Assembly: GCA_003427395.1 (NCBI GenBank)
Contig: BFEA01000020.1
Coordinates: forward strand, 3,051,886-3,115,490
From: Chara braunii
Lineage: Eukaryota > Plantae > Charophyceae
Direction of reading: 5' to 3'
Length of the DNA: 63,605 nucleotides
This document shows, one piece after another, positions 1-63,605 of this stretch (positions are counted from its first letter, which is position 1; every line of letters begins with the position of its first letter). The translations under genes were made by a program, and so were the position numbers. The notes below the pieces were generated by a model that did no database searches, was not told where the DNA came from, and worked only from the letters and a program-made list of their open reading frames with translations.

Positions 1-97
1 CAAGAACTCTCAGCGCGCAGCCGCCGACGCCGCATCTGCCTCCACCTCATCCGCAGTCGTCGCCTCAGCCACCGCATCCACTCCATCTTCCCCCAAC

Positions 98-1664
98 GTG
101 GCCCAATCCTCCAGCATCAACATGACCGCCGTCAACACCCAGTCTGTTGAAAGCCTCGCCCGCGAACTTACGGGCGAACAAAGATCCGAGCCGACCATTG
201 CCACCGATATCGCCACCCTCATTCGCATGATGTCCTCTTTCCAAACGAACATCCGCACGTCCATCACCAAAACTGAAACCAATATCTCTGGCCTATCCAA
301 CCGTGTGACCTCTATCGAGCATCAAACCCCAACAATCACAGTGGTCACGACCACGGCACCCCCCTCTACGACCGTGCCCACATCCACCGCCCTCTCCGCT
401 AGCACGTCCTCCACACCCCCGCCTTCATCCACCACTACCTCCACCATAGTCACTCAGGCGAAAACCCGCGCCGTCACACAGTTGTCAACCATCCTCCCCC
501 AATCAAAACCCGTCTTGACTTCGTCCGTTATCACCTCCACCATCCCCAACTATACCCAGACTATTCCACAAGCTATGTAACCCCCTCTTCCTCTACTTCC
601 CCCAAATGCTCTCATCCCCACCAACCCCACCAATGATTTCACACTGGTCCACTCTTCCTCTCCCTCTGTTAATTTCAACGCCCTTGCCGCCACTAACCCC
701 AAAGAAGGGAAAATCCCCCCATCATTCCACGCCCCCATCATTCCACGGCAACGAGATTCCCACCTTCTCAGGCGAACCCCATGAGGATGTCTTCCTCTTT
801 CTCACCAAACTTCGACAAGCCTTCTCCCTCCATAGCATTCCTGCCGGCCACTAGCTCCCCATCGCTGGCGGCCAACTCCTAGACAACGTTGCTCGCTGGT
901 GGTACATCGAAATGACCAATTGCCATCACGTCAATCTCCGACCTCACACCTTCCTTAAGTGGGCCACCCTCATCACCTCCACCTTCCGCCCACAGAAAAC
1001 GGTCGACGACTACATCGACCAATTATGCCGCCTCCAACAAAACAGCCCAACCGACCGTTTTGTGCAATACGTCCGCTCGCTTCGTCAACATATCCCCATC
1101 GACGTCGTCAACGACTTCGCCTTCATCTCCTGCGTTAAGCGCGTATGCCGCAAAGAGCTAGCGGTCGTCCTTGTCCATGAGCCCCCCATGACCCTCGCCC
1201 ACCTCCTCACTCGTGCCCTCCAACTCGACCACATCCTCTCCCCCTACAAGACCGCACTTACATCGACCCTCGCTTCTTCCACAACATCGCCTACGGGGAC
1301 ACCACCTCCACCACCTCCTCGGAGGAGTTCACCGCCCCCGACCCTGACAACCTCTCCGATCAACTAGACACCACATCACTTTCCCAACGACGAACTCTCT
1401 GCTATTCACCTCATGCGAATGGAAAAGAGCGATTGCTCCTGCCGCCCTCCCCCGACCACCCTCCCGAGCCGCCTCAAGAAACTCACACCCGAGGAAAGAG
1501 CCCACCTTCAAGCAAAGGGTGGATGTTTCCGGTACCGTCAATTAGGCCACCTGCAAACAGGCAGCCCAAATGCTAGACATTTCACACGCCAGTCTGCAGC
1601 GCCCCGGCCCGTGACCTCCACATCACCCCCCTCGACAGGTCTCCGCCCCGGCATCGACGACTAG
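98..1664 (+). pseudogene. gag: gag, disrupted by stops and frameshifts
   Basis: S/T/P-rich N-terminus, IPTFSGEPHEDVFLFL capsid-like motif (606-854), retrotransposon gag-like core (912-1367), KLTPEERAHLQAKGGCFRYRQLGH degenerate CX2CX4HX4C knuckle (1413-1664). Confidence 0.85.
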
Positions 1665-1916
1665 TCTGTCGGCCACCCCATCGGTGACAATCTCCATCCC
1701 ACCAGTGGCCCATTTGGCATCGACAATACAGTCTGCCTCCCCCCTCTCTGGTGCCGCACCCCCCATTGGACGGCCCCCAGGCGTCGCAACCCTCGTCGCC
1801 TAACGCCCCCCTCACTGCCACTTGTTCCTCAACCATCCTGCTGAATCCATCCTTTGTCACTTTCTTTGATGTTGTTGAGGAACAAGCCCAACACGATCGG
1901 CTTGTTCGATTAGGCA

Positions 1917-2372
1917 ATGAACAACGTCGCCTCAACACCATTATCTCCACCGCCAACTCATCACGCTTTCACCTCAAATTCATCGCCGCCACCCTTGGTG
2001 TGTCTACGATTAAGTTTTGCACCCTCCTCGACATTGGAGCCGCCAAAAACTTCATCACCAACACGTATGTCCGGAAAGCTGGTCTTACCTCTACCAGATA
2101 CGACTCCCCCGATTACGATTCGTTTAGGGGACAAAGACACCGCCGTCATAGTAGACCGCACGGTTCCCGGGACCACCATGACTGTCGAAACCCTCCGCAG
2201 TCAGGTCTCATTCGATGTCATGCACTTAATGTGCGATATCGTTTTGGGAACACCATGGTTGGACCACTACATGCCATATGCATTCCCCCCAACTTCCTCC
2301 GCCTTACCAACCCCCCTGACACAACCATCGACATTCCCTATCTCCTCTATCTCACCTCCCCAAGCTCCGTGA
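1917..2372 (+). pseudogene. Retropepsin aspartic protease, frameshifted
   Basis: TLLDIGAAKNFI (degenerate D-S/T-G) in ORF 1751-2737, continuing as ITIRLGD...CDIVLGTPWL in ORF 1917-2372. Confidence 0.85.
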
Positions 2373-2519
2373 CCCCGCACCAATTCCTTCACATGGCTCC
2401 CACGAACCATGAATCCACCTACTATTGCCTTGTCCTTAATCGTGAGCGTCCCGAGAACTTGCTCCCAACAGACAAACCCGACCAAGCCCCCCCCTCCCCT
2501 CCATCCTCGACGAGTTCAA

Positions 2520-3880
2520 GGACGTCTTCCCTAAGTCCTTTGCCTGTTGGATTACCTCTGGATCGTGGCGTATCCCACACCATCGCTTGGAACCCGGCCA
2601 CCCTCCACCTTGCCGCCCTCCGTACCAACTCTCTGTTCCAGAAGCCGAAGAAACGAAGCGGCAACTCCATGAACTCCTTGAGAAAGGATTCATTAAGCCA
2701 AGTTCATCCCCCTTCCGCACAAGCTACCTTTTTGTAAAGAAAGGCGAAACATCGGAACTTCGGATGTGCACAGAGTACCGCGCCTTGAACCGGATCACGA
2801 TCAAGAACAAGTACCCACTACCTCAGATCTCCGAGATTCTCGATCGACTTCGTGGAGCCACATGTTTTACCAAGATCGACCTTCAAAATGGCTTCCACCA
2901 GATTCGCATCTGCGAGGAGGATACCCACAAGACCACCTCCCGTTCCCGATTCGGGCACTACAAATTCCTCGAGACGCCCTTCGGCCTCACAAACGCCCCC
3001 ACCACATTCCAATCTACGATGAATCACATTTTCCGCGACCTCCTCGAAGTCTGTGTCGTCATCTACCTCGATGATATCCTCGTCTATAGCCCCACCTTCG
3101 AGTCCCGCCTTCAGCATCTCCGCCAAGTCCTCTTTATCCTCAAAGAGCAAAAATTTTACGCCAAGCTCAGCAAATGCACATCGTCTCCGTTGAAGGTATC
3201 CGCATGGACCCATAGAAGGTCACCGCCCTCATCGAGCATCCACCTCCCAAGACCATACTCCAACTCCGATCATTTCTCGACCTTGCCAACTACTACCGCC
3301 CCTTTATCCGCAACTTCTCCGACATCTCATACCCTCTCCATGAACTCACCCACAAGCACGAACCCTTCACTTGGACACTCCACCAGGCAAATACCCCATT
3401 GCCTTCGCCAGCAAGAAACCCCTTCCCGCGGAAATGAATTACCCCTCCAACGAGAAGGAGCTCATCGTCGTGATCCACGCCCTCAAAGTCTGGCGCCCAT
3501 ACCTCGACGGGCAAACTTCACCGTCCGCACGGATAACACCATCGTCTCTTCTCTCCTAACAAAGAAAGACATTACCCCGCGACAAGCTCGCTGGTTAGAC
3601 TTTCTCGCCCAGTTCACCTTCACCATTTGCCATACACCCGGCAAAAGCAACCGTGTCGTCGATGCCCTCTCCCGGCGCCCCTATCACAAACCCCCTGACA
3701 AAGTTTACGCCACAATGACACATACCCAACTCCTCCCATCTCTTCACCATCGCTACACCCAAGGCTATCTCTCTTGCCCAGACTTCACCACCATCTACAA
3801 CATGCTTCGTGACCTCAACCCTGTCCCCGACAACTCCCTCCATGACAATCTCCTTTACATCAATACCAAAGGCACTCGCT
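2520..3880 (+). pseudogene. pol: Reverse transcriptase and RNase H of pol, frameshifted with deletions
   Basis: LRMCTEYRALNRITIKNKYPLP, KIDLQNGFHQIRI, PFGLTNAPTTFQ, YLDD; RNase H motifs PIAFASKK..AEMNY...EKEL, TDN, RQARWLDFL, NRVVDALSR. Confidence 0.95.
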
Positions 3881-3899
3881 GACTTTGCATCCCTGACGC

Positions 3900-4966
3900 A
3901 CGTGGTCTCCGTACCCAGCTCTTGGTCGAACACCACGATGCCAAGACTGTGGGTCATCTTGGGTTCCAGAAAACATTTAACACCATTTCTCGCTACTTTC
4001 ACTGGCCTTCCCTACTCGCCGACGTCAAAGCATACAAAGCATACATCCGCTCATGCTCCATGTATCAAGCCGTCAACCCCTTGAACCGCGCCAAGCCCGA
4101 CAAGCTACAATCATTGTCGATCCCCACCCACCGATGGCAATCCATCTCCATGGACTTCGTCTGCGGTCTCCCCAAGACCGACCGCGGACATGATTGCATC
4201 TATGTCATTGTTTGTCGCTTGACTAAACGCGCCCACTTCATCCCTTGCACCACATCGCACAACGCCAAGGATTTTGCCATTCTCTTCTTCGACCATGTCG
4301 CTCACCATCACGGTCTCCCTGAGAACATCATCAGCGACTGTGACCCTCGCTTCCTTTCACAATTTTGGAAACCTCTTTAAAGCCTATGGAACCACGCTAA
4401 AGTATAGCACTGCATTCCACCCACAGACCGATGGACAAACCGAGAAGATGAACGATACTCTCCAAAGAATCTTGCGGAAGTATTGTCATCCGCATCGACA
4501 CGACTGGGATCAGTTGCTCACCGCCGCCGAGATCGCCTACAACAACGCTATCTGTCTTTCCACTGCCATAACTCCATTCTACCTTGACCTTGGCTATCAC
4601 CCACGCTTGCCCTCCGATTTCCTGCTCCCCTCGCAACCCAACCCCTCCACTCCCTGCCCTTCTCTCAACGAATGGGTAACAACAATGAATCGACTCCTCA
4701 GAGAAGCAACCGAAGCCCTTGAAAGAACACAAGAACAACAAGCAAACAAGACTAACAAACACCGATGTGACTTGCAATTCAAAGTAGGGGACAAAGTTTG
4801 GCTCTCTGCCAAATGCTTTGAACCTGAACAAGGCTTGTCCACGAAACTCTCCAACAAGTGGCTCAGACCCTTCCCCGTCATTGAGCAAACCTCCCCCGTC
4901 AACTACAAACTCCAACTCCCCCCTAACATGAGTCGTGTCCATCCAGATTCCATATCGAATACCTAA
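3900..4966 (+). pseudogene. Integrase (HHCC zinc, DDE core, GPY/F region)
   Basis: HHDAKTVGHLG...CSMYQ, WQSISMDFVCGLP, IISDCDPRF, STAFHPQTDGQTEKMN, FKVGDKVWL...KWLRPF. Confidence 0.93.
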
Positions 4967-5028
4967 AAGAATACCATGAATCCCCACCCCAATTCGATGA
5001 CCGCCCATATCCTAGACCTCCACCAATC

Positions 5029-5235
5029 ATGTTACCCACAAGCCCTAAATTCGTTGACGAAGCCATCACAGGACGAAGAACTACTCCTGTATCTCACCAT
5101 CGTGAACCAATCACAGAATACAAAGTTAAATGGACAGGATACCCTGACCAAGAATCTACATGGGAACCTCTTGCTAACCTTAAGAATGCTATGAAGCTTG
5201 TTCGCGCCTATGATCGTGCTCACCCAATATCCTAG
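5029..5235 (+). pseudogene. Integrase C-terminal chromodomain
   Basis: EYKVKWTGYPDQESTWEPLANLKNAMKLVRAYD matches the chromodomain pattern Y.VKW.GY....TWEP..NL. Confidence 0.9.
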
Positions 5236-5891
5236 ATACATACTATAACTCAAAACCCAAACCCTTGCATAAATCCCGCCTCGACCCCGCCCAACCCCGC
5301 ATTCCTGCTCTACACACACCCCTGTACGGACTCGGCCAGGGCTCGATCCCTGGTCTGCGGGTTACCACCAGCCACGCTGCTATTTTATTATGAGTTCATG
5401 ATTTCCAGTTTTGCAGTTGGCACCCGCTCTCAAATTCCTCCACTGGCATTTTCGGATTTCGATACTTGGCGCCATCCGGCATTTTGGCACCCAGACGCAG
5501 ACTTGTTATCCTCAGTTCAATCCTGAGTCAAGCCGCGCCTCGGCCCTCCAAACTGAGCCTAAGTCCGGTACTTAAGTCCGAACTAAAGCCCAGTTGGGGC
5601 ATTCAGTCTTCGGCCTCAATGCTTGTGCTTCAATGTGACTTCCCGGACTTTGTCTTCGGAATCCAAGATTGCGACTTTGTGATTTTGAGACTTTGTCACT
5701 TTGTGTCTGCGTCCATCGTGTCCAGTCGTGTCCGAGTCGAGTGTGTGTGTGTGTTCTCCCTCTCTCTCTCTCTCTCCCTCCCTCGACCTCTCTGCTCTGC
5801 CTCGGTCTCGTCACACGCATGCAATGAAGTAGGTGAGCTCTCCGCTTCTTCTGCTTCAAGTCTTCTTCTTATTATTCTTTTTTTTTTTTTT

Positions 5892-5893
<2 letters not shown>

Positions 5894-5948
<55 letters not shown>

Positions 5949-6080
5949 NNNNNNNNNNNNNNNNNNNNNNNNNNNNNNNNNNNNNNNNNNNNNNNNNNNN
6001 NNNNNNNNNNNNNNNNNNNNNNNNNNNNNNNNNNNNNNNNNNNNNNNNNNNNNNNNNNNNNNNNNNNNNNNNNNNNNNNN

Positions 6081-6120
<40 letters not shown>

Positions 6121-6187
6121 CGCGTGTGTCTATCTGTGTGCGTGTTTGTGTGTGCGTGTGTGCGCGCATGTGTGTGTGTGTGTGTGT
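5894..6187. repeat. (CT)n and (GT)n microsatellites flanking an N-gap
   Basis: Direct reading. Similar (CT/GA)n tracts, often next to gaps, occur near 7963-8477, 10075-10139, 12117-12187, 14214-14262, 34423-34908, 37466-37631, 58552-58639 and 59150-59356. Confidence 0.95.
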
Positions 6188-6788
6188 ATTTGTACTCTTT
6201 ATTGTCCTTTTCCCTTCTTGTTCTTCCGTAACTTTTATCGACTGTTTTCTTCTTGTTTTTCTCTTTCCATCGTTCTTCAAGTTTTCTTGTCTTTTTCAAT
6301 TCATAATTCAGTATTCTTGTTACGTTGATCATCCTCCTATGTGAGATAGAGCTACTAGGCTAAGCCACACCGCCCTTAAACCACTCCTCACGGCCCTTTG
6401 CGAGCTTCCTCCTCTCCCCTTCTCTGCCCGACTTCCCCTTCCCCCATCTCCCTCATCTTCACACCATTACTCTCCACTAGCCCAACTATCACTTTCACCC
6501 TGTTGACACCTATTCCACCCAGATCCCCCCCAGCCTTCCTCCTATCTCTTCCCCATCTCCACCATCAGCACCCATTCTAACTCCCCCTACTGACAGTCTC
6601 TGACCTATCTCCCCCATGGGCCATGGCATTCCCCCGTGACTTTCCCCAATTTCCACCCATGTGTACTCCCCCTACTTCACCCATCCCTCCCCCCCATCTC
6701 ATCTCCCCATACTTCTGTCTGTCTTTCCCCCATTGCCCCCATGAACTTCCCCCCTGACTTTCCCCTCGACTTACCCTGTTTGCCACCC

Positions 6789-6950
6789 CCCGCTCCCCTT
6801 AATGCTGCTTGTCCTTTCCCGTCTCTCCTGCATCTCGACCCATCCGCTCCCCTTACTGCTTGTCCCTTCCCGTCTCTCCTGCATCTCGACCCATCCGCTC
6901 CCCTTACTGCTGGTTGTCCCTCCCCGTCCCTCCCGCATCTCGACCCATCC
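6789..6950 (+). repeat. ~55-60 bp tandem repeat, about 3 copies, in C/T-rich sequence
   Basis: Unit ccgctccccttactgcttgtcccttcccgtctctcctgcatctcgacccat repeated. Confidence 0.85.
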
Positions 6951-7960
6951 TAACCCCCCCTACTTCCACCGGTCCCTCCCATCTTCCCCACCACCTTCTC
7001 CTTGACTTTCTGCCATCTCGACCAATCCCTACTTCCCCATCTCTGTCGATCCCGACTCCCCCTACTTCCTTCCATCCCTCCCCCGTCTGCCCAACGACTT
7101 CCCCCCAACTTTCCCCCATCTCCGCCCATCCCGGGTCCCCCTACTTCTGCCCATCCCTTTCCCACCTCCCACCCAACTTTCTCCCCAGATTGCCGATGCA
7201 TTAAGTCTTTTCAGCCCACAATCCTGCATGTCGTCTGCAGGCTGTCTTTCCCCACAGCAATGAGCGCGCCCACCCCCCCCCACACACACATTTCTCCCCA
7301 GATTGTCGATGCAGTATGTCTTTTCCGCCCGCAATCCTGCCTGCTGTTTGCATGCTGTCTTTCCCCACAGCAGCGCGTTTTCCCGACCCCCACCCCCACC
7401 CCTACCCCTTCACCCCTTGGAGCTCACGTTGCAAAGAAAGAAAAAGACCAGGATTTGGGCACAGGGCGCACAAATACCCAACCAACAGTCTCCAGGAAAA
7501 AGAAGCCGATCAAATTGCCTCGCCCAAGTACTCCGGGCAGGTGGGTCCGGAATCACCTGGGCCCAGGTGGCCCTGCTGGGTGACTATGGTAGCCTGTGAA
7601 AGAATTGTGTGGTCAAGTTGGAACCAGAAACCTTGGGCAACCTCTCAAAGAAACACCGTTAGAAGAATTTTCGTACAGCAGTGCGCCACCAGAAACAAAA
7701 CTAGCTTTCACTGCAAACTCATAAGTGGTTCTGAAGGGGAGCAAGGCATAGCCAGACTCACATCACCAAAGCAAAGGAGCCCCAGTTCTTTCAGGATGTA
7801 TGAAGATATGCACCAACAGGGGGAGGGAAACGCGTTAGTGCATAGAACAGCTGTACAGAGGAGAATTACACAGTGTTCCTGAAAGCAAGGACACTACCAC
7901 CAAAGCATGGAGCTCAGTTTTGTCGAGCCACATCAATGTACCCGCTAATGACCAGCAACG

Positions 7961-8010
<50 letters not shown>

Positions 8011-8430
8011 NNNNNNNNNNNNNNNNNNNNNNNNNNNNNNNNNNNNNNNNNNNNNNNNNNNNNNNNNNNNNNNNNNNNNNNNNNNNNNNNNNNNNNNNNN
8101 NNNNNNNNNNNNNNNNNNNNNNNNNNNNNNNNNNNNNNNNNNNNNNNNNNNNNNNNNNNNNNNNNNNNNNNNNNNNNNNNNNNNNNNNNNNNNNNNNNNN
8201 NNNNNNNNNNNNNNNNNNNNNNNNNNNNNNNNNNNNNNNNNNNNNNNNNNNNNNNNNNNNNNNNNNNNNNNNNNNNNNNNNNNNNNNNNNNNNNNNNNNN
8301 NNNNNNNNNNNNNNNNNNNNNNNNNNNNNNNNNNNNNNNNNNNNNNNNNNNNNNNNNNNNNNNNNNNNNNNNNNNNNNNNNNNNNNNNNNNNNNNNNNNN
8401 NNNNNNNNNNNNNNNNNNNNNNNNNNNNNN

Positions 8431-8481
<51 letters not shown>

Positions 8482-8746
8482 TTCAACCATTGACATGTGA
8501 GGAGATTTGCTATGTCAAAGACAGAATCCGGCCCTAGGGTCAAGGTAGTCCAGTCCCACGTAGAACCCCTGTAGCATAGGGTGACAGTGTCTAGTAAGTC
8601 TGGTCCCAGGTCGAATCCATGTAGCATAGGGCCAGACAATTCAGTCCTTTTGGTCCGCTACCTGTGAAAATCGGTGTTCGTGGGTTCCAAGGATGTCAGC
8701 AAAAGGATGTCAGCAAACATCCTGGAAACGGATCGTCCAACATCAA

Positions 8747-8913
8747 AGCAGCTAAGTGGATATGCACATCTTGCTCCCCAATGCTGAGGTTACAGGAAGG
8801 CGCTACCCATCCCAGGACGAGCCAGACATTCTCCAGCATGCAAGCACGGATTCGAACCGGCGACCTCAGCCTCAAGAGCCAAGTATCTTAACCACTACAG
8901 CCAGGACATGGTG
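8747..8913 (-). mobile_element. tRNA-derived SINE, copy 1
   Basis: Minus strand reads TGGCTGTAGTGGTTAAG (Pol III A box) ... GGTTCGAATCC (B box) followed by a non-tRNA tail. Homologous to 9124-9290. Confidence 0.8.
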
Positions 8914-9123
8914 TTCAAAAGTGGAACCATACAGGTCGTGGTATTCACCCCACCCCTGCACGGCTGTAGTGTCCAACTCAACACACCACACACAACACCA
9001 CACAGACACGGCAAATTCTTGCACAACTCGCTCTTGCCAATCAGCACAAACCCTTACCATTGATACTCCCTCCTGTCCACCTATACGGGCCACATCTATC
9101 CCACGGTTGACGGGTGCTTCCAC

Positions 9124-9290
9124 AGCAGCTAAGTGGATCTGCACATCATGCTCCCCAACGCTGAGGTTACAGGAAGGCACTACCCATCCCACCACGAGCC
9201 CGACGTCCTCCACCGTGCAAGCACAGATTCGAACCGACAACCTCGGCCACAAGAGCCAGGTATCTTAACCACTACAGCCAGGACACGGTG
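9124..9290 (-). mobile_element. tRNA-derived SINE, copy 2
   Basis: Minus-strand head CACCGTG-TCCTGGCTGTAGTGGTTAAG...GGTTCGAATCT...CACGGTG has an acceptor-stem-like closure plus A and B boxes. The tail is shared with copy 1. Confidence 0.8.
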
Positions 9291-10070
9291 GTCTGACAGA
9301 ACGGAGAGGATCGTCCCATAGAAAAGGGCAAGAGCAGTTGATGCAGTTTATCAATTCCACTCATGCTTGCCGTGAAAGTGCTGCTCCACTCCAGTTCGAC
9401 CAAGTGCGAGTGCAAGAGTCAGAGAGACAGAAAGAGAGAGAGTGCGAGCCATGGTAGCTTAGTAGTCGACAAGCACTCGGAGCCATAGCTGTAGATGTAC
9501 CATAGATAGAAGAAGACATTCAGAAAGGCAGACAGAGTGGCCTGAGTGCCGAACCATGAGGGAGTTCTTCTTATTGGTGGTGCTGGCGCCTAGCCACAGA
9601 CTTGTTTGCATAATGCGGTGCCTTCCAGATCCTATCGGGTGGCTTTGGATTTTGTCTCTCTGTGTGTAGTGAAGTGTGCAACTCAGTGTGAACATGCGAT
9701 GTAGTTTTCAGGCAGTGAGTCCAGCTCATTACATACATACACTTCCACTCTGTGTTTTATTTCCGACATCTTAATGTAAATTGGATACAATATTACCATC
9801 TGAAAACATGAAGACAATGGACGAATCACGGGACGAGCGAAGGTAGTCTAGTCATCTGCCACTCTTACATTTGTCATCTCGAAGGTAGCCTGTCACAAAA
9901 ATTGTCCAACCACTTTTCACTCTAAAAGCCTCACAGGCAACTGTGGCATTTATCAGCCTCCAAAAATTTAGAAGGCTTGGCCTTGTAAACAGGGCCCACA
10001 TGTAGGCTGACCATCTCCGAGCAAAAAGGTAAGCAATGGTCCGGGAGGCTCCTTAAGTGGGGCTTTGCCC

Positions 10071-10139
<69 letters not shown>

Positions 10140-10559
10140 NNNNNNNNNNNNNNNNNNNNNNNNNNNNNNNNNNNNNNNNNNNNNNNNNNNNNNNNNNNNN
10201 NNNNNNNNNNNNNNNNNNNNNNNNNNNNNNNNNNNNNNNNNNNNNNNNNNNNNNNNNNNNNNNNNNNNNNNNNNNNNNNNNNNNNNNNNNNNNNNNNNNN
10301 NNNNNNNNNNNNNNCCCCCCCTCCTCCACGAGGATACCAATAACCTACATGATTCAAGAGGCTACATGCTTTCTGCCCGGCATTATACGTTCAAACTTCC
10401 AAGTCCCTATCTATAAGAGATCCACAGTTCCACCAAGGGGAAACACCGATGAGACAAGGGAACTCGACAAAACATAGAAACAAAGTCACGCATCAGAGGA
10501 TTTGTGCAGCAAGGAAGAGAAGGTCATGCATTCCTACATCTGACTACAGGTGAAACCAG

Positions 10560-10960
10560 GCACATCGAAGATGCAACGACAGAGGACTGACGGGAGAACA
10601 GTACAGCTACTTGGACCCTGACTGGCTGGTTCCATTCTTTGGTTGTGTCAATAGTCCCTATCATCTTCAAATAAAACATATGGCCATTATAGCTGTATTT
10701 GGGGCAACTATCGGTCTATAGATAACAGGGACAATGACCATGTGTTGTAGTCAGGGGAAGACAGCAGGAGCTTTGTACACTCACCACGTCATTATCAAGC
10801 TGCTCTCTCGATGGTATAGGGGGCTCGTAAGAGTTGGCGGTGAGGCTAGGAAGATTTGCCCTCCACATTCAAATCAGGGAGATCATGGGACAAGGTTCCC
10901 CTCTTCAGACCTATTCCTGCTCTGATGGACAGAGCAGCTCCATTGGACAGATAACCACCC
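10560..10960 (+). pseudogene. Highly decayed non-LTR (LINE) reverse transcriptase fragment
   Basis: Ordered motif remnants across frames: DGRTVQLL (PGPDG-like), GNYRSI (NYRPI-like), LVRVGG, GQGSPL../DLFLL (QGxPLSxxLFxL). Confidence 0.5.
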
Positions 10961-12115
10961 AGAGGACACACTGGAACTACGACTAATTCAACTTGTCTGT
11001 GGACATGATAGCCATCAGGTGCATCCAGGCCTGACCGTAAAACTGGTCACATACATCCAGGAAATTACCCATGGCGGGAAGTCAGTTTGAATGCTGTGGG
11101 ACCACTGCAAACCGTCCATCCTGGAGGAAACTGAGGGTGGGATTACACATCCGGCCTTCTGGGGAGGGGAGCCAGCTGGGTGCCGCATTCTGAATGGTTT
11201 AGGGGTCATTTGGAAAAGGGAGGGAGAGGTATGGCCGTATAGCATTTTGTTTGTTCTATTTCAAGTGGCTTTCTTCACAGCTTTTTCCTCTTCAATTATT
11301 GCAGTGAATACGAAAGGGCAGCTTTTCATACATTTCAGGGGTGTGCTTTGTGTCAGTGACTTGTATCTTTGTGTCACTGACTGACTGCAGACAAGTCGAG
11401 GCCCGAGGATATTGATTGGCCATTTAAGGGAATACGACGTGCGCAGTGTTTTGAAATGACCAAGGGACTGATGGGACTAGCTCACATGGTACAACCACGA
11501 AATGCTGAAATGCAGACCTCAGTTCAAATCCTGAAGGAACTCGGTGAAAACTGCACGTTAGAGGTACCAGCACGCTAAAGACGTCGGAGCGCGGATACAG
11601 CACTGTGAAGCGGTTAGGAGTTTGTGTCAGCTTCGGGTGCAAAGCGCACCTCTGTGCAAAGACATTAACCAATGCAAACCGAACCAGCATGGCCCACAGA
11701 AACTTGCATTCAGGTCAAAACCTCAACCACCTTGCAGCACCGAGGTTGTCGAAATGATGTTGCAGCGAGACCGGCAAACTGGGACATCTCAGGAATTGGT
11801 CGGGCGGCTATGCGAAGTTGCAAGGTTTTATCGATCTGGCGAACTGGTTTTGGATGGCTTGTCAATTCTCGGCAAAGTTGAAGGGTTTGTCAAGCTGACG
11901 AACTGGTGTTGGATGGCCTCTCGAATCTCAGTTGCTATCTGGTCGACGTTTTGTGTGCCTGTTTTCTCTTTTACTCCCCACTGAGGGTTTTCCTGCAAAG
12001 CTCGATAGTCTGGAATCATATGACTGGCAATTGACAAACTGTATACATGCGGCCCACAAGTAAGTCCGGATACAGCCTTCCCTTCTTTTTCTTTTTTTTT
12101 TGGCTGTGCAACCGT

Positions 12116-12187
<72 letters not shown>

Positions 12188-12277
12188 NNNNNNNNNNNNN
12201 NNNNNNNNNNNNNNNNNNNNNNNNNNNNNNNNNNNNNNNNNNNAGCTGAGACTTCCCGCAGGCAAGAGCCTATATGC

Positions 12278-12315
12278 CTGTCTCTTATACACATCTAGAT
12301 GTGTATAAGAGACAG
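12278..12315. other. Nextera mate-pair junction adapter (assembly contamination)
   Basis: Exact CTGTCTCTTATACACATCT-AGATGTGTATAAGAGACAG, an inverted pair of Tn5 mosaic ends. Confidence 0.98.
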
Positions 12316-14210
12316 CACACACACACACAGCAAAAATGGGCCCGTCAACATTCATTAACATCTTCCATTTCTTGCGTCATCGACGAAGACTCCGTGGAAG
12401 GGTGGTGCAGACAAGCTTAGCGTACAAAGAATTCCTGCCTTCTGATGTCACACAGTAGCTGAAAACTAAACCACGCATTGCATGTGGGTGGGAGGCCTCT
12501 GGAAATGGTTGCATTGTAACGTGATGGTTATGGTAAAATACAAGCCCACGGCCCACATACAACGTGCAGTCGCAGAAAACTACACTGTGACAACTGCAAG
12601 CCGGGAAAATAAAATGCCTAAACTTTTCTGCACCGCATCGGTGCGCTGTCTTCTTCAAGCACATTACTTGATGATGTGATGCACGCATACAACAACGAAC
12701 AGAAGCCTCTCACATCCCCTCACCAACCCCACCCCTGCTCCCAAACAAGCGAAGCACCAGTCCAATTCCCACTACGATCGTCGGGCGCCAGCACACATCT
12801 GCAAGATGTCATCTGACAGAATCTCTGACAGGAGAATCGGCAACACTGCAAGAAATGGCGGATAATGGTGGCCTTTTCGTGCCCACAATTCCACCGAAGA
12901 GGAACATCACTGTGTAGTATGAAATGTAGCATTTTCCCTTGATGGCTTTCTACACGGCGGCCGCGTGCTCCTCACCCCCTTTCATAGCCTATGAGAATGT
13001 CCTGTTACGCGTCCGCATGTGCCATTCGAACGCTTTGCTCATTTTGAAACGTGGCGGAAATTCCATAGAGAACGTCTGCCCACAACCGACAATTCCAACT
13101 CGTCGCCACACCGCCACAATGAAACTACACGCGGCGTAGTGGGTCCCAGGCTTCAGTCAGGACAACAAAAAGAAAAGAATTGCCTTCCCTGCCGAGGATG
13201 GTGGAATGAGATAGGTAGGCCAACATTTTTTTCCCATTTTCCCCGTAAGAGGGATTACCCCTTTTTATCCCCACTGGATGTCTCTGGAGACTAAATCCCC
13301 CCTGGATGTCTCAGGAGACTAAGATGGAGAATGTACCTCCTGCCAGAACGTGGAGAGGTGAACACTGTAATAGAGAAGGAATCCAGATGGAGTAAGATCT
13401 GGCCTCGTCATCTCACCACTATAGCAGGTGTATCTTTCCATGCTCTAGTGGAACACAAATGCATTCTCCATTTTGCACATTTGGTGAGTGATGCGCCCAG
13501 GCCCTTGTTTCTCCGGAGAAGATCTGTTGTTCACAGCAGAATTTGCCGTCACGATAGCAAAAACGTTTTACTTGACTACGGCTTGCCACATCTTTTTGCC
13601 CCCCGGCTTGTGCCATCTCTATCTCTTACAAATTCATATCTTTTCGCCTTTCTCCTCTTCTTCTTTCACCCTCTGCACTCTCCTTACGAAGACGCACAAT
13701 GACGACGAGGATACCAAGGATTAGGAGGAAAAAGGACGGGAGCCAGTACCAGAGGAGGGAGAGGTGGGCGTGTGGGAGGAGACTGGCAAATGTACTGGGG
13801 TAGAAGACAAGGTGATGCATGATCATCTGAAGATGAGCGGTGCAGATGTCCAAGGAGCGCCAATGTGATGAACAGGACTCAAAACAATATTAGATAATGC
13901 GATGTAGCGCAGCTAAACTCAAAGATATGACCGGGCACATCAGATCCAGACTCAACTCACACAATCATCATCACACACGTCACACAGCAAGGAGGGAAAT
14001 CATACACAGAAGGGCCTTGCGAACACACATGGGGAGAAACCACGGATGATGAAGGGGGAGGACAGACGAAGATGGAGTGGGGAAATAGGACAAGAGTAGA
14101 ACTTGTAGTCATCCAAGAACTAGTCTCCCCGTCAAATGTCCAACCAATGTCTGTCCTCAAAAATGTCAAATCAGATCCTGGGCTCCACGAACCGAAAAAG
14201 TCACTGCCTG

Positions 14211-14264
<54 letters not shown>

Positions 14265-15043
14265 GAAGAAAAGAGGGAGGAGGAGAAGAAGAAGAAGAAT
14301 AGTGGCTATGGAAGGGCAGAGAAGAATCAGGAGAAGAAGATGAAGAACTCTCCTCTCTCACATGCTCCTGATGATGATGCCACAAATACTGACCCACGAA
14401 GGTGATGACTCACGATGCAGGTCGCTACTGAAGGCCGGTCCATGACTGGTATGAAGTCCCAGCTATGGCGCCCAGGTATCTCTCTTCCCTCGTGGACGTG
14501 GCCTCCGCCAATCTCCCCACTCCAGCCTACTCCTGTACTCCTATAACGCTGCTCAATCACAGCTCTCCCCAAACTGGCGCTGCTCAAGCAGCATGACGCC
14601 CAACTGAGGCTCCAGCCTGAATGTCCTCAAAGTGGAGGACTGCTGAGAGTCATCGGTCTGTGATCAGGACCGTCGGATCTGATGTCCGATCGATGGTCCT
14701 GATTGCAAAAAACGGCCTGCTTGGGTCCCTACCGGACGTCCAGGCAATCCTGCTGATGCAGCAGGGTCCTGAGGACTGCACCAGGCATGAACAGACACAT
14801 GCCTGGTCCAGTCCCACATACAGACAAATCTGAACCTGGGCTACAACGGCCGAAACTGAATCAAGCAGCGGAAATAATAAATGCTGGGGGCCTGGCCTGG
14901 AATATGGCCGTGGGCCTCCAGGTCGCTGACCAAAAATGGGTGCGCTGCCTGAAGTCCTGGAACAACCATCGGGCCCCAAAACAAGGCCAGTGTAGCCGCC
15001 TCAGCATGCTACACAAGGAGAGGGGACTAAGAGGCAGGAGTCA

Positions 15044-15080
<37 letters not shown>

Positions 15081-16586
15081 GGAGATGATAATCAGACGTA
15101 AAACCACAAGATATTTCTCTCGCAAGATGGAGCAAGAAAAAGGACTGGTGTCCGCAAGACTGCAGACTGGCGTTCACAAGACTGGAGATCCTTCTATCGA
15201 TCTAACGCTCTATCAATGTTCATTTATTTCAACGTCAAGATATTTTTGTGAAAAGTAGGAAAATGCGAAGAGTAGGAAAGAAGACTAACAACTGGCACTC
15301 TGGAAGATGATCACGGTTTGCTTCAAGATATGCAAGAGGGACATTGACTGGCTCCAAAGAGAAAGAGAGGATGGTCGGACAGAAAGCAGTTGCATTTGAT
15401 GGAGAATGTACCATCTGCCAGAACGTGGAAAGGTACACAATGTAATAGAGAAGGAAGAGTAAAATCCGGATTGGTTGGGATCATGACGGTCCGACAAACA
15501 TCAAGGTTCAGATCACTTCCTGGTATGTGAGCCATCTACCGACTTCCCCCGGACACAACGCACCCTCATTTTGACTATATGGGACCGGAACGATATCTTG
15601 TCTAGATTTGAAACCACGGTGCATTGTGTTCGATGGAAGATGGTAGTGATGCGGGGACGAATAGACTCCCTGGTCAATCTTGATGGTCCGCCCAATGGAT
15701 CAAGCAAATCGTAGTTTGATTTCTCACATCAAGCATCCAATCTTCAGGCCAAACCATCTGGTCCACTTGCCGTCCAGAGGATTGGTTGGTTGGTACCGGG
15801 ATGATCCGACCAATCGGGAATGACCTCTTTTCCCTTCATGATCAAACATCATAAACGAAGAAGGAAGTGAAGAGGATAACCCAGAGTTTAAAAAGTGACA
15901 AAGTGAAGGGAGTCACCCGGAGTGAAAAGCGAAAAATGAAAAAGTGAAAAACCAAGTGTCCAGACAGCAAGGGAGAGAGAACAAGGCCGACAATGCTCTC
16001 CCCTCTTCTTCTTCCAGTAGACTGACTTCTTCTCCTAAATGCTTCCGGCTCCTGTATTTGTGCTCCATTAGCGCACCTACATTTTGCACATCCGCACACT
16101 GAGACACTTTGAACTTGTATATGGGCGTAATCGTGGTCAGGTGAATTGGGACCTCGCTGTAAAGGCGGTCAAAATTCCTCCTGTGAGCATGGCTTCACTA
16201 AAAGTTTCAATTTTCACTTTCACAAGTAAGCGCAACCACCCAAGGAAGAGGGACTGATTCGAGAGCGATCCAGACAGAGACAAAACCAGATTGTCCCCAA
16301 CCACAGATCATTTATTTATAACAAAAATTTCAGGGAGCCCGGGGACCTCACAATTCAACCCGGAAAAAGGAGCCACTGGAAGCATCACTCAGCTTCGTTT
16401 CCACACGGTGGAACCGGAATCATCAATAGACAACATGTGAGCAAACATTCCTTCGATCAACACCCTAATACTTGACCATTCTCCTACCCATTATCAATCT
16501 TGAATAACATCCACTAGCCCTTAACCCTAAGAACTACTAACTAATCTACCGGCAGCGGTGGCAGAGCCTACCTCAGCTACCGGGTC

Positions 16587-17419
16587 TTAAACCACCAGTA
16601 CACGGCCTCAGCCTTGCAGCAAAATAACTTGCCGCCACAAGAAGTAAAAGGCGGGCTTGGGGGAGGGTCGGAGGACTCGGAGCATAAGAAGGTTTTCAAA
16701 TTTTTGGGCCCATGTCAAATCCGCACGTCCCAAAAAACAAAACATGTGTTGGCCGTGATTGCAGTTGGGTACACTTTTTGGAGTACTCGGTGTGAGTCTG
16801 CCCTCAGTGAGAGCGAAGAACACGGGGAGCACGACTGTCAGACACAAAAAAAGAACAAAAAAAAAAAAAGCCAACAAAGCTTCTGTCAAAGGTTTAAAGA
16901 CGTGAGTTGGGTTGTCTAGGCTCAAATAAAATTTCACTATATGTGGGAGCGTGCTAGCACAACTGTCAGACTCACAAAAAAGAACCAAAAAGAAAAGCCA
17001 ACAAAGCTTTGGCCGTGAAAGTGGTTGGATGCATTTCAATGCCGCTAGTGTGAGTATGCCCTCAGCGAGGACGTTTTGAGCAAGAGGAATATGCGCTGCC
17101 TTGCTGGCAGGGAAAGGAAGAAAAAAACAAAAGGAGAAAAAAAGAAAAAACAGCAACTTTTCCCTCTCCCCGTAATGGTGGTCAGATGCATTCTGGAAAG
17201 TGACCATTTGAGTATGCCCTCCATTACATCCTTCCATGACATCATTGATCTCTGGCATGTTTGTTCCTTTCTTTTTTTTTTTCCTTCAGTCCGACCGCCG
17301 GCACCGGTGCCACTTCCGAAATTCCCACTCCAGGTACCCTCACGCAGAAGGCTCGGAAAAGCGGCGCGCAGTGAGCAGGTAGCTTCGGGATTTTAGGTGC
17401 GGGTGTACTGGTGGTTTAA
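16587..17419. mobile_element. Non-autonomous TIR DNA transposon (MITE-like) bounded by TTAA
   Basis: TTAAACCACCAGTACAC at 16587 and its exact reverse complement GTGTACTGGTGGTTTAA ending at 17419. No transposase inside; internal repeated motifs. Confidence 0.75.
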
Positions 17420-18396
17420 CGACCTAGTGGAGCTAGCTCCCTGTATAATGACACTCTCCCATAGCACCAGTGCCTCCCTCCTAACTGACTGCCCTGGTTC
17501 CCATTTCCGCGCTCTCTAGCCTCCTCCCTACCAACCGAGTGCGCTGGTCCCCCTACTAAGCATAAACTCCTGAATCTATCTCTAACTCTACTCTGCCGTA
17601 CAGCCCCAAGCTACCTACTGCTGAGGTCATTTGAAAATCACCAAACCCCGTGTGCGATGAACCCCTGCCAAGCAGTTGCCTTTGGCCCAGGTTCTGACAA
17701 ACCACCACAACACTCACCTCGACCCTTGGCCGCATTTGGCCCTTCATCGCCAGTCTGCCCAGATGGCCTGTCTGAGACCCCTCTTTACTGCCGCTTTGAT
17801 TTCCGTGTCGGAAAATATGGTCTTCCCTCAAATCGGGCCCGATTCCTGCCAGCCCAGATGACCCAGCAGATAACAGCTCGAGCCACGTGGGTGACATAGC
17901 GCCAACCCTTTCTCCCAGTCTGATCTTCCCGCACAAATCTGATCTTCCGGACCGAGCCAGATTGGCTTCAAGTTCGCATTGAAGAAAAAAAAAATGAAGG
18001 TTACAAGTCTAGAAAAAAGAAAGGTTACAAGTTCAGAAAAACAAAAAGAGATTTGACAGGTAATTGAATTGGTTGGGCTTAAAATAATTTGAAAAAAAAA
18101 CAAAACAAAAGGAGAAGCCCAGAAGATTGAAAAAGCAAAAAAACAAAAGCAAAAAGCGTGACTGATCCGAGAGCGATCAAGCGCACAGAACCAATGCAGA
18201 ACGCAAGAGAAAACCCATGGTGTTCAGATTGTCAATCCAACAGGCCAACTGGAACAGTCCGGGCGCCTGGTACCCATGGCAGTCAAAAAGCAGTGGTGGT
18301 TTAAACCCATTCAGAAAGTTGGGGGACAGTAGGCCGTTTTTTCAAACAGGCAGGTGGCCTCCCCGTAGGTCGGTGTGGGGCCTGGCCTTGGTCCCA

Positions 18397-19066
18397 GAGT
18401 GGCAAAAAATGGAAATACGCCGAATCGGCGCGGCGATTATTTGGCCAGCAAGATATTTTTATTTTATTTTTTCTGATATTTTTCCTGGGAAGATCAGGAA
18501 CCAATCTACAGGCCCTCAAAATTTTTAGAATTTTCTGTGAATTCTTCTGAGCACGAAAAATCACCAAAGTTTGCGTACTTCTTCTGTTAGCTGACACATG
18601 CTAGAGTGGCAAAATGGAAATGTGCCAAATCAGTGCAGCAATTATTTAACGGGCAAAATGTCTTTTTTTTTCCTGATATTTTCCCTAGAAAGATCACGAG
18701 CTAATCTACAGATTCTCAAATATTTAGAATTTTCTGTGAATTCTTCTGGGCACGAAAACTCACCGAAGCTGCCGTATTTCTTCTGTTAACCACACATGGT
18801 AGAGTGGCAAAAATGGAAATGCACCGAATCAGCACCGCGATTATTTCCCGGGCAAAAAAAAAAAAAAAATCCCTGATATTTTTCCTGGATCACGACCTAA
18901 TCTACGGACCCTCAAAATTTTAGAATTTTCTGCGAATTCTTCTGAGCACGAAAAATCGCCCAAGTTGCCGGTCTGAAATTGTGGGACTAGACCCACCGGT
19001 TGGCAGCACAAAAATGGCCAAAGTCACCGGTCTGAAATTTTGGGACTAGGCCCACCGGTTGGCAAC
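18397..19066 (+). repeat. Three ~200-bp tandem units followed by two ~60-bp-period units (likely subterminal repeats of a DNA transposon)
   Basis: gagtggcaaaa(a)tggaaat...ctgatatttt...tttagaattttctg(t/c)gaattcttctg.gcacgaaaa near 18397, 18603 and 18801; ccggtctgaaatt.tgggactag.cccaccggttggca twice. Confidence 0.85.
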
Positions 19067-20809
19067 GGTCACCGCCCCCCTTGAAAACCCCCCCTGAACT
19101 CACCGGGAGGGCACTTTCCAGGCGGAGGGTAGAGGGGTGGTTTCAGCTCTTCAAACCTACCAACTAAAAATACTAAAACTAAAAAAAGAATCGAATAGCT
19201 CTTTTCTATGAGGACACTTACCTTCCCCCCAGACTTCATCGTTCCATTCGAGCCACCAGCCAGGTAACAGCTGGTGATGCTAAACACTGCTAAGGGGAGG
19301 CAAAGTAGCATTATACGTTTCTTTTTGCTTTTTCTTCATTGACGACGACCATGACGTATCATCGTGGAACTGACCGGCCCAAGGTAATTCAAGAGATTCA
19401 TTCGACTAGCTCCATCCGGATTCGAGCTTACGTCTGTATTTCAACAGTTCACGAGAGTACCAGCTGCGTCAACAGTTCACGAGAGTACCAGCTGCGCTAG
19501 GCGCCATTGATGCACTATACGTTCCCGCACCGCTCTTTTTTATTTTCCCTCCTCTTCTTTTTATTCCCCCCCCCGCCCCCTCCCCCTCTTCCTTTTTTTG
19601 GATGTAAGATGCACTTCTTATCTTTTCCCCCTATTGAATGATCTTCCAATTCTATCTATTTGGATGTTGAATGGAGAAAACAGTAGACCTTGTAGCAGTG
19701 CAACCCTTTTTTGAAATTTCAGTATGAGAAAGAGTACTTAGGAATCTGGAAAGTCATTAGCTGAGACTTCCCGCAGGCAAGAGCCTATATGCTAAGCTGG
19801 CTAATGTTGTCAGTACTCCCGGTTGAATTGTGAGGTCCCCAGCTTCGAATGATTTTTTTAATAAATTGATTTTGATTTGGAAAAGGGAAAAAAAAAAAAA
19901 AAAAAAACACAGAAGAGACACGATCTCGAGAGCACCAACTAAGGGCATACTCACCTAGGACTTCTTTCCGTGTATCTCATCACAATTACGCCCGAGTCTG
20001 GATGTATCTGAGGGCAACTACGGCCGGAGGTCAGTCGATAAAGTTCTAGTGCTCTAAAGATCCATCCATAAAAGATAATGCCCTGCTTGGCTTGCAGGAA
20101 AAACGGGCACCAACCTCCCTACCGCCTTCCGGTTGGAAGCAGTCACAATGAGGGTGTTCGGGGGAAGACGGTAGGTCGGCCTCCATCGCTGATGTGTGTC
20201 CATTCTCCGAACCTTCCTGTCCTCCATCCCAGTTAACCCTCGGTCTTTCCTTCATCTCGTACGTCCTCATCCGCTCTCGTTATCCTGCCTACCTCCCTCC
20301 TAACCCATACCCTACTGACACTATGCCCACTATGCCCAGTTTGCCCGTTAACTCGTTATCCTGCCTGCCACCCTCCTAACCCATACCCTACTGACATTAT
20401 GCCCAGTTTGCCGTTAAATCTTTATTTCATTAAAACAATAAACCTTCCTGTCCTCCTTCCCCGTGAACCCTCAGTCCTTCCTTTCCCATGTACGTCCTCT
20501 TCCTCTCTCGTTAAACCTTCCTCATCACAATATCTTACCTACATATATATACAGGTAAGATACTGCGATGAGGAAGATTTACCGAGAAGAGAATTATATA
20601 CATATATCATACATAATACATATACATACATATGTATTGTCGCAAAGTTATCAGAGCGCAAAAGCGGAAAAAACAAAGGGAACAAAAAAGATATCAATTC
20701 ATGTTTTATCTTCTTACTTACAACTTTGCCTGTTCAGAACCTCTTGCGTACGGCCGCCCACGTGCCCGGTCACCCTTAGGCAGAGAGGGAGAAGAACACA
20801 ACAAACGAG

Positions 20810-20900
20810 GGGCTGTGACAGCCTGTATTGTCGGAGATTCACCCACTCATCAGCAGCCTGTATAGTCAGTGAAACTCCGACGAAACAGTTTGTCACAGCC
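20810..20900. ncRNA. Two degenerate head-to-head hammerhead ribozyme copies
   Basis: Minus: ggctg-CTGATGA-gtggg-tgaatct-ccgac-aata-caggctg-TC-acagcc. Plus: ctgtata-gtcag-tgaaact-ccgac-GAAA-cagtttg-TC-acagcc. Each copy retains the core half that the other has lost. Confidence 0.6.
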
Positions 20901-21024
20901 CCTTGTTTGTTGTCCTCTTCTCCCTCTCTGCCTACGGTTTACCAGACAGTTCTGTTTGACGATATATACATATCTTTTTTGCTTTCTTTTGTTTTTTTTC
21001 GCTTTTGCGCGCTGGTAACTTTGT

Positions 21025-21395
21025 GATGATACGTCTTGGTTGCAGAATTCATCACCTATGCCATCAACATTATCGATCTATTGCAGCCGTCGCCGTCTGT
21101 GCCGAAGGGTGTCCAACATTTCCTCATTATACACATCCCTATCACCCAGATATCCGTTGTCCCTTTCGTGCTCAAGGACGCTATCAGGACTGCATGACGC
21201 CGCACTGTGATGAACGTCCTGCTGTTTTTTTAACATGTGGACAGCATGTCCTTTGTCAGGACTGTTTTGATGGGATGGTCCGTGCTAGACGTCCTGCTGA
21301 ATGTTGTGCTGAAGTAGCTCTCCTTGGGTATCCTTGTGTCATCCTCAGCGTGCCAGCCCTATCTCCCGGGGTGGGGGCTCCTCTTCCTGACTGGT
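21025..21395 (+). pseudogene. Inverted partial copy of the PLE RING-like finger region
   Basis: ORF 21005-21427 contains LGCRIHHLCHQH...CPF...CMTPHCDERPAVFLTCGQHVLCQDCFDG, near-identical to the 25455-25860 peptide. Confidence 0.85.
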
Positions 21396-24300
21396 CAATA
21401 GAATCAAGCGATCAGGAGCAACACTAATTGTAGGACAGATAAAAGAAAGAAAAAAAGTACAAATTTCTGGAGAAAAGAAAAAAAAAAAAAACAAGAAAAA
21501 AGGAAAAAAAGAAAAAAATATGTTGAACTTTGTAGTGACAGTGGCAATTGGTTTATCTGTGGGATGTGTTATTTGCTTTCTTCCTTTGTCTTTTCTTTGA
21601 CCTTTCTCTTTCTCTTGCCTCTGTGAGGTCTGGTTTCCTCCTCCTTTTCTTTACCTCTTTGCCTTCTGGCTGCGTTCAAGTGGGTCCTTGTGACACACGG
21701 GGATGGGGGCAGCCAGCGCTCAACCTGTCATCCACGTGGCTGGCCTTGAACGTAAGAGGTGATGAACAGGTGGGGCTTTCCTTCCTTACTTCTTTTCCTT
21801 TCCTTGTTTTGCTTTTTTTCGCCTTCGTGCTCTGATTCACAGTGTGACAATATCTATATATATATATAGTCAAACAGGACTCCCGGTAAACCGTAGGCAG
21901 AGAAGCAGAAGAGGACAACAAGTCTGTCACAGCTCCTCGTTCGCTGTCCTCTTCTCCCTCTCTGCCTACGGTTTACCGGGCGGTTCTGTTTGACACTATA
22001 TACATATATATTACTTCCATATGTTTACATATCAATATATAGACTTCCTTACCGCATTCCTTCTCTCTTTACTCATGCATTGCCTCTCCTTTCTCATTTC
22101 CAGATTGTTCAATCCTCAGTTCCATCCTTCGGGTGACATTATGGCGGTTGGGGAGAGAGGACAAGGGGTGCTCATGTCAGCAGGGTGAGAGTTGAGAGGG
22201 CTGTTCCACTTGGAGGGGGTGGAGCAGGAAGGAAGGGGGATCTTCGGCTCTGCAGGGGCGTACTTCAGGGCGCACTATATGCGACTGAGGGAGCAGGAGA
22301 GGTATTCTGGGGGCTGTTCTGAACTGGAGTGGGGAGGTGAGGGGGCGCCTTCCCGCAGAGGCAGTGAACAGACAGGGGGTTGTCTTTTGGGGGAGAGGAG
22401 TAATCCCTTTGGTTCTTGTGACCCCTTTACATGTAACTGAGACTTCAATAGGCGCTGAGTCTCCATGGGATTTCCCCTCATCCTGTGGGAATAGTAGGCG
22501 CTGAAATGCTCATGTGATTTTTTGGAATCTTTTGATTTCCTGTTTTTCCTAATTGAAAAATTATTCCAAGAAAAAAGAAATGCACAGCCGTTAAAATCGG
22601 AACGATGCACAGGGCACTCACAAATCGAGAAATGGTCCAATCCTAAATTTCCGCACTTCAATTCCTCCATTAGTCCTCCTTCCTCCTTACCCTGCTTTTT
22701 CTACGTCCGATGAAACTCCCATTGCGAGTCATTACAACCTCTCCTCCTTTCTCTTCCTCCCTCTCCCTTTTCCTTAAACCTTATAAACCTCCTCCACTCC
22801 TACCTCGCTTTCCTCTTGACTCTTTACCTACTTTCACCTCCCCTGTCCTTAATCCTTCTACACCTCCTCCACTCCTAACTTCCTTCTCCCTTTCGGTTTT
22901 TGACCTACTCTTCTCTCTCCCTCCCTTCCTCCCTTCTTGCTCCCTTTCTTTCATTCCTCTTCCCCATTTCATACCCCATAGCTCACCTTCTTCCTTTCCT
23001 CCCTTTTGTTCTTTGATTGCCTGGGAGGGAATCGCCACCCCTCCAGATCAGGGAGAATAAGGGATCTTGGATCCTATCCAAGACAACCTGGCGCTCTTGG
23101 CTATATATATTTGCAGACAAGAGTTTTGTCCTGGGTGGTCTTGTCCCGTTGTTTGGCCTGTGCAGGAGGGCCGGTGCTTGCATGTGGGACTTGTCATCTA
23201 GGATCTGTTTTTGGTGGTGTTGCTTGTTGCTCCCTGTTTTGTTGTATTTGGCTGTTCCCTTCCTCTTTTCTTTGCCTCTTTGCCCTTTGGCTGTGTGCAA
23301 GTGGGTCGATATGACACACGCGGGTGGGGGCAGCCGCCGCTCAACCTANNNNNNNNNNNNNNNNNNNNNNNNNNNNNNNNNNNNNNNNNNNNNNNNNNNN
23401 NNNNNNNNNNNNNNNNNNNNNNNNNNNNNNNNNNNNNNNNNNNNNNNNNNNNNNNNNNNNNNNNNNNNNNNNNNNNNNNNNNNNNNNNNNNNNNNNNNNN
23501 NNNNNNNNNNNNNNNNNNNNNNNNNNNNNNNNNNNNNNNNNNNNNNNNNNNNNNNNNNNNNNNNNNNNNNNNNNNNNNNNNNNNNNNNNNNNNNNNNNNN
23601 NNNNNNNNNNNNNNNNNNNNNNNNNNNNNNNNNNNNNNNNNNNNNNNNNNNNNNNNNNNNNNNNNNNNNNNNNNNNNNNNNNNNNNNNNNNNNNNNNNNN
23701 NNNNNNNNNNNNNNNNNNNNNNNNNNNNNNNNNNNNNNNNNNNNNNNNNNNNNNNNNNGGAAAACTCTACAGACTGTCGGTTCACACCCCATCACAAGCC
23801 AGCAAAACATCCACGAAACAAAGAAAGGTCTGTCACAGCCAAAAAATATATAGATATATAGATATATATCGTCAAATAGATATATATTGTCACATTGTGA
23901 ATCAGAGCGCAGAAGTGAAAAAAAGGGGAAAGAAAAAAGGAAAAGGAAAAAAGGGGAAGGGGAAGAGGTAAGGAAAGCTCCACCTGTTCATAAACTCTTA
24001 CGTACAAGGCCAGCCACGTGGATGACAGGTTGAGGAACTGCCCGGTAAACCGTAGGCAGAGAGAGAGAAAAGGGCAACAATATATATATATATCGTATAT
24101 GTCACAATGGAAATCAGAGTGCAAAGGCGAAAAAGACAGAACAAGAAAAAGAAAAAGAAGGAAGGAAAGCCCCACCTGTTTGTCACCTCTTACATACAAG
24201 GCCAGCCACGTGGATGACAGGTTGAGCGCTGGCTGCCCCCATCCCCGTGTGTCACAAAAACCCACTTGCCAGCCAAAAGGCAAAGAGGTAAAGAAAAGGC

Positions 24301-24529
24301 GGAGGAAACCAAACCTCACAGAAGAAGAAAGCCTATNAAACAGACGAAGCAAGTGACACATCCCACAGATAATCCAATTACCATCCCACAGAACATATTT
24401 TTCTTTTTTCTTTTTTCTCAGGTTTCTTTTTTTGTGTTTTTCCTTGGTTTCTTCTTTTATTTATTTATTTATTATCTTTTTACTCGTTTTTTTTTTTTTA
24501 ATCTGTTTCTTCTACACTTCATATGTCAC

Positions 24530-24810
24530 CCCCTCGGCAGATAGGACAACTACGGTGAGGATGAAGGGGATGTTCACAGGGATACCCAAGGAGAGTTGCG
24601 CTAGTACAGCATTCAGCCGGACGGCTAGCACAAACCATCCCATCGAAACAATCCCGACAGAGGACATGTTGCCCACATGTCAAGAAAACAGCAGGACGTT
24701 TGTCACAGTGCCGGCATCATGCAGTTCTGATAGCGTCCTTGGGAACAGAAAGGACAACGTACATCTGGATGATAGGGATGTGCACAATGAGGAAATGTTA
24801 GACACCCTTC
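24530..24810 (-). pseudogene. Partial copy of the PLE RING-like finger region
   Basis: DNA homology to 25480-25750 (ggacggctagcac..accatcccatc.aaaca). Confidence 0.8.
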
Positions 24811-24973
24811 CGCTGTTCAGAACCTCTTGCGTACAAGGCCGCCCACGTCGATGTAGGTTGAGCGGCGGCTGTATACTCTGCCTACGGTTTACCCGGCAGC
24901 TCTGTATGACTATATATATATTGTCACAATGGAAGCCAGAGCCCAAAGTCACACTGTAAATCAGAGCGCAAAG

Positions 24974-25041
<68 letters not shown>

Positions 25042-25454
25042 AAGGTACAAGGCCAGCCACATGGATGACAGGTTGAGCGCTGGCTGCCCCCATCCCCGTG
25101 TGTCACAAGGACCCACTTGCACGCAGCCAAAGGGCAAAGCGGTAAAGAAAAGGAGGAGGAGACCAGACCTCGCAGAGGCAAGAGAGAGAGAGAGAGAGGG
25201 ATCCAATCAAAGAAAAGACAAGGGAAGAAAGTAAATGACACATCCCACAGATAAACCAATTGCCACTGTCACTACAAGGTTCAACATGTTCTTTTATTTT
25301 CTCTCTTTCTTTCTTCTTGTTTTCTTTTTCTTTTCTTCAGAAATTTGTACGTTTTTTAATTCTTTCTTTCTTTTTCTTTTTTGTTTCAACTTTTTCTTTC
25401 TTGTTTCTTCAACTCCACATCTGTTGCTCCTGATCGCTTGATTCTATTGATCAG

Positions 25455-25860
25455 TCAGGAAGAGGAGCCCCCACCCCGACAGATAGGACAGGCACGCTGG
25501 GGATGACGTGGATGTTCACAAGGATACCCAAGGAGAGCTACTTCGGCACAGCATTCAGCAGGACGGCTAGCACGGACCATCCCATCAAAACAGTCCTGAC
25601 AAAGGACATTCTGTCCACATTTCAAAAAAACAGCAGGACGTTCATCACAGTGCGGCATCATGCAGTCCTGATAGCGTCCTTGAGCAGAAAAGGGACAACG
25701 AATCTGCGTGATAGGGATGTGTACAATGAGGAAATGTTGGACACCCTTCGGCACATACGGCGGCGGCAATAGATTGATAATGTTGATGGCATAGGTGATG
25801 AATTCCGCAGCCAAGAAGCACCGCGTCCCTGTCCCGACAGGTGTCACACGAGAGTCGATC
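25455..25860 (-). pseudogene. Tandem RING-like zinc fingers at the C-terminus of the PLE protein
   Basis: CDTCRDRDAVLLGCGIHHLCHQH...IRCPF, then CMMPHCDERPAVFL(K/T)CGQ(N/H)VLCQDC...CPICRGG. This follows the RING-HC pattern C..C...CGH..C..C...CPxCR with a Cys/His-rich insertion. Confidence 0.72.
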
Positions 25861-26318
25861 AATAATCCAGAATAAAGTATGATTCGGTAATGCAGACAGA
25901 AATTCATTTATGTTGAAAATAGCCTGAATCATTATCCCACCATCCCACAGTTCCCACTGGGCAGCTGCACGAACGAGCGCCATATAATGCCCGTGTCTGT
26001 GCAAAATACAGGCAGAAATGTGAGGATGGTCATTAAGGTCATCGCCTGGCATCCCATGATGCATAAGAAGGTGGCGACCGTTGAATGCTAGCTGTAAGAC
26101 ATTTACAGTAAAGCCTCCTGAGGTAGTATAATTACTACCTTCAGGAGGTGGACCATTATGGTCATACGACAACTTTCAAAAGCGTCAAGCTGATAAGCAA
26201 TCGTGACAAAATGGGAAGCAGTATAACATTGACGCTGATAAGCCTGTAGGCAGACATTTGTGGCTGTCAAGCCACAAGTATTTGGTAGATCTGCCCGCAG
26301 ATCCGATTCGGTCACCAC
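25860..26318 (-). pseudogene. Josephin (ataxin-3/MJD family, peptidase C86)-like deubiquitinase domain, one frameshift near 26160-26175
   Basis: NTCGLTATNVCLQ, IAYQLDAFE, SNYTTSGGFTVNVLQLAF and CILHRHGHYMALVRAAAQWELWDG align in order with ataxin-3 LCAQHCLNNLLQ, IAHQLDEEE, GNMDDSGFFSIQVISNAL and FICNYKEHWFTVRKLGKQWFNLNS (recalled sequence). Putative triad: Cys 26274-26276, His 25987-25989, Asp 25942-25944. Confidence 0.82.
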
Positions 26319-26479
26319 TGGAAAGCTAGGTCTGATCTGGCGGGGTCAGCGCATGAATGACGAACGCCGTCGACGTGGCAGAGCAGGCTATCGGTAAGAC
26401 AAAGAACCCCGCAAATTAGCATCAACACGACGTCGAGAGGAAGGAGGAGAGAATGAGCGAACCTGCCGACGTCCCAATA

Positions 26480-26629
26480 TGGACAACGAAGACAAAGGAG
26501 GGGCCGGTCTCAGCCGGCGTGGGGGGGTAAATGAAGAAGAAGAAGAAGAGGGAGAAGACGACAAAGAAACGGATGATGGAGTAGAAGAAAGGGAAGTAGA
26601 AGAAGAAGAAGAAGAGGAGGAGGAGGGAA

Positions 26630-26667
<38 letters not shown>

Positions 26668-27050
26668 CGGCGACGAAGAAGAAGAGGATGCTGGCAAAGC
26701 GGAAGTGAAAGGGGAAGGGGAAGGAGGAAGAAGGGGAGGGGGAGAAGAAGGGGGAAGTGGAGAGGAAGAGGGAGAAGACACAGGAGCGGGAGATGGACAA
26801 GAAGGGGGAGGGGGGAGAGGAAGGCAGAGGGGAAGTGGAAGGGGAAGGAGGAGGAGGAGGGGGAGGGGGAGAAGTGGGGAAGTGGAGAGGCAGAGGGGGA
26901 AGACAGAGGAGGGGAAGGTGAACAAGAAGGGGGAGGGGAGGCGGAGGAGGATGAGAAGATGGAAAGGAGGAAGGGGGAGGAGGAGGGGGAGAGGGAGAAG
27001 GAGAAGCGAAGGAAAGGGAAGGAGAAGGTGGAAGAGGATGATGCACGGAC
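26480..27050 (-). repeat. Low-complexity pyrimidine-rich (minus strand) tract encoding a Pro/Ser-rich linker between RT and the peptidase domain
   Basis: GA-rich on the + strand; open in several frames; lies between the RT thumb and the Josephin domain. Confidence 0.7.
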
Positions 27051-27059
27051 CAGCGACGC

Positions 27060-28056
27060 ATACGTCGAAACCATTGTGTAAGACGAGTTACATGTATAGG
27101 TTGTCAACGTTGACGAGCACGAATGTAACAAGTTCATCCTCGAGCCAATGTCGAAGGAGGATGGCCACGGGAAAGCAAACGGCGGACAAGCATGGTTGCC
27201 GCAGTTCTGAAATCATGCCAATTGTCACAAATCTGCTCAAACCGCGTAAGCTGGCCGGTGAACACACCTGCAGGCTGATGAGACGGAATGTTTGACGTTG
27301 CACCATGCAACTGTCTTGTCAAACACACTCAATCGGAGAGATCCGTCTGCTCGTGTCTGCATTTCGCACCTAAAACGGTGCACGAGCCATCAGCCGCAGT
27401 GGTCTCCTTCCATTCAAGACCATAATGGGTTGGCGACGGTGGCAGACAACGAAAAGTAAGAACATCATCAGTGAACCCATAAGTGAAAACATATCGGCGA
27501 GCTGCAGAGGGATCCACACGCTGCAGGTCGTCCACGTACTGTGCCTCATCCAATAGAGTGTGAGGTTAGCAATCTCAGGATCAGCGTTTGTACCCATAGG
27601 AATACCGACGTCTTGATGACGAACAAGGCCATCCGCTGTAAATAAATATGTATTAGTAACAATAAACCGAAGATGTTGAAGAATGTCAGACACAGAAAGA
27701 GTGTCAGATCCCGTATCCGTAGTCCATTCCCCTGCACGCGGTCCACGGACCACCATACGAAGCAACACAGGATGAGCGTGTCCGTGTATGCTGCTGTGAC
27801 TGTGCAAGAGCATAGGCATGTGCCTCATCAACAGCCTTAACAACATTGTCAAGAATCCGTTGATGAGAAAGATTAGTATACATAGTAGTGAAATCGACCG
27901 TATGGGGAGAGAAGCTTTATTCTTTTTGAGGTCAAGGATGACCTCGTCACTGCTCTGGACAATCCAACATCGTCGAATACCTTCGGATTGGAAAAGTTTA
28001 CTATCTTTTTCACGGAGAGTGCGGAAGACGCCTTGACACAGAACTGTATACATTGT
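27060..28056 (-). pseudogene. Penelope-like reverse transcriptase, 5'-truncated and frameshifted
   Basis: WIVQSSDEV; after a frameshift DFTTMYTNLSH (about 27866-27897); NTYLF...HQDVGIPMGTNADPEIANLTLY; YGFTDDVL; thumb region PAGVFTGQLTRFEQIC...DF...LVRRLLSRGH. These fit the Naiad/Chlamys RT patterns DFxTLYTxIPH, GIPMGTN and GVxxSQLxRF. Confidence 0.9.
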
Positions 28057-28694
28057 CAAAGCGCAAAAGCGAAAAAAAAAAGAAAAAGACAGAAAACAAA
28101 GAATAAATGAATCGTTTTTTTCTCTTCTTCCTTACAACTCCCCCTGTTCAGAACATCTTGCGTACAAGGCCGCCGACGTGGATGTAGGTTGAGCGGCCGC
28201 TGCCCCCACCCCCCTGTGTCATATCGACCCACTTGCACACAGCCAAAAGGCAAAGAGGCAAAGAAAGAGGAAGGGAACAGCCAAATATAACAAAACAGGG
28301 AGAAACAAACACAAACAAATCCTAGATGACAAGTCCCACATGCAAGCACCGCCCCCTCCGTCACAAGACCAACCAGGATATCAAAACACCCTTGCCTGCA
28401 AACAAGCAAGCAATCCCAAACAACAAACCTTTCGTACTCACCAGCGACTCTGCGTCAACTCCAAGAATCCTTTGCGATTGTTATTTGTTGCAAAAACTGG
28501 TATCGTTTTAATCTTTCTACTGCTTCGCTGTTCCAAACTAAAATACTGGGACGCCACCGACGGCAAAAAAAATACAAAAAAGACAATCCCAGATGGTGAT
28601 TCCCACAGAAAAACACCGCCCCATCGCACCAAGGCCGAACAACGGGAAACAGCCAACCAGGATGCCAAACAGAGCTGCCCAGTAAACCGTAGGT

Positions 28695-28745
28695 AACCTG
28701 TTTCGTCGGAGTTCCACCGACTCATCAGGAGGCTGAACCCTCAAA
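28695..28745 (-). ncRNA. Hammerhead ribozyme core in the PLE terminal repeat
   Basis: Minus strand CTGATGA-GTCGG-tggaact-CCGAC-GAAA-CAGG: intact conserved core and perfect 5-bp stem II. The stem I/III partner is disrupted in this copy. Confidence 0.7.
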
Positions 28746-29829
28746 AGTCTGCAGAATCCCCTAACTGATTACACTGTAAGTGATAATCCATCTTAACCCC
28801 GGCTGTGGTTAAGCATCAACGACTGCCCGACAACTGATACCCCTCTGAGGTGGTGGGCACCAGACACTGCCCTCAAGGTACCTGTAACGAAAATCAAAGC
28901 AGACTATCCCTCACCCACACCAGATGGACAACTTTACAGACTGTCGATTCACACCCCATCACAGCCAGTAATATATGGCCTATCCAGGTCATGATGAGCG
29001 ACGGGAACAGGTTTTGGATATTTCTGGCCAAGTATTTAAAATAGGAAAGCAGTGGTCCCTATTGGGTACTCCTTCCTTCGATCTAATACTCGATACCCCT
29101 CGATGATTCCTTCGTTTCTTCCATTTTCGTCATTCCTTATACCCCTCAATGATTCCTTCGTTTCCTCCATTTTCGCCATTCCTTGATCCATGCCCCCCTC
29201 TCCCCCCTCCCTATTCTCTTGCCTTCAATGATCACATGGGCGAAGGGCTTTTTTCCCCTCCCTTTATTATTTGTTTACAGGAGGAAAGAGATTCAGTTAC
29301 TCAAAACGGGGAAATTAGCAGCCATAAGGTGTATATCAGCGGGGGAGAAGTATACAGAGAGTGCCTTTATGATTTGCTGGAAGAGGAGGAATTCCGACGA
29401 GCGCCGAATGGAAAGAAAGGAAGCGGCACAATGCGTAATATATTGTCACATTGTGAATCAGAGCGAAAAAAAGGGAAAAGAAAAAAGGAAAAGGAAAAAA
29501 GGGAAAGGGAAGGAGGTAAGGAAAGCTCCACCTGTTCATAACCTCTTACGTACAAGGCCAGCCACGTGGATGACAGGTTGAGCGCTGGCTGCCCCCATCC
29601 CCGTGTGTCACAAGGACCCACTTGCACGCAGCCAAAAGGCAAAGAGGTAAAGAAGGGGAGGAGGAAACCAAACCTGACAGGGAAAGAAAGATAGGGAAAG
29701 AAAGATAATCCAATTATCACAAAGCAAATAACACATCCCACAGATCAACGTATCTTTTTTCTTTTTTTCTTTTTTTCTTTCTTTTTTCTTTTTTTCTTTT
29801 TTTCTCTTTTTCTTTTCTTCTTTTTCTCT

Positions 29830-30288
29830 TTACCTGCCCCCACCTCGGCAGATAGGACAGCTACGGTGAGGATGATGTGGATGTTCACAAGGATGCCCAA
29901 GGAGAGCTGCGCCAGCACAGCATTCTGCAGGACGGCTAGCACGAACCATCCCATCAAAACAGTCCTGACAGAGGACGTGTTGTCCACATGTCAAAAACAC
30001 GGCAGGACATTCATCACAGTGCGGCGGCATCATACAGTTCTGATAGCGTCCTTGGGCACAATAGGGACAACGTATATCTGGGTGATAGGGATGTGTACAA
30101 TGAGGAAATGTTGGACACCCTACAGGACAGACGGCNGCAGTCGCNNTANNNTGATAATGGNTATGGCATAGATGATGCATTCCACAGCCAAGGCGCACCG
30201 CATCTCTGTCCCGACAGGCGTCACACGAGAGTCGGTCAATAATCCAGAATAAAGTATGATTCGACAACGCTCGCAAAAATTCATTCAC
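29830..30288 (-). pseudogene. Copy of the PLE Josephin C-terminus plus both RING-like fingers in one open frame
   Basis: ORF MNEFLRALSNHTLFWIIDRLSCDACRDR...CPYC...CGQHVLCQDC...CPICRGGGR shows that the two fingers were contiguous in one frame. Confidence 0.88.
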
Positions 30289-31994
30289 GTCGAAATATAT
30301 GTGCCAAGTTCATCCCCTTGCCTTTTCCTCCTCGATCCCGGCTGCAGGACTAATGGCATGAGATAGGAGAAGCAAGGAGAGAGAAAGGGGATAAGAGGGG
30401 GAGAGCGCAAGAAGCAAGGAGAGAGTAGGGGACTAAGGAGCGGGCTGAGGGCAGCGTTCTCACACCAGAAACCTTTTCGGCTCAGTTCGAGACCTGATTG
30501 CGGCCAGGTACACAGGGGCGGCCATAATTTGCAGTCAGATGCACCCAGAAATGTCCTAGTGTGAATACGCTCTGAGACGGGAGGCGCGCGAGTCCGAGAA
30601 CAGGGGCTTCTGCAAGTTCTCGGATATTTTTTCAGAACAGATAACGACCGGACGGGAAAACGGAGAACATTTTGCAGAGTTGCACACAAACGGTCGTTTG
30701 ACTAGACACGAGTTGGTAAGAAAGCGGGCGCGCGCTAAGGGTCTCGCTCCACCACTCACCATATGCATAAAAGATAGAAACGATGACCGTGTGTCTTTCC
30801 ATGTTTTAGAGGAAGATCACTCTAATTTTGCACATTTGGTGAGCGGCGCAGTGAGGCCTTAAAAGGACAAAAACGATGAGGCGTTGTTGAGAAAGGAAGG
30901 TGCTACGAGAGCGTAGGAGGGGAGAAAAGATGGATGGAGAAAAGAACGTGTCATGCTTGCTTCACGGAGAAACAAGATAAATAACGAGCACTCGTTTAGA
31001 TCGCATCGAACAATTTTTTACAATCAAATTTTAACAAGGGGCGATCGAAGCGAAGAAAACGGACAGAAAAACACAGAGGAATCGATCAGCCACCGAGAGC
31101 TTCCGTTGATCACTTCGCCGGGACATTGGGTTCACGGAGCTTGCGAAAATGAAACAGATAGATTGTCAGGCGAAATGGCGCATACAAAAATTCGGATTGC
31201 TTATACATCAACACGCCCTCATCATGAATGTAACCGGACCGCAACAGTGTACATTCATGGAGCTTAACGATATCAAGACCTTCATCATGACAGTATTGCA
31301 CGCTCATCAGGGACGAAGCCAGAACAGAAGACAGCTAGGGAAGTGCTTGGGAGAACCCCGAGCACAAAACAACTCGTCCTTGACTGAACCGGACCCGAAC
31401 CGAGCTTGTATACCTTCACAATGAGGATGAGTTGACGTCGCGAAAAGCCGAGGAAAGCGCTTGGGGAGCACGGTGTCTCTCTCAGAGTACGGTGATAACT
31501 GAGACATGTCCAGGCAGAAAAACAGTCATGATGGAAACTGTCATTTGTTCGTTTCGGTCATTCCTCCGTTTGACGGATCAGTCAGCAAAGACGATATATG
31601 AATGAATTGAACACCTCGAACGAATCGAGATAGTCGCTCCGTAACCCAACCAATGTAGGGAGAGAACATTTGATTCATGCATAACCGGATTATCGAGTGA
31701 ACAGATAACAAAATGTTTAAGAAACTGAATGGAGTTCATGAATAACCGTTAAGAGAGCGAATAGAACGAATGGTACAGACATGTATAACCTAAGTTGAGA
31801 GAATGAGTCCAAACCCGAATGGAATCAAATGAACACAATAGTCGCTCAGAAACTGACAACAGAGCTCTGGAAAGAAACCAAAGGAACAAGCGGAATATAC
31901 ATACCACCGGCTAGGAGGCAGAGAGAGTCGAGCTCTCGCGACGGAGGCTCAACTCGCTGAGCAACCAAAAAAGGAACACACAGAACAGAACCCT

Positions 31995-32885
31995 GCCAGA
32001 GAGACGGGCAGAGAGAGAAAGGCAGAGGCAGAGAGACAGAGACAGGCAGAGAGACGGGCAGAGAGACGGGCAGAGAGAGGACGAGACAGGCCGAGATAGG
32101 ACAAGACAAGCAGAGAGACGGTCAGAGAGACAGGCAGAGAGACAGGCAGAGANNNNNNNNNNNNNNNNNNNNNNNNNNNNNNNNNNNNNNNNNNNNNNNN
32201 NNNNNNNNNNNNNNNNNNNNNNNNNNNNNNNNNNNNNNNNNNNNNNNNNNNNNNNNNNNNNNGACAGGCCGAGATAGGACAAGACAAGCAGAGAGACGAG
32301 CAGAGAGACGGGCAGAGAGAGGACGAGACAGGCCGAGATAGGACAAGACAAGCAGAGGGACGGGCAGAGAGACAGGCAGAGACGGGCATAGAGAGGCAGA
32401 CAGAGAGACGCAGAGAGACGCAGAGAGAAGCAGAGAGACGCAGAAAAAGGCAGCGAGACGCAGCGAGACGCAGAGAGACGCAGAGAGACGCAGAGAGACG
32501 CAGAGAGACGCAGAGAGACGCACGGAGAGGCATAGAGAGGCAGAGAGAGAGGGCGAGGACGAGACAGGCCGAGATAGGACAAGACAAGCAGAGAGACGGG
32601 CAGAGAGACGGGCAGAGAGACAAGCAGAGAGAGGACGATACAGGCCGAGATAGCACAAGACAAGCAGAGGGACGGGCAGAGAGACAGGCTGAGAGAGGAC
32701 GAGACAGGCCGAGATAGGACAAGACAAGTGGAGAGACGTGCGGAGACAGGCATAGGGAGGCACATCGAGGCAGACAGAAAGACGCAGAGACACGCAGAGA
32801 CACGCAGAGACACGCAGAGAAACGCAGAGAAACGCAGAGAAACGCAGAGAAACGCACGGAGAGGCATACAGAGGCACAGAGAGAG
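31995..32885 (+). repeat. Minisatellite of GCAGAGAGAC-type 10-12-mers with a higher-order unit
   Basis: Many gcagagagac(g) copies; recurring gagacaggccgagataggacaagacaagc. Confidence 0.9.
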
Positions 32886-33439
32886 GTTCAGCTACGTTCT
32901 CAGTTGAAAAGACAGTTTCGAAAGTAGAAAAGAAACTGAGGGATAAGCTCATAGCAACGTCGGTTTGTGAGACACGAACACACGGCGTCAGGCAGCAGTG
33001 TGCTCGGAATAGAAAGCTAGGAGGGAGCGAGAAAAGGAGAATCACAAGGACATCAAATGGGAGAAAGGATAGTGCGACACGGGAAAGACAGGTCGGCAAA
33101 ATATGCGAGAACCGGCCAGTTTGACCCAAAAAAAAAACAGCAAAGGAGAAATAACGAGGGAAGTACTGGTCGGATCGAGGGGAACGCAAACATTATCTAT
33201 ACCTACCTTCTACGCCCTCACGAGAATTCACAAAACTGCTTGCCTTCTATACAGAGGCAGACCACTGCATGTGATATTATTCCGCGGGAAAAGCTAACAA
33301 AAGAACGGAGGAATTCACGCACGGATCGCCACGTGGCGCGATCGAGCGAATGGCTGAGAGCGTGCGGGGGTCACCTGAGATGGCTGATGTCCGTCCACGT
33401 CAGATACAATGCACAGGGAGGAATCCCTTAAGGCCAGTA

Positions 33440-33770
33440 ACCCGTGGACGAATCTGGGCCGAGCGGAGGAGGACGTGGGGAGGACGAAGGGAAGAACGTG
33501 GGGAAACACGTGGGAAGGAAGTGGGAACGTGGGGGAGGAAGTGGGGAGGACGTGGGTAAGGACGTGGGGAAGAGCGTGGGGACGGACGTGGGGAGGAAGT
33601 GGGGACAACGTGGAGAAGAAATGGACACACAGAAGAGGAGGACGTGGGGAGGACGCAGGGAAGGACGTGGGGAAGAATCTGGGCCAAGCGGAGGACTTTG
33701 GGAGGACGTGAGGAAGGGCGTGGGGAAGCATCTGGGGCGAGCAGAGGACGTGGAGGAATCTGGGGGGGGT
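33440..33770 (+). repeat. G-rich minisatellite (GGACGTGGG-type units)
   Basis: Many imperfect gga(g)gacgtgggga units. Confidence 0.85.
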
Positions 33771-34420
33771 GTGAACCGTCAGTAGACACCAGGAAGCTCA
33801 GAAAAAAAAAAAAAAAAAAGGAAGAAACAGGAACGGATTCTCCTTTCCAAGGACGCAGGAACAAGAGGGTTGAAAATTTGAAAAAGAAGGGTTGAAATCG
33901 AGACACTGGCACAGTAGTCATTTATTGGTTGAAGCACTATAGTCATCTACTGGTCGACGCACAATCGCCATCCACTACGTACTCGAGGAACAACACATTG
34001 AAATGATAATGTCAACACATTGAAATGATAATGTTTATATGGTTTGGGACGACATGTTCGCTTACGTTGCCTTTGTATCGGTGACGGTAGTGGCAAATGG
34101 TTTGAGATGACATCTTCGCTTATGTTGAACGAAAGGGAAAATAGTTTGTATACGAGATTTTGTATCGGTGACTGTAGTGGCAAGCTACATGCGGCCGCGA
34201 GGAGAAATCGGAGACGCCCTGCGGACGAATGACCATTACAAAAGCTCTTCTACGCTTCAGTCCCAAACATAAAACCAGCCCCCTCTCTCTCTTTGTCTCT
34301 CTCTCTCTCGGGCGCGCGCGCGCGCGCACACACACAAACACCCCCCGCCCCGCCCCTCTTCCCGCCATACGATTGGGTCTGGTTCTGAATTTTGCACATT
34401 ATTTGCGTTTGGATGCACAG

Positions 34421-34486
<66 letters not shown>

Positions 34487-34533
34487 CCCCCCCCCCACAC
34501 ACACAAACACAAACACTCCACCTCCCCCATTCC

Positions 34534-34571
34534 CTGTCTCTTATACACATCTAGATGTGTATAAGAGACAG
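34534..34571. other. Nextera mate-pair junction adapter (assembly contamination)
   Basis: Exact 38-nt junction sequence, flanked by duplicated local sequence. Confidence 0.98.
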
Positions 34572-34686
34572 CTCTCTCCCCCCCCCACCCACACACACAA
34601 ACACAAACACTCCACCTCCCCCATTCCCGTCATATGATATGGTTTGGTTCTGAGTTCTGTACGTTCATTCCGTTTGTATTCACGGG

Positions 34687-34756
<70 letters not shown>

Positions 34757-34862
34757 CCCCCCACCCACACACACAAACACAAACACTCCACCTCCCCCAT
34801 TCCCGTCATATGATATGGTTTGGTTCTGAGTTCTGTACGTTCATTCCGTTTGTATTCACGGG

Positions 34863-34911
<49 letters not shown>

Positions 34912-37461
34912 CGTATGCATACCGAAACGCTCGCGGGCGGAAACACGCCAACGTGCCTCCGTTCAGCCTTGACCCGTATCTACTCCGCGAATTGCGTGGC
35001 GGGCGGGAGTGCCCGAACGAATGGCGGAGATATGTACACCGGCGGCGACAAGCCAAATACCTTCACTGACAATGTCTGCGCGGGGGCACTACTGACTGTC
35101 GCACGTGACAATCACCATGTGCTCAAGGGAAAACCACAATGTTCGTACACTACCTTTGGCCAACAAGCCGGCATATCTTGAAGCCGGGTCTCCCAGTTCG
35201 GAGGTTAAAATCAACTCATTTTGCACTTAAATTGGTCAACCAGTGCGTATCAGTGTATCTCCGGAAATACATTGGTTGTATCAGTCCGCTGAGAGTTTCT
35301 ACGTGGAGGCGACGACCTGTCAACCGGGCCCAAGCGACACGCCGCCACGTGCACGCCTTCCGTTCAAATCGCTTCATCTCGAACGGTCGAGGTTCGGGCG
35401 CACGGCGCCGGCTACGAGCGCAAAGGGCGAGTTGCCGGCTCAGGGTCGGGATTCGTGCGCGGGGAACGAGCTTCGTGCACTCTTGTGTGTGTGAGTGTGT
35501 GTGTTTCTTATGCGTCCATGCCCTTGTGTCTGTTCTCGCGCTCGCGCGGACTACCGGGCACGTAACCCGAAGATGAGGAGGCGAAAGAGAGATAGGGAAA
35601 AGGGGTGCGCAGGGGCGTCTTGTTCTTTGTACACTCACCTCCCAGCTGCGGCAAGACCGACGAGTGACTCCTGCAACCGCCTGAGGGCGCTCGTGACAGC
35701 AGGCATCTGTAACGCCATGGTCTTGTTTAGACGGGGAAGTGCGACCGGAGGCGAAGCCGGGGAATGTCCCATCTGGGTAACATTGAGATGCATTTTTCTG
35801 TAAAATAGCGCCTGAAGCTGAGCCATGATGTCTCCGATAACTCCAGATTCGCTTCCACCTCCAATTCCTCCAGCACCGCCAAGGCCGCTAGCCATCGAAG
35901 TCGCCCCCATTTTCCTCCTCTTTCCCCCCCTCCTGCTTCTTTTTCTTCTCCTCCTTCTGCTGCTGCTGATCTTTCTGCTTCTTCCGCTTCGGCTTCTGCT
36001 ACTGCCACTAGCTCGGCAGATTCGTGCGCAACCAGATCAACATGCGACGCTGATTGCCGCACCCACGCCTACCTGCCATACACTCTATTATCTCCGTTAC
36101 CACCATACACTCAAACTCAAATCTCCAGTCTTCTGCTTAATCCCCGTTCACTTCTTCCGCAGTTACCACCCTTCATCCTCACACCGTCTGATTTCCCGCG
36201 CTTCTTGGCCGCCATGTTATCTAGAATATAACGTGTTTCTCATAAGGAGAGATTTACTACCTCACCACGCTTCCCTGTCCCCGGTCACAAAGTGGTGGGA
36301 GGGAACCTCGATCTACTTCCGAACACTCTCTCTCCCCCCTTAGGTCCTTCAGCGAACCGCTTCCACTCCCTCCACCCAAACCTCGCTCTCGCCCACTCCC
36401 ACGGCCAAACGGTAGTTTTCCCAGGTCAGATGCTTGTATACTGCCGCCGTCTCCGTATCCTCCCGCCGTTTCTACGCACTCCCGCCGTTTTTGTATACCC
36501 CCGTTTCTACCTTAGCATTGTCGATTCGCTCGCCTTTGCTCTCCACTCCGCTTCATGAGAACTCCACTCAGCCGACAATTCGGTTTTAACCTTCGGAGAC
36601 TCGCAGCCGCGGTTTGCTCGCCTTCAAATTCACCAACACTTCCACCTCCCCTCACGTCTTGCGCCCTCGCTGCTGCTGCAATAGGCAACTTTTTTCTCCT
36701 ACCCCCGATCCTGTTAATATTGTGACAAGCGCTCGAATGTCGTCTCTTACTTCGCTGTCCACTTGAAGCACACGTGCTAAGTCTTCTACCCCCTTCCTCA
36801 TTTGTAGAGGTTACTACTGAGGAAGAAAAAAGAAAGAAAAGAGAAACTACTGCCTGTCAACCACCTCCCTTCGACAGTTCGTTGCTCCCACGATTACCCC
36901 AAGAACCTCCCACGCACCGTCGGAGTCAATATGCCTTGGTCCATATCGCCGGGGCCAACCGCATGACATCCGGCCTACAGCCACTGACCTCCTCCGCCCA
37001 AGGCCATAGCCAACCGGCAAAACCAGATAGGAGTAGTCTGCCCGAAGTGCAGCCAACAGTGGACAGCCCCAAGTAGGCTTGAGAAATCAAGGGGTGGAGA
37101 AATGACATCTCTCTCCGCAGAGAAGGCGCATCTTCTCAATTAAGATCAGGGCAAGGCACTAAAGGTGCTTTTGGTCAGTCCTGCACCCTCGTCCGAAAAA
37201 AGTTCGATTTAACTGGTGCACACTCCAAGCGCGGCTGCGGGATATGTCAGAAATATCAAGTACGCATTATCAACTGCCCGAGCGCGTATGTCAGACGCAC
37301 CTTCGTCAAAATCCGCACATTCCCCAAGTATTCTTCGGCACACCCGTCTCGTCAAGCTGTATACCTGCAGCTCAACTTCCTGGTGATTGCTGGCATGGCA
37401 CTCTCTGACCACATCGGCACTCTAATGTAGGGCAGCTGCTTTTCCTTCTGCCTGTCGACAT

Positions 37462-37538
<77 letters not shown>

Positions 37539-37539
37539 N

Positions 37540-37633
<94 letters not shown>

Positions 37634-40600
37634 CGTTACATTAGCCAGTTGCCCGGGCCCATTCGTCCCCACTCTCTCGTGAAAACTTGCAGACAACGAA
37701 AAATACCATATTCACAACCACACCCCTTTCGTTTGCTCCCCCTGTCTCTGTGGTTTGGCCACGTCGCTGATGTAGCTCGCTTGTACTGCAGTATGACGAG
37801 TGACGTGGTGAAAACCGTATATTTATGAGCGATATCCAGTCATAGTATTAGCCTGCCCGCGGTAACGAGCGTCAAGCCTCTTCCCTTTTGTCAGGGGTGT
37901 CAAGCCTCTTCCCTATTGTCAGGGGTGAAAGAATTGCGAATGGCACACATTTCTAGAGAGGAAAAGAGGGAAGGGAGTCGGTCGAAGATGCTGAACTCCC
38001 GACCGAACAGAGGCGATCCCAACCCGCCACCAGGGAGGAGGAGAGTAAGCAGAGCACTAACTAAAGCACAGGAAGAAACAGTAGACAGAAACTACTACCT
38101 AGCTCACCTCTCGACCACGAATCACTGGCTCCGCTACGACAATGTCCATCACCTGGCATATCCCTTCCGCCTCTTCACTCCCTTCGCGAGACACATTATT
38201 ACCTCCTGCCTCCCGCTCCTCTCACCTCTCCTTCTACTACCCTCCTTCCTTCCTCAGGCTCCTCACGGTCTAGCCACGTGTTAACTTAAACTACGAGAGT
38301 GAGTCATGATCACGGGTGATAAGCACAGACATAGAAGCGCTCCTCGTTCTATAGACTGCTCCTATATCCCATCCAGCCAGAGGTGAAGATGCTCCGTTTC
38401 CGTCCTGCGGACAACAATGCCACCTAACTTCAAATGAACCCCACAGGGAAGAGGAGGTAGGGATGGTAGGGAGGAACGAAGAAAGACCTGCTGCATTCTA
38501 CACTCCACCGGTCTGTCTACTCAAGACCTTGCGCCGGTCTGTCTACACATCTCTTCGAAGACGGACACAAGGGGGCGCCAATGCTGAACGAACAGCTCCC
38601 AGCTGATCGCCCGCAACTTGCGCTGTTCGCACACCTCCCTCCCTTCCCTCCAAACTCCGAACCCCTGCACTTCGCTCTCTCCACTACTTGTGTACAGTTG
38701 ATTGCCTCCCCGTCCTTCCGACCTCTCTTGCCTCCCCGTCCTTCCGACCTCTCTTACCTCCCCGACCCCCACTTCGACTCCCACCCACTTCCACCTCGTC
38801 GGCCTACACTCGCGGGAGGAGACAGCGATGCACGCAGTCACCGTAAATTCGCTTCGTCTTTCCCTGTCAGCATTAGCAAGTGACACCCGTCGAGCACTCT
38901 TCCAACACTCCCCAAATATAAAAATCGCGAATGCACGTCGCCACGTTCTGCAGTAAGATACGTTCCGCATTTTCGCACTTGGAAAATACTGGAAAGAGCC
39001 CGGACCCAGTTCGAGCGGGCAAACACAAGTTGACAGGTGGGATCAACCCGCGGCGATCGCCTCGCCTCCGCCGCCCCCCCGCCTCGCCTCCGCTGCGCCC
39101 AGCCCGCCAAGCCCTCGGCTTCGCTAGCCTTCCCTGACCTACTGCGTCTGCCAGGTGAAACCGAAACGTGGGCTTGCTTCGTTAGGCTGAGGAGCGACTT
39201 TCGATGGGGCGGTAGGTTGTCGCACGAACATCACTCATTGCACGACAAGTTGTGCCGCCCCAGGCCAGGCCGGCCTGAACGAGGAAATGGGCGGCACATC
39301 TCTCAGTAGGAGTCAGGCCGGAGATCCATCGGAGATCCCACCGCACGTCCGATTGGGAAACGCAACCCCCCTCCTCCCAGTCTGATCCCCCATCGAAATC
39401 GGAAAACAGGGTTCAACAAAAGCCCCAGCCCGCCCGTAATAGGATCGATTCCATCTACGACCCAAATTGTCTCCGAACAGGAAATTATTATTGAGAAAAA
39501 GGTGGAAGTGTCCGAAGTGAAAAAAAAAAAAAAGGATTGATGAAGAGTGCTCTTGTGTGTTCTTTTCCTGTTCTTTGTTCGGGATACTTGACCTCGTTCA
39601 TGATTGGGGCAAAACGAAACCCGAGAAAACAACAACCAAAAAGAACAAAAAAAACGAAACAACATTCGCAGGGAGTGGCTGCGAGGCACAGGACGGGATG
39701 CAGAACGACCCCTGCCCTCGTGCGCCAGGCGGGCCCGCACCTGGCCCGTCCGCTCCGTTCGACGAAGAGCACGCCACCGTGTACCGACCCTGCACGGGTT
39801 CCTACGGCCGCTCTCGCTGTCTCGCTTGGTGGGGCCTGTCTGCTCTTTTCTTCTTCTTTTTTCCCCTTCATTTTTGAACCGTAGCATTTGCATACGGAAC
39901 TGAGCATTTGCATACGGAACTGACCGACCTCCCCTCTGTCCCAATAACCGTAGAGACTGTTCTTTCCTCTCTCGTCCTCCGCCTACCTCCCTCCCTCCCC
40001 GCCAAACGTGTCGCCGAATTCGAACTCCTGAAGTGTTTTTTGCATGTGAGCACCCGTAATCGGACTGCCTCCCAACCATAGCACATCCATCAGTGGGCTC
40101 CGCGCCCTCTGCAGACTGGCCTCTTCGGACTGTCCACGGCCGGGTCCCACATTGTGACACCAGGTAGCGGGAAACCAAAAGCAAGTGCATTGAATGTGGA
40201 CAAACAGGGGGGCCCGAAGTCATAAGAACACACACCAGGGGCCGGGACAGACTAGCATCGTTTAAAACGATGTGTGGCGTTCTTTTCTCATTTAAAAACG
40301 CATAAACAATGCTACTTTTCATTTACACGAATGCAGAGAAGAGGACCCAACGAACGAAAAATCACGGGCCTGACATCGACATCATGACAGTACAGGCTGT
40401 GCATCCACAGTTCCTCCAACCCGGTACATCTGCATGCGACCTTCCCACCGGCCTGTTCCCAGTCTTCCATGGAAATCTCAATATTGAATATTCTCAATTT
40501 CTGCAAAAACAAAAAAAAAAAAGCAAGGCGCGAAGTTTCAAAATCAGCCCCCCCCTAAAGACACCATAGAATTGAAGCTTCGCACCAACGCAAAGTAGCC

Positions 40601-43600
40601 AACTAAATGGCCAACAAATGAATTTTCAAAAATTGTACTGGCCGGTGGGCAGCTCCCTCCATAAAAACAAAGAGAATCGACATTAGCAGTCAATACGCAA
40701 AAAGATCAACGACTGACCTTTGTCACGGACAGCCGCACGTGATCGAAAACCACAGAGCACAAGCGTAAATCGGACCTAGCCGGTCTTGGCTCCAGGTAGC
40801 GGGAAAACAAAAGGAAGTGCTTTCCCCCCCTCTCAAAAAAAAAGGAAGTGCGTTCAATGTGGACAAAAAAGGGGGTCCAAAGTCGTAAGAACACCGACTT
40901 CTTCAGGGCAGATACTCACACTAGGACCTAAGGTCACAAATATTTGAGGTACTGCCAATTTGCAACTTTGGGTACCCGTGTGGTCACACGGGCGGACTCT
41001 GTCCTCAAAGGACACAGTCGCGGCCCTGACATTTGCACCTCGCAGGAACTGCAGGTAGTCACACTGCTTACACTCAAGAATATATAGAGGGGGGGGGGGG
41101 TTTCAATGCTCAAATAACACGCGTTTCTTTTCTTTCTCATGCACGAATTTCTTTTTTTTTTTTTCCCTCAAAATTCAATTTCATTACTCAAATCATTCAG
41201 AGGCTGGAGTCCTCTACATCACTTCCCCGTTCAAACTGGTGTCTGGAAACGTCATCCAACTTCGCTTACAGGCTGAAAACCTGCAGGTCTTTCCTTCAGA
41301 CCCAGCAGCTCGTTGGCTGCATAGTCATCTACAGACCACAGACTACCCTACCTAATTCCTACAGATGGTGCAGTTTTCCCTGTACAGCTAGCAAAATCCT
41401 ACGGAGTTCCCTACTCAAAAGAGGAGTAGCCGCCAATGTTAAACCACTAGTACTTGGCCCAGCTATTGATGCCGAGCCGGGAAACGCCCTGCGTGCCAAG
41501 TTTTGTCAAACCGATGGTTCGGCGTTTTATTTCAATTTTGGCTGGCGCCTCCAGCCATTGTGGTCTGGTACCCCGAAGCCCATCGGTTGCCGCGCGTTAA
41601 CGGGAAACACCCGCCGCCGATGTATGGGCCAAGTAATGGTGGTTAAAAAAATCCTATAACAAAACAAGCAATGAGATTTACTACGAATGCTGCTAAAATA
41701 CGACCCTACCTCCCATTCCAGAGGCTATAAAGGTCTGGGGATTGCATCCAAGAGGCTACACCTACTATTAGTCTACGATGTTTGTTCTACCCCAGTCCTA
41801 TTCTCGGGACATGCACAAATGTCTAAAAATACCTCACTGAGAAAGAAAAAATTAAAAAGGTAATTTGAGACCATCTTTGGAGGTGGTCTCAAAAAGGGTC
41901 CGCCTGCGGCCCCACAGGGTGCTGACAAAAGGGTAACAAAAACGTACAATTGGGTAGCAGACCTCTCCAATGTGACCCGAAAACTGCCTCAACTTTTGGG
42001 ATTTAAGGTCATCAGGTCCTCGTGTGAGTATGCCCTCAGGGCATACTTACACGCGGACCAAAAACCTCAAACTTTTGCCTCTAACTTTTGAGGCATTTGG
42101 GTAGGCTTGTTTGGGACTTTTGGTCCTCCTGTGGTCACACGGACGGACGAACGTCGTCCGTCATGGCCCTAACACTTCGCCCGCTGGGCAAGTTGCATAG
42201 TCGCATCAGTGAGGACTAACAAAGTAGATGGAGTTTTTTATTATGGCCCGAAAAGTGACTAACATTTTGGGATTTAAGGTCATTTGGTCCTCGTGTGAGT
42301 ATGCCCTCAGTCACAAGAACACACTCCACAGGTTGGCGGTCTGGAAAGCTTGTTGGCGGAAGTAGGCGGCGGGAGGCCACCACAAACGGAGAGCGGTGGG
42401 AAGAATGGACTCCACCACGCTCGTGGAAAACTGCGATAGTGGAAGCGCTTTCCGAAAAATGATTTTTTTTATGGTTTTCGAAAAAGGAAAGGTCTTCATG
42501 GGGTGTTGTTGTTCCAAGGTCCAGGCGCGTTCGGGGACGGCGGTCTCCATGTGCACCAGTGTGTGACATGGAGTGACAGTGGTGTGCGAAGGGCGAGGGT
42601 TGCGGGACACAATGAACCGCTAACGAGTTGGCCTCTTTGAAGTGGCAAAGCGTCGATGCAGAGGGACGCCCCGAGTATGCACAGGGAGCAGGGTTTTTAA
42701 TGTGTGCTTGCGAATGCAGACCCAGGAGAGCGAAGCGGAGTGGAGTTGTCAATAGTCTTCTCCACGTTTTGGCAGTGTTGCGCCATAACTCACAATGGGT
42801 AAGGGAGGATCGTTGCTTATGGTGTTTGGAGATAGAGCATGGTGGTGTGGTTCACCTCACGGATGAGGATGGCAGTGAGGAATGAGAGGAATATGCTCTT
42901 CATTGTTATGAAGCTCATGCACTAAGTGAATCGTCATGATGTTGCTGCATTGTTTATCCAGGAGGAGGCTTCACTATTGACTCTGCGAGACAACAAATTG
43001 GTGATTACAGTGATAGTACTAAGCGGCGTGGTTTGCCACACCCTGTCGTTGTTTGCATTGTAGAGCAATGTGGATGAATGCAGGAGGTGTGAAAGGAGAG
43101 TGTCGATGCTTGAACGAAGTGGTGAAGTGTGGGAGGATCTTGTGATAAGCCAAACTCCGTACCTCGCGGCTTCACGTACCCTTCACGTACCCTTCAGAAT
43201 AAACCCCAAAGCGAGCCCCAAAGTACAAATTTCGACTAATTAAAAAAAAAAGGGTCTGGTCTAAATTTTTGGAGGTTATACGCATGCATCTTTCAGGTTT
43301 GTCCTTGTCCTTGTTCGAATTAGTCTCATGCGGCTCACTAGCAACCGCATGGGAATTTAAAAGAAAATGATTATGAATTCAGTTGATCGTGTTTTTAGCA
43401 TTTGTTTATCAAACATGCGTACGCGTGACTGACTTTGAACTTTTGCTTGCGACGCAAGCTCGCTTTCCGCTTGCATGTGTAGACAAATTTTATTTATTGT
43501 CGTTCTTCATCCATTCGCACCCTTTCGTCTTCCTCTCACCCCCTCGTTTTATTTTCCCCTTATTCTTTGGCATGATTGATTGATAACTAGAAGCAGAGGA

Positions 43601-46489
43601 ATGAAATGTGACATGATACAATCCTAAGGTCTTGAAGGCAAATGCCTCAGTGTTGAAAGGAAAAAATAGTAATAAAGCACAAAATAATGTCATATCGTTG
43701 AACCACTAAGAGTGGGATGGTCTCTGAGGGGGTGAATACAGCGTAAGAATCAAAACTTCTGAAGACAGTCACACACAAAGGTGAAATAAGTCATCAAACT
43801 CGTGGCGCAGGAGTGGTAATGAAACCAAACGAATGACCCTAATAGATAGACCATCAAAGCGCGTAATGCTTAACAAAAGGGTGACACCATGCAAGTGCGA
43901 CCATGAAAAGGGCGTCTGAATTGAAGAGGATATGCTTAACTGAAGGCATGCAATGGCCAACATTAGGGTGATGAGGGTAGTGGGTGAGGGAAACATGCAC
44001 ACAACTCACCGACTGAGAGAGGAAGCGAGATCTGGAAGAAGGGAAACCAAGATAACTCCGCAGTCTCAATGCCTACAAGTGAGAGTCTAACTTTAGGACA
44101 ACCAGTCAAATGAGAACCATCATGCGACACACAAAATAATATATAATACACAGTAGGATTGAGGTGTGAAGTAGTCACGTCCAAACTGGTTGAAGGTGAT
44201 GCAGTAGTTGAAGTTCTCGAGGTAATCGATGACGTGGATGAAGTAGGAGTCAAGGTCGATGTCGAAGCAGAGCCACAAAACGCCGACCTCCTAAAGCAGT
44301 TGATGATAGAGTACATGATAGTGTGATTCGGTGAGAGAAGGAAGGTGATAAGAGTGTCAGTCGTTGAGACGCAGAGGGCAACGACGAGTGCGTTGTAGAC
44401 TCTCAAAGATGTTCATCTGCTCCAAAAGAACAGCCTTAGAGGGAGCAGGCTCGTCCTCAGCAATCTCCTCAGCCGGAAGAGAAGGAAGAGGATCAGTCAG
44501 TTAAGCAAGGCCAGACATCTCAACAGAACGAGCACGATCATATGCACATACAAAAATTCTAGCCTGTTGCGAGGGTTCGCGAGATTCCCAAGTATCCTCT
44601 TCACCAATATATCTCATAAAACGTACAAAATAATCGATGAACAGAGGGGTATCGTCGGAACTCAGCGAGATATGATGTCGGAAATAGTAAACTGCTTGTG
44701 AGCGTACACCATGATAGGTGGATGACGCTCATAAGGGCGTTTTACGAATCGCTCGGACGGTCTGCTGTCAAACCCATCGGTCTCGCACCACACAGGGCGG
44801 GACCCTCCCAGCCACGTCAAGCAAGAGTTGGTCTGGTCCTCGTCGTGATACACATGAAGCTTTCGCAAGTCACTCCAATCGAGTGCGCCAGCCATACCTC
44901 TCGCGAACCCCTACGACAGGATAGGGCCAACGCGAGGCACGCCTTATCTCCACCTTACGAGAGTTGTCACCTCCCTTCGGTGGGCGTATCCCCCCCGAGC
45001 TACCAGTCCACAGTACGAAAGCTTATCAGTTGCAATCGCAGAGGTGGACTAGTCGATGACGTTTCTCGTTCGCTTTACCATAGGGGGTACGCGCGGTCTT
45101 ACGCCTCTATCGAACCCATACGTGAACCGACGCACTGGGGGGCTGAAGTCCCAAGCGCAACTCGTCGTCGGTCGACGAAGACGCATCCCACATACCACGC
45201 GTTACACCACAACACTCACACGTACGGAACGACACAAAACAAACAACACAACAACAATCTTAGTCCCTTTTGTAGCCATCCCGTAACCTTCCAACGTGAA
45301 AATCGGATACACGACTCACGCGAGACTTAATATAAAACTGCGCGGATGCAAAGCCTTCCCATATCGATTAGCAATGCATGATTACGCAAACAGTCATAAT
45401 GATAGCGTACTATGTAGTGCCCATAATCAAGCGGTCCCTCGTGGATCCGAGTACCGCTTATGACACTCAAGTGTCAATCTCGAAGTATCGTGATGGTCGA
45501 CCCCTTCACGATATTGCGAGGCTGAAGGAACAGTCGTTCGGCCCTCGCGACACCTTCGACCTTTAGGGCGAGTGTTCCTGTGGGCAAGGCAAATAGGCTC
45601 TGCGCGGGGGATGATCCCTTCTACACGGAGTCCAGGACTTGCGATGTCCTGAACAAGGACCTTGAATCCAGACCCAGGACCAACGTCTGACGAAGAATTT
45701 TTAAGAAGCAAAAACGGTACAGGAAGGGAAGTCTTCTTTCCTCTCTCAATCTCAGCCTCAATCAGACCCTTGAGCGCATACCCTTTAGGCCACGCAAACA
45801 AAAACATAGGTATATACATATACATAAAAAATAATAAATATGTGATGATCACTTCTCACAATCACAGTGAGACTCCTTTCATCCATACATATGTATGTGA
45901 TAGCAGACAATCAATTACAAGATCCGAACCATAAAATATATCTGCAATCACATCAAAAAATCAACCAAAATTTCACACACTACACGGGGTCAACTTCAAC
46001 CACTCTTTATACTCATACCCCTTGCTTTAGCCATGCAAACCTCAGCCTTTGTCCAACCCATAAAAATAAGTACTCAGTACCTTTGTTAAATGGTCATTCA
46101 ATAAAAGTTCGGGTGAAAACCTTAATAAAACAATAGAAACCACTGGCGCTAAAACCTTTTAGGTTGGGTAATGAGAATGAATTGGAGTTGAGTCGTAGAC
46201 CGACAAATCGGCAACCGACGTGCTATCAATGATAACAAAAAATGATCCTTGTAGGATCAAACTTAAACTAATCCAAATCTTGAATCAGAACGATCAAAAG
46301 GAATTGTATCATAAGACAGGTCAATGCCCAAGCTAAATCATCAGTATATGGGGAATATATCTCTATAACACATCCTTTCTTAATAGTGTCTGCTAAGTAA
46401 ATCTAAGTTTGTCCTTAGTTAGTGTCTCAAAAAAGGTAGATTTTTGGCAGAATTTCCCTCATTCATGGTGCATTGTCAGAATCCTCACC

Positions 46490-47090
46490 TGTCAAAATAT
46501 AGTCTAACTCCTTTAAATTAAGAAAATTTCAGCAGCGCTTCCCGTAGGAGAAGTGTCTTTTCAGAATTTATATTAGCTCGAATATAAAAATTAAAATATT
46601 CTCTAATTTTGAAAAGTCAAATTTTGTCTAACTCTCTGAATTAATAAAAATTTGGGCAGTACTCCCTTTAGAAAAGGAGACCTCCCAAATTTATATTAAG
46701 TATGATACGAACTTAAGGCAAAAACTTGAGTTCAACTAAGACAAAATTTAACTAGCTCCTTAATTTTGTAAAACTTTCGACAACACTCCCTTTAGAAAAA
46801 TGTTAGCCCAATATTTATACAAAGCTAAGTTCAAAATAAAAAATAATTTTATTTCTCAAGGTCCAATTTTGTCTAATCCTTGATTTAGTAAAAATTTGGG
46901 CAGCACTACCTTTAAAAAATGATACTTTCCATATATTTATTAAGCCATACATAAATTTTGGACAAGTTGAACTTTGAAAAGACAAAATTTGACTAACTTT
47001 TTGGTTTTGTAGAAATTTCGGCAGCGCTTCCCATAGAGAAAATTTTTTACCAAGATTTATACAAGACCAAGTATAATAAAAGATCATAGA
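46490..47090 (+). repeat. Five diverged ~120-124 bp tandem repeats
   Basis: Anchor (t/a)cta(a/g)...aaa(a/c)tt..(g/a)ca.cact.cc..tag near 46503, 46627, 46751, 46872 and 46992. Confidence 0.8.
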
Positions 47091-47344
47091 AAATGCAAAA
47101 TTTAAAATATAAACTCAACTCATAAAATGCAGAAATTGAACTAACTCTTATTGCTCTAGCACGTGGTGAGCAACCAAAGCAACTACCTATCAAACTAAAA
47201 CTTAGACCAAGTAGCGATCTCACTCAGTCACATGGAAGACCGAATCACATTGGTAAGTACTCTCACCCGTCCCCAAGTCAAATCCTCCAAGGTTAGTTTG
47301 TGAAACCCTCAGATGGTTGATCCCTTGCACCCAACTTACATATG

Positions 47345-48600
47345 ACATGATGCTATTCAACTTAGAAACAATGTCTAACATCCCTTAAGTTATACACAAA
47401 CAGGTTGCACACCTAATTTTCTCTTCTTTTGGGCATATGACTAGACCATTCAACTTATAAATAATGTCTAGTCGCCCTGAACTATTTAATATTCAAAGTT
47501 TAGTAATTTGTCACTTTGTTCTAAAAAAGAAATAAAAATATGGGCAGGGGAATGAACCATTCAACTTAGAAACAATGCTTAGTTTGCCTAGATTACTTTC
47601 AGTTATACTTTGTAATTTTTATTCTTTTCTTAGTGATATGGCTTAGCACTGGACCATTAAACTCAGAAACAATGTCCAACTGTTAGTTCACATGCAAATA
47701 TAAATAATGTATTTTCTGTCAGGCCAAACCATTCATCTTAGAAACAATGCTTAGTCTTCAACAGAAAAATTCTCATGAGAAATTAAAGTTGAAAAAACAT
47801 TCCATAAAAAAAAAATCCTTCATATTTATAAATTATCATTATAATGTTTTTCCAATTCTAAAATTTCCAATTTAATTTGATAAGTTCCCGTCTAAATATG
47901 AGCTTTCCCTTTCAACTGCATCTATTTGTTCAAGATGGAATGAAAGTCTGAACGAGTTTATGAAATGTTTTAATTAGACTTTCATTCTACTACAACAAAT
48001 ATCGTCTAATTTAGATTGGGTTAACCTATTTATGACTGGAAATCCTTACTTAGAATGACAGTCCAATTAAAATATTTCATGAACTCATCCAGACTTTCAT
48101 TCCATCTCTAGCATGCAGTTCAACTAAGAAGATACCCCATTCTTGGAAGGAAAGTTTTCAAGTAAGACGGAAAATTTTAAAATTGGAATGACATTTTAAA
48201 AGATGGAATGAAAATTGAAAATTTATAATGTAATTTTACTCTAAAATGATTATTTAATTCTGGAATTTTTTTCTGTTGTTAGGCTAGAAATTCTCCCTCA
48301 TAAATAAAACAAGAGGCTAAACCATTCAGCTTAGAAACAATGTTCAACCTATCATCAAATCATTCAAAGCATGAAATTGGATTCTTCAGCCCAACTTCAG
48401 TCAGAACCCTCCGCAAAAACAGACAGACCAAGCCATTCACTTAGAAACAATGCTTGGTCCCAAAGATCAGTCAGAAAAACCATCAGAAATAAACATGGCA
48501 ATCATGCCATTCAACTTATAAACAATATTTGGTCCTTCAAAAAACAATCAAATAAATATAGCCCTGAGCCATTCAACTTAGAAACAATGCCCGGTCTTTG
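47345..48600 (-). repeat. Array of nine 21-nt conserved motifs (CCATTCAACTTAGAAACAATG), most embedded in individual hairpins, with unique spacers
   Basis: Copies at 47353, 47446, 47557, 47654, 47729, 48322, 48433, 48507 and 48569. The flanks differ between copies yet mostly stay self-complementary. Confidence 0.88.
47760..48278. other. Long imperfect inverted repeat (foldback)
   Basis: Arms 47933-47989 and 48051-48107 are reverse complements at 51 of 57 positions. Outer paired blocks: aactgcat/atgcagtt, ttccaatt.taaaattt/aaattttaaaattggaa, cattataa/ttataatg, aacagaaaaa/tttttctgtt. Confidence 0.85.
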
Positions 48601-49792
48601 ATTGACCCGGTCAAACGCATGCAAACTGCCTTCCTCCCACCTTCCCCCATTTCATCTCTTAATCTACTTTCAACCGAAATAAAGAGAAACTTAAGCTTCG
48701 CACACACACATACCTTCCTTTCAGTCTGATTGAATTCTGAAAAGAAAACAAAATCATTGGGGATCACATTCATACAACAATAAAACTAGAGGGAGATAGT
48801 TAAACAGGGGCGTACTGGGATCATACAAACAGAAAGATGGTATATCTGATGGTTCCCTGCCTCCAGAACCTCGCTTAGGTTCCGACAGAGTTCCCGTGGT
48901 CAGTGGGTTGATTCCCCACAGAGTCTTGTTGTAGTCCTACATGTTGCAATCCCGCATACCGCCTTCCTTTCAGAACAAGACTAGACTTAGAGTAAGAAGG
49001 ATAGAAGGAGGGTTTTTAGACTTGCCTGAGGGCCCCGCAATGGCAGCCAAACGCACAACAACCCCGTCATACTGAAACCAAATACTAGTTGTAGACTCCC
49101 GGACAATCCTTTCAACTCGGAGTAATACCCCTTTCAACGTGCCCCACCCCTTTGTATGTCAAAATCTGAAATGTATTGGTCACAGGTAAGCTTGCACCTT
49201 TGCAGTTGACCTGTGGCTACACATGCTGACAAGCTGATTGGTACACGGCTAACAGGCCAATTTGCAGTTCCCACAGCCAGTCTGCTACAGTCTTATTAAG
49301 CGAGCTGGTTGCTACATTGGTCATCCGATAAGCTTTTAAGCCTTCAGGTTCGCTTGCTCTGCCGCTTCAATCGATGTGATGGACAACACGTCTCTCAACT
49401 AGTAAGTCCCCTATCCGATGGCTGCTCCCCGCCGCTTTGTTCGACGGGATAGGTCGCGGTTCGGCGACAAGCAAGCCTTCAATTCCACGGCTTCCCCTTG
49501 CTCTGCTGCTTGTTCAAACGAGCAAAATCAGAGTAAATCCATCGCTCGAGCACAGAGGCATTCGTTGTTCTCTCTCTGACTTGTTACACCGCGAAATCGA
49601 ATGAGTTTCCGTCACGGAGATAGTCGATGCCTTCCCAACATGTCAACACGGTGGGTGGTTACGATCTTGGCGACTTTCCGTTGTTTCTCAGACATGTGGA
49701 GGAACGGTGAATGTGCTTTGAAACATGGGTAGATTCTCGCGAAATTACCCGCAGGTATGCCTCGTTACCTGGTAGTATGGCTGCACTTCCTT

Positions 49793-50074
49793 TTTACCCC
49801 GCATCATCTGCTCATATCGTTCGTTGTTTCCTCCTCTTATTGCAGTCTCAGGTATGTGCGCTCCATCTCCCTCTATCTCTCTCTCTCTCCGTGCTTTTAC
49901 CGCTCTCCTTTGCGCAGCCTACTAAATGCTTCGTTTACCCCGCATCGCCTGCTCTTGTCGTTCGCTGTCTCCTCGCCTCATTGAAGTCTCAGGTATGTGC
50001 GCCCCATCTCCCTCCAACTCTCTCTCTCTTTCCGTGCTTTTACCGCCCTCCTTTGCGCAACCTACTAAATGCTT
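49793..50074 (+). repeat. ~140-bp tandem duplication
   Basis: tttaccccgcatc...gtctcaggtatgtgcgc...gcagcctactaaatgctt twice. Confidence 0.85.
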
Positions 50075-50559
50075 AGTCTCGCCACCTAATCTTGATCTGT
50101 TCTTCTCTCACCTCGCCGTTCATATCCTAAGTGGTGAAAACACTTGACCACTATCATGACCAGGTTCAACCGTATGCAAGCCAAAGCACCAGGCACAACT
50201 CCCACCCTACATACAGCCCAAACCGTCACTCAAACAGTTAATTCGACTCTGCAAAATGGTTCGCAATGCTTCAAAAGCTCAGTGCAATATCCTAGTTTGT
50301 CCGATTATGAGAAGAATCGGGCGAGATATTTAACTTTTGGTCTTCACCTCCGTCACTCTCCTAAGGCTTTCGCGCATCTCGTTTTTCCTACTAACTCCCA
50401 TTATAGATCTTCACTCACCATTGTAACTCCCCCATCGGACTCGCCCGGTGTCATAACCCCTGTTTGTTATTTCGTTTCACTCAATTTCATTGAGAGTCGA
50501 GCGAGGAATCACTTTCCGTAGTTCTGTCATAGCCACTGCCGCCAATTCTCCTCACGGTC

Positions 50560-51100
50560 CTGTTGCGGGACTATGCAAAGGTCTGTCACACATAAAAGGC
50601 ATTTACCAGCCATCTGTGGAACAACACAGAGAGCACGATATCCTCTTCACTTTCACAAAACAGAATCACCGTCAGATTCACAAGGTTGTGACCTCCCAAC
50701 TTGATCAAAGCAAGAAAATCACACATCTTAATGACGTCTCCCAAATAAATCACTTTTGCGACCTCCAAGATTTTCACCAATGGCCAAATAAAAACTTGGT
50801 TCTTCTTGTCAGACTTTATCTTTCAAACCTGCTTTTCATGCTATTAAATATTTTAAATGTCTTTTTAATTGAAGAAGGTCTCTCTCATTAGGTCTTCTAA
50901 TCATCCCTTTCTCTCTAGGATGAGCTTTCACATGACCTTTTTAAAACATCTTCTACTGAAGATGAGTCTCCAAATGAACAAATAACCACCTTTCCTCTTA
51001 AAGGTGTCTCAACCATAAAACCATTCAAACCGAGAAACCAACTTATGGGTCTTCGTCACAATTCAACAATAAACATTCGGCATGGTAAGCATCCGAGTCT
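50560..51100 (-). pseudogene. Very decayed retrotransposon gag remnant
   Basis: Minus-strand remnants LRGKVVI and AGLKDKV*QEEPSFYLAI resemble gag LxGxAxxW and GLxxxI...PxxxxxA motifs. Confidence 0.35.
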
Positions 51101-51125
51101 CAGAACCCCATAAATCTCTTAGGAT

Positions 51126-52540
51126 TCTCACATCCTTCACAAAAACATACTGCACTTCCTCCCCTTATACTCGACTCTATTACTCACTCATGGGCAGACC
51201 GCACAAGTATACCGAAGAACAGACAATTCACATTCATTCACTTTTACAACATACAAAACTCACGAGATGTTTCTTATACATCTTTTACACAAAGCCATCA
51301 TATATCAACATAAAACCACACATGTGAGAGTGATGAAGATCGTCATATACATGAAATAGTAGTCAGGTAAAACCTCAATTTAATATACTCTCAGGGATGA
51401 GATATCTCATCCAAAACACAATAATAGCCAGACCCGTAACTCACTCAGATCAAAAGACGATCACTCCAAATATAGTACAAAAGTAGTCATACTGTCAAAA
51501 ATACCTAAAAAATAAGAGTTTAATCTATCTCTCAAGGGTCAAAGGAAAGGTAGCCTCACTATACATATATCCCATGACTGAATCTCGATTCTCATGTCAC
51601 TAGAAAAAATCCTCAGTTGCAATCATACTTTGAAATTCCCTATCTGTATAACTAAACAATGTAAGCACAAAAGTTTAAAAAACAAAAACAAAGACAGAAG
51701 TAAAGACAAATATCTAACTCTAAGTACATGCTCTCAATTTAATCTGGAAAGGCGATAACACTGATAATACATAGGCGAACTAGTCCCTACTTACTCATCT
51801 CCTCCTGGTTTTGCCTATACAACTAAGCTCTGTCTCACATCCTTCACAAAAACAGACTCCACTTCCTCCCCTTATACTCGGCTCTATTACCCACTAATGG
51901 GCAGACCGCACGAGTATACCGAAGAGCAGACAGTTCACATTCATTCACTTTTACAACATACAAAACTCACAAGATATTTCTCATACATCTTTTACACAAA
52001 ACCATCATACATCAACATAAAACCACACATGTGAGAGTGATGACGATTGTCATATACATGGAATAGTAGTCATGTAAAACCTCAATTTAATATACACTCA
52101 GGAATGAGATATCTCATCCAAAACACAATAATAGCTAGAGCCGTAACTCACTTAGATCAAAAGACGATCACTCCAAATATAGTACAAAAGTAGCCATACT
52201 GTTAAAAATACCTAAAAAATAAGAGTTTAATCTATCTCTCAAGGGTCAAAGGAAAGGTAGCCTCACTATACATATATCCCATGACTGAAACTCGATTCTC
52301 ATGTCACTAGAAAAAATCCTCAGTTGCAATCATACATTGTAATTCCCTATCTGTATAATTAAACAATGTAAGCACAAAAAGTCTAAAAGACAAAAACAAA
52401 GACAGAAGTAAAGACAAAGATCTAACTCCTAAGTACACATTCTCAATTTAATCTGGAAAGGCAATAACACTTATAATACATAGGCGAACCAGTCCCTACT
52501 CACTGATCTCCTCCTGGTTTTGCCTATACAACTAAGCTTT
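51126..52540 (+). repeat. ~707-bp direct tandem duplication
   Basis: Units start tctcacatccttcacaaaaaca at 51126 and 51833 and end ttttgcctatacaactaagct; they differ by scattered substitutions. Confidence 0.93.
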
Positions 52541-53600
52541 GCCTCCATCGGCAGACTGCTCTGCTACTTTACGCCGCCTATCATACATCCTTCCTCCAGT
52601 CTCGGTGACCTTTCCTGCTATCTTGTGCTTGAGGAACTTAGGGCACTCGAGAGCCCACTGCACACCATCCTTGCAAAAGAAGCAGAGCTGATAAACCTTC
52701 CTCTTCAACTTCTTCCACCTTGGCTGTGGTGGGTGCGATGAGGGAGGTCCCACTATCTTACTAACAACCTCCTGCTGCTCTGCTCCCGGGGCCTGGCCCC
52801 CAGAACTAGATCCAGTGGCCCAAGATCCCAATTTACTCCTCAGCTCGCCCATCTCTGAGACGTACTCAGGGGTATCCAACCTCTCCGGTCTGCCTTCAGG
52901 TACTTCCTCTTCCCTAGCTACCGACACCTCCTCATGAAAAAGCTTCACTCTCTGCTCGGGCGTTGGTGTGCTCCTTCCCTCCTGCATAGTATCAACTGCC
53001 TCTAAGAGCACATCCATAGACCCCTCGTCTGAATATTGAACATGCTCGCTACTAGTCGTCCACAGTCCTCCTTCAACTGGCGTTGGCATAGCCGTTGCCA
53101 TGGCCCCCGAAGATATTATAGACAAAGTGGCGAACTCAGTAGGTGCTTTGAACTGAAAGGCATCTCTCTCTGCCTCCCTCTTCGCCTTTGCTTCCTTTGG
53201 CTTCAGGATAACCTTCCCCATAGGCGGTCCCTGGGAAGACCCTGTCGTAGAGGGCTATCCAAATAGGTCCTGCACCGACTCCCCCTAAATGTCGTAGCGA
53301 CTGCACTCCGTCCAGCCCACCACTTTGGTGGGTGCCTCTCTGTCCATCCTAGTCGTCATATCCTGAAGTTGTCGCCTCATCTCCTGGATGGTAGCGGCCT
53401 GGCTGGCTGGTTGCGCCCTGAGCTCATGGATCTCCACCTCTGCTGCCTCCAAACGTACTCCATGACTCCCTTCCTTTATCTTCTTTCCGACCAGACCATC
53501 TTCCAACATCAGATACCTATCGAAATAAGTCTTGGCCAGAAAGCGGATCCTACGATCCAAGCTCTTTCCGCTGTCCGTGTGAATACCCTTACAAGGGTAT
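52540..53600 (-). pseudogene. LTR-retrotransposon gag-like fragment with degenerate zinc knuckle
   Basis: ORFs 53285-53560 and 52532-53221; CFFCKDGVQWALECPKF (CX2C...C) followed by GKVTETGGRMYDR. Confidence 0.6.
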
Positions 53601-56455
53601 CCGCCCTGTTTTTTTCAAACAACAGGAAATAAGTTTGGTTTAAAGTTTTAGGTATACCGCGAGAGGCGCTACTGTGTCTATAACTTACATTGGTCGGATG
53701 GTTGACTAGAGTAGAGGGAATGTGGGGGCGCAGGCTTGAGGCGCGCGTGATTTTATTTGTTGATGATTAAAGGGCCGACGTGATCGTCGACTTGATTTTG
53801 TTTGTTTCTGATTAAATGAGGATTAAAAGGATTATGCCTCTTGGTTGGTGCTTTTGCTTGTGACTTGTGCGTACGTACGGAGAACGACATCGACAACAAT
53901 CTAATTTTGAGGACGTTTCAGTAGAACTACGGGTCGCGCCGAGTCCGCTTATTTAGGTGTCCGTGAAAACTAGACTCGGACTTGGGCCTAACATTATTGG
54001 TTAACAGCATCGGACTTTCATCAACGGGATTTAGGGATGGAGATCAAGTGACAACGACGGAAGAGTGTCAGAATAGCGCGGAGGGCCCGATGGGGCTATC
54101 TTCCTTGATTTCGCCGTCGGCGTGATCGGGGCGGTATTAGCAGGTCCTTTTTGTTTCGTCCGTCGCTTCCCGACGATTAAAATTTTCTAAATAAATTCTT
54201 ATTTAACGTCGTATTATTAGTATTTTTATGCTTCGGCGTCCCTTTTGTCTTGGACGTGACGCCGGATTAAGTGGCCATCACGGGAGTCGAGAACCTTGAG
54301 TGCGCGAACCCGTTCGGATTTCCTCGTGGTCAGGATGCTAGTGATGGTCCTTAGCCCCACGACCTTAAGACGCGAGGCCGAGAGAGTCAACGTGCATGTA
54401 GGCCGATGGGTGAATAACCCTACAAACCAGGAGACAACTTGGGTGGCGGGCCCCCCTTCGAAGTTTACCGCACGCCACGAACGACCTTTTGTGAAAGGTT
54501 TTTGGTGTAGGCATGCCCGTGCGACTCAGGGATGAGTGGGTAGATGCCTGAGCAGGCGGAGGCCAGGAGCGGGGATGGCCAGCGTAAATCGGTTGTCGGG
54601 CTTGGGTATCGGATCTGGATAGTTTCAGGTCGGTTCTTTACAACCAATATAGCATTACGGGGGATCCCTTAGCAGTCACAGTTGTCCCCAAGCCTCTAAC
54701 GAGGGAGTATGCGGGAGTTGTGGCCACCAGTAGGTGGGCAGTACCGGGTAGGGATCAACCAGTAGCATCTGGGCCGAGCTTCTTCAGCTAACTATAGCAG
54801 ATCCGCTACAGTCGGCGACAACAAAGAACTGCACGATGATATCAAAGGGGCAGAGGGGAGACCGGTTGTAGTGCGACCAGGCGCTTGGACCGTGGGGCGA
54901 GGCGAGACAGCAGCGGAAGGGGCAATAGCGCAGGAGGGCCGATGGGCGGATCACTGTGGAGCAGCTGTCGGACGGGCGCTGAGACAGACACAGAGAGGCA
55001 GCGGGGGAGACCAGCAACGGGCAGAGCTAGGCAGCAGCGGGGGAGATAAGCAGGAAGGAGGACGGGTGAAACAGAGGTCGGGCAGGCAACAGGAAACAAG
55101 AGTACCTGGGCGCCTTTGTGCGCCAGGTGCATTCACAGGCAAGGGAATCAGAGGCAACAGAAGGGAAACGAACCTAGCGCGAATTCACGCCTGGTGAATT
55201 CAAAGTTTGAGAGACAACGAAGGAGTTATGGCGGAGCTGAAGACTAGGTAGCTAGCCCGTTTTTTAATAAAAACGGGCGTGCGAAAGTGATAGTCAGGGG
55301 TTTACGGACCGGGGGAGCGTAGTGGTCGTGTCAATTTTTGGAGTGGAGTAGTGTAGGGGGAGTTAGATAGAGGAGTAGTGTGCTAAGCTATGGTGGAAGG
55401 GAAAAACGAGAGTGAGAGGGACGAGATTTGCATGACTCGCTCGTTTCTCAATGAAAATGAGCGAGCGAAGGTGGGGTTCTGGGGTTATTAGGTGAGGCGA
55501 ACTCGTTTGTGAAGTTAGTTTTGAGAGAGAGTTAGAGAAACTAGAAGTTAGTAGGAAAGACAAGTCGTGCGGAGGAATGAAGAAGACAGATATGACGAGT
55601 TAAAAGCCACGTGGTTGGCTCGATCCTTGACGGAGTCAAGATCAGTTTCGGGGGTTTTAGGATAGGGCGAGCATGATTGTGAAGTCAGATTAGGGAGAGA
55701 GTCACTGGAATTGGAGTTAGTAGGAAGTAGAGGTGCGCGAAATGAGGAGTTGGTGAAAGTTGGAGATAAGGATTTCAATCGATCTGCGATGAAATAAAAC
55801 GAGATAAAAACCTAAACTAAGGTTTTGAGAAGTAGCGAGCACGTTGATGAAGGTAGATCGGAGACAGGAGTAGTGGATTTGACAAGGCAAGTTATGGGAG
55901 CTGCGTCCGAGGGAATAACTTGTTTTCTTTTTTCTTTTGTGTGTGAAAATATGATGTATTTTCCCACGTTTTAAGGAAATAATTGAAATGGGCGCAGGAT
56001 TATAACGCTGCTCGCCATCACGACCCCAACGGTCCTCATCGAAGAGACTCGACATACTGTAATTGATACAGCCTACCGCTAATCCGTCCATGAGACTCTA
56101 TCGCTCCCGCTTGAGCACGCCTGGTCTCGAATGAACCAGATCACATTTACGACAGCGTACATTTGTATGCTAGAAACGATCAGAGAGAGATACAAAGTGC
56201 TTATCCGAGACAGACGATGCTGGAGGGGCTGAGCGGCGAAGCCACGACGCGAAGTCATCGGACATGTATCTGCCCGTATTTGAGCAGAAGATATATCCAC
56301 ACTTGCACGTTTGATTAGAAGGGGGGGGGGGGAAGGGGATCGAGTTTAGAGAAAAAAAAGACGAGAGAAGAACCTTGACAAGAGAACAGGAAGGAAGTAA
56401 GTACGTACCTTGAAAACCCAACAATGCGGGATGAACCGAACCTCGAACTATGGTG

Positions 56456-56704
56456 TCAAGTTGTGCCTAAGGTTGGAAGGCGGAACAGTGAGGCTGCAAG
56501 AGGGTCGGTGGGAGACTCAGCTGATTGCGTAAAGTTGTGTAAGTCCAACCTGGAGGAGGGTGCGGACCGAGACTTCGTAAGGAAGGTAGAACTGATGTCT
56601 GTTCGAGGTCCACTGCATAGCCAGCTAGCCACGCAGTTAGTAAGAAGAAGAGGAAAACGGTTGTGTCTTTGATCTGTTGCTATGTCCTTACTCCGTTGGT
56701 GCAA
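56456..56704 (-). pseudogene. Retrotransposon gag core remnant
   Basis: FPLLLTNCVASW...STFLTKSR...LHNFTQSAES fits the pattern FPxxLxxxAxxW...FLxKF...LxxxxQxxxES. Confidence 0.55.
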
Positions 56705-57834
56705 TTATCTCAACCAAGCGGAGTGATTACAGGGGAGCAACGGGGGTTTGAAAACTCGATTACTGGTTGATATGCCACTAATCTCAATAAGCGGGGTGGT
56801 GGGAAGCGAACTATAAAAGTGGCAGGTATGTCTACTGACCGGTATGTTGTTCATTCTACCATGCGAGGTAGCTTTACTCGAAGGTGTAAAGCCCAGTCGT
56901 TGACCGGACCTGCAGCACAGTTATGTCTGGTAGAGGGTGTGTCGTTCATCCCATCAGCCCGTGCAGTAGCAGACCAATCGTGAAATTGCAGACTTACCTT
57001 TGACTAGTATATTTCAGGCCTAAAATTGTGGACAGACTGAGATCGTTGAAGAGAGATTTTGCTGCGATTATTGGAGGTCGCCAGATAATCAACGGTAGGC
57101 AGTTTAACTCCATTTTGGCCGAGTTGCGGTATATTTTGGCCGTCATTGTGGGACCCTCAGCCGCATGAAGGTAGCAAGGCACTCTCTTGGGAGTTAAGTC
57201 AGTCTCCCTCCTGTATCTCGAGAGTCTCAAACCCCTCCTTCTGTCTTTCTTACTCTCAGTCTAGTCCTGTTACGAGAGGAATGCGGCAGGCGGGATTGCA
57301 ACCCGTAGGCCGCAGCAAGACTCTGTGGGGAGTCAACAACAGAAAAAATGCAGCTTCGGAATATTTAGAATTTTAGTACGATTTGTACCACATTCAGCTG
57401 TTCAAAATCAGGTTCTCTACACAATTTATGAGGGTATCCTGTTGAACACATGGGAAATCAAAGAAACCTTCCTTTTGAATACACTGGTCGTACGGGATAA
57501 TATCATTCCAGTGATGGACCAGTAGTTTGTAGTCAGTTGAAGTTATGTGGAAAATATGTATAAAAACAGCCGCTCCTGTTTAAAAATTGTTGAAAGTCTG
57601 TTTACAAACAGTTTACCAACAACGTTTAAAAAATGTAAAAAAAAATTTATTCATCCGCTACAAAAAGTCATTTCTCTTTATTACAACAAACAGGCACAAT
57701 ATTGTACTGAGAAGACTCCGTTTTGGTTGCTGCCTACTTTCGTAAATTTAGCGGTGAAAAAAATGAATTACATTGTAATTTGTACTCTACGTATGTTATG
57801 GCATGTGTGGGTTTCCCCGTGCCCAAGGAACAAA

Positions 57835-57954
57835 GATGATACAGGGGTGATGTCATCGCCAAGTATGCGCCAACATACTTTAAAAAATTAGACAGGGATG
57901 ATACAGGGGTGATGTCATCGCCAAGTGTGCGCCAACATACTTTAAAAAATTAGA
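57835..57954 (+). repeat. 62-bp-period tandem duplication
   Basis: gatgatacaggggtgatgtcatcgccaagt(a/g)tgcgccaacatactttaaaaaattaga twice. Confidence 0.9.
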
Positions 57955-58547
57955 TTGTCAAAGCAACACATGCCTCTCACCGATTCTGATAATAATGTTC
58001 CGCAGCTACATCACGTAAACTATTTTTGTCTTCAATGCTACGTTGGTCGGCAGATGCGTATTCATTTTCAATATTATTGCAATATTTTGTACGATATTAC
58101 AATACACCTACCGACTACGACGTATTAAAGGAGTATACATTGCGAACGGACATGCAGTGTCCGTAGAATATAAGATGATTACTCAGAATCCTTCGTGCAC
58201 TGTTTCACATTCCTTTACTCGTAATTTTATCTTTAAATCAATAAATTAAGGTGCGATTGTTGTCCGGTGCATTTAATCAAAGTTTTTTGTCTTTTGCAAT
58301 ACATTGTAATTCACAGACACATTTTACCACAAAGAACAAGGAAGCGGTTGTCAGAGGGTCACATGCATTGTCACATGTTACTCGTACGTGTTCAACATGC
58401 AGTGCCATATGTTGAAAAGAGTTGCAAACATCATATTCTCTCAATTTGTGTCATCTTTTTAAAGTCTATGTGTATCCAATGTTTTTGAGTATGTGTGAAT
58501 ATGAGTGTTTGTGTGTGTGTCTGTATATTTGTTGGAAAGGGGCAAAC

Positions 58548-58639
<92 letters not shown>

Positions 58640-59149
58640 CACCCCTTTGTAAAACGAACAATATAATTCGTAGATGTCAGGTGCAGCGAACGACATCATG
58701 ATGTGTATACGAAACCAACACAAAAAAGATGCACGAGGAGGAGCAAAGTACACTTACAATGTCGATTGTAATGTACAGTTTCATTCTGGCAACAAAATCA
58801 AGATATAATTGCACTACGATTATCGTTCTGGTGAGGGCGGTCTATTTTGAGCACTCCCTATAACGGACACTGGTCATAACATATTCTCTACAAAAAATAT
58901 ATATATAAATTGTTCTTCAATATGTTATTGACAAAACGACAACATTTTGTACAACTACATTCTTGAACAACATGTCGCATGTTATCGCAGAGTTGTCTCC
59001 CTTCCTTTCTTGCACAACATCATTTTATATATAATGTACATAAAGTATCTATGAAGTGGAGTGAAGAATGACAATGCCTCAACAACTGAATGCAAAAGTA
59101 GACCAATGAAGGGGGTTTCAAACTGTATTTCCCACTTTTTGCTTTTCTC

Positions 59150-59250
<101 letters not shown>

Positions 59251-59251
59251 N

Positions 59252-59358
<107 letters not shown>

Positions 59359-59368
59359 TTATTTGTCT

Positions 59369-61457
59369 TCACATGCTCTCTTGCACTGTTGATGAAGTAG
59401 CCTTGTGTTGAAACGTGTAGTCTTCATCCGTGAACAATTTGGCACGAACGTCACCGTGTTGTACAGCCGGCAACCCTGCCTGGAACAAGATGAGTGCTTT
59501 ATCAGCCATAGTCGTAGAGCGATCAAGGCTGAAGATGTTGAAGTTCACACATGTGTCTCGTGCCTCGACAAATGCAATAATTTCTCTTTTAATCTCTGCC
59601 AACTTCGAGATTTTTTCGTCTTGTTGAGTTTTCTTTGCGCATTGCAAAACCTCATTTTTTATTACCATCTCTACAAATGCAAGTTGTTGTAATGACACAC
59701 CAGTCCCTTGGCCTTTCCTCGTGTGAAAGAACACCCTCGCCAAGCAGAGTTCGAACGTCGGATCACCCCATGACTCGTTTCCCTTCCGCCTCTATGTTTT
59801 TTTCTTGATCCACGAGGACCTGCCACATGTCGCGCTCCTCCACATACCTTGTTAACCCTACGGATGCCCATTGTCCTATATGTTCTGCCATTATTGTTAA
59901 TGACTTGAAAAATTGGTCCTCCATCGGGTAGAATGTGGAGTCTCAAGAAGACATATATCTGTATGCCTTTGCAATTGACCGAAACATCCTGTCTTTAATT
60001 TTTTTGGTCATATCTGTGAGTTGTAGCTCTTCTGCAACATTGCTCGTCCTCTTTGTGATACTATTCAAAATATGTGCCGGTCTTTTGCTCTCCACTTTTT
60101 CTGCATTCACTGAAACATGTAAAGGAATAATAAACATCAGAATTACAAAACCTTGATGAGAACATGAAAGGAGGAGGAATGTACTTTTTCTTTTGCAGCG
60201 TATGACTTTGCCGGCGGAATTGAGATGCAAAGGAAATACATCAATTTCGACGCTGCTCATGCCTTCGAAGCTGTGCAAAGGTTCGTCGTTTCGTGGCAGT
60301 TCTCGCTATCCTGCTCATTTGCATCATTCATTTATTCTCCGCAGTCTTGCTTTCCATCTCCTGCAGATCCGTCTTCCTCATTGTCATATTCTCGACCGTC
60401 CTTCGAACTTGCTTGTGATTCCGACTTTGAATGTGTGTTTTCTGAACGATCTTCTTTTTTATCCGTATTTTTCTCCACCTGCTCCGACTCAGGAAATTCA
60501 TCGTGTTCTTCTCGACCGAACTGATTGTAGTATTTTTTCGTTTTCCCCTTTCTCACACTGCTGTTCTCATGTATTGCAAACCTGTTTCTCGCTGAACCTA
60601 TGTTAGTTGCTCTTGTGGTCTTCTTTTCCACACGTCTCCCTCCTTTTTTTCTCCCTTGGCTTGTTTTCTCCCTGCCTTGCGCGATTTCAACTTTGTGTGG
60701 GTAGCCAATGATCTCATCGTCATTCTCACTATTCCGTGCAATCTTTTCGCCTTCCGTGGTGCGCTTGGCATCACTGTTCCCTCCTCTGGCCGACTTATAT
60801 TCCGTCTCGGCGTTGAAGACGTCCCGTCGATCTTTTCTCTACCTTTGGTTGTCGACTTTTTCTCCCTCGATTGGTGGTGAAGATCAGTCTTTGTGCTTTT
60901 CACAACTTCCCTGGCACCATCTTCCCTCAAAGTGCTCATGCGTCTTGCTCCTCTTGTCTGACGCACATTGTGTTCTTCAATGAATTGAACAGAGTTGCTT
61001 CATGGCTGACCTCTCTTTCTGCAGATGTCGTCGTATTTTACCCTCGTACCCATATCCACACAACCTACGATCCTTGGCTACGTAGGGACTAAATAGCGAT
61101 AGCGGATGATCTCTCCACTCTACATTGCAAACGAAGAAGTACAAACAAAGTGTGTCAGTCTCTCGTGCATGTTATTTCTAGTCTGTTGCGAACTTTTAGT
61201 GTGTAAACCACACTATGGCTAAGTATCATCACTTCGACCTTCAGTTCCATTAATGATTTGATAATATTGTCAATCTTCGCCTCCTCAATCCTGTTCTTTC
61301 TTGCGATATATCTCGCTGTGTATTCCATAATTTTCTGACGCTTTTGCTTTGTCCTATTGTCTTCATTTTTCAGTTTGTCAATCACGATCAATACCTCGTC
61401 CGTGCTTATTTCGTCAACAACTGATCGAGACCGGTGTGAGGGCTCAAGCTGTCCCAA
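59369..61457 (-). pseudogene. Fragmented coding-like region of unknown product (possibly TE-associated)
   Basis: Chain of co-oriented minus-strand ORFs (61155-61457, 60598-60966, 60332-60631, 59943-60278, 59369-59743) with charged, protein-like composition. No family recognised. Confidence 0.3.
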
Positions 61458-62024
61458 CTATGGTGGAGGGGGAGGAGGAAGAGGGGGAGGCAGAGATGGC
61501 TGCAGAGGCAGGGTGGGACTGGGGTGAGGACATGCAACCCATGGAAGAGACAAGCATGTAGATGACGCCAACCGAAGAAGGAGAGGAAGTTGGCATAGAT
61601 GCAGATGAGGGGGGTGGGGAGGGAGATGTACTGGTACGGGCTCTAACTGTGACACGCGGGCCGACAAGGATGAAAAGTCGGTATGGAGGGCCGTGATTTT
61701 GACCTCGAGTGTGGCCTGCATGTGGTGAAGGAGGTCCACTATGGGATCCGACTGGGAAGCTGGGCCCGAACTGGTTGCGATAGGGGTGACCATTGAGTCG
61801 AATGTAGGCTCGTGAGCTAGGAACGCAAGCCCTTCGCTGACAGAGCAGGAGGGGCTCACAAATTCGGTAGTCTGCATGAGGTCAAGGGATGAAGAAGATG
61901 AGGAGAGAGAACTGGGGGGGGGGGGGACGCTCAGTGGCCGTGGTCGGTGCGTCAAAGCGAGCGAGTCGGATTGCGGCACGAGCGTCTCGGGCGCGATTTT
62001 GGAGTGCTCGCTGATGGGTGTCAC
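61458..62024 (-). pseudogene. gag N-terminal-like fragment
   Basis: S/P/T-rich ORF containing QATLEVKITALHTDFSSLSARVSQLE, which parallels FQTNIRTSITKTETNISGLSNRVTSIE in the gag at 98-580. Confidence 0.45.
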
Positions 62025-63605
62025 GCGGAGCCAGGTTGGTACGCAGAAAGAGGAGTAAGGGGCTGCGAGGGGAAGGCGAGTATAAACGAGGTCTTACGAA
62101 CTTTGAAAATTAAATCAAGAGAATTCAAAATCGGAGTGAGGAAAAAAAAGAAAAATTTCCAATTCGCGGAAGAAGATGAGAGGAAATTTTCAAAGAATAG
62201 TGTGGGGTCTAGATGAGAGCATGCATAAGACAATCACGAATTCAAAATAAAATTCCGAAAATATTTGGACGTAATTTCATAATTTAGAAGAAATTGAAGT
62301 AAAATTCAAGGAACTTCAGAAACATTCGTAAAAATTTTCGAAAGTTCGGGGAGATGATGAAATATGTATAGATGAGTTGATAGGAAAATTTTGAAATAAA
62401 ATGGAAAATACCTCAACGTATTTTCGGACTTAAAAGAATTTCGAAGACAATTTGTAATAAGAATGGAAAACTAATTCCTAAATTAAGAATTTACGATGAA
62501 ATTTCATGAAGAATTAATGATAGCCAAGTACAGTAAGTTGGGAGAATTTCCAAAATTATATAGGTCAGATCAGGAAAAATTCTCCACGTGTTACAAGATT
62601 GAGGTGAATTTCAAAGAATTTTCAAAAGAATTTCCAAGGAATTACAAAAGAATTACAGAATTTCGTAATGTTACGGGGGAGGAAACAACGAAATTGATTT
62701 GACTTCAAAAGAATTAAATTTAGTAAATTTCGGAGTTTATTTCATGAATTTCTGAAATGGAATTGAATTTTGAAATTAAATAACAAAAAGAATCTGATAA
62801 AATAAAGAAATTCGCATAACTTTTGAATAGAAGTGCCGGAATTAATTATGTTCACGACGTTGGTGGAAAAGAAGATGAAGATTAATCCTGTGAAATTAGA
62901 TTGAAATTATGAACGACAGAATGAACGGCATTCGTAGGCAAGCACCAAGAAGGAAGATACGTGTCATACGTAGTAGAAATTTTGGATGATGCGACCAATT
63001 AGGTGGGAGGGTGGAGAAGAGAAGGGGGGTTGGAGAGGAGATAAAAGAAGAGGAAAAAGATAAGATCTTTGAGAGAGACCGGTGAGAGGAAGGGAGGGGA
63101 TTAGTAGGAGGGAGATAGATTGACAATACCGCGCTCCCGGTCGGTCGGGAGCAATCAAGGTCCTTCCTCGTAGTCGAGGAAGGTATTCAATGAACCCCTA
63201 AAGGGTCTTCTCGATCGTTCCCCCGTTGGAACGACGAGGTCGCCGGATTGAATGCGTGCACTGATGATGACGAGCCAATGCGATGATGGCGTAGGCAGTG
63301 GCGGCAGCAATGGCGAGGACGATGGCCATGCTGATGATGATGCTGATGCTGCTGATGATGATGATGATGGCCAGTCTGTCACAATTCGTATTCTTACTGG
63401 AAATCAAAATAAAATGAGCCTTTTTGCTCCAACGAGATTGCCGTTCTCCTTGGGCTCATCATAGGACACTTGCGGTATCTTCTAGTAGATGTGCCACTCC
63501 GCCAGGGTTCCGGCGTGCACGTGCGCCCAGGCGGGGGTAATCGGAGTCGGGTAGAGCGGAGATCAAGGAGGGGAGCGGCGGGGAGGGAGCGGAAAGGGAA
63601 GGGAG

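Follow-up and report, generated by a model that had tools for sequence, protein, structure and literature searches.

A probable Chlamys-type Penelope-like retrotransposon copy in Chara braunii with a Josephin-like protease domain and duplicated RING-like Cys/His units

The 63,605-nucleotide stretch of Chara braunii DNA analysed here (the window) carries, at 25455-28062 on its minus strand, a degenerate coding region in which a 5'-truncated reverse transcriptase (RT) is followed by a CT-rich low-complexity spacer, a Josephin-like cysteine protease domain and two Cys/His units (Table 1). The RT motifs, the linker, the Josephin-like domain and the two RING-like fingers ending in CPICR that were listed in a preliminary description were all found on this strand in the frame translations. 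The same translations contain at least five frameshifts and three in-frame stops, in agreement with the earlier suspicion that the copy is frameshifted and probably dead. Its 5' end lies at about 28062, within the RT, and a GIY-YIG domain is present in the related locus L004, as expected from the earlier proposal that truncation had removed an N-terminal GIY-YIG. The frames were analysed as pieces, together with naturally intact ORFs from other copies, rather than as repaired frames or a consensus. An exact look-up of the window ORF in protein records returned no match.

Table 1. Features of the window copy, of further copies in the window and of three related loci (coordinates in the window unless a locus is named)
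Feature	Coordinates	Strand	Remarks
RT, 5'-truncated	27134-28062	-	Covers motifs A, B, C and E, from behind RT2 as far as the thumb; two alternating frames, one internal stop
RT piece	27901-28056	-	Frame translation
RT piece with DFTTMYTNLSH	27704-27910	-	Frame translation
RT piece with GIPMGTN	27556-27768	-	Frame translation
RT piece with FTDD	27329-27565	-	Frame translation
RT piece with GVFTGQLTRF	27134-27325	-	Frame translation
CT-rich low-complexity spacer	26340-27137	-	Pro/Ser-rich in the frame entering the Josephin N-half; repeat families D3 and D7
Josephin-like domain, N-half	26172-26339	-	Candidate catalytic Cys codon 26274-26276
Josephin-like domain, C-half	25828-26175	-	Other frame; His 25987-25989, Asp 25942-25944
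Cys/His unit 1	25678-25851	-	RING-like, His at ligand position 6; end frameshifted (alignments)
Cys/His unit 2	25458-25670	-	RING-like, ends CPICRGG; one His ligand replaced by Asn, one Cys by Ser; sub-threshold Pfam RING matches at E = 0.015–0.04
Stop codon	25455-25457	-	Directly after unit 2
3' UTR of window copy	25045-25454	-	A-rich stretch, then conserved block common to all copies (four-copy alignment; blastn to window, L003 and L004)
3' UTR block fragment	28138-28265	-	Immediately precedes the truncated RT, head-to-tail; a partial tandem resembling a pLTR
Hammerhead ribozyme motif	28695-28750	-	Between two copies; sub-threshold Rfam Hammerhead_3 match
Second copy	29470-30357	-	5'-truncated inside Josephin; both Cys/His units 29833-30234, 3' UTR 29470-29840
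Third copy	24140-24813	-	5'-truncated inside Cys/His unit 1, with 3' UTR
Fourth copy	20999-21818	+	Opposite strand; Cys/His units 20999-21340, 3' UTR 21473-21818
Locus L003	RT 6249-7537; Josephin 8463-8717; Cys/His 9500-9835		
Locus L004			GIY-YIG ORF, CxC/GxKY ORF, intact 397-aa RT, assembly gap, intact Cys/His ORF (10396-10905)
Locus L005			EN, CxC, RT, then Cys/His; separately Josephin, then several Cys/His units

The window RT aligns with the intact RT ORF of L004 (7134-8324) at 51–66% identity (tblastn, E = 2.6e-69). Chlamys elements are characterized by CxC and GxKF/Y motifs between the endonuclease (EN) and the RT, a DK(G) motif whose third residue varies, and an extended IFD-like segment separating RT3(A) from RT4(B) (PMC8557442). 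The distance from the Asp of motif A to the Gly of motif B is 94 residues in the L004 RT and ∼95 in the window RT, apparently a long segment of the sort described in that paper for this group of Penelope-like elements (PLEs). Direct reading of the L004 ORF at 6180-7049 identified the CxC motif as DCQCRK and the GxKY motif as GSKYR, and its RT ORF opens with a DK motif with a variable third residue (VPVDKT). Upstream, the ORF at 5431-6462 contains a GIY-YIG signature (GVIY...YIGQT) with a sub-threshold Pfam match (E = 7e-4, 20.3 bits, cut-off 22.6), and L005 has an EN-like match upstream of its RT. The GIY-YIG, CxC, GxKY and DK motifs are absent from the truncated window copy. Neither the RT pieces nor the intact L004 RT matched Pfam (RVT_1) or the PDB, and a homologous-protein search with the window RT ORF found nothing. 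A weak precomputed match of the relative P0007 to PF26215 (HTH_animal), and a language-model search with a 152-aa RT piece that points to the same family, serve as leads only; a 78-aa RT piece was uninformative. The family is thus placed among the PLEs, as a putative member, on the basis of motifs read by eye and the sub-threshold GIY-YIG match.

The four copies in the window share a common 3' end and differ at their 5' ends, which fits the frequent 5' truncation and partial tandems (pLTR) of PLEs. The block fragment upstream of the truncated RT is 85% identical over 129 nt to the 3' UTR of the second copy (blastn). The possibility that the repeat next to the RT is an independent SINE was considered and rejected, since the four-copy alignment and blastn identify it as the 3' UTR of the element itself.

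Three further Chara braunii loci (L003, L004 and L005) are diverged copies with the same domain order at 33–67% amino-acid identity, as would be expected from the single ancestral ORF proposed earlier. Among the loci read there are at least three lineages, 32–70% identical, and the relatives P0002, P0005 and P0006 (the last named “hypothetical protein CBR_g29507 [Chara braunii]”) lie on BFEA01 contigs of assembly GCA_003427395.1. An RT is found upstream in one of the four Josephin/Cys-His copies of the window, and the two parts are set apart by a long run of low-complexity sequence, as might be seen if the RT and the Josephin/RING region were unrelated neighbours, or if one copy had captured a host gene fragment. 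We consider this most improbable. The copies without an RT have the same 3' end and are, therefore, simply 5'-truncated, and the published element described below has the same layout. Chance juxtaposition was rejected because the order is repeated in all three loci. The spacer differs in repeat content between copies (e.g. L003 7537-8400).

In every comparison, pN was lower than pS, and well below it, in all three domains. Where dS was unsaturated, dN/dS was below 1 throughout, with values of 0.17–0.34 for the Josephin-like domain, 0.10–0.37 for the Cys/His units and 0.06–0.57 for the RT. Judged by these substitution rates, purifying selection has acted on both accessory domains roughly as strongly as on the RT, across lineages that are as little as 32% identical. 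The recurrence of the domain order, along with this selection, indicates that the element needs the accessory domains and that they are not passengers.

The layout of RT, Josephin and two RING-like units had been put forward as novel; this part of the preliminary description does not stand, as the Josephin/Cys-His architecture is already known. Chlamys-1_cBra from Chara braunii has an ORF of ∼1,800 residues whose C-terminal part carries a weak Josephin motif and an unknown motif with conserved C and H residues (Craig, Yushenova, Rodriguez and Arkhipova 2021, PMC8557442). The window family shares with it the host species, the N-terminal GIY-YIG, CxC and DK motifs, an apparently long A–B stretch in the RT, the ORF length (5431 to 10905 in L004, or 1,825 codons), and the C-terminal order of a weak Josephin followed by the conserved C/H motif. 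Both also have internal tandem repeats, truncated 5' ends, partial tandem arrangements and a high copy number. As this comparison is with the published description rather than with an aligned consensus, the two may be the same or sister families. We conclude, with a probability of roughly 85%, that the window feature is a dead insertion, frameshifted and truncated at its 5' end, of a Penelope-like retrotransposon of the Chlamys type (GIY-YIG at the N-terminus), and that its kind is the one described under the name Chlamys-1_cBra; no new kind of element is present in the window. Beyond Craig et al. (2021), the present analysis adds the RING-like reading of the Cys/His motif (duplicated, with 12 ligands), the conservation of the protease triad and the evidence for selection.

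The N-half of the window protease domain is 80% identical to residues 35–90 of the relative P0001, and its C-half is 69–71% identical to the same protein. The profile comparison upholds the Josephin reading in part: Josephin is the only Pfam family above noise for this domain, with no competing family, and one related copy (L003:11044) reaches the gathering score (26.4 and 26.1 bits, cut-off 26), but the window copy itself is below it (E = 0.0059, 16.9 bits). P0001 and P0002 score 25.2 and 21.6 bits, and the L005 protease copy gave no match to Pfam Josephin. Residues 56–163 of P0001 align to profile positions 6–121, with the candidate Cys at the first aligned position. The window copy, P0001 and the 32%-identical L005 copy all retain the Cys-His-Asp triad, as the preliminary description had led us to expect; in P0002, the third residue is Asn. 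Cys, His and Asp/Asn follow one another in an order and at distances that resemble those of the Josephin/MJD deubiquitinases (ataxin-3, JOSD1/2; PF02099). However, the third triad residue is Asp here and Asn in ataxin-3, sequence identity to solved Josephins is only 16–21%, and, unlike in the Josephin/MJD proteins, the domain is a putative protease located C-terminally in a retrotransposon polyprotein. A metagenome scan with P0001 identified no relative.

The structure model of the protease domain (pLDDT 52) is too poor for a firm fold claim. The best structural matches of this low-confidence model are ataxin-3 and JOSD2 (VIA Z of 6.1, 5.4 and 5.3, down to 4.7; Foldseek E ∼5e-3), followed closely by other DUB folds; the Foldseek list for the same pLDDT 52 model is headed by the USP-like TssM, with many USP and UCH chains after it. 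On an alternative reading, the domain is not related to Josephins but is a deubiquitinase of another papain-fold type, such as a minimal USP-like one. Its N-T-C and G-H-Y motifs resemble the USP Cys and His boxes, and PDB sequence searches with P0001 and two Josephin-domain profiles retrieved no Josephin chain. We regard a USP-like origin as improbable, given that Pfam matches only Josephin, twice at gathering score, that Josephin structures lead the VIA ranking, and that the domain size of ∼165 residues fits a Josephin. In addition, His and Asp are 15 residues apart and a QW stands at +10/+11, exactly as in ataxin-3.

The two Cys/His units are an internal duplication (hhalign probability of 97.4%, E = 1.2e-11). 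Each consists of ∼65 residues with 12 conserved Cys/His ligand columns. Columns in the RING order of C3HC4 or C3H2C3 fingers (C, C, C, H, C, C/H ... C, C) are present in both units and in all lineages, and the last loop, between ligands 6 and 7, holds four more that are also conserved (C, C, H, H). The number of ligands implies three predicted zinc sites per unit. The ligand spacing (C-C...C-x2-H-x2-C-x2-C/H...C-x2-C), the terminal CPxCR and the predicted β-β-α core are like those of RING fingers of the C3HC4_3 or arenavirus Z type. A joint profile of both units gave 18 matches in the PDB, all to RING fingers, the best being arenavirus Z (E = 0.002). In contrast to typical RINGs, the four extra ligands bring the total to 12, and the profile scores are below the Pfam cut-offs: RING-clan families match unit 2 only, with E = 0.0076–0.4 and at most 16.6 bits against cut-offs of ∼27. 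The model of the Cys/His block (pLDDT 42) is too poor for a firm fold claim, with a β-β-α pattern visible. A homologous-protein search with P0003 found only P0003 itself. Thus, the C/H motif left unnamed in the published Chara element appears to be a duplicated RING-like module, resolved here into two, and up to ∼4, homologous units.

An intact element would encode one polyprotein of ∼1,800 residues, in which a GIY-YIG endonuclease, the CxC/GxKY/DK region, the RT and a variable repeat spacer would precede the Josephin-like papain-fold protease (Cys-His-Asp) and the duplicated ∼65-residue module. The protease might strip the protein or RNP of the element itself, or target chromatin, of ubiquitin or of a ubiquitin-like tag, while the RING-like modules might recruit an E2 or bind in a zinc-dependent manner. 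Together, they could shield the retrotransposition complex against degradation or silencing. A full pairing, in which tandem RING-derived three-zinc modules and an active Josephin-type deubiquitinase form a ubiquitin-editing pair (an eraser plus a writer or reader) kept under selection across stonewort PLE lineages and acting on the RNP or on target chromatin, is a tentative and rather unlikely proposal. The selection, the conserved triad and the RING-like reading of the C/H motif make of a brief published mention a hypothesis that can be tested, namely that transposition of a Penelope-like element may depend on a deubiquitinase and a RING-type module; its importance would hinge on a demonstration of the activities.

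The same element could use these domains differently, with the protease cutting its own long polyprotein in cis, in the manner of viral papain-like proteases, and the Cys/His modules serving as nucleic-acid- or chromatin-binding zinc fingers for target choice rather than as E3-type RINGs. The length of the polyprotein and the variable repeat spacer between RT and protease would suit such roles, as would the 12 conserved ligands per unit, compared to eight in a RING, the RING profile matches under every Pfam cut-off, and a unit count that varies from 2 to ∼4 by lineage. Against this, the zinc module matches only RING fingers in the PDB and Pfam, and known Josephins act as ubiquitin isopeptidases rather than as polyprotein proteases. 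On balance, we view these roles as possible, if somewhat doubtful.

The Dualen/RandI non-LTR retrotransposons of green algae, as correctly stated in the preliminary description, also encode a Josephin-like cysteine protease in a retroelement polyprotein (Kojima and Fujiwara 2005, cited in PMC8557442). According to the latter account, this protease was proposed to interfere with protein degradation. Compared by description, Dualen/RandI differs from the window PLE in being a LINE with two endonucleases, and the account in PMC8557442 mentions no RING-like module for it.

A hammerhead ribozyme motif lies between two of the window copies. Its Rfam score, from scans divided at positions 26700 and 26760, is 29.7 bits (cut-off 48.5, E = 0.00026), its core (CUGAUGA...GAAA) is intact, and a pattern search gave one match against zero expected. 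Hammerheads have been reported for Chlamys-2_cBra and not for Chlamys-1 (PMC8557442); unlike in published Chlamys-1, the motif adjoins the 3' UTR of some copies here, and in L003 it comes after the 3' UTR block in two copies that carry the Josephin domain.

The minus-strand element in the window belongs to a family with one polyprotein layout, which comparison of its copies shows to be conserved and under selection. When 25400-28400 was translated in all three minus-strand frames, every block listed in the preliminary description was recovered. The copy is, as proposed there, frameshifted and dead, requiring at least 5 frame changes and containing at least 3 in-frame stops; 2 zinc-ligand positions are substituted.

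Coordinates of element features in the window and at three other Chara braunii loci (L003, L004 and L005)
Feature	Positions	Strand	Remark
RT piece	27901-28056	-	frame translation
RT piece, DFTTMYTNLSH	27704-27910	-	frame translation
RT piece, GIPMGTN	27556-27768	-	frame translation
RT piece, FTDD	27329-27565	-	frame translation
RT piece, GVFTGQLTRF	27134-27325	-	frame translation
CT-rich low-complexity stretch	~26340 to 27137	-	between RT and protease
Cysteine-protease-like domain	26172-26339 + 25828-26175	-	frame translation, two frames
Triad codon Cys	26274-26276	-	
Triad codon His	25987-25989	-	
Triad codon Asp	25942-25944	-	
Cys/His unit 1	25678-25851	-	frame translation
Cys/His unit 2	25458-25670	-	frame translation; ends CPICRGG
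Stop codon	25455-25457	-	after unit 2
Extra copy of 3' part	20999-21340	+	
Extra copy of 3' part	24528-24813	-	
Extra copy of 3' part	29839-30357	-	
3' UTR block fragment	28138-28265		head-to-tail, directly upstream of truncated RT
Hammerhead motif	28695-28750	-	intact CUGAUGA...GAAA core
miRNA-family matches	20500-20595, 21862-21997	both	
L003 RT	6249-7537	one strand for all three L003 domains	
L003 spacer	7537-8400		~19-aa tandem repeat
L003 Josephin-like	8463-8717	as RT	
L003 Cys/His	9500-9835	as RT	
L003 hammerhead motif	~12360-12420	+	
L003 hammerhead motif	~12760-12800	-	
L004 element span	5431 to 10905		1,825 codons
L004 gene model (P0006)	8001-29984		chimera
L005 element lineage	13047-17057, 21009-21996, 27591-29027		third, far more diverged
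L005 gene model (P0005)	1001-76457		chimera

The copies surveyed across the window include a single RT. All four window copies share a common 3' end (stop codon, A-rich stretch and a conserved ~370-nt 3' UTR block) and differ solely in their start points, as is typical of a retroelement that undergoes 5' truncation. The UTR fragment just ahead of the truncated RT matches the partial-tandem (pLTR-like) arrangement that PMC8557442 describes for Penelope-like elements.

Independent, diverged copies at three loci (L003, L004 and L005) exclude a chance juxtaposition of RT with the protease and zinc region. The order RT, Josephin-like domain, Cys/His region is genuine and recurs at these loci. At L004, one ORF reads GVIY...YIGQT, a second carries DCQCRK (CxC) and GSKYR (GxKY), and an uninterrupted RT ORF of 397 aa begins VPVDKT and spans motifs A to E. 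Beyond an assembly gap lies an intact Cys/His ORF ending CPICREGFT. A GIY-YIG domain N-terminal to the RT, as proposed earlier, can be read at L004, although its Pfam score is just below the cut-off (E = 7e-4). L005 contains EN, CxC, RT and then Cys/His units. At a separate place in this locus, about four Cys/His units, rather than two, follow a Josephin-like domain that is 32% identical and retains its triad. Because the spacer repeats differ between lineages, the RT-protease linker is free to change, in contrast to the conserved domains on either side.

Exhaustive querying of a set of 1.84 billion representative proteins with the 175-aa window ORF returned only five relatives. Relatives P0002 and P0005 lie on GCA_003427395.1 (BFEA01) contigs, as does P0006 ('hypothetical protein CBR_g29507 [Chara braunii]'), found with an RT ORF of L003. 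The chimeric gene models, which are annotated Chara braunii genes, incorporate element fragments: in one, a SpoU methylase is joined with a piece of RT, in the other an amino-acid transporter with part of a Josephin-like domain. Uninterrupted family ORF fragments also occur on short metagenome contigs (L001, L002 and L006; ENA ERZ27272674, ERZ27271960); these fragments (P0001, P0003 and P0007) share 45-70% identity with the window copy, and their source may be a different charophyte or copies of younger age.

We consider the protease to be Josephin-type (probability roughly 0.85), although its homology to Josephin is weak, in line with the literature. Josephin is the sole Pfam family above noise: against a gathering score of 26, the L003:11044 copy reaches 26.4 and 26.1 bits, with P0001 at 25.2, P0002 at 21.6 and the window ORF only 16.9. 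In P0001, the first aligned residue is precisely the first Cys, which falls on profile position 6. The His-Asp distance is 15 residues, with QW at +10/+11, the same spacing as between His119 and Asn134 of ataxin-3. The Cys-His-Asp triad recognized earlier is kept in the window copy, P0001 and the 32%-identical L005 copy; in P0002 the third residue is Asn. Another papain-fold deubiquitinase is improbable: USP-like and UCH enzymes occur among the structural matches of a poor AlphaFold model (pLDDT 52), and the family's own profile retrieved no Josephin chain from PDB sequences, but ataxin-3 and JOSD2 match that model best (VIA Z 6.1, 5.4 and 5.3; Foldseek E ~5e-3) and Pfam gives Josephin alone.

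The two Cys/His units are mutually homologous (hhalign probability 97.4%, E = 1.2e-11), and a joint alignment identifies 12 conserved ligand positions common to both across lineages. These read C, C, C, H, C, C/H, then C, C, H, H, then a closing C-x2-C. The first six and last pair follow the C3HC4/C3H2C3 order of RING fingers; the four additional ligands imply a third zinc site. All 18 PDB chains matched by the joint profile are RING fingers (best arenavirus Z, E = 0.002, then RNF4, RNF168 and cIAP1). Pfam gives exclusively RING-clan matches, all below cut-off and in unit 2 only (E = 0.0076-0.4). The model, with a strand-strand-helix in each unit, is poor (pLDDT 42). RING derivation is our best reading, and a probable one, with no implication of E3 activity.

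Natural copies were compared pairwise as they stand (Nei-Gojobori counts). pN is far below pS throughout (e.g. 0.18 versus 0.59, window copy versus P0001). In comparisons with unsaturated dS, dN/dS is 0.17-0.34 for the Josephin-like domain, 0.10-0.37 for the Cys/His units and 0.06-0.57 for RT; since neutral changes accumulate in dead copies, constraint on active lineages is at least as strong as measured. From these sequences, the element appears to need its accessory domains. Ubiquitin or a similar tag may be the substrate of the protease, while the zinc modules may bring in an E2 or contact a partner; this could shield the retrotransposition complex or place a mark on chromatin at the target. 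The main alternative, that the protease processes the long polyprotein in cis and the zinc fingers bind targets, is possible but rather doubtful.

No tool assigned the RT to a class: Pfam RVT_1 and PDB searches were blank, even for the intact L004 one. P0007, a relative, has a weak PF26215 match, a lead only. The Penelope-like assignment rests on the N-terminal GIY-YIG, the CxC/GxKY/DK motifs, the 94 aa between RT motifs A and B, and the truncation and tandem habits, features that Craig et al. (PMC8557442) treat as diagnostic. The same paper notes Josephin-like proteases in Dualen elements and very high copy numbers of Chlamys families in C. braunii (Craig, Yushenova, Rodriguez, Arkhipova 2021). 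The architecture, first taken as novel, is already known, since species, length, order and both motifs agree with the element published there (Chlamys-1_cBra). Our literature search found no later paper naming the Cys/His motif; what is added here is its interpretation as a duplicated RING-like module with 12 ligands, together with the evidence for selection and for conservation of the triad.

The window hammerhead scores 29.7 bits with Rfam Hammerhead_3 (cut-off 48.5). Those of L003 lie directly 3' of the UTR block in two copies that carry the Josephin-like domain, and are oriented as these are. In PMC8557442, hammerheads are reported for Chlamys-2_cBra but not for the Josephin-bearing type; either 3' ends are shared or elements are interleaved. 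Beside the plus-strand copy, Rfam matches precursors from numerous plant miRNA families that are unrelated to one another. Every score is well short of the cut-off (58 bits at best versus 96), and these stretches resemble plain long hairpins or palindromes.
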